64,000 nucleotides of DNA from Macrostomum lignano (taxonomy: Eukaryota): the NCBI GenBank assembly GCA_002269645.1, contig NIVC01002775.1, forward strand, positions 1 to 64,000. Reading direction: 5' to 3'. Position numbers and translations under genes: made by a program. Shown one piece after another: positions 1 to 64,000 of this stretch (its first letter is position 1; each line of letters opens with the position of its first letter). The notes under the pieces were generated by a model. The model made no database searches and was not told the origin of the DNA. It was given only the letters and a program-made list of their open reading frames with translations.

Positions 1-571
1 GAGATGTTCCACACCGGAGTGCGGCAGATGGCTGTAGGGAGTTCCAGCACTGCAGGTCGAGCCGGGACGCTACTGGCTCCTTTCCTGGCAGATATTGGTG
101 AGGGCTGAGTGAGACTTGCTGGGTCCTTCCTGCAGATATGGTGTAAGGTTTAAAGCATGCTGCTATGCTTTGAAACGTATGGTTTTGAGTGTTGAATGTC
201 CAAGAATCTCGCACCCTTCCGCAACCTCGCAGCGCAAGTTCATCGCCAGCTCCTTTGGCGCCGCCCTGCGCTGCTGATCTCCGGCTGCCTCGCCTTGCTG
301 GCCGGCCTGACATCGCTGCTGCTGCCGGAGACGCTGGGCATTGAGCTGCCTGAGACGCTGGAGGACTGCCGGAGGCTGGCGGCTTGGAGGAGGTGAGGCT
401 GCATTGCTTGATTACTCACTCACTACTCGTATTTATTCGCTCACTCATTAAAACTTTTAAAAAGTCATTTTTTCTCACAGTAGGGCCACCGTTGAGCCAC
501 AAGACGTCGGCAAGGAGATCAAAGAACAGCAGGCGGTCGACGAAAATGCAAATAGAGATTCGGCGGTCTAG
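1..571 (+). CDS. SLC22 organic cation/anion transporter, copy 1 (last three exons only; gene starts before the window)
   Basis: Exons 1-97, 233-392, 481-571 (TAG 569-571) with GT/AG ends. Encodes [13 protein letters not shown]...[15 protein letters not shown]. Near-identical to 5180-5784 including introns. Carries a +1/-1 indel pair relative to copy 2. Confidence 0.85.
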
Positions 572-1129
572 TTCATCGGCTTACAATAACACGATCCGGG
601 GAATTCGAGAGAAGATTTGTTGGAATGTTTCCGCCTTGAGCCATATTCCAAACGAATATATTCTTATCTTGCGCTGTTAAGGATAATGTGCGATGCGGTT
701 AAACAATATTTTAAACTGAAGCAACTGCTGTGTAAATATTTAGCTGTTCGATTTTTTATGTCGATTGAAACAGTGGCGCGATGAGTGGTCAGTTTAAAAA
801 ATACAATCTGCTGGCATAATTGAAATTGCCTTACCAATACGAACTATTATCAATACGAGCTACCAATACGGGCATCGTTAATGAAAATCCTCAATTCTGT
901 TGATGGCAAAGGCGTTGACGTTAAAATGAAGAAGTCTGAACTTTTTTTCAGAAAAACGGGAAAACGCCCCGGCACGGTGCCTCTTGAAATCTTTACTATG
1001 CTTACGCTGATTAACAGATAAGCTCTTGTTTACAGACTGTTGTCAAACACTGTTTAAAACGCTAGAGAATGAATTTTTGAATAGTCGTGATAATTCAGTA
1101 GGTGTTCGAGACCTTTTTAGAGTGTCACT

Positions 1130-2340
1130 TTATCGGGGTATGCCGTGACATTTGACAGATGATAGTGTCAGTGACCTGAAATTAACAGTGAAAACAACAT
1201 CACAGGGCTTGCCTGAGGGCTTGAGCGCGAAAACAGGCACAAATGGTGTTGCCTGCCAGCTGGAGCTGCCGTCTGCTTGGACGGACTGTTGCTGGCGCGT
1301 CGATGTTAGTGGTTCACTCGTTCCCATCTTAAAGGCGGTGCACAGCAGGACAGCGTTCGCCGTGTCAACTTGCTGCTCGAGCAAATCCATCAGCATCCAA
1401 GTCACACCCTTATAGAGCAGGACGGTTTCGACAACTACCTGGAACAACGCCGCCCACTGGAGGTCAGGTACATGTAGGGCTTTGACTGCAGGATCGCAAT
1501 CACAGAAGGAAAGGCAGCCCTGGCAAGCCCTCGGCGACGCCGCAAATCTTCCCGTGCTTCAGGAACCAGACCGCCGATGTATATCGTGGAAGTTTTGTCA
1601 GCGCCTTGGCACAAAATTGCAGCCTCGAAGTCGCGGCGGGAAGAGCACGACAGTCTTTTGACTGTTAAAAACCAGACCGACACTCGCCGCAACAGCACCA
1701 GCCTGTGCAGCTGTCGCTGGTCGCACTGGATGTTCGAGGACAGCAAGTTGAGATCTTCGGCGTAGCCAAGTACGCTGAGCTGCCTCTCCGGTTAACGTCG
1801 ACCCACGCGTCGCTGCAGCAGAAAGCAGTCGTCATTAGAAGGTGAGCAGTCCGCCGCCCCCCCCTCCCCAGTCAAGCACCAGAACGAACAGGGACGACTC
1901 TGGCGTATCTCCCTGAAGCGTCTCGGGGATGTCTTGAAGAAGTCCGATAGGCTGTTTGTTATTGACACAGCAGCTTTTGTGTCGAAGTATTTCGCCATTA
2001 TGGCGGAAATCAGCTGCTCTAGTGCGTTTTACGCGCGGAGCACGATTTTCAGCACGGCATTGACAACTGAGTCGAATGCCATATTGAAATCAACAAAGAT
2101 AGCAATCAGGATCGACTATCCGCTCCTTGTCGATGGCTCGGCAAACAGCCAGGTTCTGCGCCAATGTGCGGCGATGGGTCGATGTGCGGCGAACCCCTTT
2201 TGCTCAGGACGCAGGTACGGATCCAGCACGGGCTTCAACCGCGAGACAGCATCCGGTTGAACGGTTTCGCAGCGAAGGACTGAAGACAGATAGATGCCTT
2301 GATGCTCTTTAGCCTTGTGGTGCCCGGCTTCTTCGGAACC
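1130..2340 (-). mobile_element. Decayed non-LTR retrotransposon (RTE-like) reverse transcriptase
   Basis: Minus-strand RT motifs in order across frameshifts and stops: QKGF, IFVDFNMAFDSV, LQGDTPESSLFVLVLDW, VLGYAEDL (YADD decayed to YAED, in-frame TAA just upstream), LFQVVVETVLLY. Confidence 0.85.
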
Positions 2341-3009
2341 GAATTAAGACCCACATTACAATTGCATGACCCACCCAGCCACCATACAAGGATCAAACTT
2401 CGGAGAAAAGTTCGGAGTCTTTAAAAACACGGCTTCAGAAGTTCAAAATGTGATTAAATTTTCTGTTTAGCGATTAAAACAAAAAAATTCCCTAACGATC
2501 AGTATGCATAATTCACGAGCACTTGAGAAAAAAGGCTTAAAAAAGCTATTATGAGCATGTATACTAGTAAAAAAGGCAGAATGAAATTGGTTGCTACCAC
2601 GAATTCGGAATGATTAGTTTAGCTGTCAGATAGAAAGATAAGGGAAAAGATCGGTAACTGTGCCCCACCATTTCAATTTCATGTGTCAATGAATTTTTTT
2701 TAAACGATCAATAGCTGCATTGATAAGAGACCGCTTGAGCTGTCGAATTTCGATATACTTTCCTTTATGGAAATTTCCAAAAAATGCTCGACCTCTCAAT
2801 GAGGAGCTCTGAGCAGTGAAGTAAAAACTAGAGCCGCGTACATTTTACTTAGCAGAATTCCTTGGAGAATTCCGTTAAAGATATTATTGTCAATGTAATA
2901 AATAAAGCTGTTAGCATTGCAAATATGAACGCACTCGCTATTCTGTCGGGGCAGAACTCCTTGACACCTAAGCTGAATAGTACATTCTTGCATTCAACTG
3001 TCTTGAAAA

Positions 3010-5784
3010 ATGTCTCTGGACGATATTATCGAAAAGATTGGCTCCTTTGGTCGATTTCAGAAGATCCAATATCTGCTGGCCTGCTATGCCGCCGTCTGTT
3101 GCAGTGAGACTCGATTTTATTTATATATTTAGAGTGACCGATATTTTAAGGCATTGAAGTTAGTGAGAGGTTTAATAGTCTTGGTTTGAGGTGTTTAACT
3201 GAAGACGTAGTGTGTAGGGTGTACAGCATGTTTCAGGGTTTTTTATTTCAATTTTACATGTAGGTTTAGGTGCAAAGTAGCTCGGGGTTCAAGGCGTTTC
3301 AGCGTCTGCGATTTAGAGTGTTGCAGTTTTCAGTGAAATTGTTAGGAAACCGTGTTCAGGGTTTTGTGAGGTGGTTCGTAGATTGAATTTTGAGATATTT
3401 TTTGTTAATATTCACAAGGTTTTTCCACAATAATCCTGGTCTACATCCTCAACGTCCCCAAGCATCGCTGTCGGGTGCCTCGTCTCGGCCCAGCCGATCA
3501 CTGGGGCATCAACTCGAGTCTGATTGAAGCGGACGTCCCGCTAAAGAGACCCGGATGTGCATTTCCTGGCGCAGCGGACTGCTTCGAGGCGTGCAGTCTG
3601 AACGGTGGCAACAGCACCAACTCAACGACCGGCTGCTTAGCAGGATTCGTGTTCGACAAGTCCGAGTTTATTGACACGTTTCCGTCTGAGGTGAGCACGG
3701 AATGTTACTGAACATAGAACGGAGAGAGATGGGTGACCGGGCATTCATTCTTCAGGAAAATTAGTCAAAATATTTTACCTTTATTACTAGCTGAACTACG
3801 TATGCGACTCGGGCAAGGAGGTTCTGGTCACCACTCTGGTTCAGAGTCAGCTTATTGGCGTCCTGATTGGAGCCTGGATGTCCGGGATTCTGTCGGATCG
3901 GTCAGTAAAGTGAACTATCTACCTGTCTGTGTTAGTTTCACCTTGTTTAAAAGATACATTGCAATCTGAACAGGTTTGGTAGAAAACCTGTGCTAATTGG
4001 ATCCATGCTGATCATGGGCCTGTCGGGTCTGGCGTCCAGCGTTTCCTCGGATCCGTATTCGTTTTGGGTGCTTCGGTTTCTAGTTGGAGTTGGCTGTTCC
4101 AGCACTTTCACCACCAGTTTCGTCGTGGGTAAGTAAATACCGAATGTTTTGCATTAGATGAAGAAAATTGAATGGGCATTAAGTCTTAGCCTGCTCTATC
4201 CGCTTAAAGGTGTTGAGTTCATCGGTCCCCAGGCTCGAATCCACGCTGGTATTGTTATTGAATACGCGTACGCTTTCGGCTTGATACTCCTGGTCGGCAT
4301 TGCTTACCTGCTGCGCTACTGGCGTTGGCTAAACATTGCAGTCAGCGCTTTATCGCTCTTCTCCATTCTTCTTATTTGGTAAGAGGTCTAGACCGACAGG
4401 GAAGAGCCAAAGACGGGAAGTGACGTGGAACCGTTGAATGAGTCTTATTAATCCAGTCCGTCAATCCTTTCGCAGGCTACTGGTCGAGTCGCCGCGCTGG
4501 CTGATCTCAAGAGGCCGGTTGGCTGAGGCCGAGGCTTTGATCAGAAAGGCGGCCAAAGTCAACGGCGTCGAGCTGCCCACGGATCTGGAGCTGAGGCCGC
4601 CAAGCGAGAATGTCTCCAAGACGCCAGACAGCGAGTCCGCTGACGACAGCGACCGCTCGTCACCAACTTCGTCCGCTGCGGACAGCTCCGAGCAGACGAG
4701 CTTCCTTCGAGTTTTCACCAATAGGCAGACAGCACTGATGACTATGAACATGTTCCTGCAGTGGTGAGCAGCTTGATCATGAGATTCCTTGGTCTCAGTT
4801 CTAAGAACAATAAGTTTATGTCCTTCCCTGTACAAGCGTATTGTAACCGCCTGTCATAGGTGGGTGATCGCTCTAGTGTACTATGGCCTTAGTCTGAGCT
4901 CCGGAAACCTACCTGGCGACATCTACCTGACTTCGTTTCTCAACGCCTTGGCTGAGCTGATCGGCTACGTAGTGCCGCACGCTCTGGCGGGTCGCCTTGG
5001 TCGACGAGTCACTCACGCGGGCAGCATGTTCCTCGCTGCCGCAGCCCTGTGCAGCACCATCTTCGTGGAGCTGTTCGGACCAGCCGACGGCGGCTTGGAC
5101 TGGCTGCTGGTGACGCTCGCGATGCTGGGGAAAATCGGAATCACATCCGCGTTCGGCGTTGTGTTTCTTTGGACTGCAGAGATGTTCCACACCGGAGTGC
5201 GACAGATGGCTGTGGGGTGTTCCAGCACTGCGGGCCGAGTTGGGACACTTCTGGCTCCTTTCCTGGCAGATATGGTGAGGCCTGAGTGAGACTTGCTGAG
5301 TCCCTTCCTGGCAGATATGGTAAGGCCTGAGTAAGACCTGCTAGGTCTCCGGTCCAAGGTTTAAAGGCTGCAGTCATGCTTTGAAACGCATAGTTCTGAG
5401 TTCCGAATGCCTAAGAATCTGAAACCTTCGAACACACCCACAACCCCGCAGCGCAAGTTCATCGCCAGCTCCTTTGGCGCCGCCCTGCCGCTGCTGATCT
5501 CCGGCTGCCTCGCCTTGCTGGCCGGCCTGACATCGCTGCTGCTGCCGGAGACGCTGGGCATTGAGCTGCCTGAGACGCTGGAGGACTGCCGGAGGCTGGC
5601 GGCTTGGAGGAGGTGAGGCTGCAGCGCTCGCTTACTCACTCACTACTCACTCGCTTACTCACTCGCATCCTCGAAAATCCCTTGTTCTCACAGTAGGGCC
5701 ACCGTTGAGCCACAAGACGTCGGCAAGGAGATCAAAGAGCAGCAGGCGGTCGACGAAAATGCAAATGGAGATTCTGCGTTTTAG
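3010..5784 (+). CDS. SLC22 organic cation/anion transporter (MFS), copy 2, about 584 aa
   Basis: Nine phase-consistent exons: 3010-3103, 3419-3690, 3791-3900, 3974-4128, 4210-4378, 4476-4763, 4860-5274, 5452-5612, 5694-5784 (1755 nt). Motifs [51 protein letters not shown]. Confidence 0.93.
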
Positions 5785-6479
5785 TGTAATATCTGCTAAT
5801 AAATCAGAACCAACTCAGAAATATTTTCTAAATGCGTTAAATTAAAGCCAATACTGTATTGTAATATTTATTTTTGACTAAGGAGCCAATGATTGTGCTC
5901 CGGGTAATCGAGGAGGCCAATCAAGGAAACACATCTTGTGTCAGTAAATTGAAGCCAAAACAACTGCTTTGTAAATTATGCGTTGTGTTTTGTTCTGATT
6001 GAAACCGTATCGCTAGCGCTTTTAGAGTTTGAGTAAGTCAAAGTATTTTATTTTGAATTGATTTCTACTTTTTTCCATGCGTAGAGGGCTTTCAGTGGCG
6101 TGATTTGGACGATTGCAAGACATGTTACAGAGACAGAGGTTCTGACTGTAACTTTTGTTTAAGTGACTGCGATGGCGACAGTAAACAGTGACAGTGAAAG
6201 TGGCGGCGTTGACAGCAGTAGAAACAGTGACTGACTGTGACGGCAATCGAAGAAATTACGTACGTCGTAGTGAGTGTGAATAAGATTTGTCAATATCGGT
6301 AGCAGTGACAGTGGCTCTGACACGGAGAGTGACAATATACTGAGCTCCGGAAGGGACAGCAAACGGGCGATTGAGCAGTAGAGGTAACAGTATCAGGGAC
6401 AGGGGCAGTGGAGGCAATAGTGATATTGACATTGGTAAGTTACAGACGGGAACTGCGATTTAAAAAATGCTGTGATTTT

Positions 6480-7030
6480 GTGAAGAAGTTACCTTACGGA
6501 TCCTCCGTCTAATGTTCATTTCTTTTGAGGCAAAAGTGCAAAACCAATCTCTTGTGGTGAGCTCAAACGCGTTCGAACGTGATGAAAACACTAATGATTA
6601 TCGTAGATGAGGATTAGCTTGCTCTGGAATGCATACCTTTTTACACCTGACGCAACCAATAAACGAAGATCGTCTCCACGCCGATTTGATATTTCATGTA
6701 GGAACAGCCACACAACAGTGCTTTCAATGATGCCTTCCAGATCATGATGCTACCGCCTCTTTGTTATGACGCACTCAGTCAGGAAATGGCTCTAGGAGCC
6801 ATCCAGCGTGGCGCGAGTCTCGTCTGTGAACAGGATCACCTTGATCGAAGTTCATCTTGAGGGCTTTGCACGTTGCAGACGCCTGTCACGATTGCTTTTT
6901 TGGTCAGCAGCGGCATTGCGACAGCTGTATGATGCACTTTACCAAAAGAGGGGGCCCTAGCAACCTCTGACGCCGTGATACCAGCTTGAACTTTTGTTGG
7001 TGACGACACTTCTTGCTTTTTTCATACTGG
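6480..7030 (-). mobile_element. Decayed Tc1/mariner-family transposase relic
   Basis: Minus-strand fragments PLLTKK, KVILFTDETRATLDG (then stop), GGSIMIW and KLILIYDN, matching Tc1-like FTDE..., GGG.VM.W and F.HDNA motifs. No TIRs identified. Confidence 0.7.
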
Positions 7031-7585
7031 CTGATGATTGTTGGTATCAATTTGCATCAATTCAATTCCAAAATATTAGCCTTAGTCAATTCCAAGAAAC
7101 AGCGCGTAAAGCTAATACTTGCATAAAAACTTAACAGGCACAGTATTAGGACTCCCAGCTGTATGTCAAAATTTGAGATCTCACTGAAAATAAGTTTGAC
7201 TTCTAAATTAAACTGTGCATGTTACATGTGACACCAGTGGCTAGGGGCAGTCCTGGTATATCAACGTCCACGTTTAAAGTTAAACTGAAGCAGAACAGAG
7301 CAGAGGACTTGATGTCTCTTAGTGCACTTTGAGGCCTTTTCCAAAAAAAGATTAGACTATTTTTGGAATGCGAGTTCGGAGCTCGAGCAGGCTAAATTCG
7401 TGACCTTTGGACCACCACTGGGAGACTCAGGCGCAAATTGTTAAGATAGCAATAAACTCTTAGAGAAGTCACATAAAGACAGTACTCGTATTATCCAAAG
7501 AAAGCGTGCGGGAGGCTTTAATTAACCTGAAAAAGACACTGAGAGAAAAAAGAATAAATTTTCGAGTTCAAATTTACCCGATGCA

Positions 7586-10500
7586 ATGAAGTTTGAAGAG
7601 ATTGTTACCTTGTTAGGTGATTTTGGACTTTACCAGAGATTAATGTACATAATTCCTTGCTACGCCGCTATCTGCACTGGTAAGTTCTGATTGTTAAAGA
7701 GCAGTCTATTGTTTAAATTGCTATAGTTTTATGCATGAGACTCCAAATCAAACCATGCGATTGCGCATTCTGTGTCGCTATTCTTCTTCTGAACAGAATT
7801 TAGCCTAGAACTAGCAATCAGCGCCCCCCGTTGGGGAGCCAAAAAATGCAGTACAAGTTTTTTATTAAACTACATGTAAGCGTCTCTTTGCATTATACTT
7901 TGTAAGCCTTGACATCTCAGAAAATCCCCCCACAAGCCTTAGCATATCAACCCCCTTGACATCTTAGCAATGCCCCATAAGCCTTGAAATCTTAAAAAAT
8001 CTGTCAACCTTCTAACCCTAACCCTAGCCTAACCCTAGCCCTAACCCTAGCCCTAACCCTAACCCTAACCCTAACCCTAAAGCATTGAAATTTCAGTAAT
8101 TCTTTCCAACAGTCATTATAGCACTACAGCATTATAGCGATTCCCTGCAAGCCTCGACATCGTAGGGATTCCCAAATGAATCTCTTAACTTCGACATGAA
8201 GCTTCTTTTATTTTTTACATTACGCTTTTTTTATCAGCGATCCCTCCCATGAGGAGCCAACAAATAACGAAAAAAAGTTTTCAATAAACTACATGTAGCT
8301 TCTGACTTTAGCCTTGACATCTCATTTATTCCCCCATGAGCCTTGACATCTCATTTATTCTAACCCTAAATCTGAATCGAAGGTGTAGGACCATCTGAAC
8401 TGAAGGTGTAGGACCATCTGAACTGAAGGTTTAGGACCATCTGAACTGAAGGTGCAAACCATCTGAACTGAAGGTGCAAACCATCTGAACTGAAGGTGCA
8501 AACCATCTGAACTGAAGGTGCAAACCATCTGAACTGAAGGTGTAGGACCATTTGAACTGAAGGTGCAAACCATCCTATATACTAAAATCTGAACTGAAGG
8601 TGTAGGACCATCTGAACCGAATGTGTAGGGCCATCTGAATTTTCGAAGATATATGACCACTTGTGTCTGAATCGAATGTAGTCCGAATAAATCATTATTT
8701 GAGCGTACAAATTCAATATCTCATTTGCAATAAAATGTTTATAGTTATACGCTTTACAAAGGCATCTGGGCATATAAATTCAAATGTAAATGGAAATAAA
8801 AATCGATCTTTAGCAATGAGTTACGTAAGCTCTTGCCCTCTTCATTTGCTGCAGTCTTTTGATCAACGATTAAATTTTGCGCAGCTTTCAACGGAATCCA
8901 GCTGATATACACTCTGTACGTACCCGATCACCGTTGTCGGATACCTGAACTTGGTGCCAACGACTCCTGGGGCATCGATGCAAGCATAGTGCGCCAGTTT
9001 GTTCCAACCAGACCCTGCGCCGGTGCCGAAGAAGGCGACTGCTTTGATCGGTGCCGCTTGTTTGCAGCCAATTCTACCAACGAGACTGTGACGTGCAGCG
9101 ATGGCTGGGTCTACGACACTTCCGATATGATGAGCACGTTTGCTACAGAAGTGAGTTTCTCCGCAATAGAACTGAATCCAGCAATAGAAAGCTTGGGCCT
9201 AAAAAAATCACTTTTTTCAGAACAACTTCGTCTGCAGTCGTGAGCGTCAATTCCTACTGACAACAGTATCGCAGAGCTACTTCTATGGACTATTGGTTGG
9301 CTCACTTGTCACCGGCTTCATATCGGACAAGTGAGCCAGTGATCTGCGAGTGCACATATCTAAGTGTCTTACAGACATTTTCAAAGATGTTTTTTGATTT
9401 GTTTCTTTCTTCACCCTTCCCTCATCGACTGTTTATCAAAACAACACCTTCATAAATTTTTTAAGTAGTTCCATAAGTAACAAAAGAAAGTGCTGTAACA
9501 GCTACATGTAGAGTGTTCATTGAGATATCGTCTTGAGACATCATCACCCATCAGTGAAGCTTAAGGTTCTGTATACGTTTTTTCATGTTTGACCGCGCCC
9601 GACATCATTAGAGGATGTTTTTGACGTACCAATAAGAAACTGTTCAATTTTGTGTTTTTTCTCTTTTTTGTCCAAAAAAATCCAGATTTGGCCGCAGGAC
9701 AACGCTATTCATCTACCTGGCAATCCAAGGATTAAGCAATCTTATCTCCGGCCTAGTTAGCGGCGTTGTCGAGTTCTGGATCAGCCGCTTCGTTAGCGGA
9801 ATGGCTTCCACCGGCGTTTTCCCTACCGCGTTTGTCATTGGTTAGTGAGATCCTTGCGCTTAAATTTGCACCATATTTGTTTAACATTAGCATTCGTTTG
9901 TTCATTTTTATTCATTCTCGTTAACTGTTTTCTACGAAATTTCAGGCATTGAGTTCGTTGGTCCTTCAATGCGCCTTCACTCGGGATTCATTATTGAGTA
10001 CACCTTCACCTTAGGGCTGCTGGTCACCGCACTGCTGGCCTTTCTGCTTCAAAACTGGCGATGGATTTCCATAGCGTCTGCATGCATCTCGTTTGCTTCT
10101 CTGCCAGCGGCCTTGTAAGAAGCTCCCCTATCTTATCTCGCATTACCGAATATTCTAATGGTCTACCAATGCAAGGTATTCGTCAATCATGCATACACGC
10201 AGTTTTAGCTGCAACTAAAGCTGTTTAAAAACCAAGGAACCCAGAGCTGTAACTTTCTTAGAACTCTGAGCTGTAGCTTTCTAAGAAATCCAATCTGAAG
10301 CGAACTGACTTACTCACCGTGTTAAACTATAATCCTCCGATGACTCGTTTTCAGTTTTCTACCCGAGTCGCCCCGTTGGCTGCTTGCTCTGGGCCGTCAT
10401 TCAGAAGCGGAGCTGGTGATCAGAAAAGCCGCCAAAGTTAACGGAGTCCAACTGCCAGACGAGCTCAAGTTAAAACTATCCGATTCTGATCAATCAAGCG

Positions 10501-11860
10501 ACAGTCCAGGCAGCAGCAAAGAAAATTGTCTGTCTGTATTTCGATATAGACGGCTTGTCTGCCTGTTTGCCAACGTCATCTTTCAATGGTGAGGGTTGAT
10601 TGAATCCTCCTTACCGTTTGAGGTTCTAGCAATGTGGGTTCTGTCTGATGTTTGCACTGTAATGCAGGGCTCGGAAAACTCCGGCTCTCTCTATCCGGCC
10701 TCGGGTCCTTTGGAACTCATTTGGAACTGATCTCATCTCTCATCTTTTATCCTGTCTACTTTCCACTCTCATTTCCTATCCAGCAGCCATGAGCAGGATT
10801 TTCTATCTGGCCCTTGAGGTAAAAAGTTTGCCGATCCCCCGCTGTACCGCATACTTTTGCTACCACGAAATCAATTCTGTCTCCAAACAAAGGCTCGTGG
10901 TGGCCCTGGTGTACCAAGGCCTCAGCCTGGGCGCCGGGTCTCTGCCCGGGAGCATCTTTCTTACGTCATCGTTGAACGCCGTCTCCGAAGGCTGCGGCTA
11001 CTTCATGGCGCACCTGTTGTTGAGGTGGCGCGGACGCAAGGCGCCTCACATATTCAGCATGTGCCTCTGCGGCCTGGTACTCATCGCATGCATCTTCCCG
11101 ACTGTTCTCGGCTCCGATGGCCTCGGCGGCCTGCTGCTGACTCTGGCACTGCTTGGCAAGGTGGGCGTCTCGGCTTCGTTTGGTATTATCTACCTGTGGA
11201 CAGCGGAACAGGTGCCCACCAGTATGAGGCAAATCGTGCTGGGAGTGGCCGCTCTGGCGTCCAGGGTTGGGTCCGCCCTGGGACCGCTGATTGTCAACCT
11301 GGTGAGTAAGGAGCATTACATACATTCTCTTGATTGCCTACCCTTCACTCTTCTCCTAAACCCTACCCGCAGAGCGACTTTGTCGAAACCTCGCTAGGCA
11401 ACGCGCTGCCGCTTGTCCTATACGGAGTGTGCTCGTTGGCCGCCGGTCTAGCGGCCTCCCAGATGCCAGAGACCGCGGGCAGAACTCTGCCGGAGACGCT
11501 GCGCGAGGGCGACGAGTTGATGAAGCTGCAAGGGTGAGTGAGTGAGCAGGATAATTAGAGAAATCAAGAAATCGGTTCCTAGATAGCTTTTGTCTGATTT
11601 TATGAAATACATGTAAGAGCCAAAATATAACTACTGATCGAGAGATACTCGTTTTTGTTCATGCAATTTAGGTTATTAGTGCAAATATCGAGACGTATAA
11701 GGTGCTGGGTAGATGCACAATTTCTAACATGTATTATAGGTAAAAAAAAACTGATGGACGATTTCTCCGTGATTTTTACAGGTCCTCGTGCTGTCGTAGT
11801 AGCAGCGGTTCGGCTGTGTCACCCAGCTTTCACATCGAGGCTGCTGGAAGTCAAGGATGA
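7586..11860 (+). CDS. SLC22 organic cation/anion transporter (MFS), copy 3, about 558 aa
   Basis: Exons 7586-7679, 8885-9150, 9221-9330, 9686-9840, 9946-10114, 10355-10588, 10893-11301, 11373-11533, 11782-11860 (1677 nt). Same phases as copy 2 and five identical exon lengths (94, 110, 155, 169, 161). Motifs [40 protein letters not shown]. Last exon least certain. Confidence 0.92.
7810..8000 (-). mobile_element. Helitron-like non-autonomous element 3' end (dispersed family)
   Basis: ACTAGCAATCAGCGCCCCCCGTTGGGG at 7810 is the reverse complement of a hairpin + GATTGCTAG-T terminus. Adjacent sequence (AAACTACATGTA, CTTGACATCTCAG) is shared with 46125-46320. A degenerate second copy lies at about 8225-8360. 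Confidence 0.5.
8012..8080 (-). repeat. Interstitial telomere-like (TTAGGG)n tract
   Basis: About 11 CCCTAA/CCCTAG units in SLC22 copy 3 intron 1. Confidence 0.85.
8385..8640. repeat. 22-23 bp minisatellite (CCATCTGAACTGAAGGTGYARR)
   Basis: About 10 tandem units in SLC22 copy 3 intron 1. Confidence 0.9.
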
Positions 11861-12604
11861 TGATGCCGCTGATGCTGAAGACCAGCAGCTAACCACCCTG
11901 CGCAGCGATAAATGATGATGCAATTTTTCTTCAACAGTTTGACATCGCGAGTCGATTAATTGTATAAATACATTTATTTGAAATTGTCAAGCATTCACTG
12001 AACTGTAGAGCTGACTATACTACTGCAGAACGACTTCCAATTCTTGACGAGATGCAGAAATCCACCAACATTTTAGCCCTGTTAACAGTAAAGTCTATTA
12101 ATACCAGTACTGTATGTGAACAAGTTACATGTACTTAGAACTCAAGAGCTGAACTACTAAAGTTGTCCATATGATCCGAGAAGGCAAGATCGACCTAGAA
12201 TAAATCGCGGCAGTGAATTTATGAATCGTATGTGCAAAGTATATAGTACATCATCCATGCAGTCAATCAGTGGCGTAGCCAGGAATTTCAATTGGGGGGG
12301 GGGGGCGGGTTGGCCTGGCTGGCCATGCCTCATGCCATTGCCATTGCCACTTTGCGCATTTACCAGCGCCACGCGGCATGCCTTCCCATAGTGATGCCAC
12401 ACCATAGTGCATGATGGCCAATGGCCCAATCCCATTGTTATGTTCAATGTGCGTAATCGTATTGTAATGGTATTACATTGAATTGCATCATGGTTCCTTG
12501 TTCTCTCCTGTTTTTTATCATTTCCTTTCTAGAATTGTTATTCTATTTAAATACCCGCCGCGCCCAACCCCACCCCGGGGCCCCCGGCCCCCCTGTCGGT
12601 TTAC

Positions 12605-12720
12605 CCCCGATTCGCCGAATCCCGATTTGCCGATTCCCAGCTCGCCGAATCCTGATTCGCCGATTCCTGGTTCGCCGAAATTCCCGAGTCGCCTATTCCC
12701 GATTTGCCGAAATTCACTAT
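12605..12720. repeat. About 15 bp degenerate tandem repeat (CCGATTCGCCGAATC-like)
   Basis: Repeated GATTCGCCGA/GATTTGCCGA units. Confidence 0.7.
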
Positions 12721-13421
12721 TCGGTCAATTCGTACTACGTCGAATCTCTGGTAATGCCTGTGGCCTGTGCTAGCTAATAGATAAGCCATTCTTTGTTCGA
12801 ACCTTGTGTATAATTTGCTTGTTTCATTCACTCTACTATTTCTTGGTGACTTACTATTAGTACTAATACTCAAGAAATAATTCTAATAATTTTATATTCT
12901 ATCTTGATGTAGCAATCGTGAAAAAAATAAAAAATCAGATTTTCGAGTTTTCATGAATGGAAACTAATGAGTCGAAAGTATCAATTGACTGAATGTAACT
13001 GACAACCAGATTATACGAGTACTATGTGATCAATCACAACGAAACTCTTAGCGGTAGTGCTGTTCCTACATGTAGAGCTATTAGTTTTTTAAGTGAACTT
13101 ATCGCATTCTCTAAACTTTTTATAAATCAAAGTATGAAATGCGGTTCAGTATTTAATTGGCTTCTAGTACTATAAATAAGTAACGTTTTGTTAACTTTTA
13201 TGCGCATTTTAAATGAGGGCAGCCCCGGTTCGGTCAGCCAGGCGTGCGCACGTGCGCGCATTTTTTGTTGCGGGGGTGACACGACGTGTTCCCGGTTATC
13301 AAACAAAGTTGGACTTCATAGATAATAAAACTGACGTATCAGTTCTGAAAAGAAGACGTTGATTTTTACGTTTAATTTCGTTCAGGCTTTAATTAATAAG
13401 GTTTGCTTGGAGATTGCGACC

Positions 13422-16400
13422 ATGTGGTCTCAAAAATTAATTACTGCTGTGTCAGAAGTCAAACCATCATTCCTAGACATTAGCGACAGGTATGTAAGAC
13501 TATTATTAAAATATTATGTTTAATTTTTAAGAATTGTGTGAAATTTTTATCATTCTGTTTTTGTCTGGATATTGGGTGCAGTTTTGCCGCTATGATGCCC
13601 TTATGGTTAAACTTATATTTAACTTTCTGGGTGCAATTTAGAAATTTTCAATCAATAAATAGGTATTGTACATAAAAAAATCAAAACTGTAATTTCGTAC
13701 TCAGAATAAGATAACTTTTGGTGCAGTTATGTAGTTTTGGATGCTATTTGTTTATAATTGCTTGCACTACAACCTAGCTATCATTTAATATAGGTATATA
13801 GCTATTTTCAATTATTAGAAATCCAAATCTTGAAGTCATCCAATTTAGCTACATGCAGCCTATGCTGGTCTAGATTATGTCTAGTTCAAGTCAATGACAA
13901 ATTCAGTAGTGGCCATGGCCTAATTCAGTTGAGGCAAAAAAATTATAGTTTTACCTTGTTCTAAAATATTAGAAGAACTTTTGCATTTGGAATAACTTAT
14001 TATTATTATTAAAAGGTTGCAAACAAAAAATGATGTACATGATGGTACATATTCTTTTCTACATAAAATGCATTTTGGCAATACTTAAAAGTGAGTCATA
14101 TTTTTATATACAATATAATTCCTATTCCTATTCTTACAAATAAGGCTTCCACTTTTTTCTATGCTTATTTCTAGTAGTGTTTTAATATTCAAAGATTCTT
14201 ATAGCAGCAAATAGTCTTTAAAAATACATAGATATATTTTAAGATATTTTGTCTTCTTATCTTATAATAGAAAAAATATATGTTTAATATTAATGGTTTT
14301 AATTGTGCTAATTTGTTAATAGCAAATATTCATTGAATCTATACAATCCTAAGATGATGAAGACCCCTCAGTGATATTTGTATTCATTTCTAATTATCTA
14401 CAAAAGTAAAAGATAAAAATTGGTTTCATAAGCTAGCTTCAAAGATTCTTAGTTGCTAAGCTAGTCTCCTAGATCCTTAGTTGTTGGGCTAATCTCCCAG
14501 TGTTAGTTGCTAAGCCAGCCTCCTAGATCCTTAGTTGCTAGGCCAGCCTTCTAGATCCTCAGTTGTTGGGCCAGCTTCTCATATCTTCAGTTGCTGGACT
14601 AGCTTCTTATATCTTCAGTTGTTGGGCCAGCTTCTCATATCTTCAGTTGTTGGGCCAGCTTCTCATATCTTCAGTTGTTGGGCCAGCTTCTCATATCTTC
14701 AGTTGTTGGGCCAGCTTCTCATATCTTCAGTTGTTGGGCCAGCTTCTCATATCTTCAGTTGTTGGGCTAGCCTCCTAGATACTCATTTGCTGGGCTAGCC
14801 TCCTAGATACTCATTTGCTGGGCCAGCCTCCGACATCTTCAGTTGCTAGGTCAGGCTCCCAGGTCCTCAGTTGCTAGGCCAGCCTCCCAGTGTCAGTTGC
14901 TGGGCCAGCCTCCCAGAGTGTCAGTTGCTAGGCCAGCCTCCCAGATCCTCAGTTGCTAGGCCAGCCTCCCAGAGTGTCAGTTGCTAGACCAGCCTCCCAG
15001 ATCCTCAGTTGCTGAGCCAACCTCCCAGATCCTCAGTTGCTGGGCCAGCCTCCCACTTTTATTTCGACGCTTTCCAAACCCAGATTTGTGTCGGCCCTTG
15101 ATCGTCACGGCCAAGTGCACGTATTCGATGCCGCCTCCTGTGAGCGACTGCACACCTGCGACACCGGCTCGCCTGAACCAGCCACGGCTGTGGCTGTGCG
15201 ACCTCCGCATCTGCTGATTGGCATTGAGGCCAAAGTGGAGCTGCGTACACTGCAAGACGACCTGCCAGATGGGCCGCTGACTCGGTTAGTGACTGACCCA
15301 CTGGCGGGAATCTTCTGATATCTTTGAATGTGTTTATATAATATCGGTATATGCAGTTTCCACACACAAGTTTGTACATTAAATATCGATTAACTAAGTA
15401 GAATTTTTCGATTTAAGTTTAGTCGATCTTAGGTAACAGTGCTAAAGTAGACGAGTAAACCTCCAAGCCAGCTTCAGATTATCCCTTCAGGCCAGCTTCA
15501 GATTATCCCTTCAGGCCAGCTTCAAATTGTCCCTTCAGGCCAGCTTCAGATTGCCCCTTCAGGCCAGCTTCAGATTGCCCTTCAGGCCAGCTTCAGATTA
15601 TCCCTTCAGGCCAGCTTCAGATTGTCCCTTCAAGCCAGCTTCAGATTGTCCCTTCAGGCCAGCTTCAGATTGCCCCTTCAGGCCAGCTTCAAATTGTCCC
15701 TTCAAGCCAGCTTCAGATTGTCCCTTCAGGCCAGCTTCAGATTGCCCCTTCAGGCCAGCTTCAAATTGTCCCTTCAAGCCAGCTTCAGATTGTCCCTTCA
15801 GGCCAGCTTCAGATTGCCCCTTCAGGCCAGCTTCAGATTATCCCTTCAGGCCAGCTTCAGATTGTCCCTTCAGGCCAGCTTCAGATTGTCCCTTCAGGCC
15901 AGCTTCAGATTGTCCCTTCAGGCCAGCTTCAGATTGTCCCTTCAGGCCAGCTTCAGATTGCCCTTCAGGCCAGCTTCAAATTGTCCCTTCAAGCCAGCTT
16001 CAGATTGTCCCTTCAGGCCAGCTTCAGATTGCCCCTTCAGGCCAGCTTCAGATTATCCCTTCAGGCCAGCTTCAGATTGTCCCTTCAGGCCAGCTTCAGA
16101 TTGCCCCTTCAGGCCAGCTTCAAATTGTCCCTTCAAGCCAGCTTCAGATTGCCCCTTCAGGCCAGCTTCAGATTGTCCCTTCAGGCCAGCTTCAGCTTGT
16201 CCCTTCAGGCCAGCTTCAGCTTGTCCCTTCAGGCCAGCTTCAGCTTGCTCCAACTCCCGTCTTCAGCTTCACAGCCAATGTTACGTGCATCTCGGCAGCG
16301 CAGTCTGGCCGTCTGGTTGGCATCGGTTCGGCCGATTTCACCGCCAAAGTTATAGAACTAGACGATGGCGACTGCTACGTTGGCGAAGTGGCCCTTAAGG

Positions 16401-19400
16401 GTCATTCGGGGCCGCTGCTGTCAGTGGCTTTGGATCCCGAAGGCGAGTTTTTTGCCACCTCAGCTTGCGACGGTACGGCCAGAATTTGGCAAGCTGCCAG
16501 TGGCAAACAGATCAAATCTTGGCCAGTTGCCAAGGCCTGTTCAGATCCCGCATTGGCCGCTAGTCCTTGTCCGCTGGTGTGGGAGCCCATGGCTGGCAGG
16601 CTGTTGGCTATGCCAGTTGATTGCGAGCTGCGACTGCTAGCCAGGTTTGACTTATTTTGTTTGTTTATTGCTTTTTTCAATAGGCTCGGTTCCAAGTGCA
16701 GTCACACTAATCTGGAATCTCGGCTTGGCTCTGCTCGTGCAATTAACGGCCTTGAGATCCAACCCCAAGGCATAGTGAAGTGTACATGCCTAACGATAAA
16801 TAAAGTTAGTGCCGCTGTACACCCCTGTGTGTGTGCCTGTGCGTGTGACTGCGAACCTATCCGCGCGCTTGTGTGCCTGCTTAGGGGAGTCGGCGGAATG
16901 GGCGGCAATGCCTGTCGCCGGTTGTGACAATGTGGCTTAAGGTGCGCCAGGGTGCACCTTACTTCCACCTCAGATTCTGTTCAAAGTTTCTCTTGTAATT
17001 AATTCCTTTTTAAATTATCCAAAATTAACATTAATTTTAAGACATGCCTAGTTGTTTGCCTAGAACCCTTCTGAAGTTTTTCCTTTTTTCAACCATATCT
17101 TCCAGAGGAAATTCCTGGCCAGTTTCAGCAACCTGCTCTAGCGACCAGCTTCGCGGCCCCATCCTCTGCTGCGTGTGGAGCCAGCAGGCCGACTTTATTG
17201 CCGCTGGAAGTCGAGATGGTGATTCCAAATTAATAATATATTTATCTGTTTTTGGAATTCCCCAGGATCCATTGGGATTCCGTAGAATCCATTGGGATTC
17301 CCCAGAATCCATTGGGATTCCCCCAGAATCCATTGGGATTCCCCCAGAATCCATTGGGATTCCCCCAGAATCCATTGAGATTCCCCCAGGGCCAGAATCC
17401 ATTGGGATTCCCCCAGAATGCATTGGGATTCCCCCAGAATCCATTAGGATTCCCCCAGAATCCATTAGGATTCCCCCAGAATCCATTAGGATTCCCCCAG
17501 AATCCATTAGGATTCCCCCAGAATCCATTAGGATTCCCCCAGAATCCATTGGGATTCCCCCAGAATCCATTGGGATTCCCCCAGAATCCATTGGGATTCC
17601 CCCAGAATCCATTGGGATTCCCCAGAATCCATTGGGATTCCCCAGAATCCATTGGAATTCCTCAGAATCCACCCAAACAGATTTATTCGCACGGATTATT
17701 TCCCTTTAATTTTCAGTAGATTCTACCCTATCCATTTTAGCTCCATCAAGATGATTTCCATATTAATTAAAGCTATCAAACTCAATCCCAGGCGCCATCA
17801 GTGCCTGGTCAATCGCCTGGTCCGATGCGCCGCTACGCGAGGCCTCCCTACGCCAGGCGGCTCCCTACTTTGCTTTGCGCAGTCCCGGCCTGTGTCCGGT
17901 CAATCAGCTGTGCTGGTGGTGGCGCAGTCCGCAGGCTGGCGCGGCGGTGCAACCGGCTTTGGTCTATCTGGACGCTAAGGGAGACATTCGAACTACGGAA
18001 GTGAGGAAGAATTGCTCCAGTAGGCCTCTGCAACAGCAGCAACAGCAGCAGCAACAACACCAGAAGCAGCTGACAGATGCGGAACTGCTGGCTGAAGCTG
18101 AGCTAGCCGACATTGATCCGCGCGACTTGGTGGACGAATTCGAAAGCGAAATGATGTCGTCTTCAGCGTCTCCAACAATTGCAGATAAAAAGCAGCAGAA
18201 GGGTGTTGCTTCTGTTGCTGCTACTACAAAAGAAGAAGACAATAGCGACAGCAACGCAGACAATTATGCGGACGATAATTCTTCTCTCAACCAAGACGAA
18301 GAGAAAGAGAATCGTAAAAGCGACGGCAAGAAAAAGAAGAAATCGAAGAAGCCGAAGAAAAAGAAGAAGACGGCCACTATAGGCAGCGATAGCAGCGGCA
18401 GTGAAAGCAGCAGTAGCGGAAGCGAATCCGAAGAGGAGAAAAATCGCCGCAGAGCAGCAGCCGGTTCGCCTCATCGAGCCCGCGCCAGCCAGCAGCGCCA
18501 ACGACCTCTGCAGCCCGGCAGCACCAGCGGCTGTCCTCGCTATCTGGTGTGGAATCGCCTCGGCTGCGTCCTGGAGGCCGCCTCCGCTATGCCGGACCAG
18601 CCGCGGATTCTGTCCGTTGAATTTCACGACTCCGCTCTGCATCACGGCTTGCTCATTCCCAATGCTCACGGCTTCACTTTGGCCGCGCTCAGTCTGCGAC
18701 TGCTGGCTTTGGCTGCTCCGTCGACGGCCGAGGCGCTCAGCTTCGTCCGCGTCCGACCGTTGAGCGGCAACGACGGCGGCGAGTACGGAGGCGGCGCCGA
18801 GTGGACTCAGGCTTTGCCGCGCGGCGAAGACGCTGTTTGCTTGGCTGCTAGCGATAACAGATTGTTTGCCGGCTCCGACAGGTTTGTGTGTACTTTTGTA
18901 TTGTTGATTTAAAGTGCATTTGTAATTTTTTAAATGGATTAAGTCCTTTAAAGTGCATTTTTACTTTTTAAAAGTGCATTGAATCTTCAAAGTGCATTCG
19001 TACTTTTTAAAAGTGCATTGAATACTTCAAAGTGCATTCGTACTTTTTAAAAGTGCATTGAATGCTTCAAAGTGCGTTCGTACTTTTTAAAAGTGCATTG
19101 AAAGCTTCAAAGTGCATTTGTACTTTTTAGAAGTGCATTAGGTCTTTAAATTGTATTAAATCCTTTAGAGGGCATTTGTACTTTTTAAAGTGCGTTTATT
19201 TAAAAGTGCGTTTGTACTTTTTAATGTGCGTTATTTCCTCTAAATGTACATTTTCACATTTTTAAAGTGCCCTGGTGCTTTTTAAAGGTGCTAGCGTACT
19301 TTTATCGAGTTTTAATTGTACTTTTCGGTGTGCGCATGCGCGGGCTTCGGATTCTGTGGCGTATGTACTATTTAAAAACTGATTTGTACTCTCTTTGTCG

Positions 19401-21371
19401 AAATTGTCGAGTGTACTATTGCATAAGTCATGTATGCATGCTTATATAAATTTTTATTGTTTTTTTTGCTCCCTTTTTGCTACCTGTACTCTTGTACACC
19501 ATCCAGGCGCACGATTCGAATTTGGTCCCATCGCGGGCTTCAACTAGCGGTGCTGTCAGCCCCCGGCCCCCTGATCTCGCTGTCAGCTTGGCCGCGTGGC
19601 TTCGCCGTCATCTACAATATCGGCGGAGGCTTCGTTGGGGGTGACGGAGACGAAGATGAAGATTGTCCAGTGGCTGCTGACCTGTTCGAGATGGCCGAAT
19701 ATCCGACACCTGGGGACTGGCCGGTGCCGAGGTAAATGCTTCGAGAGAGCGCCCAAGGGGGGGGTTTGTCGTGCGATTCACAGCCGGTCAGATGTCAGAT
19801 GTACTCGTAGACCCTGAGCGCAGTTGCGTCAGTTGTCCGCTGCGATTGTACTGTCGGCTGCCAGATTTTCATTAATTTATCCTTATTTTTGTTGTGCGTC
19901 TTTACTTTTTATCATTTCTTATCTCTACTCACACCCATCTTCTTTTCGCCCCTAAGATAAAAATATTCTCAATTCTCAGCTCTCAGTTCTCTGGAGAAGG
20001 GCAGGCAAGGTCGACCGACTTGTGGAAGGCTGGGTCTAAGCGGCTCACAACACTTGAGGATCGGGCAACCAATCGGAATTGGATAGGCAAAGGGTACTTT
20101 GTGAAGTGTTTAGAGCTTTCATGGGCGGTTTAGGCTTACGTTGGTAGTTTTTGCCACCAGTCCCTTTGGGTCTCAGTCTTTGGTGAGGTGAGGATCACGT
20201 CGGAATGAAATAGCTCGTAAACAAGACGAATAGTCAGCAGATCCTGCCAGGCTCAGTGGGGCGACTGGGAGGACGGTGTTAGCCTCAGAGCAGCCTCAGT
20301 CGTCTGGGTTAAGAATGAGAACTGATTCAAGACAATGGTAGGTAGATTTGTAGTTTCAGACACTCGTTGGGAACAGAGAATCTCAGGAGAGAGGGAGAGA
20401 GAGAGCTGTGACGGAAACACGGCTGAGGGGGTCCGCACTTATAGTCTGGAGGAATCCCATTGCGTCGGAGCACGCAAGATATCGCGTGACGTGTCACGTG
20501 GTATCTATTTTTAGCAACTGACGTCAATGCCTGCCTTAGAAGAAGGCACGGACCAAATGTACAGTAAAGGTGTCTGGCTGTAGTGGCTTACTACATTTGC
20601 TACAACTATAATGATTATTACTGCTGTCTGTGCAACATCATTATTCCGAAAAATACCAACTCCAGACTAATGCGGTCCGAGGTTCGAATCCCGCTCACGG
20701 CTCGCAGCCGTGTAGCCTGGCTTGGCCACTGCCAGCAGTCCGGTTCGCTCTGCGTCCAAGACAGTCACGGCGTTGTCCGAGCAATCCTGCCCGGTACGGG
20801 ACTGGGCGCTTGGTGTCCGGTGTTAAACGGTCGCTCGGTACTTCCGGAACGAACTGACTGGCTGTGGCCGGTCGGCGTCAGCCTGTGTCCTCCTGCGGAT
20901 TTCCGTCTAGCCGGCGTTCACTGCAAGAATTCGGCCGAGCCGTCCGCGCTGGCTGCTCGGCCGCCTATCCGCTACTATCCTCTGGCGCCGTTGCTGTGTC
21001 CGACTCCACTGTCCGAGCTGGAATCTCCTCTGTTCATGTCGGCCAGTTTCGGCCAGCTGTCCGGCCTTGGCGAGCAGCAGCTGCGACTGTTCGCGCAGGC
21101 GCTGAAATCTGGGGAAGAGTCCAGAGCTGTTGACGCGGCCGCTTGGATGTCGGAGCGGGTGCTCCGTCTGGCTATTCAATACGCTGTCAAGGCCAAGCGA
21201 GTGAAGCTGGTTGACCGACTGACTGCTATGGGCGAGGCGCTAATCGCTGGTAGAACTGCCGGCCCGGAGTCTGCAGCAGCCGCCGCCTCGCCCGCTGCTC
21301 CGGTAATCCAGCCGACACCTGTGAAACGGCGAAAACGCGAATCCTGCGAGCCGTCGTCTGTTGGCAAGTAG
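13422..21371 (+). CDS. WDHD1: WD repeat and HMG-box DNA-binding protein 1 (AND-1/Ctf4), about 926 aa
   Basis: Exons 13422-13489, 15084-15284, 16267-16644, 17106-17218, 17792-18881, 19507-19731, 20666-21371 (2781 nt, phases consistent). WD40 motifs DGPLTRFT, GSADFTAKV, GHSGPLLSVALDP, SACDGTARIW. SepB motifs QPGST...RYLVWNRLG, VEFHD, PLTARSRVAWLG, WLWPVG. First exon and 3' end less certain. Confidence 0.92.
14430..15055. repeat. 28-30 bp minisatellite (CAGTTGCTGGGCCAGCCTCCCAGATCCT), family shared with 47890 and 63490
   Basis: About 20 units in WDHD1 intron 1. Confidence 0.92.
15462..16250. repeat. 24 bp minisatellite (CCCTTCAGGCCAGCTTCAGATTGT)
   Basis: About 33 units filling WDHD1 intron 2 up to the acceptor at 16266. 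Confidence 0.95.
16681..16955 (+). mobile_element. 5'-truncated tRNA-derived SINE copy in WDHD1 intron 3
   Basis: Reverse complement of 46865-47170; begins at a B-box-like GGCTCGGTTCC. Confidence 0.7.
17258..17670. repeat. 21 bp minisatellite (CCATTGGGATTCCCCCAGAAT)
   Basis: About 19 units in WDHD1 intron 4. Confidence 0.95.
18910..19270. repeat. Degenerate AT-rich tandem repeat (AAAGTGCATT...TACTTTTT)
   Basis: Recurrent AAAGTGCATT motif with about 40 bp higher-order period in WDHD1 intron 5. Confidence 0.8.
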
Positions 21372-22094
21372 TTTAACAGGACTAATTTATTTAATTATCT
21401 TTACTTTAACCTATTTTTTCTAATTTAGTTAGGTTGGTTTATTTTGCTGTACAACAAAAAATCATTCATATTCGTTACTTTCTACTCATAAGCATTTTGC
21501 TCAGTAGTGCAGTCCGCACATTTTGTTTTAATTGCATTTTTTGCTTTTTTTCTCTGCATACAGTATAAAAATTGGTTGGCTTTGTAACTGTGTAAAACAA
21601 AATCAATTTTATAACGATTGCAATTATAAAGGACTTTTTCTCAACTATACGATAATTAATGCATTTTTTATTCCTCTGAAATCGAAGCTGTTAAGCTTAT
21701 CTGCTATTGTGCCAGTTCGGCAAATACAAGCGGATAATTAAAAAATTAATTGAACTGCTTTGTTAGTTGCTTAATTTAGTCTTTATTAAATAGCAATAAA
21801 ATTGTGACTATTAGTGCGTTTGTACTTATTAACTATTAGCATAGATGTATGCAGTGGCTTCTTATAGCCCAGGCCTATAATTATATGTTGACGTATCTCT
21901 ACCCAGCCCTACATCCGTGATGTGCGCCCCCCCACCACATCCCCATGCAAAATATCCGCGATAAAGTGAAGATAAGAAGTGGCTGCTTTTTTCAGCTCCA
22001 CATGCAGGATGCTACTGCAGGATCTGTACGTATTTTTATATCTACCTAAGGTACCATTCTAATTAATTTTGTTTCTAAAGTTTATGCTTGCTTG

Positions 22095-23040
22095 GAGTTG
22101 TGAAGCTCGGTTAAGGATTGTGACGCTTTGGATATTGTGAAGCTTTGGAGGGTTGTGAAGCTTTGAGGATTGTGACGCTTTGGGGATTGTGAAGCTATGG
22201 AGGGTTGTGAAGCTTTGAGGATTGTGAAGCTTTGGAGGGTTGTGAAGCTTTGAGGATTGTGAAGCTTTGAGGATTGTGAAGCTTTGGGGATTGTGAAGCC
22301 TTGGGAATTGTGAAGCCTTGGGTGTTGTGAAACCTTGGGGGTTGTGAAGCCTTGGGAATTGTGAAGCCTTGGGTGTTGTGAAACCTTGGGGATTGTGAAG
22401 CCTTGGGAATTGTGAAGCCTTGGGTGTTGTGAAACCTTGGGGATTGTGAAGCCTTGGGAATTGTGAAGCCTTGGGTGTTGTGAAACCTTGGGGATTGTGA
22501 AGCCTTGGGAATTGTGAAGCCTTGGGTGTTGTGAAACCTTGGGGATTGTGAAGCCTTGGGAATTGTGAAGCCTTGTGTGTGGTGAAACCTTGGGGATTGT
22601 GAAGCTTTGAGGATTGTGAAGCTTTGAGGATTGTGAAGCCTTGAGGATTGTGAAGCTTTCGGGGATTGTGACGCTTTGGGGATTGTGAAGCTTTGAGGAT
22701 TGTGAAGCTTTGAGGATTGTGAAGCCTTGAGGATTGTGAAGCTTTCGGGGATTGTGACGCTTTGGGTATTGTGAAGCTTTGAGGATTGTGAAGCTTTGAG
22801 GATTGTGAAGCTTTCGGGGATTGTGAAGCTTTCGGGGATTGTGACGCTTTGGGGATTGTGAAGCTTTGAGGATTGTGAAGCTTTGAGGATTGTGACGCTT
22901 TGGGGATTGTGAAGCTTTGAGGATTGTGAAGCTTTGAGGATTGTGAAGCCTTGAGGATTGTGAAGCTTTCGGGGATTGTGACGCTTTGGGGATTGTGAAG
23001 CTTTGAGGATTGTGAAGCTTTGAGGATTGTGAAGCTTTTA
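22095..23040. repeat. 17-19 bp minisatellite (GATTGTGAAGCTTTGAG)
   Basis: About 50 units with higher-order blocks. Confidence 0.95.
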
Positions 23041-23834
23041 TCGTAAAGCGTGTCTGATTAATTTATTTAAAATTAACTGATAAATTGTGTCAAATGTCAC
23101 AGTTATTCTTCTGCAGCTAAAGTTAATGTCCTTGTTGTTTCGCGGACAGTGAACGTTTTTTTTCATATTTTCCAAGTCGCTATCCTTGATTCCTTGTGGT
23201 AATTTTTTTCTTTTTAGCTAATAAGTACAGGGCTAGTGGTGTACAGATGTTTGTGTATTGTTAAGGTTTTATGGTGTACGTGGAGGCTAAGGGCTAAAAC
23301 TGGAGAATCTTTTTAAGTTTCAATTGCTCTTTATATTAGTCTTGTTGCAATGGCTTTAAAGACCTCTTAAAATACGAGTGAAGCCTAATGTAGTTTCCAA
23401 TCCATGTTTTCTTAAGGGTCCCCGGCGCTACCTTTTCAACTGCTGTCGACAATTGGCAACAAGCCGTGGCGCGTTTGCCTCTTCTATTTTCTTCTTTTGG
23501 GCTTACTTTTGCATTATGAGAATGAATAATATTACAGGGAAATAGCTTGACGAAAATTTACTGCTGAGGCAAAATAGCAGTAAATTATAAAATCTTGCAA
23601 AGATCCGGTACAAATAGGTTACGAAATCTAGGTGCCACTGTTATTGCCTATTCCTTTTTTCCTTTTCTCCAGGGCTCTAGTCTCTGCCCGCCTTCCTAGA
23701 TACTATGTTAACCTTCTTAACCTGCCCGTGTAAACCTTTATTGCTACTCTTATCTCCGCGTCTGTTTCCTGTTTATTTCATTCAGGGTCTTAGGTACTGT
23801 CCCCTGTATTCTCTGTCTCCCTCTCCGTCTCTCC

Positions 23835-24200
23835 CGTAGCCTCCCCTCAGCCTCCTCCCTCCCCTCAGCCTCTCCTCAGCCTCCTCCCTCCCCTCAGCCT
23901 CCCCTCAGCCTCCCCTCAGCCTCCCCTCAGTCTCCTCCCTCCCCTCAGCCTCCCCTCAGCCTCCCCTCAGCCTCCTTCCTCCCCTCAGCCTCCTTCCTCC
24001 CCTCAGCCTCCTTCCTCCCCTCAGCCTCCTTCCTCCCCTCAGCTCCTCCTTCCTCCCCTCAGCCTCTTTCCTCCCCTCAGCCTCCTCCCTCCCCTCAGCC
24101 TCCCCTCAGCCTCCTTCCTCCCCTCAGCCTCCTCCCTCCCCTCAGCCTCCCCTCAGCCTCCTTCCTCCCTTCAGCCTCCTCTCTCCCCTTGGCCTCCTCC
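23835..24200. repeat. Pyrimidine-rich repeat (CCTCCCCTCAG)
   Basis: Tandem CCTCCCCTCAG/CCTTCCTCCCCTCAG units. A short (CT)n tract also occurs at about 24727-24765. Confidence 0.9.
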
Positions 24201-24723
24201 CTTAGCTAGGGATCTCACCTAGTAAAGCTTTCATGTCCCACCTGTTACACAATGTCTTTAAAAACCAAGCCAAAGAGAATAGCATTGAAATGAAAATCGA
24301 TAATTTTTTATCATGTCCTGTAAGCTACAGCTGTCTGCGGATATACTGATACTGTATATACTGATACTGTATTTAGAAACTCTAGTATGTATGTACATGT
24401 ACGGTTTTATGTTTCACTTTAAATTAAAAACAGGACAAGCAGCCAAGTTCAGATAGAAAGGCCCTATGCAGACAGACAAGCCACTACACTACGGTTCTTT
24501 TCTGCGAATGCAATTCGAACTCCGAGATTTTGTGCACTCGCGGCGGCGGCTGACATGCGGATATTATTTTAAGAAAAATAAATGCCTCACTCGCTCTGCA
24601 CCCGCCCCAGACTACACTCTCCGGCTCCACCCCGTGTGTGTGTATACTTAGTTAAAACTCGTTAACCAAAATTCTCTCTCTCCCTATCCTTCCACACCGA
24701 GCTTGGTTTTGACGCGGACATGA

Positions 24724-24768
<45 letters not shown>

Positions 24769-25118
24769 CTATCTCAGCCGCCTGTGTGTGTGCTTCTTGC
24801 AGCAAAAACGAAGCCTTTAGTATTATAATACCTTCCTACTTATTAGGCTAGAGTCTCTCTCCTTAGCGCTCGCTCCGCCTTATGCAAACCAGAAACTTGC
24901 GAATGTACATACACAGCCACTCGCTAGAGGTTGGCATCTAATCTTATACCCTTGCTATTTTCTGCCTGCGGCCAACCCCGCCCGCGGCCCAATTGCCATC
25001 CGCAATGTAATATAGTATATAATCTCAGTAGAGAAGGCAGAAACGCAACTGTAAAAGAAAAACTGACTTGAGAACTTGCAGCAACAGTAGAATTCCGTGC
25101 TCACAGTTATAAACCGCC

Positions 25119-27326
25119 ATGCTAAGCAACAACAAGCGCTCAACGTCGCTGCTCCAACGAGCTCTGTCCGCCGCTATTGCTGCTTCGGTAAAACGACGCC
25201 GACCAAAACGCCTGTGCTTTCTAATAGCCTGTCACTCAGACTCAGCCAAGATATTGAACGAATTAGTTAGCGAGCTCAGGCTCAGTCTGCCTGGTTGCCG
25301 GCTAGTCTGCGCAACTATTGACGAAGTGGCGAAAGGACTGGGCAAGACTGCAAGGCACTACGATGCGGTGTTTGTTGTGCAGGATAAGCCGGACTGGCCT
25401 TTGCCTGAGCAATTGCGGCGAGTTCTGCTCAGGGAGAACTGGCGCTATCATCTGCTGGCTGCCGAGGAGAATGGCTGCGAGCTGAGTAGTGAAACCGAGG
25501 ACCTGGTGCACTGGCAATTCAAAGATTGGAGACAGCTGCAGATTCAATTGGGCGATCTGATGTACGAGAGGGCCAGAGGTGAGTGCTGACTGCGCATATA
25601 ATCCAGTTCAATCAGTTAGATGCAGGAGTTAGAAAGTGGTATAGATGAGTTGGGGAAGTGGATAGATGAGTGGGGAAGTGGATTGATGAGTTGGAAAGTG
25701 GATTGATGAGTGGGGAAGTGGATAGATGAGTGGGGAAGTGGATTGATGAGTGGGGAAGTGGATACACGAGTTGTGGAAGTGGATAGATGAGGGGGGAAGT
25801 GGATAGATGAGTGGATAAGTGGATAGATGAGTAGGGAAGTGGATAGATGAGTGGGGGAAGTGGATAGATGAGTGGGGAAGTGGATTGATGAGTGGGGAAG
25901 TGGATACACGAGTTGTGGAAGTGGATAGATGAGGGGGGAAGTGGATAGATGAGTGGATAAGTGGATAGATGAGTAGGGAAGTGGATAGATGAGTGGGGGA
26001 AGTGGATAGATGAGTGGATAAGTGGATAGATGAGTAGGGAAGTGGATAGATGAGGGGGGAAGTGGATAGATGAGTGGATAAGTGGATAGATGAGTAGGGA
26101 AGTGGATAGATGAGTGGGGGAAGTGGATAGATGAGGGGGGAAGTGGATAGATGAGTGGGGAAGTGGATAGATGAGTGGGGAAGTGGATAGATGAGTGGGG
26201 GAAGTGGATTGATGAGTTGGAAAGTGGATTGATGAGTGGGGAAGTGGATACACGAGTTGTGGAAGTGGATAGATGAATGGGGAAGTGGATAAATAAGTGG
26301 GAAAGTGGATAGATGAGTGGGAAGTGGATACACGAGTTGTGGAAGTGGATAGATGAGGGGGGAAGTGGATAGATGAATGGGGAAGTGGATAGATGAGTGG
26401 AGAAGTGGATAGATAAGTGGAGAAGTGGATAGATGAGGGGGAATTGGATAGCTAAGCAGGGAAGTAGATAGATGAGTTGGGGAAGTGGATAGATGTGTGT
26501 TGAAGTAGGTAGATTGTGAAAGTGGATAGATTAGTTGGAAAGTGGATAAATCAGTTGGGGAAGTGGATAGATGGATTGGGGAAGTGAATAGATAAGTGGG
26601 AAAGTGGATAGATGAGTTGGGGACGTGGATAGATGAGTGGGGAAGTGGATAGATGAGTGGGAAAGTGGATAGATGAGTGGGAAAGTGGATAGATGAGTGA
26701 GAAAGTGGATAGATGAGTGTGGAAGTGAATATATGAGTGTGGAAGTGGATAGATTAGTGGGAAAGTGTATGGATGAGTGAGAAAGTGGATATATGAGTGG
26801 GGAAGTGGATAGATGAGTAGGGAAGTGGATAGATGAGTGGGGGAAGTGGATAGATGAGGGGGGAAGTGGATAGATGAGTGGGGAAGTGGATAGATGAGTG
26901 GGGAAGTGGATAGATGAGTGGGGGAAGTGGATTGATGAGTTGGAAAGTGGATTGATGAGTGGGGAAGTGGATACACGAGTTGTGGAAGTGGATAGATGAA
27001 TGGGGAAGTGGATAAATAAGTGGGAAAGTGGATAGATGAGTGGGACGTGGATAGATGAGTGGGGAAGTGGATAGATGAGTGGGAAAGTGGATAGATGAGT
27101 GAGAAAGTGGATAGATGAGTGTGGAAGTGAATATATGAGTGTGGAAGTAGATAGATTAGTGGGAAAGTGTATGGATGAGTGAGAAAGTGGATATATGAGT
27201 GGGGAAGTGGATAGATCGCACTACTGCATATACTCGTACATAAATATGATTTATTTTATAAAATCGCCCACAGATGTGCAACAGATTCCTTTTGGCGGCT
27301 CCTTTGATCTCCGAGCTCGCAGCTGA
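25119..27326 (+). CDS. Hypothetical protein, about 170 aa, possible TIR-like/flavodoxin-like alpha/beta fold
   Basis: GCCATG start, non-repetitive GC-rich ORF to a G|GTGAG donor (exon 25119-25578). A phase-compatible terminal exon lies at 27274-27326 (CACAG|AT GTG...TGA). Fold is inferred from sequence pattern only. Confidence 0.6.
25625..27215. repeat. G-rich 19-21 bp minisatellite (GAGTGGGGAAGTGGATAGAT)
   Basis: About 1.6 kb array filling the intron of the 25119 gene. Confidence 0.95.
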
Positions 27327-27854
27327 CGCTAAATCACGTGACCCACAGCGGCAGTGGAGCAGAATTATTGTATAATATTTTCAATAATAGTTTGACATTG
27401 CTGTGCTAATAGACTCGTATTTCAATGATGTATAAATTGTGAGTAGCTTATTGAAGCATTTTTTCAATAAATATTTCAAACAATTGAAACTTTTCCGCAT
27501 AGGAATGTTGACACTTTATGTACTATTAACCTGGAGCTATTTGTTATAAATCAAAGCGTGAATTATGTTCAATAAAGCATTGGTCAGTTTGACCTTTCAA
27601 AGGCACACTATTCCTAACTTTTGCGAAACAGCTTTTTATCTTTTTTTATTTATTAAGCATTAAAGCCTAAGTGCAATTTCTTTATTCCATTTTTATCTGC
27701 TGGGTTTCTCAAACAGATAAGAAACCGACAGCTCTTGCTAGCTGCTTTGACCAGCAATTAGGCAATGACTCATTGGCAACAGTTTGTTATTTATGATATG
27801 TTCGTTTATCACGTGTAAGCCGGTTCAATCATCAGCTTCAAGGGAAATTGAACA

Positions 27855-28780
27855 GTCATGAGTCATTAGTGATTCTATATGAGCTCATTACACTTTTAGC
27901 TACAGAAATGAGTCATTACTGATTTTATGAGCTCATTACACACTTTTAGCTACATAAATGAGTCATTTGTGATTTTATGAGCTCATTACACACTTTTAGC
28001 TACATAAATGAGTCATTAGTGATTTTATGAGCTCATTAAACACTTTTAGCTACAGAAATGATGCATTAGTGATTTTTATGAGCTCATTACACATTTTTAG
28101 CTACAGAAATGAGTCATTACTGATTTTATGAGCCCATTACACTTTTAGCTACAAAAATGAGTCATTAGTGATTTTGTGAGCTCATTACACTTTTAGCTAC
28201 AGAAACGAGTCATTAGTGATTTGTGAGCTCATTACACTTTTAGCTACAGAAACGAGTCATTAGTGATTTTATGAGCTCATTACACACTTTTAGCTACAGA
28301 AATGAGTCATTAGTGATTTTATGAGCTCATTACACACTTTTAGCTACAGAAACGAGTCATTAGTGATTTTATGAGCTCATTACACACTTTTAGCTACATA
28401 AATGAGTCATTAGTGATTTTCTGATCTCATTAAACTGTTAGCCACAGAAAATAAGTCATTTTTTATCTTATTACAATTAGCTACAAAAGTGTCATTAGTG
28501 ATAGTATGATCTCATTATAGTTTTAACTATTTGTGAGTCATTTGCCATATCTATGTTTATTTTCATTATCAGAGGCAGTAGCTGTGTGCACCCCGGCGGC
28601 GCACTTTAAGCGACATTGTCACACAACCGGCGAGAGGCATTACTGCTCATTCCGCAGACTCCCCTGAGCAGGCACACAAGCTCACGGATACGTACGCAGT
28701 CACACGCACAGGCACACACTCACACAGGAGTGCACAGCGGCCCTGACTTTATTTATCGTTAGGCATTTACACTTAGCGGC
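27855..28780 (-). mobile_element. SINE body (28560-28780) with expanded 48-50 bp tandem-repeat tail (27855-28540)
   Basis: Body matches 46862-47060. The junction GAGTCATTTGCCAT...GTTTATTTTCATT is shared with 46830-46860. About 14 tail units. Confidence 0.75.
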
Positions 28781-29204
28781 AGCACTCACCCTAGAATGAC
28801 ATGACTATTCACTACCGACTACTGATACATGTAAGTAGAGACGTAAGTGTTTAAATTAAAATATATACAATAACCTGATAAGTGGAATAAAACAATTCAA
28901 ATGATGCGTACATATAACTATAACAAACTTCTTCAACGAGGTTAAAGAATATGTCACCAACAAGGTCGGGAGTACCTGACACACAAACGTTACGGTTTTA
29001 TTTTGTGACGAATGAGTTTCTAAACAGGCCAGCGCCATAAATAATTAAAACGCATTGCTTAGTATGAGAAAAATAAAATATATCAGTCTCCAGAATATAG
29101 CGTAAGTGCACATTGTTTTGAAAAAAAAGACATGCATTTTACTAACCACCACCTAGAACACTTACTTTGACTCAAGACACAGTTCTCGTTCCATTCCTAG
29201 GTGC

Positions 29205-29720
29205 AGGCTAAGATCCTCGGACACATTCCTTCAGATTCTCGGACATTCCCTCAGATCCTCGGACACATTCTCTCAGATTCTCGGAAACATTCCCTCAGAT
29301 CCTCGGGCACATTCCTCAGATCCTCGGACACATTCCCTCAGATCCTCGGACACATTCCCTCAGATTCTCGGACACATTCCCTCAGATTCCCGGACACATT
29401 CTCCTAAGATTCTCGGACAAAACCCCCTTCAGATTCTCGGACACAACCCTCAGATTCTCGGAGACACCCCGTGAGATTCTCGGACACATCCCCCTTCAGA
29501 TTCTCTGACACTTCCCTCAGATTCTTGGACGCATGCCCCCAGATTCTCGGACACACCTCCTCAGATTCTCTGACACATCCCTCCTCAAATCTCCGGACAC
29601 CGTTCTCAAACTGTCGAACATCCTTAGGATTCTTGAGCAGTTTCAGTATCTCGGACACCTTCAGAACCTCAAACACACTGTTATAACTGTAAGATTCTCG
29701 GACGAATTGCCTTTAAATCC
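29205..29720. repeat. About 22 bp minisatellite (CCTCAGATTCTCGGACACATTC)
   Basis: Degenerate tandem units just downstream of the ZIP-like stop codon. Confidence 0.9.
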
Positions 29721-29822
29721 TCGGACAAATCTTTAGATAGTTTCTTAGATACACCTCACACACCTGCTCTACAAGCTTCCTTAGAGCCTCGGACACCCCG
29801 AACAACTCCCCATGATCCACAC

Positions 29823-32200
<2,378 letters not shown>

Positions 32201-32304
32201 TTTGGTAGAATCTGTTTAACTGGAGCGGCTCGTGTTGAATTCCTAGAAATGAAGTACATGTAGGTAAGGGTGAACTAGTTTATATAGACATATCTAGCAC
32301 CTTA

Positions 32305-33615
32305 CTTTTAGATTTGGACACTAATCTAGTTGATTTAGGCGCTAATCTATTCGATTTAAGCGCTAATCTAGTTGACTCAGGCGCTAATCTATTAGATTCA
32401 GGCGCTAATCTAGTTGATTTAGGCGCTAATCTATTAGATTTAGGCGCTAATCTATTAGATTTAGGCGCTAATCTATTAGATTTAGGCGCTAATCTATTAG
32501 ATTTAGGCGCTAATCTATTAGATTTAGGCGCTAATCTAGTTGACTCAGGCGCTAATCTATTAGATTTAGGCGCTAATCTATTAGATTTAGGCGCTAATCT
32601 ATTAGATTTAGGCGCTAATCTATTAGATTTAGGCGCTAATCTATTAGATTTAGGCGCTAATCTAGTTGATTTAGGCGCTAATCTATTAGATTTAGGCGCT
32701 AATCTAGTTGATTTAGGCGCTAATCTATTCGATTTAAGCGCTAATCTAGTTGACTCAGGCGCTAATCTATTAGATTCAGGCGCTAATCTATTAGATTTAG
32801 GCGCTAATCTATTAGATTTAGGCGCTAATCTATTAGATTTAGGCGCTAATCTATTAGATTTAGGCGCTAATCTATTAGATTTAGGCGCTAATCTAGTTGA
32901 TTTAGGCGCTAATCTATTAGATTTAGGCGCTAATCTATTAGATTTGGACACTAATCTAGTTGATTTAGGCGCTAATCTATTCGATTTAAGCGCTAATCTA
33001 GTTGACTCAGGCGCTAATCTATTAGATTCAGGCGCTAATCTATTAGATTTAGGCGCTAATCTATTAGATTTAGGCGCTAATCTATTAGATTTAGGCGCTA
33101 ATCTAGTTGATTTAGGCGCTAATCTATTAGATTTAGGCGCTAATCTATTAGATTTAGGCGCTAATCTATTAGATTTAGGCGCTAATCTAGTTGACTCAGG
33201 CGCTAATCTAGTTGACTCAGGCGCTAATCCATTTGATTTAGGCGCAAATCTATTAGATTCAGGCGCTAATCTAGTTGATTTAGGCGCTAATCTAGTTGAT
33301 TTAGGCGCTAATCTATTAGATTTAGGCGCTAATCTATTAGATTTAGGCGCTAATCTATTAGATTTATGCGCTAATCTAGTTGACTCAGGCGCTAATCTAG
33401 TTGACTCAGGCGCTAATCTAGTTGACTCAGGCGCTAATCCATTTGATTTAGGCGCAAATCTATTAGATTCAGGCACTAATCTAGTTGATTTAGGCGCTAA
33501 TCTAGTTGATTTAGGCGCTAATCTAGTTGATTTAGGCGCTAATCTATTAGATTTAGGCGCTAATCTAGTTGACTCAGGCGCTAATCTATTAGATTTAGGC
33601 ACTAATCTATTAGAC
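32305..33615. repeat. 21 bp minisatellite (GATTTAGGCGCTAATCTATTA)
   Basis: About 62 units, each a near-palindrome (TAGATTTAG GCG CTAATCTA). Confidence 0.97.
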
Positions 33616-34129
33616 ATACCAAACAATAGATACATTTACGTACCTTTCTTAAAACGAACTCTATACCTTTATTATGGAACAATTGCAAGAATAGTCTTCA
33701 ACTACATTAATAAGCCAAACTTGACGCGTTCTTTCAAGATTGCAGGCAATTTTTTGGCAAATACATTTATTCTGCCCTCGAATTCCAAAGCTCTATTAAG
33801 CAAACAGTCTCAGCTATAGAAACACTGGCTGACTGTTTGCAAAAAACTGTCTGGTAGAATGTGTTACATACCAGAATAGATATATAGAGGACAGAGGGAG
33901 AACGCGAGTACGAAACTCTGCTGTCGCCTGTCATGTTGGGTAGGAAATTGAAATGAAGCAGGTGGTCAAAGTTGACTTCGGGTTTGCTGTAGGGGGTGGG
34001 CGGCGTCCAAATATTGCTGGGCCAACTTCATGCGAGTTTTGCTCTATTGAATTTTCCTACTCCTAGTGGCGAATAAGTACGCGTTGCGATCTTCATCTGT
34101 TCAAGCCTCTACCCGTTGGAACTCGCCTG

Positions 34130-34600
34130 TTAGGAATCTCATCCGATAGAATCTCAATCTTGGAATCTAACCCACTAGAATCTCAATCTTTGGAATCCCA
34201 CCTGCTAGAATCTCAATCTTTGGAATCTCACCCGTTAAAATCTCAATCTTTGGAATCTAACCCAGTAGAATCTCAATCTTTGGAATCCCACCTGCTAGAA
34301 TCTCAATCTTTGGAATCTCATCCGATAGAATCTTAATCTTGGAATCTCACCTGCTAGAATCTCAATCTTTGGAATCTTATTCGATAGAATTTTAATCTTG
34401 GAATCTCACCCAGTAGAATCTCTATCTTTGGAATCTTATCCAATAGAATCTTAATCTTGGAATCTCACCCAGTAGAATCTCAATCCTTGGAATCTCACCC
34501 GAGAGGATCTCAATCTTTGGAATCTCACGCGATAGGATCTCAGTCTTTGGAATCTCATCCGCTAAAGTCTTAATCTTTGGAATCTCACCCATTAGAATCT
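34130..34600. repeat. About 30 bp minisatellite (AGAATCTCAATCTTTGGAATCTCACC...)
   Basis: About 15 degenerate units. Confidence 0.9.
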
Positions 34601-35194
34601 CACACGCGATAGAACCCAACCCAAATTAGGCAACAGAATATTATTAAGTATAGCTTGTAAAATACTCACTGTTGCAGTGGCTCAGTACCTGCAGGCAAGC
34701 TGTGAAACAAACACAGCAGAATATGATGAGAGGCCCCTCCTTGGCCGGCACGTGTCTGCTCTCTATGCGAGCGAAGCTAAACTCAATCTTTAATAGATGA
34801 CAAAGTGAGCCATTGTTTGTTAGGGACACAGTCCAAACTCCAGAGCCCTCGTGTGCTGGGGGTCTCGTATGGCATCTAGCTGATATTTCTCAGCCTCTTG
34901 ATGTACACCTATGCAAACTTGTACAAATTTACCGCGAAGTTGAATGTACATACAGAGCCATTGAGAATTTGTGTGCGTGTTGGTCTTTCGCGTGTTGGCT
35001 CTGTGACGCCTCTGTGACGCTAGTAGAGTGTTAGACGGACACAATGTATTGTATTTACTGAAGCCATTGTGCACGTGTGTTCTCTATATTGGGTGATGCT
35101 AGAGGTGAGTTTAAAAATATTTATTATGAGGCGGGACTACCTACTCGTAGTAGCAGTAGACAAATGGCTCATTTAAAATTAGACACCTGCCTCT

Positions 35195-36555
35195 ATTGAT
35201 TGTCTCAGTAGACATTGAGTGACTCTTGATTTTCTGAGTATGGACACCTGAGTGACTCTTGACTGTCTGAGTAGACTCCTGAGTGACTCTTTATTGACTG
35301 AGTAGACACCTGAGTGATTCGATTGTCTGAGTAGACTCCTGAGTGACTCTTGATTGTCTGAGTAGACTCCTGAGTGACTCTTGATTGCCTGAGTAGACAC
35401 CTGAGTGACTCTTGACTGTCTGAGTATGGACAGTTGAGTGACTCTTGATTGTCTGATTAGACACCTGAGTGACTCTTGATTGTCTGATTAGACACCTGAG
35501 TGACTCTTGATTGCCTGAGTAGACACCTGAGTGACTCTTGACTGTCTGAGTATGGACAGTTGAGTGACTCTTGATTGTCTGATTAGACACCTGAGTGACT
35601 CTTGTTGTCTGAGTAGACTCCTGAGTGACTCTTGATTGCCTGAGTAGACATCTGAGTGACTCTTACTTGTCTGAGTAGACACCTGAGTGACTCTTGATTG
35701 TCTGAGTAGACTCCTGAGTGACTATTGATTGCCTGAGTAGACATCTGAGTGACTCTTACTTGTCTGAGTAGACTCCTGAGTGACTCTTGATTGCCTGAGT
35801 AGACATCTGAGTGACTCTTACTTGTCTGAGTAGACACCTGAGTGACTCTTGATTGTCTGAGTAGACTCCTGAGTGACTATTGATTGCCTGAGTAGACATC
35901 TGAGTGACTCTTGATTGTCTGAGTAGACTCCTGAGTGACTATTGATTGCCTGAGTAGACATCTGAGTGACTCTTACTTGTCTGAGTAGACACCTGAGTGA
36001 TTCGATTGTCTGAGTAGACACCTGAGTGACTCTTGATTGCCTGAGTAGACATTTGAGGGGTTCTTGATTGCCTGAGTAGACATCTGAGTGACTCTTGATT
36101 GCCTGAGTAGACATTTGAGTGACTCTTGACTGTCTGAGTATGGACACTGAGTGACTCTTGACTGTCTGAGTATGGACACTGAGTGACTCTTGACTGTCTG
36201 AGTATGGACACCTGAGTGACTCTTGACTGTCTGAGTATGGACACTCCTGAGTGACTCTTGACTGTCTGAGTATGGACACTCCTGAGTGACTCTTGACTGT
36301 CTGAGTATGGACACTCCTGAGTGACTCTTGACTGTCTGAGTATGGACACTCCTGAGTGACTCTTGACTGTCTGAGTATGGACACTCCTGAGTGACTCTTG
36401 ACTGTCTGAGTATGGACACTCCTGAGTGACTCTTGACTGTCTGAGTATGGACACTCCTGAGTGACTCTTGACTGTCTGAGTATGGACACCTGAGTGACTC
36501 TTGACTGTCTGAGTATGGACACTCCTGAGTGACTCTTGACTGTCTGAGTAGACAG
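35195..36555. repeat. 30-33 bp minisatellite (CTGAGTGACTCTTGATTGTCTGAGTAGACAC)
   Basis: About 43 units downstream of TCTE1. Confidence 0.95.
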
Positions 36556-36911
36556 CTGATTAATTCTCGGGGCTCCGAGTAAAAGGGTACATTTTTATAT
36601 TAACAGCCTCTGAATATAAATCAACCGAAAAGTATTAAGGGTAAAGTAAAGGTAAAAGGAACAACGGTATTTTTGCCATTGTATTATAATAAACTGGTCC
36701 GAATCTGTAGATAAAAAATTTACAATGCCAAGTTAGAAAACATTTTTTCAGTACAATTGTATAGAGAAACCGCCGTTTTCCTTTATAAAACAAAGAATGT
36801 TTCTTGTTAGTCAGAGATGCTACTCATCATATGAATTATTTGTCACACACTGAAAAAACAACTATTAAAATCCCCCCAACTCAAAGGCAGCCTCAATTGA
36901 TCTATCGATGG

Positions 36912-39900
36912 CTACTTGTTCTGTCGTTTCTCCCTCCTCTCCTGGTTCTTCTCCAGCACCTGGGAGATGCGGTACTCGGATTCCTGGCCGCACTCGGTGA
37001 AGCGCAGGTCCATCTCCAGCAAGGTGTGGTTCCGCTCCATGCCCTCCTGCAGCTGCTTGCCGCCGTCAGCACCCAGGCGGTTGTTGCACAGGTTCAGCCG
37101 TTGCAGCGTCTTGTTCTGGACGATCACCTGAGCCAGCACGGTTGCCGTCGGCTCTGTCAACTCGTTGCTGGAGATGTCGACATCTTCCAGGACGTCGTTG
37201 CGGATCAGCGCCTTGCCGATGGCCTGGCCGCCATCGTCGCCCATCCGGTTGAGGCGGAGGCTGAGCTGTCGCAGAGTGCGGTTCTTGAGCAGCGCGTGGG
37301 CGAGAGCCTGGGCGCCCTGAGCTCGCACCAGATTGTCCGTGACATCCAAGCGGACCAGCTTGCTGTGGCCATTCAGGAATTTGCCGAGCGCACGGGCCCC
37401 CCGATCTCCGATGCTGTTGTGCGACAGGTCCAGCTCCTCCAGTCCCGGATGGTCCAGCAGCCGGCTGATGAGGATGCGGCACCGGTCGCAGTCCACTTTG
37501 CTGCGGCTGAGCTGCAACACTCGCAGCTGACGACAAGCGGCCACAGCTTCGGCGAGTTTCAGGCAGTCTTTGGCGGTGAAGTTGAAGAGGCTCCATTCGA
37601 AGTTCATGCCGCAGTCGCGGACGGTGTAGCAGAGTCGCAGCTCCGTGAGGTTCGGCAGCTGTGGAAGCAGCGGTCCGAAGTCCAGGTGGCTGTTGTCCAG
37701 CTCGTTCTCCGTGTCAGAGCCGTGGTCGCTGCCGGCTTCGTCGCCCTGACCGGCGGTGTCGTCGGCGACCGGCGGCAGCAGCTGATTGATGACGAGCCGG
37801 CGGACGAACGGGCCGGCCAGGATGAGCGACTCGCTGAGCTGAGTTGGGTCCGTGCTGCCCGGCACGAAGAATTCGATCACTTCCTGTGGAATTGGCAATA
37901 TTGTGATTTGTTTAAATGCTTCTTTTCAATTTGGATTCTGCTGTCTACTTGGATTAGGAAAAAGTTAATATAAATCAATTTAAATTCCAGTGGTTTCAAT
38001 TCTATGCTTAGGCATCAAATAAAAATGAAATGAAAAGTGGAGATAAAATCATAGCATTTACTGTATTACATGAAATTAAAAAAAAATTAATTCCTGATAT
38101 ACTCGTAGTTATAAGACTATGCTGCATTTTTAATGCACTTTTTGTTGATATTAATTTTTATAGATATTCTATTTATTATTGTTTATGACAATATTGCGCA
38201 ATACGAGTTCGTAGATTTTTATTGCGTTTTATTTATAAACAAATTTTATTTAAAAAATCATTTCTATTAGGATTATTAGGATTAATCGGTGTTTTTAGTT
38301 TTTAAGTAGAAAACTAGCAATCTTCGCCCCCCGATGAGGGACTTCTGGATAGAATCCTTGTTATTTAGAAATAACAAATAGACAGCGAAATAAAGCCTTC
38401 ATAAAAAAACAACAGACATTCCCTCTAAAAACAGAACATCCCCCAGATAGCAAGCATCCCCCAGATAGCAAGCATCCCCCAGATAGCAAGCATCCCCCAG
38501 ACAACAAACATCCCCCAGATCGCAAGCATCCCCCAGATAGCAAGCATCCCCCAGATAGCAAGCATCCCCCAGATCGCAAGCATCCCCCAGATAGCAAGCA
38601 TCCCCCAGATAGCAAGCATCCCCAGATCGCAAGCATCCCCAGATAGCAAGCATCCCCCAGATAGCAAGCATCCCCCAGATAGCAAGCATCCCCCAGATAC
38701 CAAACCATCCCCCAGATAGCAAGCATCCCCCAGATAGAAAGCAACCCCCAGATAGCAAGCATCCCCAGATAGCAAGCATCCCCCAGATAGCAAGCATCCC
38801 CCAGATAGCAAGCATCCCCCAGATAGAAAGCAACCCCCAGATCGCAAGCATCCCCCAGATAGCAAGCATCCCCCAGATAGCAAGCATCCCCCAGATAGCA
38901 AGCAACCCCCAGATAGCAAGCATCCCCCAGATAGCAAGCATCCCCCAGATAGCAAGCATCCCCAGATCGCAAGCATCCCCAGACAACAAACATCCCCCAG
39001 ATCGCAAGCATCCCCCAGATAGCAAGCATCCCCCAGATAGCAAACATCCCCCAGATCGCAAGCATCCCCCAGATAGCAAGCATCCCCAGATCGCAAGCAT
39101 CCCCCAGATAGCAAGCATCCCCCAGATAGCAAGCATCCCCCAGATCGCAAGCATCCCCCAGATAGCAAGCATCCCCCAGATAGCAAGCATCCCCCAGATA
39201 GCAAGCATCCCCCATATAGCAAGCATCCCCCAGATACCAAACCATCCCCCAGATAGCAAGCATCCCCCAGATAGAAAGCAACCCCCAGATAGCAAGCATC
39301 CCCCAGATAGCAAGCATCCCCCAGATAGCAAGCATCCCCCAGATAGCAAGCAACCCCCAGATAGCAAGCATCCCAGATAGCAAGCATCCCCCAGATAGCA
39401 AGCATCCCCAGACAACAAACATCCCCCAGATCGCAAGCATCCCCCAGATAGCAAGCATCCCCCAGATAGCAAACATCCCCCAGATCGCAAGCATCCCCCA
39501 GATAGCAAGCATCCCCAGATCGCAAGCATCCCCAGATAGCAAGCATCCCCCAGATAGCAAGCATCCCCCAGATAGCAAGCATCCCCCAGATAGCAAGCAT
39601 CCCCCAGATCGCAAGCATCCCCCAGATAGCAAGCATCCCCCAGATAGCAAGCATCCCCCAGATAGCAAGCATCCCCCAGATAGCAAGCATCCCCCAGATA
39701 GCAAGCATCCCCCAGATAGCAAGCATCCCCCAGATAGCAAGCATCCCCCAGATAGCAAGCATCCCCCAGATAGCAAGCATCCCCCAGATCGCAAGCATCC
39801 CCCAGATAGCAAGCATCCCCCAGATAGCAAGCATCCCCCAGATAGCAAGCATCCCCCAGATCGCAAGCATCCCCCAGATAGCAAGCATCCCCCAGATAGC

Positions 39901-41298
39901 AAGCATCCCCCAGATAGCAAGCATCCCCCAGATCGCAAGCATCCCCCAGATAGCAAGCATCCCCCAGATAGCAAGCATCCCCCAGATAGCAAGCATCCCC
40001 CAGATAGCAAGCATCCCCCAGATAGCAAGCATCCCCCTGATAGCAAGCATCCCCCAGATAGCAAGCATCCCCCAGATAGCAAGCATCCCCCAGATAGCAA
40101 GCATCCCCCAGATAGCAAGCATCCCCCAGATAGCAAGCATCCCCCAGATAGCAAGCATCCCCCAGATAGCAAGCATCCCCCAGATAGCAAGCATCCCCCA
40201 GATAGCAAGCATCCCCCAGATAGCAAGCATCCCCAAGATAGCAAGCTTCCCCAGATAGCAAGCATCCCCCCAGATAGCAAGCATCCACCAGATAGCAAGC
40301 ATCCCCCAGATAGCAAGCATCCCCCCAGATAGCAAGCATCCACCAGATAGCAAGCATCCCCCAGATAGCAAGCATCCCCCAGATAGCAAGCATACCCCAG
40401 ATAGCAAGCATCCCCCAGATAGCAAGCATCCCACAGACTCTACTACAGTTTTTAGGTAGAAAATTTGTTAACATTTTCCCTAGATTAAATTAAAAATAAA
40501 CTGTAGTAAATTATAATTATATTGCAACTTTAAGTATGATATGCGTAAAACGAAATTAAAACTATTTTTTTAGAAACGATTTAAAATGAATACTCTTTAA
40601 TGCCAACTACTCAACAGGCTCTAGTTTTTCTCTAGTCATTAAAAATTGAGCAAGTTAAAAAGGTGTTAGAAAACTACCTGCAAATCGCGCTCAAAGTGCA
40701 TCCGCTTCCAGCTTCCGTCGTACTGGCTGACGTCGCAGACGGGCCACCGCGCTTTGCACACGCGACGCCAATAGCCTTCGTCACGAATCAGCGGCCCGGT
40801 GACCTTCTTTGACACGTCAACTGGCAGCCGCTTCAGCAGCTTAGCCTGTTGAGCAGGGTCGACTCGGTTGACCACGTCTGAGTTGTACTCAAAATTGGCT
40901 ACGAGGCCTTTGAGACTGAGCTCGGCCAGTCCCGGCACCGTGGCCAGGTTCCACTCCGGATCCTCCGCGATGATTTTGCGGATGTTGCGCCGGTCCAGTG
41001 CCGGGTCCTCTTGAACCTCCTGCTCCGGCAGGTCCTCATCTTCGGCGGCGGCATCTGGATCGCCTCCTGCAGCGTCCTCGGCATCGCCAGCCGACGCGTC
41101 AGCCTCTTCGGCGTCTTCGTTGGCCCCGGCCTCCGTCTGCTGTCGCGTGGAACCTGCGGCCTGGCTCTGGCTCTTCTTGGAACGGCCGGAGGCGCGGGAC
41201 GGCGGCGCCTCATCGCCTTCTGCTGCTGCTTCAGCGGCCGCCGCCGTCTGGTCCGCCTCCTCGCCATCGGGAGCCGGAGTCTGCGGTTTCGACGACAT
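36912..41298 (-). CDS. TCTE1: Dynein regulatory complex subunit 5 (T-complex-associated testis-expressed 1), LRR protein, about 530 aa
   Basis: Exons 41298-40678 and 37883-36912 (phase 0). Motifs RKIIAEDPEWNLA, YWRRVCKARWPVC, GSWKRMHFER, DCGMNFEWSLF, LLDHPGLEELDLSHNSIGDRGA, DGGKQLQEGM, QESEY. Confidence 0.95.
38314..40440 (-). mobile_element. Helitron-like non-autonomous element carrying an 18 bp minisatellite (copy A, in TCTE1 intron)
   Basis: Minus strand ends TCCCTCATCGGGGGGCGAAGATTGCTAG-T. About 100 bp of unique subterminal sequence is shared with copy B and homology stops at CTAG-T. Array GGGGGATGCTTGCTATCT at 38430-40435. 5' end not defined. Confidence 0.6.
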
Positions 41299-41443
41299 GC
41301 TGTTTTGTTCTTTGGTGGGGAAAATTCTAGCTCTTAAAAAATGCTTGAAATCTAGTCGGATGACAAGATGAAATAGAAAAGCCTGCTTAAAATTGCTAAA
41401 AAATTGTCAAGCTTGTTTGCAGTTTGAATTTGGCGCGCGCCGC

Positions 41444-41458
41444 GTTGCTAATGGTAAC
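41444..41458 (-). promoter_or_regulatory. RFX X-box upstream of TCTE1
   Basis: Minus strand GTTACC-ATT-AGCAAC matches the GTNRCC-N0-3-RGYAAC consensus, about 145 bp upstream of the ATG of a motile-cilia gene. Confidence 0.75.
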
Positions 41459-42053
41459 CCTTATTTTGCTTGCACTGGGGAGAGAGAGGGTATGAGAGTG
41501 GTCTGAGCGGGGCCGAGAGGGAGTGGAAGACTGGAAGACTTTGAGTGCATGAATGTACACTGGGCTTGGTAGATAAAGCGCCAGTGTACACTGCCAGCCC
41601 GTTTGAAGCATTAAATATAATTTGACAATACATTCTCATTCGATTCATTCTACTAATAGTAAGTAGCTGAGGAATCTAGATACAAAAGTTACTGCGATTA
41701 TTATTATTTTTGCATGCTGTAGTGCCTTAGTTTTTTAAGTGTTTTTCTCGAAATGTACTTTGAGCTTTAATTAAGCATTCTAATTAGCTTAATCAGCTTC
41801 CATATACGTATGTAAAATTGTAGGCGAGGTACATTGTTTATTTTGTCAGGTTGCCCTGAATTTTGTGATGAAATTTTTATCGCACACACACGCCAGCCAA
41901 TGGCATGGCTACATCTGCTTGCAACCAACCATAATCATTCGAGAACCAATTTTCAATCAATTTTCCATTACGAGTATTTATATCTTCATCATATCAAGCT
42001 ACTGGAAGATAATTCGCTTCGTCAAATTTTAGCTGCAAAACGTCAGAAAAATC

Positions 42054-43350
42054 ATGCTAGCTCTGATGAAGCTGCTTCTAATAGCAGAAATTCTTGCCGT
42101 AAACACTGTTCAATGCGTAGATAACAATCTTACCTACACCAACGTTGGTTGCTATGCCGACACGTCCAAGCGAGATCTAGACGGCCTTGTTGGAATTTCC
42201 CGGCTGGGTCCGTATGCTGTGAAAAGTTTTGGCGCAGTCAAAGACTCCGCAGCAATGACCATTGAGCTGTGCTACAGAATCTGCTCAATTGGAGCTGTAG
42301 CAGGATTGGGATTCAAATATTTCTCTTTGCAATCGACAGATGAATGCTTCTGCGGATCGGGCTACGGCCTCTATGGAGCTGCGGATACTGAGGCGCAGTG
42401 CAGTGCAGCTTGCCCAGGCAATGCCAGCCAGATCTGTGGCGGAGCTTGGCGAAACTCTGTGTACAGATTCAACAGTCAGACTGAAGCTGCTGGCGATGAC
42501 ATCGAAGGTAATTCTGGTAGCCCCGTATAGATGATAAGCTTACTGACTAGTGATCTATTAATCAGCTTTGATGTTTGATTGATTGATGGTTGATGGGATC
42601 TATGAATCAGCTTTGATGTTTGATTGATTGATGGTTGATGGGATCTATGAATCAGCTTTGATGTTTGATTGATTGATGGTTGATGGGATCTATGAATCAG
42701 CTTTGATGTTTGATTGATTGATGGTTGATGGGATCTATAAATCAGCTTTGATGTTTGATTGATTGATGGTTGATGGGATCTATAAATCAGCTTTGATGTT
42801 TGATTGATTGATGGTTGATGGGATCTATGAATCAGCTTTGATGTTTGATTGATTGATGGTTGATGGGATCTATAAATCAGCTTTGATCGTTGATTAACTG
42901 ATTAATTTATGATTGATTGGTGGGATTTAGGAATATTTTTGATGGTGTATCGAGTTGTTCAATGAATCTATTTTTAAGTGATATTTAATAGGTTCTACCT
43001 ACATGTCAAGATTGATTAATTTGTTTCTAAAGCCTCAATGCTTATGAATGCAAGTTGCTGTGCCTCTAACTCGTCCACAAGGTGCGAGCTGTCCATCATC
43101 ATCTGCATCTTTTCGCCAGACGCATACCGGCCTGCCCCAGCTCACGGTGACCAATTCTTACAAAGGAATCGCCTATTGGAATTCGACCTCAGCTGATCTG
43201 TTTGGCTGTCTGATGAAGTGCAACCCCAGGAGTTGTCGGGCTGCGATCTTCTCCACAGAAACTGGCCAGTGCCACTCGCTCAGCTTTGCTCTGCTGCCGA
43301 GCCACTTAAGTCTCGAAGTTGGTAAAAATTCGATTTTCCTCAGAAATTAA
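42054..43350 (+). CDS. Secreted WSC-domain protein, possibly followed by a PAN/Apple-like Cys module
   Basis: Signal peptide MLALMKLLLIAEILAVNTVQC. WSC motifs VGCYAD, MTIELCYRIC, FSLQSTDECFCG and CPGNASQICGG in exon 42054-42507 (G|GTAATT). Probable second exon at about 43055-43321 (CLMKCNPRSCRAAIFSTETGQC). 3' end unresolved. Confidence 0.75.
42560..42890. repeat. 45 bp minisatellite (ATCAGCTTTGATGTTTGATTGATTGATGGTTGATGGGATCTATRA)
   Basis: About 7 units in WSC gene intron 1. Confidence 0.93.
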
Positions 43351-43449
43351 ACAAGGCTGCAAGTAACTTCGGTGTCAAGGAGAATCAAGAAATATTCGCC
43401 AGACTTCTTTTGCCAGTTGGAAAGATTCCCCTACAGGTAAGATGTCCAA

Positions 43450-43790
43450 CTGGTTCCAGATACTTTCGGAAAGATTGCCCCACGGGTTCTAGATACTTTC
43501 GGAAAGATTCCCCACGGGTTCTAGATCCTTTCGGAAAGATTCCCTCATGGGTTCTAGATCCTTTCGGAAAGATTCCCCACCGGTTCTAGATCCTTTCGGA
43601 AAGATTCCCCAGGGGTTCTAGATCCTTTCGGAAAGATTCCCCCACGGGTTCTAAACGTAGATCCTTTTGGAAAGATTCCCTCACGGGTTCTAGATCCTTT
43701 TGGAAAAATTCCCCACGGGTTCTAAATGTAATCTTTTTGGAAAGATTCCCCCACGGATTCTATAACCTCTCAAAAATATGCCCCACGAAT
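43450..43790. repeat. About 33 bp minisatellite (CTAGATCCTTTCGGAAAGATTCCCCACGGGTT)
   Basis: About 10 degenerate units. Confidence 0.88.
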
Positions 43791-44254
43791 GCTAGCTCTC
43801 CTTTTAGAAAGATTCCCAGAAGATAATACCTAAAAGATTCCCTCCACTCTGGAATGATTTCCCTCTACAAATACAACAAAAGTCTGTCAACCGTTTGGAT
43901 AAAAAAGATATTGATTTCCTTGTAGATGCTGCATGGCGTTAAACGTTTTTTATCCAATTACGTAATTCTGAGTGGCGCCTAAACCGACTAAGCAAACCGA
44001 GTGACCTACACGAGTGACAATATTCTACATTCACCTTGACAACTTGACAAATATACGCGTCAAAATGTTAATTAGCTCTTCGTAGCAATTCAGTTGGCTG
44101 TAGAGCCAGTATACGAGCTATTAACAATGGCTAAAAAATAGATAAATAGATCGTAACAGCTCTTGGTGCAATTATTTCTCAGAAATTAGAAATATATCAA
44201 GGGGACATTATTTTTACGACAAGAAAGTGATTAAATATGAACTACTCGTAAAGG

Positions 44255-46052
44255 ATGCTTACTATTTGGGGATGCTTGCTATCTGGGGGATGCTTGCTAT
44301 CTGGGGGATGCTTGCTATCTGGGGGATGCTTGCGATCTGGGGGATGCTTGCTATCTGGGGGATGCTTGCTATCCGGGAGGGGGATGCATGCTATCTGGGG
44401 GATGCTTGCTATCTGGGGGATGCTTGCTATCTGGGGGATGCTTGCAATCTGGGGGATGCTTGCTATCTGGGGGATGCTTGCTATCTGGGGGCTGCTTGCT
44501 ATCTGGGGGATGCTTGCTATCCGGGAGGGGGGATGCTTGCTATCTGGGGGATGCTTGCTATCTGGGGGCTGCTTGCTATCTGGGGGATGCTTGCTATCTG
44601 GGGGCTGCTTGCTATCTGGGGGATGCTTGCAATCTGGGGGATGCTTGCTATCTGGGGGATGCTTGCTATCTGGGGGCTGCTTGCTATCTGGGGGATGCTT
44701 GCTATCTGGGGGCTGCTTGCTATCTGGGGGATGCTTGCTATCTGGGGGCTGCTTGCTATCTGGGGGATGCTTGCTATCTGGGGGATGCTTGCTATCTGGG
44801 GGATGCTTGCTATCTGGGGGCTGCTTGCTATCTGGGGGATGCTTGCTATCTGGGGGCTGCTTGCTATCTGGGGATGCTTGCAATCTGCACGGGGGATGCT
44901 TGCTATCTGGGGGATGCTTGCAATCTGGGGGATGCTTGCTATCTGGGGGATGCTTGCTATCTGGGGGCTGCTTACTATCTGGGGGATGCTTGCTATCCGG
45001 GAGGGGGGATGCTTCCTATCTGGGGGATGCTTGCAATCTGGGGGATGCTTGCTATCTGGGGGATGCTTGCTATCTGGGGGCTGCTTGCTATCTGGGGGAT
45101 GCTTGCTATCTGGGGGATGCTTGCTATCTGGGGGCTGCTTGCTATCTGGGGGATGCTTGCTATCTGGGGGCTGCTTGCTATCTGGGGGATGCTTGCAATC
45201 TGCACGGGGGATGCTTGCTATCTGGGGGATGCTTGCAATCTGGGGGATGCTTGCTATCTGGGGGATGCTTGCTATCTGGGGGATGCTTGCTATCTGGGGG
45301 CTGCTTGCTATCTGGGGGATGCTTGCTATCTGGGGGATGCTTGCTATCTGGGGGATGCTTGCTATCTGGGGGCTGCTTGCTATCTGGGGGATGCTTGCTA
45401 TCTGGGGCTGCTTGCTATCTGGGGGATGCTTGCAATCTGCACGGGGGATGCTTGCTATCTGGGGGATGCTTGCAATCTGGGGATGCTTGCTATCTGGGGA
45501 TGCTTGCTATCTGGGGGCTGCTTACTATCTGGGGGATGCTTGCTATCCGGGAGGGGGGATGCTTCCTATCTGGGGGATGCTTGCAATCTGGGGGATGCTT
45601 GCAATCTGGGGGATGCTTGCTATCTGGGGGATGCTTGCTATCTGGGGGCTGCTTACTATCTGGGGGATGCTTGCTATCCGGGAGGGGGGATGCTTCCTAT
45701 CTGGGGGATGCTTGCAATCTGGGGGATGCTTGCTATCTGGGGGCTGCTTGCTATCTGGGGGATGCTTGCTATCCGGGAGGGGGGATGCTTGCTATCTGGG
45801 GGATGCTGCTATCTGGGGGATGCTTGCAATCTGCACGGGGGATGCTTGCTATCTGGGGGATGCTTGCAATCTGGGGGATGCTTGCTATCTGGGGGATGCT
45901 TGCTGTCTTGGGATGATTTCTTTTTGCATTACACTTTATTTGAGCAGTTTGTCTGTCGTCTTTGTGAAGGCTTTATTTGGCTGTCTTTTTGTTACTTGTA
46001 GAGAACAGAGGTTCTATCCAGATGTCCCCCAACGGGGGGCGAAGATTGCTAG
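44255..46052 (+). mobile_element. Helitron-like non-autonomous element carrying the same 18 bp minisatellite (copy B, inverted relative to A)
   Basis: Array 44260-45915, then shared unique sequence ending TCCCCCAACGGGGGGCGAAGATTGCTAG-T (CTAG 46049-46052): GC hairpin about 9 nt before CTAG, followed by T. Confidence 0.62.
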
Positions 46053-46125
46053 TCCCTGCTAAAGATGAATGCAGTTTATAGAGTAGATAAGAGTATATAG
46101 AAACAACCCATTTTAGTATAGTGGA

Positions 46126-46320
46126 CTAGCAATCTGCATCCCCCGTTGGGGAGGCCAACATTTTTCGAAGAAACTACATGTAGGTGTAGCATGCGCATGC
46201 AGTGAGGCAGTTCGCACTCCGTGACCCCACCCAGCCTCAGCGACCCCCCCCCCTATGAGCCACAGCGTTTCAGCAACCCGCATGAGTCTTGACATCTCAG
46301 CAATCCCCCCATGAACCGCA
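46126..46320 (-). mobile_element. Related Helitron-like 3' end, tail-to-tail with copy B
   Basis: ACTAGCAATCTGCATCCCCCGTTGGGG at 46125; adjacent sequence homologous to 7810-7935. Confidence 0.5.
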
Positions 46321-46644
46321 GCATTTTACAGGGTCCCAGTGCCGTTCAGGCAACGAACCTATGTAACTAATGAAGACGTCGACTTAGTCAGAAAACAGCA
46401 ATATACAAAATGTCGGAGCGCTCATCAGAATATCTTATAGCCTATAGCTTATAGGCTGACGAGTGAATAATCTGAATTTCGATCAAACAATGAAGCCTAA
46501 CCTAGGTTTGGATAGGGAACACGTAATCTCTAAAGAGTTTTGAAGATCCTTCCTTGTCATTTAGTGCGAGTAAATCGCTTTGCCAATGGCATTACTGCAC
46601 ATTCCTCAGACTCCTTTGAGCAGGCAAACAAGTTCCAGAAACGA

Positions 46645-47221
46645 GTCATTAGTGATTTTATGAGCTCATTACACTTTTAACTACAGAAATGAGTCATTGG
46701 TGATTTTGTGAGCTCATTACACTTTTAACTACAGAAATGAGTCATTAGTGATTTTGTGAGCTCATTACACTTTAGCTACAGAAATGAGTCATTAGTGATT
46801 GTATGATCGCATTTTTGTTTTAACTAGTTGTGAGTCATTTGCCATGTTTATTTTCATTTTTAGAGGCAGGGGCTGTGTGCACCCTGGCGCACTTTTAGCG
46901 ACATTGTCACACAACCGGCGAGAGGCATTGCTGCCCATTCCGTCGACTCCCCTGAGCAGGCACACGAGCGCGCGGATACGTACGCAGTCACACGCACAGG
47001 CACACACTCACACAGGAGTGTACAGCGGCCCTAACTTTATTTATCGTTAGGCATGTACACTTCCCTGTGCCTGGGGGTTGGCGCTCAAGGCCGTTAATTG
47101 CACGAGCAGAGCCAAGCCGAGATTCCAATTTAGCCTCAAAATTAATGTGACTGCACTGGGAATCGAGCCTGGGACCGCTGGCACACCAGAGCGGCCCAAG
47201 ATACGAGCTATCAGCCACGCC
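46645..47221 (-). mobile_element. tRNA-derived SINE with 48 bp tandem-repeat tail (most complete copy)
   Basis: Minus strand head GGCGTGGCTGATAGCTCGTATCTTGG (A-box-like) and GGCTCGATTCC (B-box-like). Body shared with 16681 and 28560. Tail of 4-5 units at 46645-46840. Confidence 0.7.
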
Positions 47222-47889
47222 TTAACCCCAACTCTTCCTTTGATGCTTGGCCTACCAACAACTCCCAACTGACCCTTGGTATCTGAGCACCTCCCCCCGC
47301 TATGTGCCACAGCATTTCAGCGACCCCCGTGAGCTTTGACATCTCAGCAATTCTCGAAATAAAGGAAAACTCGAAAAAGCTACTAGTTATTTTTGCACTT
47401 TTAGTATAATCGCATCAACTGGTAGTTTGATAAATAGGAGGGCTGAGTTTTTCAATTATGAGTATTGCTGTTGTCAGTGGAGCTGAGTGGAGCATCAGGT
47501 GGATCAAGTGGAGCATCCCCGTTCGCAGCAGCCACTGCCACAGAGCTGCACTCGACCAGAGCCAAAAAGCCTGTCAAGTGGAAAATTCCATTAAAAACGG
47601 GCACTAAGTGTCAAATATGAATTTCTGTGGCCAGAATTCTCCACTTGATTGGTTTTTAATTGATTGGAGAGCAGAGCCTGCGACAGCTTGGCTTCAGCTT
47701 AAACGGCTAAATAAATTCCACTTAACTAAGTAAAGCAATGGATAAAACAATGAGTAGGGAGAAAATTCTTGATATATTTTAGTCTGGTAAATATAGATTC
47801 AGCATCACAAACACCATTTTTAGATGCAAAAAGAAATTGAAATCACAAAGCTTGCACAGAATCTTCGATTGGCCTTTATTTAGAACTGA

Positions 47890-48430
47890 AAACTGAGGAT
47901 CTGGGAGGCTGGCCCAGCAACTGAGGATCTGGGAGGCTGGCCCAGCAACTGAGGATCTGGGAGGCTGGCCCAGCAACTGAGGATTTGAGAGGCTGGACCA
48001 CGCAACTGAAGATTTGGGAGACTGGACCAGCAACTGAAGATTTGGGAGGCTGGACCAGCAACTGAGGATTTGGGAGGCTGGCACAGCAACTGAGGATCTG
48101 GGAGGCTGGACCAGCAACTGAGGATTTGAGAGGCTGGACCACGCAACTGAAGATTTGGGAGGCTGGACCAGCAACTGAGGATTTGGGAGGCTGGCCCAGC
48201 AACTGAGGATTTGGGAGGCTGGCCCAGCAACTGAGGATCTGAGAGACTGGCCCAGCAACTGACGATCTGGGAGGCTGGCCCAGCAACTGAGGATCTGAGA
48301 GACTGGCCCAGCAACTGACGATCTGGGAGGCTGGCCCAGCAACTGAGGACCTGAGAGACTGGCCCAGCAACTGACGATCTGAGAGACTAGCTCAGCAGCT
48401 GACGATCTGGGAGGCTGACCTAAGCAACTG
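47890..48430. repeat. 28 bp minisatellite (GGAGGCTGGCCCAGCAACTGAGGATCTG)
   Basis: About 19 units; reverse complement of the 14430-15055 family. Confidence 0.95.
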
Positions 48431-48551
48431 AGGATAACTCTAAAAAATAAATACGGATAGAGAATTGTGCGCAAGCTGTATGCAAAAATCGATCAAAACA
48501 AAAGACTGGAGCACAAATGCCAGCCAAATCATGGGCTACTCGGTCAGAATG

Positions 48552-51500
48552 TCAGCTAGGCAAAATAGGAATCCGGTGCTCGCAAGCATAGTAAGAGTCC
48601 TTAGAAGTGCCAGAGGAGGACTTTGACAATTGGATACTGTCTGGCTGACAGCTGCCGAAATCAAAATTAGAAAATTTGCTAAGCAGATGAGCGGCATCGA
48701 AACTTAGCGATCGATTCTGACGATTGTCCGATGAGCCTGCGGCGTACCTGTCCGGGGATGGTGGGATTTAGTTGCTAACGGACAGTGATTACTCATCCTA
48801 ACTGGATTCTTCAAGGCACTTAAGTCCTACTATTTGTACCATAATTCTTTGCAGAGGGGGCGCCAGCTACAGAGAAGACGCCAGCTACAGAGGGGGCGCC
48901 AGCTACAGAGGGGGCGCCAGCTACAGAGGGGCGCCAGCTACAGAGGGGGCGCCAGCTACAGAGGGGACGCCAGCTACAGAGGGGGTGCCAGCTACAGAGG
49001 GGGTGCCAGCTACAGAGGGGGCGCCAGCTACAGAGGGGGCGCCAGCTACAGAGGGGGCGCCAGCTACACAGAAGACGCCAGCTACAGAGGGGGCGCCAGC
49101 TACACAGGAGACGCCAGCTACAGAGGGGGCGCCAGCTACAGAGGGGGCGCCAGCTACACAGGAGACGCCAGCTACAGATTGGCGCCAGCTACAGATTGGC
49201 GCCAGCTACAGAGGGGGCGCCAGCTACAGAGGGGGCGCCAGCTACAGAGGGGCGCCAGCTACAGAGGGGGCGCCAGCTACAGAGGGGACGCCAGCTACAG
49301 AGGGGGCGCCAGCTACAGAGGGGGCGCCAGCTACAGAGGGGGCGACAGCTACAGAGGGGACGCCAGCTACAGAGGGGGCGCCAGCTACACAGAAGACGCC
49401 AGCTACAGAGGGGCGCCAGCTACAGAGGGGGCGCCAGCTACACAGAAGACGCCAGCTACAGAGGGGCGCCAGCTACACAGGAGACGCCAGCTACAGAGGG
49501 GGCGCCAGCTACAGAGGGCACACCAGCTATATAGAAGCGACGCCGGCTACAGAGGGCTTTGATAAAGCATGAATGATCACCTGGCATTCATCAGAGTGAC
49601 GTGCAGTTTCACCCCCTCCCTGCCTGGCTGGGCCCTGGCCAATGACTGGAATTGGTCAGCCAGAGCATTAGCAATAGCTTGCAGTCTGCCTGTGGGCTCA
49701 CACAGCTGAGCGTAGAGCACTTTAGTGTCGCTCGGGTCGTCGTTCATGATTTCTAAGCCGCTCAGGCTCACGGTTAGAGGGCCGCTGGATGTTTCAATGC
49801 GAGGCGTGTCAATGATGTAGCTTAAATTCACTCTTTTAAAAAGGCATATTGCTAATTTATCTAAAAATGGCATTTTGCTAATCTATCTAAAAATGGCATA
49901 TTGCTAATCTATCTAAAAATGGCATCGCTAATTTATCTAAAAATGGCATATTGCTAATCTATCTAAAAATGGCATCGCTAATTTATCTAAAAATGGCATA
50001 TTGCTAATCTATCTAAAAATGGCATCGCTAATCTATCTAAAAATGGCATATCGCTAATCTATCTAAAAATGGCATCGCTAATCTATCTAAAAATGACATA
50101 TTGCTAATCTATCTAAAAATGGCATATCGCTAATCTATCTAAAAATGGCATATTGCTAATCTATCTAAAAATGACATATTGCTAATCTATCTAAAAATGG
50201 CATATCGCTAATCTATCTAAAAATGGCATATTGCTAATCTATCTAAAAATGACATCGCTAATTTATCTAAAAATGGCATATTGCTAATCTATCTAAAAAT
50301 GACATATTGCTAATCTATCTAAAAATGGCATATTGCTAATCTATCTAAAAATGACATATTGCTAATCTATCTAAAAATGGCATATTGCTTATCTATCTAA
50401 AAATGGCATATTGCTAATCTATCTAAAAATGGCATATTGCTAATCTATCTAAAAATGACATATTGCTAATCTATCTAAAAATGGCATATCGCTAATCTAT
50501 CTAAAAATGGCATATTGCTAATCTATCTAAAAATGACATCGCTAATTTATCTAAAAATGGCATATTGCTAATCTATCTAAAAATGACATATTGCTAATCT
50601 ATCTAAAAATGGCATATTGCTAATCTATCTAAAAATGACATATTGCTAATCTATCTAAAAATGGCATATTGCTTATCTATCTAAAAATGGCATATTGCTT
50701 ATCTATCTAAAAATGACATATTGCTAATCTATCTAAAAATGGCATATTGCTTATCTATCTAAAAATGGCATATTGCTAATCTATCTAAAAATGGCATATT
50801 GCTAATCTATCTAAAAATGGCATATTGCTAATCTATCTAAAAATGACATATTGCTAATCTATCTAAAAATGGCATATTGCTTATCTATCTAAAAATGGCA
50901 TATTGCTAATCTATCTAAAAATGGCATATTGCTAATCTATCTAAAAATGACAAGATCTCGCACCTATCCACTCGCATCAGCTCGGGCAGTCTGTCCCGGC
51001 CAAACTCGTCCAGCAGCCGCTTGGCCCTGGCCACCTCCTGGCTGGTAAGCAGGAGCAGCGGAGCGCAGGTCACGTGCAGCCTAGCGGCACCCTGGAACAC
51101 TCCATCGTTAATGCCGCGATCTCCGCCGCACCATTTCAAGGCGCTGTCGCGGAACTGCTCGTACCGATGCCTCACCGACTCCGCGGCCAAACTGATGGAT
51201 AAAAAATGCGTAATTGGCAGCCGGTCTCTCGCGTCGGCTAGCAACAATTCGATTCGAGTTTTAGCCGAAGCCAGCTGAGCTTTAGTCCTGCCCAGAGCCA
51301 GCACGGGAGACTCGGTATCTCCCATTCGAGGAATTATCAACTCTACGCCAGTTTCCGCTTCTAAGCGTCGTTTCGCGTCGCCATGACGACCGATTAGAAA
51401 TTTGTGAAACGCCGACGGAATCGGCAGTCGCAGCCGGTAGCGGCCAGTCCGATTGTCGCTGTCAATCTGACAACCGGATAGTTGCTCCTCAATTTCGTCG

Positions 51501-51739
51501 CATTTTACAGCGGCAGCGGCGACTCTACAGGTGGCCGCTTCAGCCGCGTCGTCGCCATAGCAACTATCTGGCATAGATTCGGATTCTAGCTGGCCAACTG
51601 GTCGAAGATTTTGATGCTGACGAGGCTGATTTACACTGGACAAATTGTTGCTAGGGAAAGAGTCGGCTAACGGGTTTAACCTGTAGCAATATTCTGCACC
51701 GATCCAGAGCAGTTCGGGATTCAGGGTTGCGCGACTCAT
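48552..51739 (-). CDS. ASCC1: Activating signal cointegrator 1 complex subunit 1 (KH + 2H phosphodiesterase), about 391 aa
   Basis: Exons 51739-50964, 49784-49581, 48747-48552 (1176 nt, phases consistent). KH HKFLIGRHGDAKRRLEAET, then THFLS, two LHVT 2H motifs, IMNDDP...VLYA, SFDAAHLLSKF. Confidence 0.93.
48850..49555. repeat. 17-18 bp minisatellite (GCGCCAGCTACAGAGGGG)
   Basis: About 39 units in ASCC1 intron 2. Confidence 0.95.
49845..50955. repeat. 26 bp minisatellite (GCTAATCTATCTAAAAATGGCATATT)
   Basis: About 42 units filling ASCC1 intron 1. Confidence 0.97.
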
Positions 51740-51834
51740 TCCGGCTTTTGGCAGCAAGTTGTGAGTGGGCAGCTAAATAAGTAGATTTATTGAGCCCTGC
51801 GAGCAATCAGCAGACACTTGTCTGCCGCGTAACA

Positions 51835-52350
51835 TTGTCCATCGAGTATCCCTGTCCATTGGGTATCCTTGTCTATTGAGTATCCTTGTCCATTGGGTAT
51901 CCTTGTCCACTGGGTATCCCTGTCCATTGGGTATCCTTGTCCATTGGGTATCCTTGTCCACTGGGTATCCTTGTCCATTGGGTATCCTTGTCCATTGGGT
52001 ATCCCTGTCCATTGGGTATCCTTGTCCATTGGGTATCGTTGTCCACTGGGTATCCTTGTCCATTGGGTATCCTTGTCCATTGGGTACCTTGTCCATTGGG
52101 TATCTTTGTCCATTGGGTACCTTGTCCATTGGGTGACATTGTCCATTGATAACACTGTCCATTGAGTAACATTGTCCATTGGGTAATCTTTTCCATTGGA
52201 TGACATTGTCCATTGGGTAACCTTGTCGGTAACCTTGACCATCCTTGTCTATTGGGTAATATTGTCTATTGGCATTGGGTGACATTGTTAATTGGGTAAT
52301 CTTGTCCATTGGGTATTTGTCCATTGGGTACCTTGTCCAGTGTTTGCTGG
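51835..52350. repeat. 17 bp minisatellite (GTCCATTGGGTATCCTT)
   Basis: About 28 units upstream of ASCC1. Confidence 0.93.
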
Positions 52351-52773
52351 GTAAATTTTATTGGGTAGCCTTAACTGGGTAACCTCGTCTGTAGCCTTGT
52401 CTATTAGGCGTAGGCACTTGCTTTTTATTTTTTTGTATATGTAAAAAGTAAAATACAAAAGATTTTATTTTTCATGATCAGCATCAAAGCTAAAACCTTT
52501 TTTAAAAACAAACAAGAACAGAATTTATATTTGAGCATCAGCTGTCCTGTCAGTCAATTGAGCATTAAATACACTTGATAGTTTTCATGAAATGAGCGGT
52601 GACTAAATCGAGATTATTTATTAAACTTATGCGCTCATGTACTCTTTCAGTAGAAAAATTAGCCTTGTGTATGCCTTTATATAGAATAAAATAAAATATA
52701 ATTTACGAACTACTTTCAGTTTTTAAGGCTGCAACAATTTCATTTGGCTTTTTGAAGACCGACGATCAACAGT

Positions 52774-53361
52774 TTAGTTTGGCTTTCTTCTTGCCCGCTT
52801 GTGTCTGACTTTGACCGCTCTCCTTACTGCTCTCTCATTGGCTGAGCGAGATTGGGCCTGCCCCAGGCTGAGTTTCGTCCGTCTGACTTTGACCTCTCTC
52901 CTTACTGCTCTCTCATTGGCTGAGCGAGATTGGGCTTGCCCCAGGCTGAGTTTCGTCCGTCTGACTTTGAACTCTCTCCTTACTGCTCTCTCATTATTGG
53001 CTGAGCGAGATTGGGCCTGCCCCAGGCTGAGTTTCGTCCGTCTGACTTTGAACTCTCTCCTTACTGCTCTCTCATTATTGGCTGAGCGAGATTGGGCCTG
53101 CCCCAGGCTGAGTTTCGTCCGTCTGACTTTGACCTCTCTCCTTACTGCTCTCTCATTGGCTGAGCGAGATTGGGCCTGCCCCAGGCTGAGTTTCGTCCGT
53201 CTGACTTTGAACTCTCTCCTTACTGCTCTCTCATTGGCTGAGCTAGATTGGACCTGCACCCTAGGCTTGAGTTTTGTCCGTAGACAAACAACAGAAAAAT
53301 GTTCTACTTTTTCACAATTTGAATTGCAAGTGACAAACTTAGTTTGCCTTGTATCTAACAT
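52774..53361 (-). other. 78/81 bp tandem repeat inside a 195 aa Arg-rich ORF (coding status uncertain)
   Basis: ATG at 53361 and about 6 units of RRTKLSLGQAQSRSAN(N)ERAVRRE(F/V)KV. Unit length varies only by a 3 nt indel. Confidence 0.4.
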
Positions 53362-54029
53362 TCAAATGGGTGATAGAAGTACATTACAGCGAAATTGATT
53401 CACTAACATAGGACAACAAGATAACAAATTAAGTGAATTTGTATTAACAGCAGTTGCTCAATATCGGAAGACAATTCATTCATTTCAACGCGTTAGATTA
53501 TACTCGTAGGCCTAAGGACAAAAGCAGGTGACGTAAAATTTTTTTGACACATTGATCAAGTAATTAAGTAAGTAAGTAATAATTGATTGTATTACTACTC
53601 CAAATATTAACACTAATATTATATACTATGCAATGAATGAAATTCCCATTCGCTTAAATTGAGCATAACTTTTAACAAAAATTTTAATTACAGACGTTAC
53701 ATCGAAACAATAAAATAACCAGCATAAACTGTTTAAATATATTACGCTATTAACATAAATCAAAGTAACATTATGAGTAATTTTGACAGCAGAAGTTAGC
53801 GCTTATTATGAGCTGTTATGGGACTTGAAATTTGATATTGATTGCACACGACCATCCCACAAACAATGTATCAGTCATAAATTAACAGTTTTCTTATTAC
53901 GATTCATGACTCGCTACATGAAAATGCTGTTGGTTCTTGATTAACTGACTCAAATAGACGTCGATTATATTCTCGTATTGAATACTCAAAAGTAAAAAAA
54001 ACATGGGAGATGAAATCAGAACACTTCGG

Positions 54030-54031
54030 CT

Positions 54032-54080
<49 letters not shown>

Positions 54081-54106
54081 CGGATAGATAGATAGATAGA
54101 TAGACG

Positions 54107-54158
<52 letters not shown>

Positions 54159-54170
54159 CAGACAGACAGA
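54030..54170. repeat. (GATA)n microsatellite
   Basis: About 33 GATA units grading into GACA. Confidence 0.97.
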
Positions 54171-54306
54171 CGAATCAGAAATCAGGCACAGGGCATACAG
54201 AGGTGCAGAGAAAGGCCAGCCGCCAGAATTTACCTAACAAAGTCAACACGGGCTGGGCTCACAAAACAGAAAAATTAGAAACAAACAATTAAAACAAACG
54301 AATCAA

Positions 54307-57300
54307 TTAAAACCCTACGCCCACCCCTCCGGCAGCCGATCCCAGCAGGTTACTTCCGCTTCCGCCGCTACCACCTCGACCCCGGCCGAAGCCAAACGAC
54401 GGCAATGACGAATGATTCGGCGTCAAACTACCGACAGTAGAATTCGCTGTCGATGATGTGATTGGCGAACACGGCGACTGCTGCTGCCGCTGCTGCAGAG
54501 CAGCCGACGAACCGCCGCGACACCTGCCGCGACTTTGCTGGGCGCTATCAGCCTGCGGTATACGCAGACAGCTGGTAGCCGCACTCTCGTCGCTGCAGCC
54601 TGGTGCTATGTCGAATTCCAGCTCGGCTGATCGTCTAATTCCGCGGCCCCGACCGCTGTAACCGCCGCCGCCGCCAACGCTGCTGCTGGCAGTGCTGTAG
54701 CAGCTGACTGTGCTGTTGCTGCCGCTGGCATGATGAACTTCTGCTGGTTTTGAAACCGAGTTGCAGTGATTGTAAAAATTTAAATTTACTGTTGTGTCTG
54801 TGCCCTTCCCTATCCTGTCTGTGCCCTTCCCTATCCTGTCTCTGCCCTTCCCTATCCTGTCTGTGCCCTTCTCTATCCTGTCTCTGCCCTTCCCTCTCCT
54901 GTCTGTGCCCTTCCCTATCCTGTCTGTGCCCTTCCCTATTCTGTCTCTGCCCTTCCCTATCCTGTCTCTGCCCTTCCCTATCCTGTCTCTGCCCTTCCCT
55001 ATCCTGTCTGCAGAGCAGCACCTCTGATCCCTTCCCTATTCTGTCTGTGCCCTTCCCTATCCTGTCTCTGCCCTTCCCTATCCTGTCTGTGCCCTTCCCT
55101 ATCCTGTCTGTGCCCTTCCCTATCCTGTCTGTGCCCTTCCCTATCCTGTCTGTGCCCTTCCCTATCCTGTCTGTGCCCTTCCCTATCCTGTCTGTGCCCT
55201 TCCCTATCCTGTCTGTGCCCTTCCCTATCCTGTCTGTGCCCTTCCCTATCCTGTCTGTGCCCTTCCCTCTCCTGTCTCTGCCCTTCCCTATCCTGTCTCT
55301 GCCCTTCCCTATCCTGTCTCTGCCCTTCCCTCTCCTGTCTCTGCCCTTCCCTATCCTGTCTCTGCCCTTCCCTATCCTGTCTCTGCCCTTCCCTCTCCTG
55401 TCTCTGCCCTTCCCTCTCCTGTCTCTGCCTGTCCCTTCCCTGGCCCCACCTACCCCCCCCCCCGATATACCCCACCTATAACAGATTTACCATCAGGTTG
55501 TTTCACAGCGTCTCCCTTGACGTGCAGGTTGCGCATCTGATCCAGTGCAGCCTGGCTAGGAATAGAGCAGAAATAGTTGCTAGGCAGGCCGCTCTCTTCA
55601 GCTTTAGCCAACTGACTAACAAAATCTACTGATGAACTCAGGGTGGCCTTAGATACACCCAGGGTGACGTCACTTGGTAGCCTAGGCGATTTCGGAGCAG
55701 GAGCAGCAACAGAAGCAGCAACAGGAGCAGCAGCAGAGACAGACTGTTGATCTAATTTAGCGGCTGCAGATCTAGCGTGGCGCAATTTTCTACTAGTATT
55801 ACTAGCAGTAGCAGCATCAGCAACAGTAGTAGCGCCAAGAAAATTTGACCAAGGCGCAAACAGATTGCAATAGCGATGCTGCACATGTCTAGGATTATCT
55901 AGCACATCTTCGGCTTGCTGTTCGGCTAACATCCGGTCTTTACTAGCCCGGTAGACAGGGTTGAGCAGCGCTGAGAGCATCTCATTGTACAGCGGCAATA
56001 CTTGTCTGCTTTTGTCGTAGGAAGCAACAAGCAGAGCCGGGTGCAATGGCCTTCGGCGCCAGACGGCGGAGTCTTCGACTAGAAAGTCCTCCCGAGCTCG
56101 AGGCTCCTTGTAGGGATCCGGCTTGCCCAGGTAGGTCTGCATCAGACAGTAGAGACCGCGGCATGCGTGGCTGCACTTGCCATCGCTGTATAACTGCTGC
56201 AGGGTGGTTGACAGCACCTGTTGGGCGGGTGGCGGGTGGGATCGGGTTAGATGGGGATTTTTCTGTCTGAGTTTGGGAGCTATTCTCCGATCTGAGTCTG
56301 GGGCAATTCTCCCATCTGAGTCTGGGGCGATTCTCCGATCTGAGTCTGGGGCGATTATCTCCGATCTGAGTCTGGGGCGATTATCTCCGATCTGAGTCTG
56401 GGGCGATTCTCCGATCTGAGTCTGGGGCGATTCTCCGATCGGAGTCTGGAGCGATTCTCCAATCTGAGTCTGGGGCGATTCTTCGTTCTGAGTCTGGGGC
56501 GATTCTCCGATCTGAGTCTGGGGCGATTCTCCGATCGGAGTCTGGAGCGATTCTCCAATCTGAGTCTGGGGCGATTCTTCGTTCTGAGTCTGGGGCGATT
56601 CTCCGATCGGAGTCTGGAGCGATTCTCCGATCTGAGTCTGGGGCGATTCTTCGTTCTGAGTCTGGGGCGCTTCTCCGATCGGAGTCTGGGGCGATTTTTC
56701 TTGTCTTGTCTAAAGCAAATATAAGAAACGAATTACTAAACAAACCTGCAAGTCAACAAATTTGACGCTAGCATCATTGGCGCTGCAATCAAGCATGGGT
56801 AGGTGCCGTTTCAACAGCCTACAATCGTAGCTAACAACAACTAGATGTCGGTTGTAGGGCTCCCGACAAGAGCTCAGCAACTTAGCCAGACCGCTCATAG
56901 CAGCAGCCGTGCAGGAGTCTAGATCAAAGAGAAATACTCGACTATTAATATCGTTAATTGGCATAGCAACCGAGATTAGGCTAGGCCGGGAGCTGGTTTT
57001 AGCTTGGCCTCGCAGATTGCCGCCATGGCACAGCACAGCTAGTAGATCTGCGGTAGCTAAGACGGCTAGGGCCCGTTCAACGCCAATTGCCGTGGTAACT
57101 AGGATGCAATTAGCGTTCGTTGCTTCGTTGAAATTCGCGTCTGCAATGTAAAAAGAACAGCGCAAATGTAACTCAGACTTTCTTATAAAATAAATTAAAA
57201 CCAACACTGCAACATTTTAATGATTGAAAACTACTAACAGTAGTGTAACGCAAAATGCATTCCTGATTTGAATCAATGCATATTTATAATGCATATTAGC

Positions 57301-60300
57301 GACTTTCTTACCGTAGATGAATCCGTCGGGCAAGCAGCTTGTGGCGTCTACTTCGGGAAGAAGATTCAGCATGCCATGCTGATGTTTTTCGTTAGAGCCA
57401 AGAAGTATGCCGCCGTAATGTTTCGGCACTGGACACTTTGGCGGTAGGAAAGGCTTCTGTCTGAGACTGTTGTAAATTGGTTTTAAAGCTTTTTAGACAG
57501 GATAAATGCGGGGTGGATAGGCTAGAAATAGGGTAGATGGGATGGAAGTGAGGTAGATGGGGTACAAGTAGGGTAGATGGGGTAGAGGTGGGGTAGAAAT
57601 GGGGTAGAAGGGGTAGAAGTGGGGTAGATGGGGTAGAAGTGGGGTAGATGGGATAGAAGTGGGGTAGATGGGTTAGAATTAGGGTAGATGGGGTAGAAGT
57701 CTGTTAAATAGGGTAGAAGTGGGGTAGATGGGGTAGAAGTCTGTTAAATAGGGTAGAAGTGGGGTAGATGGGGTACAATGCTGGTAAATTGGGTAGAAGT
57801 GGGGAAGATGGGGTAGAAGTAGGGTAGATGGGATTTGTGATGGCCTGGGCTGGGGATCGCTCCGCAGCCCTGGCCATATGGTCTGCCGCTCCCACTGACT
57901 ATGTTTGTTTGCACTCTGTTTGTTCCCCTCACTGACTCACCGGAGTCACCCCTTCTGAACACTTCCCCCATGCTACGTATGCACCATTCGTACGCGTGTT
58001 CCATGCATCGTGCCACAGCGCGCCTGGCTATGTTGGGGCCCAGGAGCCCACAAATATATGGCAAAGCTAGACGATACGGTCTGGATTACACCTCTTATTC
58101 CTGTCTGCCACTCGGGAGCCAATTCCCAGTGCATAGCGAATCAAGACTTCGTTCTCGAGTCATTACAATGGCGACGAGTTCAGCTTTTAGCCGCATTCCG
58201 GAACTGTCCAAGGACTCCGACTTCGAAATCTACGTGGAGAGGTTGGAGCAGTACTTCGTATGCGCTAAGATTACGGAGGAAAATGCCAAGGTGGCCACGC
58301 TCAGCACTGCCATAGGAGAAGAAGCCCACACAGTACTACGAAACCTTTGCCAGCCAGAAAAGGTGGCTGACAAGTCTTATGACGACCTCAAGAAAATCCT
58401 GCAGGATCACTATGCCCCTACTCCATCCGAAATTGCGGCTCGGTTCAAGTTCCAGCAGAGGGTGCAGCTGCCGGGGGAAGACTTCGCTACTTTCCTGGCC
58501 GGGCTCAAAGCAGCCACTCTGCACTGCAACTTCGGCAACACGCTGCAGGAGAGACTGCGCGATCAAGCTGTTTTCGGCCTTCGGAGCGATGCTTTTCGCT
58601 CAAAACTGCTAGAAATCTCGAAGTTGACGTACGCGCTGATGGTCACAACGGTGTCAGCGATGGAGGCGGCGCAGCGCTACGCTAGCGAAATCGCGCCAAG
58701 AACTTCAGAGACGGTCGCAGCTATCAGCAGGGGTGCCAGCGACGGCAATGCCCATCCGCAGCAACCGATCCGCAACTCTGCCTCAGTGCACGCGCCTCAG
58801 CAGCAACCTTGCGCCGGATGCGGTGGACGTCATGATCGGCAAAGCTGCAAGTTCCGCGACGCCAAGTGTCATGCTTGCGGTAAGATGGGTCACATCCAGA
58901 AAGTCTGCAGGTCAGCCAGCGTCAAGAAGTTGGAGTCCACTGTCCACTGCACCGGCACCGGAGCAGGACGCCCAAGGCTCAATTCTTTACGTTGGACCAC
59001 GATCACGCCGATCCCTGACGGTAACGCTAGATATTGACGGTCGTAATTGCCCAATTGAGCTAGACACCGGGTCAGCCGTCACGTTGATTCCAAAGCGGAT
59101 GGCGGATGAGAGACTTCCAGGACTGCGCCTACAGCCCACCACGATGGTGCTGCGCACGTACACCAACGAGCAATTCCAACCACTGGGCGAAGCCAAAGTC
59201 TCAGTGAGCTACAATGGCCAGAACGAAATTCTTCCACTGCTCATTGTCTCCCAGGGCAATGTCGCTCTTCTTGGACGAGACTGGATGGCTCGACTAAGGT
59301 TGGACTGGCAAGCAATCGTGGCTCAGGTCAACTCGGTCAGCTCCAGCTCCGCAACCACCGACCTGATGCAGCAGTTCTCTGAAGTCTTCGCTGACGGACT
59401 TGGGTGTTATCGCCACGGCGAAGTCAAGCTGCCACGCAGGCCACGCCACGATTTTTTAAGGCCAGGCCAGTGCCTTACGCGCTGAGGGAGCGTGTGGACG
59501 AGGAGCTGAGACGACTCGAGGCCGAGGGCATCATCACGCCAATCAAGCATTCAAACTGGGCTGCTCCGATCGTCCCGGTGGTGAAAGCGAATGGCGAGAT
59601 TCGCATCTGCGGCGATTATAAGGTGACCTTTAACGCCGCGGCCAAGCCTGAGCACTATCCGTTGCCGCGGATTGAGGACATCTTCGCCAAGCTCGGCGGA
59701 GGATGCAAATGGACAAAACTCGACTTGTCGAACGCGTTCTTGCAGCTGCCACTGTCCGAGGAGAGCCGTGCCTACCTAGTCATCAACACGTCGAGAGGCC
59801 TGTTTCAACTCAACAGACTGCCCTTTGGCATTAACTCGGCCAGCGCCATCTTCCAGCGCACTCTGGAAACGCTATTGGGTGATCTCGACGGTGTCCAGGT
59901 GTTCGTTGACGATATTCTCGTTACAGGCAAGACTCAGGCGCAGCACAAACAGAACCTGACTAGAGTGCTGCAGCGTCTTCAGGACGCTGGCTTTCGACTA
60001 AACAGGGCCAAGTGCCTGTTCTTTCAAGACTCGGTGGAGTATCTCGGTCATCGAATCGACGCACACGGGCTGAAACCACTGCCTGACAAGGTCACAGCCG
60101 TGCAGAACGCACCTGCTCCAAAGGATGTCAGCCAGCTGCGCGCCTACCTGGGCATGCTAACCCATTACCTGCTGCTGTCCTCGAGTGCGCTCGTGCACTA
60201 CAACCCAGAGCTGCCACTGTACTTGGAGTGCGACGCCTCGCCATATGGACTGGGGGTGGTTCTGTCGCACAGGATCGGCGGCCAAGATCAAGCTATCGCC

Positions 60301-63300
60301 TTCGCAAGCCGCAGCCTGACGCCCGCACAGCGTAACTACTCTCAACTGGACAAAGAGGCTCTGGCCATTATGTTCGGCTTGCACAGATTTCACCAGTTCC
60401 TGTACGGGAGACGCTTCACCATCGTCACTGACCACCAGCCACTCCTTGGTCTACTGGGAGAGCGCAAGGCCATTCCGGCACGGGCTGCAGCCCGCATGCA
60501 GCGCTGGGCTATTCGGCTTTCCAGCTACGACTACAGCCTGGAGTTCAGACCGACGGTGAGGCACGGCAACTGCGACTCGCTCTCTCGCCTTCCCCTCGGT
60601 GATCAGTTCATCGAGGAGCCAGCCGTGAACTCCCTGCTCATCGAAGAAGAGGTCGGCTCGGCTCTGACTGCCAAGGTGATCGCACAGAAGACGCGGACTG
60701 ATGCGCAGCTCGGCAGGGTGCTGCTGTGTCTGCAGTCTGGCTCCCGGATCCCAGCTGCAGACGGTCTCGAAGCTTTCTCTGGCCGACAGCACGAGCTCTC
60801 AATCGAACAAGGCTGCTTGCTGTGGGGATCCAGGGTCATCGTTCCGTCGGCACTCCGCCCGATGGTCCTCGGCGAACTGCATCAAGCTCACCCTGGCGCC
60901 AGCCGCATGAGAGCGCTCGCGCGCAGCTACGTGTGGTGGCCCGGCCTGGACAAGGACGTGGAGACCTTCGTCAAGGCATGCGAAACCTGTCGGCTCAACC
61001 AGGCTGATCCGCCCAAGGCGCCAGTGCACCCATGGCCCTTCCCGCCCGAGCCGTGGTCCAGACTGCACATCGACTTTGCTGGGCCAGTGAACGGACGCAC
61101 CTTTTTGGTGCTTATCGACGCGCACAGCAAGTGGCCGGAGGTGAAGCAGCTGACCAGCATGACGTCGGCCACGACGATCAACTGTCTTCGCGAGATCTTT
61201 GCGCGCCAGGGCCTGCCGCGGACTCTGGTATCGGACAACGGAGCCCAGTTCACGTCGTCAGAATTCGCCGAGTTCTTGAGGGTCAACGGCATCGAGCACG
61301 TGACTTCAGCGCCATTCCATCCGGCGACAAACGGACAAGCTGAACGGTTCGTGAAAGTGTTAAAACAGCACCTGAAGAAATCAGGACCGTCCGAGAAAGC
61401 TCTGCAGCAATTTCTGCTCGCCTATCGCAATACGCCGCATTCAGCCACGAGCTCGGCTCCCAGCCAGCTGCTCTTCGGGCGCCGACTTCGATCCCGGCTT
61501 GATCTGCTAACGCCTTCGCTCGTCAGCAACCGGCACCAGCAGCAGCAGTCAGCGCTTCAACAGTCGCCCAGGCAAGCCAGGATGTTCCGACCTGGAGACC
61601 GAGTGCTGTTGCGAGATTACAGCACCACCACTAGCAACCGTTGGCAAGAGGGCACTGTCGAGTCTGGCGGGGCCCGAAACTGCACCGTGAGCGCAGACGG
61701 CACACTGATCAGCTGCTATCGCTGCCAGCCCGCGGCTCCGAGACACCGGCGCACCTGCCTGCCGCTGCCGCTGCCGCTGCCGAGATCGCGGCCACAGCCC
61801 CACCAGCGGCCCAGCCGCAGGACGACTCGGACGACGGACACTCGGCTGCCGGCGGCATCCCGGCACCAGGAGTGGATCCGCCGGCCCGGCGATACCCCCA
61901 GCGCACCCCCATGAACACTTCCCCCATGCTACGTATGCACCATTCGTACGCGTGTTCCATGCATCGTGCCACAGCGCGCCTGGCTATGTTGGGGCCCAGG
62001 AGCCCACAAATATATGGCAAAGCTAGACGATACGGTCTGGATTACACCTCTTATTCCTGTCTGCCACTCGGGAGCCAATTCCCAGTGCATGGCGAATCAA
62101 GACTTCGTTCTCGAGTCATTACAGGATTTCTATGGAGTAGATGGGGTAGAAGTGGGGTAGATGGGGTAGAAGTGGGGTAGATGGGGTAGAAGTGAGGTAG
62201 ATGGGTTAGAATTGGGGTAGATGGGATAAACCTGGAAAAAAGCGAGGAAAGGTCACGGTAGATCCAAGTGATGAGGTTAGGAGTGTTGGGTAAATTACAT
62301 ATACAAATTAAATAACCAGTTAAAATTTGGGTTATGATCCAAAGGCATCGATCGAATTCTTGACTACATTCGAGTTAAGCCTCACCCAAAATTGTTTTGC
62401 CGCGCTGCAGCTGGTTCTTCGCTCGCCGTGCGGGACCCCGGACTTGAGCAGGTCAAGCGGCTCTCAGTGGCGGCGGCGGCGGCAGCGGCAGTGGCCGAGG
62501 ATTCAATGGACGATTCACCACAACTGCTGCAACTTTCCGGATCCGACATCTCTTCGGAGACGAGCACTAAAAAAACCGGTAAAATTAGAATTTAAAAAAT
62601 GATTCTAGCTACAGAACAATTCGAACTTCAGTTACCTACAAATGACGATCCATCTAGTCATCTAGTGAGCACCCTGCTGCTTCCATCTAGTCATCTAGTG
62701 AGCACCCTGCTGCTTCCATCTAGTCATCTAGTGAGCACCCTGCTGCTTCCATCTAGTCATCTAGTGAGCACCCTGCTGCTTCCATCTAGTCATCTAGTGA
62801 GCACCCTGCTGCTTCCATCTAGTCATCTAGTGAGCACCCTGCTGCTTCCATCTAGTCATCTAGTGAGCACCCTGCTGCTTCCATCTAGTCATCTAGTGAG
62901 CACCCTGCTGCTTCCATCTAGTCATCTAGTGAGCACCCTGCTGCTTCCATCTAGTCATCTAGTGAGCACCCTGCTGCTTTCATCTAGTCATCTAGTGAGC
63001 ACCCTGCTGCTTCCATCTAGTCATCTAGTGAGCACCCTGCTGCTTCCATCTAGTCATCTAGTGAGCACCCTGCTGCTTTCATCTAGTCATCTAGTGAGCA
63101 CCCTGCTGCTTTCATCTAGTCATCTAGTGAGCACCCTGCTGCTTTCATCTAGTCATCTAGTGAGCACCCTGCTGCTTCCATCTAATGGACATCTGCTCTG
63201 CTTAAGTAGTAAACAGTTGCTACCCACATCCAGAGTCTCGGTCTCCATATCACACTCACACTTAGAAACCTGATCCAAAGGCACGCAAACCTTGCCGATG

Positions 63301-63431
63301 TATCTTCCATTTTCGTCTCGAGCATCGTACAGCTCAAATTGAAAATCATTTGTCATCTTTCGAAAGAAACCAGTGTAGGACTGGCTGTCCGAGTCCAGAA
63401 CAACTAGACTGCCTCGCCCTGGTAGCTCCAT
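54307..63431 (-). CDS. EXD1: EXD1-like 3'-5' exonuclease-domain protein (piRNA-pathway type, probably catalytically inactive), about 700 aa
   Basis: Exons 63431-63224, 62566-62386, 57466-57312, 57140-56746, 56217-55491, 54743-54307 (2103 nt, phases 1,2,1,0,1 consistent, ACCATGG start). EXD1/Egalitarian-like motifs RVFLFDL, VSYDCRLL, FVDLQV, VWRRRPLHPALL, LPLY. Exon 1 donor (G|GTAGCA) is weak. Confidence 0.72.
54795..55440. repeat. 21 bp minisatellite (CCCTTCCCTATCCTGTCTGTG)
   Basis: About 30 units in the last EXD1-like intron, interrupted once near 55010-55025. Confidence 0.95.
56270..56700. repeat. 24 bp minisatellite (GAGTCTGGGGCGATTCTCCGATCT)
   Basis: About 18 units in EXD1-like intron 4. 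Confidence 0.95.
57505..57835. repeat. G-rich minisatellite (GGGGTAGAAGTGGGGTAGAT), resumes at 62124-62225
   Basis: The same array lies on both sides of the LTR element, so it is the pre-insertion target. Confidence 0.9.
58168..61914 (+). pseudogene. Disrupted gag-pol of the LTR element
   Basis: ATG 58168. A 7 bp duplication TCCACTG (58936-58949) and a frameshift near 59433 break the reading frame. In-frame loss of the RT-RNase H connector at about 60168. Frameshifting deletion near 61708. Confidence 0.88.
58169..58178 (+). other. Primer-binding site, complementary to the tRNA-Ser(GCU) 3' end
   Basis: TGGCGACGAG one base after the 5' LTR end; tRNA identity from recalled 3' sequence ...CUCGUCGCCA. 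Confidence 0.65.
62645..63190. repeat. 33 bp minisatellite (CATCTAGTCATCTAGTGAGCACCCTGCTGCTTC)
   Basis: About 16 near-identical units in EXD1-like intron 1. Confidence 0.96.
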
Positions 63432-63489
63432 GGTAGGGCATGAAGTTTCATTATTATTAGCAAAATGGGTTATTACGAGTATGAAAATC

Positions 63490-64000
63490 GCCCAGCAACT
63501 GACACTCTGGGAGGCTGGCCCAGCAACTGAGGATCTGGGAGGCTGGCCCAGCAACTGAGGATCTGGGAGGCTGGCCCAGCAACTGAGGATCTGGGAGGCT
63601 GGCCCAGCAACTGAGGATCTGGGAGGCTGGCCCAGCAACTGAGGATCTGGGAGGCTGGCCCAGCAACTGGGGATCTGGGAGGCTGGCCTAGCAACTGAGG
63701 ATCTGGGAGGCTGGCCCAGCAACTGACACTCTGGGAGGCTGGCCGTCAACTTTGGATCTTGGAGGGTGGCCTAGCAACTGGGGATCTGGGAGGCTGGCCC
63801 AGCAACTGAGTATCTGGGAGGCTGGCCTAGCAACTGGGGATCTGGGAGGCTGGCCCAGCAACTGAGTATCTGGGAGGCTGGCCTAGCAACTGAGGATCTG
63901 GGAGGCTGCGCTAACATTTGAGGATCTGGGAGGCTGGCCCAGCAACTGGGGATCTGGGAGGCTGCGCTAGCAACTGAGGATCTTGGAGGGTGGCCTAGCA
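63490..64000. repeat. 28 bp minisatellite (third site of the GGAGGCTGGCCCAGCAACTGAGGATCTG family)
   Basis: About 18 units running off the window end, about 60 bp upstream of the EXD1-like ATG. Confidence 0.95.

What the first reader, a model, noticed from the sequence alone, without database searches (positions are those of the whole stretch)
57467..62385. Young Gypsy element inserted antisense in an intron of an EXD1-like piRNA-pathway gene
Seen: exon 62566-62386 (ends GG|GTGAG) splices in phase to exon 57466-57312, so the whole plus-strand LTR element lies in intron 2 of a minus-strand gene. Established: EXD1 works with TDRD12 in piRNA biogenesis. Inference: each host pre-mRNA carries 4.3 kb of antisense transposon RNA in the cells where the pathway operates, a possible piRNA trap or feedback link. 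Alternatively the insertion impairs a silencing gene.
Basis: partly seen in the sequence, partly recalled or inferred. Interest (0 to 1): 0.7.

Follow-up and report, generated by a model that had tools for sequence, protein, structure and literature searches.

The report
Defective Gypsy copy in EXD1-like intron
A recently inserted but already broken Gypsy-type retrotransposon lies backwards inside an intron of a flatworm (Macrostomum lignano) gene that does look like the piRNA factor EXD1; in a genome that is one-fifth LTR retrotransposon this is an ordinary passenger, and the proposed piRNA feedback is untested.

Summary
The window is Macrostomum lignano DNA. A six-exon minus-strand gene (CDS 63431-54306) matches an annotated protein at 100% identity. 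Its intron 2 (62385-57467) contains a plus-strand Ty3/Gypsy element (57836-62123) flanked by a GGATT duplication. Joining the flanks restores a 20-nt minisatellite in register.

'Young' is only half right. The shared LTR parts differ at 1 of 212 bases, but the copy is defective. Relatives have one gag-pol reading frame; here it is split by two frameshifts. A conserved 39-residue stretch of pol is missing. The 3' LTR lacks its first 120 nt and any purine tract.

'EXD1-like' is supported, though only by targeted profiles. Pfam and an exhaustive phmmer search find nothing. An EXD1 profile matches the whole exonuclease-like domain (hhalign 88%, E 3e-6; hmmsearch p 3e-8). The N-terminus matches EXD1 Lsm domains in register. 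The four DEDD positions read L, H, L, K.

The piRNA-trap idea cannot be tested here and has a high chance background: LTR retrotransposons are 21% of this genome. I rate this a new member of a known kind, of low interest.

The parts
57467..62385 (-). Intron 2 of the host gene (4919 nt). It consists of a 20-nt minisatellite interrupted by the LTR element.
   Evidence: The GT donor (62385-62384) and AG acceptor (57468-57467) are read directly. The junction QNNFG|LRQKPF is present in annotated protein P0001.
57836..62123 (+). Ty3/Gypsy LTR retrotransposon copy (4288 nt), antisense to the host gene and defective.
   Evidence: Pfam finds Retrotrans_gag, zf-CCHC, aspartyl protease, RVT_1, RT_RNaseH, Integrase_H2C2 and rve, in that order. 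3729 relatives were found; the closest is M. lignano P0004, 70% identical in pol.
57831..57835 (.). Left copy of the 5-bp target-site duplication GGATT.
62124..62128 (.). Right copy of the 5-bp target-site duplication GGATT.
   Evidence: The joined flanks keep the minisatellite register.
57836..58167 (+). 5' LTR, 332 nt, with termini TGTGATG...CATTACA. The first 120 nt (57836-57955) have no partner at the 3' end.
   Evidence: The terminal inverted repeat matches at 6 of 7 positions, read. The 120 nt are unique in the window.
61912..62123 (+). 3' LTR remnant: only the last 212 nt of the LTR. It differs from the 5' copy at one position (58135 A versus 62091 G). No purine tract precedes it.
58168..58935 (+). 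gag part of the single gag-pol frame (frame 1). The Met codon directly abuts the LTR, and a PBS-like TGGCGACGAG overlaps the ATG. A CCHC knuckle is present.
   Evidence: BLASTP to P0004 residues 1-279, 50% identity, both proteins starting MATSSA. Pfam.
58936..58951 (+). Frameshift 1 (frame 1 to frame 2), not in a homopolymer.
   Evidence: The P0004 alignment leaves the gag frame at 58935 and resumes in the next frame at 58952.
58952..59431 (+). Protease segment, read in frame 2.
   Evidence: BLASTP to P0004 residues 285-445, 50% identity. Pfam aspartyl protease hits, all weak and below the curated cut-offs.
59419..59431 (+). Frameshift 2 (back to frame 1): a short deletion, not a multiple of three and not in a homopolymer.
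59419..61914 (+). RT, RNase H and integrase segment (frame 1). An in-frame 39-codon gap lies at about 60168/60169. The frame runs into the 3' LTR remnant before it reaches a stop.
   Evidence: Pfam E-values 5e-32 to 7e-16. The gap after LGMLTHY is absent from six relatives. The C-terminal tail still aligns to P0123 up to 61907.
57500..57835 (.). Left part of the 20-nt minisatellite (unit GGGGTAGATGGGGTAGAAGT) into which the element inserted.
62129..62240 (.). Right part of the same minisatellite.
63260..63431 (-). Host exon 1 (coding part, ATG at 63431-63429). It encodes the Lsm-like N-terminal domain.
   Evidence: tblastn of P0001 and P0002, 100% identity. Sequence. Lsm matches. AF2 predicts five beta strands at pLDDT about 95.
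62386..62566 (-). Host exon 2 (low-complexity linker).
57312..57466 (-). Host exon 3, with an alternative acceptor at 57460.
   Evidence: P0001 versus P0002.
56746..57140 (-). Host exon 4: first half of the exonuclease-like domain (the degenerate DxE site, RVFLFDL, SYDCR, and VDLQV in place of FDTQV).
55491..56217 (-). Host exon 5: second half of the exonuclease-like domain (the WRRRPL motif and the helices after it) and the start of the tail.
54306..54740 (-). Host exon 6: low-complexity C-terminal tail and the stop codon (TAA at 54308-54306).

Best explanation
This is an ordinary transposon insertion. A Ty3/Gypsy LTR retrotransposon integrated recently into a 20-nt minisatellite inside intron 2 of a six-exon Macrostomum lignano gene. 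It belongs to the compact metazoan type with a single gag-pol frame, whose database relatives are named 'K02A2.6-like'. Integration duplicated GGATT, and the element lies opposite to the gene. The copy cannot transpose on its own: it has two frameshifts, has lost 39 conserved pol residues, and has a 3' LTR that lacks its first 120 nt and the plus-strand primer tract. Shown: the exon structure, the boundaries, the lesions, and that annotated mRNAs join exon 2 to exon 3. Inferred: the element is transcribed only as part of the host intron and is removed by splicing without consequence. Also inferred: most lesions were inherited from a defective source copy moved in trans, and the 3' LTR truncation arose after integration. 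The host protein is a very divergent EXD1-like protein, with an N-terminal Lsm-like domain, a disordered linker, a catalytically dead DEDD exonuclease-like domain and a low-complexity tail. By analogy with silkworm and mouse EXD1 it would act as an RNA-binding partner of TDRD12 in piRNA biogenesis.
For: Gene model: the spliced product is 100% identical to P0001 over 481 residues. All six exons map to the minus strand. The annotation is genome-guided RNA-seq (PMC5730564). Insertion: GGATT is on both sides and the empty-site join restores the minisatellite register. LTR termini are TGTGATG...CATTACA. The shared LTR parts are 211/212 identical. Family: Pfam domain order and 3729 relatives, mostly single proteins of about 1300 residues. 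Defects: the P0004 alignment switches frame at about 58936-58951 and at about 59419-59431. The 39-residue gap is absent from six relatives. The first 120 nt of the 5' LTR are unique in the window. Tolerance: no AATAAA or ATTAAA on either strand inside the element. Base rate: LTR retrotransposons are 21% and tandem repeats 15% of the genome; 1928 LTR-RT copies in 137 families are known, mostly Ty3/Mdg4 (PMC12801592). EXD1-likeness: hhalign against 20 EXD1s gives probability 88.5%, E 2.8e-6, 184 columns covering the whole domain. hmmsearch with the EXD1 HMM gives 19.3 bits, p 2.9e-8. Twenty EXD1-family hits (the named ones are vertebrate) score above the Drosophila Egalitarian fragment. N-terminal residues 11-50 match EXD1 residues 13-54 at p 1.2e-6, and many other lepidopteran EXD1 N-termini match in the same register. 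The DEDD columns read L, H, L, K. The AF2 model's top PDB match is BmExd1.
Against: No expression or small-RNA data were available, so 'no consequence' is an inference from base rates and from the annotated splice. Transcripts could come from an identical or near-identical duplicate locus without the insertion; the assembly is highly redundant. The frameshifts could be assembly errors, although neither lies in a homopolymer. The EXD1 assignment is weak by generic methods. Pfam finds nothing. Exhaustive phmmer against 1.84 billion representatives finds only Macrostomum fragments. Silkworm EXD1 itself scores only 0.4 bits. The Lsm profile comparisons are marginal or negative. The confident AF2 model used an alignment made mostly of EXD1s, so it is not independent, and RNase D, Nibbler and Egalitarian follow closely in Foldseek.
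Confidence: 0.75

Rival explanations
1. The host pre-mRNA carries antisense element RNA in piRNA-competent cells and is processed into antisense piRNAs against this family. That would couple transposon surveillance to expression of a piRNA-pathway gene.
For: The geometry is right: 4288 nt of antisense element lie inside a transcribed intron. M. lignano has an active piRNA pathway with ping-pong and mostly antisense Macpiwi1-bound piRNAs, and about 1300 piRNA-producing transcripts lie outside clusters (PMC4604429). The host gene is EXD1-like.
Against: There is no small-RNA evidence. The same geometry holds for any antisense intronic element in a genome that is 21% LTR retrotransposon. Annotated mRNAs splice the intron out. 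From general knowledge, genic piRNAs come mainly from exons and 3' UTRs, or from unspliced cluster transcripts. The closest annotated relative is only 70% identical in pol, so an active family for such piRNAs to act on has not been shown. No expression data place this gene in the germline or neoblasts (one search found no paper naming it).
Confidence: 0.06
2. The insertion damages this gene copy. It could do so through piRNA-guided or other heterochromatin on the element, slower elongation, or cryptic splicing, and so lower output of a silencing factor.
For: The intron grew about eightfold, from 626 to 4919 nt. From general knowledge, transposon-targeted chromatin silencing spreading into host genes is known in Drosophila.
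Against: The annotated transcripts P0001 and P0002 join exon 2 to exon 3 correctly. There is no polyadenylation hexamer on either strand inside the element. From general knowledge, antisense is the orientation usually tolerated in introns. A 97%-identical paralogue or allele (P0003) exists and the assembly is highly duplicated, so dosage is buffered.
Confidence: 0.1
3. The host gene is not an EXD1 orthologue. It would be another member of the inactive exonuclease-like group, Egalitarian-like or lineage-specific, with no role in piRNA biogenesis.
For: Pfam and exhaustive phmmer find nothing. The Drosophila Egalitarian fragment scores 9.6 bits against 0.4 bits for silkworm EXD1. Foldseek E-values for RNase D, Nibbler and Egalitarian are within about 20-fold of EXD1. 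The Lsm profile tests are marginal.
Against: The EXD1 profile covers the whole domain. Twenty EXD1-family hits score above the Egalitarian fragment, up to 19.1 bits. The N-terminal domain matches EXD1 Lsm domains in register, and the domain order is that of EXD1 (PMC4712191). The Egalitarian fragment keeps the D-x-E motif (DCEG), which is lost here.
Confidence: 0.2
4. The defects, or the insertion itself, are assembly artefacts of a repeat-rich, long-read-based draft.
For: The genome assembly is described as difficult and redundant. An LTR asymmetry of exactly 120 nt is unusual.
Against: Neither frameshift lies in a homopolymer. The 117-nt gap is in frame and clean. The target-site duplication and the minisatellite register fit a true integration.
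Confidence: 0.07

Closest known systems
Metazoan Ty3/Gypsy (Ty3/Mdg4) LTR retrotransposons with one gag-pol reading frame, named 'K02A2.6-like' in databases; the Mag clade is the commonest such group in M. lignano
   Same: The domain order is gag (CCHC), protease, RT, RNase H, integrase. The element is compact, about 4.3 kb. It has TG...CA LTR ends and a 5-bp target duplication. It is 70% identical in pol to M. lignano P0004 and 46-52% identical to fish, urchin and other copies.
   Different: This copy has two frameshifts, a 39-residue pol deletion and a truncated 3' LTR without a purine tract. No annotated protein is more than 70% identical. Assignment to a clade (Mag, Gmr1 or another) was not tested by phylogeny.
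EXD1 (exonuclease 3'-5' domain-containing 1), the partner of TDRD12 in the PET complex; structures PDB 5FIQ and 5FIS (PMC4712191)
   Same: It has an N-terminal Lsm-like domain, then an exonuclease-like domain with the DEDD residues lost, then a C-terminal tail as in mouse. It shares the motifs RV(F/Y)LFD, (H/Y)DCR, D-x-QV and W-x-x-RP.
   Different: It is only about 20% identical. It is missed by Pfam PF01612, which detects most of the EXD1 hits retrieved. A disordered linker of about 100 residues separates the two domains. The DEDD positions read L, H, L, K, against S, D, L, N in silkworm and A, E, L, E in mouse. Binding to TDRD12, dimerisation and RNA binding are untested.
Egalitarian exonuclease-like domain (Drosophila mRNA-localisation adaptor)
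   Same: It is the closest sister domain of EXD1 by sequence. It shares the HDCR and FDTQ motifs and gives a Foldseek hit at E 6e-8.
   Different: The PDB entries show the Egalitarian domain at residues 555-702 of a 1012-residue chain, not behind an N-terminal Lsm domain. It keeps the D-x-E motif. It scores lower than twenty EXD1-family hits.
Antisense intronic transposon insertions and genic or unistrand piRNA sources, such as the Drosophila flamenco locus (from general knowledge)
   Same: A host-strand transcript carries transposon sequence in antisense.
   Different: There is a single element in a normally spliced intron, not an array. No small-RNA evidence was available here.

Membership tests
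Ty3/Gypsy LTR retrotransposon | pol domain order protease - RT - RNase H - integrase (integrase after RT) | tested here: met
   Pfam hits lie in that order along 58733-61914. RVT_1, RT_RNaseH, Integrase_H2C2 and rve have E-values from 5e-32 to 7e-16; the protease hits are weak.
Ty3/Gypsy LTR retrotransposon | Two direct long terminal repeats with TG...CA ends | tested here: met
   The repeats 57956-58167 and 61912-62123 are 211/212 identical. The full 5' LTR, 57836-58167, has ends TGTGATG...CATTACA. The 3' copy is truncated by 120 nt at its 5' side.
Ty3/Gypsy LTR retrotransposon | Short target-site duplication | tested here: met
   GGATT is on both sides, and the joined flanks restore the minisatellite register.
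Ty3/Gypsy LTR retrotransposon | Primer-binding site after the 5' LTR and polypurine tract before the 3' LTR | tested here: inconclusive
   A TGG-initiated PBS-like stretch (TGGCGACGAG) starts one base after the LTR and overlaps the gag ATG. No tRNA was available for comparison. No purine tract precedes the 3' LTR remnant, probably because it was deleted.
Autonomous (intact) element | Uninterrupted gag-pol reading frame, as in relatives | tested here: not met
   There are two frame changes and a 39-residue gap relative to P0004 and other relatives.
EXD1 | Central DEDD-type 3'-5' exonuclease-like domain homologous to that of EXD1 | tested here: met
   hhalign gives probability 88.5%, E 2.8e-6, 184 columns. 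hmmsearch with the EXD1 HMM gives 19.3 bits, p 2.9e-8. Pairwise phmmer reaches 19.1 bits. The generic Pfam PF01612 model does not hit.
EXD1 | Catalytic D-E-D-D residues not conserved (inactive nuclease) | tested here: met
   The aligned columns read L, H, L, K. The reference states are S, D, L, N in silkworm and A, E, L, E in mouse (PMC4712191). The last column is uncertain by one or two residues.
EXD1 | N-terminal non-canonical Lsm domain (the TDRD12-binding module) | tested here: inconclusive
   In favour: phmmer of residues 1-64 hits EXD1 N-termini in register, best p 1.2e-6. AF2 with an EXD1-containing alignment predicts five beta strands at pLDDT about 95. Weak or against: hhalign gives E 0.0097 and probability 4%, and the Lsm HMM gives no hit.
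EXD1 | C-terminal three-helix dimerisation hook and homodimer formation | not testable with these tools
   Helices follow the core in the model, but no multimer prediction or experiment was possible.
EXD1 | Association with TDRD12 and a PIWI protein; role in piRNA biogenesis | not testable with these tools
   This needs co-immunoprecipitation or knock-down in M. lignano.
EXD1 | Closer to EXD1 than to sister families (Egalitarian, Nibbler/Mut-7, Rrp6/RNase D) | tested here: inconclusive
   The EXD1-family hits retrieved score above one Egalitarian fragment, and EXD1 is the top Foldseek hit. However, silkworm EXD1 scores below Egalitarian, no profiles of the sister families were available, and the model depends on the alignment used.
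piRNA source locus (cluster or genic trap) | Strand-biased 1U small RNAs of 28-32 nt mapping to the locus | not testable with these tools
   No read data are held here. Published libraries exist (PMC4604429).

The most novel reading that the evidence does not exclude
The antisense element in intron 2 turns part of the EXD1-like pre-mRNA pool into a piRNA precursor. Alternatively, it draws piRNA-guided chromatin silencing onto the gene. Either way, the output of a piRNA-biogenesis factor would become coupled to the activity of one Gypsy family, giving a self-regulating loop in a flatworm whose piRNA pathway also operates in somatic stem cells.
Probability: 0.04. Interest if true: 0.6.

Novelty: new member of a known kind. 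Interest (0 to 1): 0.2.

Why it matters
It matters little as it stands. An antisense LTR retrotransposon in an intron is expected many times over in a genome that is 21% LTR retrotransposon, and this copy is dead. Two minor points are useful. First, M. lignano appears to carry an extremely divergent EXD1-like gene that standard domain searches miss, and I found no paper describing EXD1 in flatworms. That suggests the PET-complex branch of piRNA biogenesis may exist in flatworms, where the pathway also acts in stem cells. Second, the insertion is recent and sits in a duplicated gene, so it could serve as a presence/absence marker between copies or strains. The feedback idea would be interesting only if small-RNA data showed it.

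Tried and rejected
1. Pfam on the host protein gave no family, even at E up to 10.

2. phmmer against the PDB gave only a non-significant Rrp6 hit.

3. Exhaustive phmmer against 1.84 billion representatives gave only seven Macrostomum fragments, so no diverse alignment could be built from true relatives.

4. AF2 on the single sequence gave pLDDT 35, which is unusable.

5. A profile of the EXD1 Lsm domain gave marginal or no signal. Only pairwise matches to lepidopteran N-termini were informative.

6. I considered that the real LTR is just the 212-nt repeat, with the element starting at 57956. I rejected this because the bases before 57956 (CCTTC) do not match GGATT. The 120 nt are not minisatellite. 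The register is restored only with 57836 as the boundary. The terminal inverted repeat fits 57836 (6 of 7 positions) and not 57956 (3 of 7).

7. I considered that the three reading frames reflect programmed frameshifting. I rejected this because the relatives have one continuous frame and the pattern here is frame 1, then 2, then 1.

8. The mechanical ORF start at 57901 lies inside the LTR. The true Met is at 58168, as in P0004.

9. tRNA and Rfam scans of the region found nothing.

10. Literature searches for the gene identifier and for EXD1 in flatworms returned nothing useful.

11. The long ORFs with 'Hexapep' hits at 38-46 kb are translated 18-nt repeats, not genes.

12. I did not fetch the genomic locus of the closest full-length relative (P0004). 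That would have stored a second complete element, so the comparison used proteins only.

Full report
**What the window is.** It is 100% identical over all 481 residues to the NCBI protein 'hypothetical protein BOX15_Mlig030152g1, partial' of the free-living flatworm Macrostomum lignano (P0001). UniProt names two further forms '3'-5' exonuclease domain-containing protein'. P0002 is the same sequence with alternative splicing. P0003 is 97% identical and is a second copy or allele.

**The gene model.** tblastn and direct reading place the coding sequence in six minus-strand exons:
- exon 1: 63431-63260
- exon 2: 62566-62386
- exon 3: 57466-57312
- exon 4: 57140-56746
- exon 5: 56217-55491
- exon 6: 54740-54306

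P0002 shows a second acceptor 6 nt further in (QNNFG|QKPF). The species' annotation is genome-guided RNA-seq assembly (PMC5730564). The exon 2-exon 3 junction therefore has transcript support. In this redundant assembly, however, the reads could come from a duplicate locus.

**The insertion.** Intron 2 (62385-57467, 4919 nt) consists of a 20-nt minisatellite interrupted by a plus-strand element at 57836-62123. GGATT lies on both sides. When I join the flanks and remove one GGATT, the ten-mer register of the minisatellite runs straight through the junction: 37 mismatches over 30 ten-mers, against 127 or more in any other register. The intron shrinks to 626 nt. These are therefore the true integration boundaries.

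**What kind of element it is.** Pfam finds gag with a CCHC knuckle, an aspartyl protease, RT, RNase H, the integrase zinc domain and the integrase core, in the Gypsy order. A protein search with the pol frame finds 3729 relatives. The closest is a 1320-residue M. lignano protein (P0004, 70% identity). The rest are single proteins of about 1300 residues from elements of about 4.2 kb in fish, sea urchin and many unnamed assemblies, often named 'K02A2.6-like'. In M. lignano such elements are abundant. A recent survey lists 1928 LTR retrotransposon copies in 137 families, mostly Ty3/Mdg4 and above all the Mag clade (PMC12801592). LTR retrotransposons make up 21% of the genome and tandem repeats 15% (PMC5730564).

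**Young, but not intact.** The two LTR copies share 212 nt with one difference (58135 A, 62091 G), which fits a recent integration. The copy nevertheless carries four lesions.
1. Relatives have one continuous gag-pol frame, but this copy reads in frames 1, 2 and 1. Alignment to P0004 leaves the gag frame at 58935 and resumes one frame over at 58952. It returns to the first frame at about 59419-59431.
2. Neither of these two frameshift sites is a homopolymer, so a long-read indel error is not the obvious cause.
3. Thirty-nine conserved residues between RT and RNase H are missing after LGMLTHY, at about nt 60168/60169. All six relatives I aligned have them.
4. The 5' LTR is 332 nt (57836-58167, ends TGTGATG...CATTACA), but the 3' copy keeps only the last 212 nt. 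The first 120 nt are unique in the window. No purine tract precedes the 3' remnant, and the pol frame runs into it.

The pol tail still aligns to a relative up to 61907, nine residues short of that relative's end. I infer that a deletion of roughly 150-250 nt removed the end of pol, the plus-strand primer tract and the start of the 3' LTR. Both LTRs are copied from one template during reverse transcription, so this asymmetry must have arisen after integration. With only one LTR substitution, the other lesions were more probably inherited from a defective source copy. That is inference.

The gag Met codon is the first base after the LTR, and a PBS-like TGGCGACGAG overlaps it. P0004 starts with the same MATSSA. 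The element has no AATAAA or ATTAAA on either strand, so it offers the host transcript no canonical polyadenylation hexamer.

**Is the host gene EXD1-like? What generic tools say.** Pfam gives no family even at E up to 10. phmmer against the PDB gives only a non-significant Rrp6 hit around SAVWRRRPL. An exhaustive phmmer search of 1.84 billion representatives returns only seven Macrostomum fragments.

**Defining EXD1 and collecting real sequences.** I took the definition of EXD1 from Yang et al. 2016 (PMC4712191): an N-terminal Lsm domain that binds TDRD12; a central DEDD-type domain whose catalytic residues are lost (S, D, L, N in silkworm; A, E, L, E in mouse); a C-terminal dimerisation hook; and a long tail in mouse. 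To obtain real EXD1 sequences I used a remembered human-like fragment purely as bait. It hit silkworm EXD1 (5FIQ/5FIS) at E 5e-26 and Egalitarian at 1e-14. A profile search then returned 161 database proteins, most of the named ones labelled EXD1.

**Profile and pairwise results for the exonuclease-like domain.**
- hhalign of the Macrostomum family against 20 EXD1s gives probability 88.5%, E 2.8e-6. It aligns 184 columns, which is the whole exonuclease-like domain (residues 193-397).
- hmmsearch with an EXD1 HMM gives 19.3 bits, p 2.9e-8 for the single comparison.
- In pairwise phmmer, twenty EXD1-family hits (the named ones vertebrate) score 9.8-19.1 bits. The Drosophila Egalitarian fragment scores 9.6 bits and silkworm EXD1 only 0.4 bits.

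**The N-terminus and the catalytic positions.** The first 64 residues match the N-terminal Lsm domain of lepidopteran EXD1s in the same register, best p 1.2e-6 with Macrostomum 11-50 against EXD1 13-54. A mixed Lsm profile was marginal or negative. In a joint alignment the four DEDD columns read L, H, L, K. The motifs RVFLFDL, SYDCR, D-x-QV and W-x-x-RP line up with the family's RV(Y/F)LFDI, HDCR, FDTQV and W-x-x-RP.

**Structure prediction.** AF2 on the single sequence failed (pLDDT 35). With the EXD1-containing alignment it gave five beta strands at pLDDT about 95 for residues 1-60, a disordered linker at 64-165, and a confident exonuclease-like fold at 170-410. The top PDB matches of that model are silkworm EXD1 (E 3e-9, TM 0.65-0.68 on the target). 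T. brucei RNase D, Nibbler and Egalitarian follow closely. This model is not independent of the alignment used to build it.

**Verdict on the gene.** The gene is EXD1-like in both domains, in their order, and in the loss of catalytic residues. I put about 0.75-0.8 on membership. An Egalitarian-like or lineage-specific dead exonuclease is the rival.

**The functional idea.** M. lignano has a working piRNA pathway with ping-pong and antisense-biased Macpiwi1 piRNAs. Some 1300 piRNA-producing transcripts lie outside clusters (PMC4604429), so the trap idea is not absurd. Nothing in the sequence favours it, though. The intron is spliced in annotated mRNAs. The same antisense geometry applies to any intronic element in a genome that is one-fifth LTR retrotransposon. 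The copy is dead. No annotated relative above 70% identity was found. I found no paper naming this gene, and none on EXD1 in flatworms beyond a passing mention. The rival idea, that the insertion harms the gene, is equally untested. It is softened by correct splicing, by the lack of polyadenylation hexamers, and by the existence of a second copy.

**Overall verdict.** The structural interpretation is largely right, with the correction that the element is defective. The gene identification is supported at remote-homology level. The feedback hypothesis remains speculation with a low prior. This is an ordinary insertion: a new member of known kinds, and of low interest.

**Handling of the element.** I read and searched it only in pieces.

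Noticed in passing
window 57836-57955 versus 61792-61911: The 5' LTR carries 120 nt that the 3' LTR lacks. CACCCC lies just before the shared part on both sides (57946-57951 and about 61902-61907), which may be microhomology at a deletion junction.
   Followed up: partly
window 58165-58185: The gag ATG is the first base after the 5' LTR, and the PBS-like TGGCGACGAGTTC encodes the first residues (MATSS). The closest relative, P0004, starts with the same residues, so primer-binding site and start codon seem to overlap in this lineage.
   Followed up: partly
window 57460-57468 (minus strand): There are two acceptors 6 nt apart (cag|TCTCAG|ACAG). They give protein forms with and without Leu-Arg (P0001 versus P0002).
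   Followed up: yes
window 62649-63184, 57500-57835 with 62129-62240, 56266-56696, 54795-55436: Four of the five introns of the host gene contain a minisatellite, with units of 33, 20, 24 and 21 nt. Only the 171-nt intron 3 has none.
   Followed up: partly
window 14443-15055, 47891-48435, 63490-64000: The same 28-nt minisatellite unit (AGATCCTCAGTTGCTGGGCCAGCCTCCC or its reverse complement) occurs at three separate places in the window, one of them just upstream of the host gene.
   Followed up: no
window 38437-40437 and 44253-45912: Two arrays of an 18-nt unit, each about 2 kb, are reverse complements of each other and lie about 4 kb apart. The long ORFs across them, with Pfam 'Hexapep' hits, are translated repeats and not genes.
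   Followed up: partly
window 25634-27216: A 1.6-kb array of a 20-nt unit (AAGTGGATAGATGAGTGGGG) resembles the unit of the intron-2 minisatellite (GGGGTAGATGGGGTAGAAGT).
   Followed up: no
window 15527-21371 (+): ORF pieces carry the WDHD1 first WD40 domain, Mcl1_mid and Ctf4_C domains. They look like exons of a WDHD1/Ctf4 (AND-1)-like replication gene.
   Followed up: no
window 50915-51757 (-): An ORF with a KH domain followed by an AKAP7-type 2'-5' RNA ligase-like domain, an ASCC1-like architecture, lies just downstream of the host gene on the same strand.
   Followed up: no
window 31073-31906: A near-perfect (TAAC)n microsatellite of about 208 copies.
   Followed up: no
host protein residues 64-165 (exons 2-3) and 480-687 (exons 5-6): A disordered linker of about 100 residues separates the Lsm-like and exonuclease-like domains. 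A long Ala/Ser/Gly/Gln-rich tail ending in RG/GS repeats follows the domain. The tail is reminiscent of the mouse EXD1 tail rather than of the short silkworm protein.
   Followed up: partly
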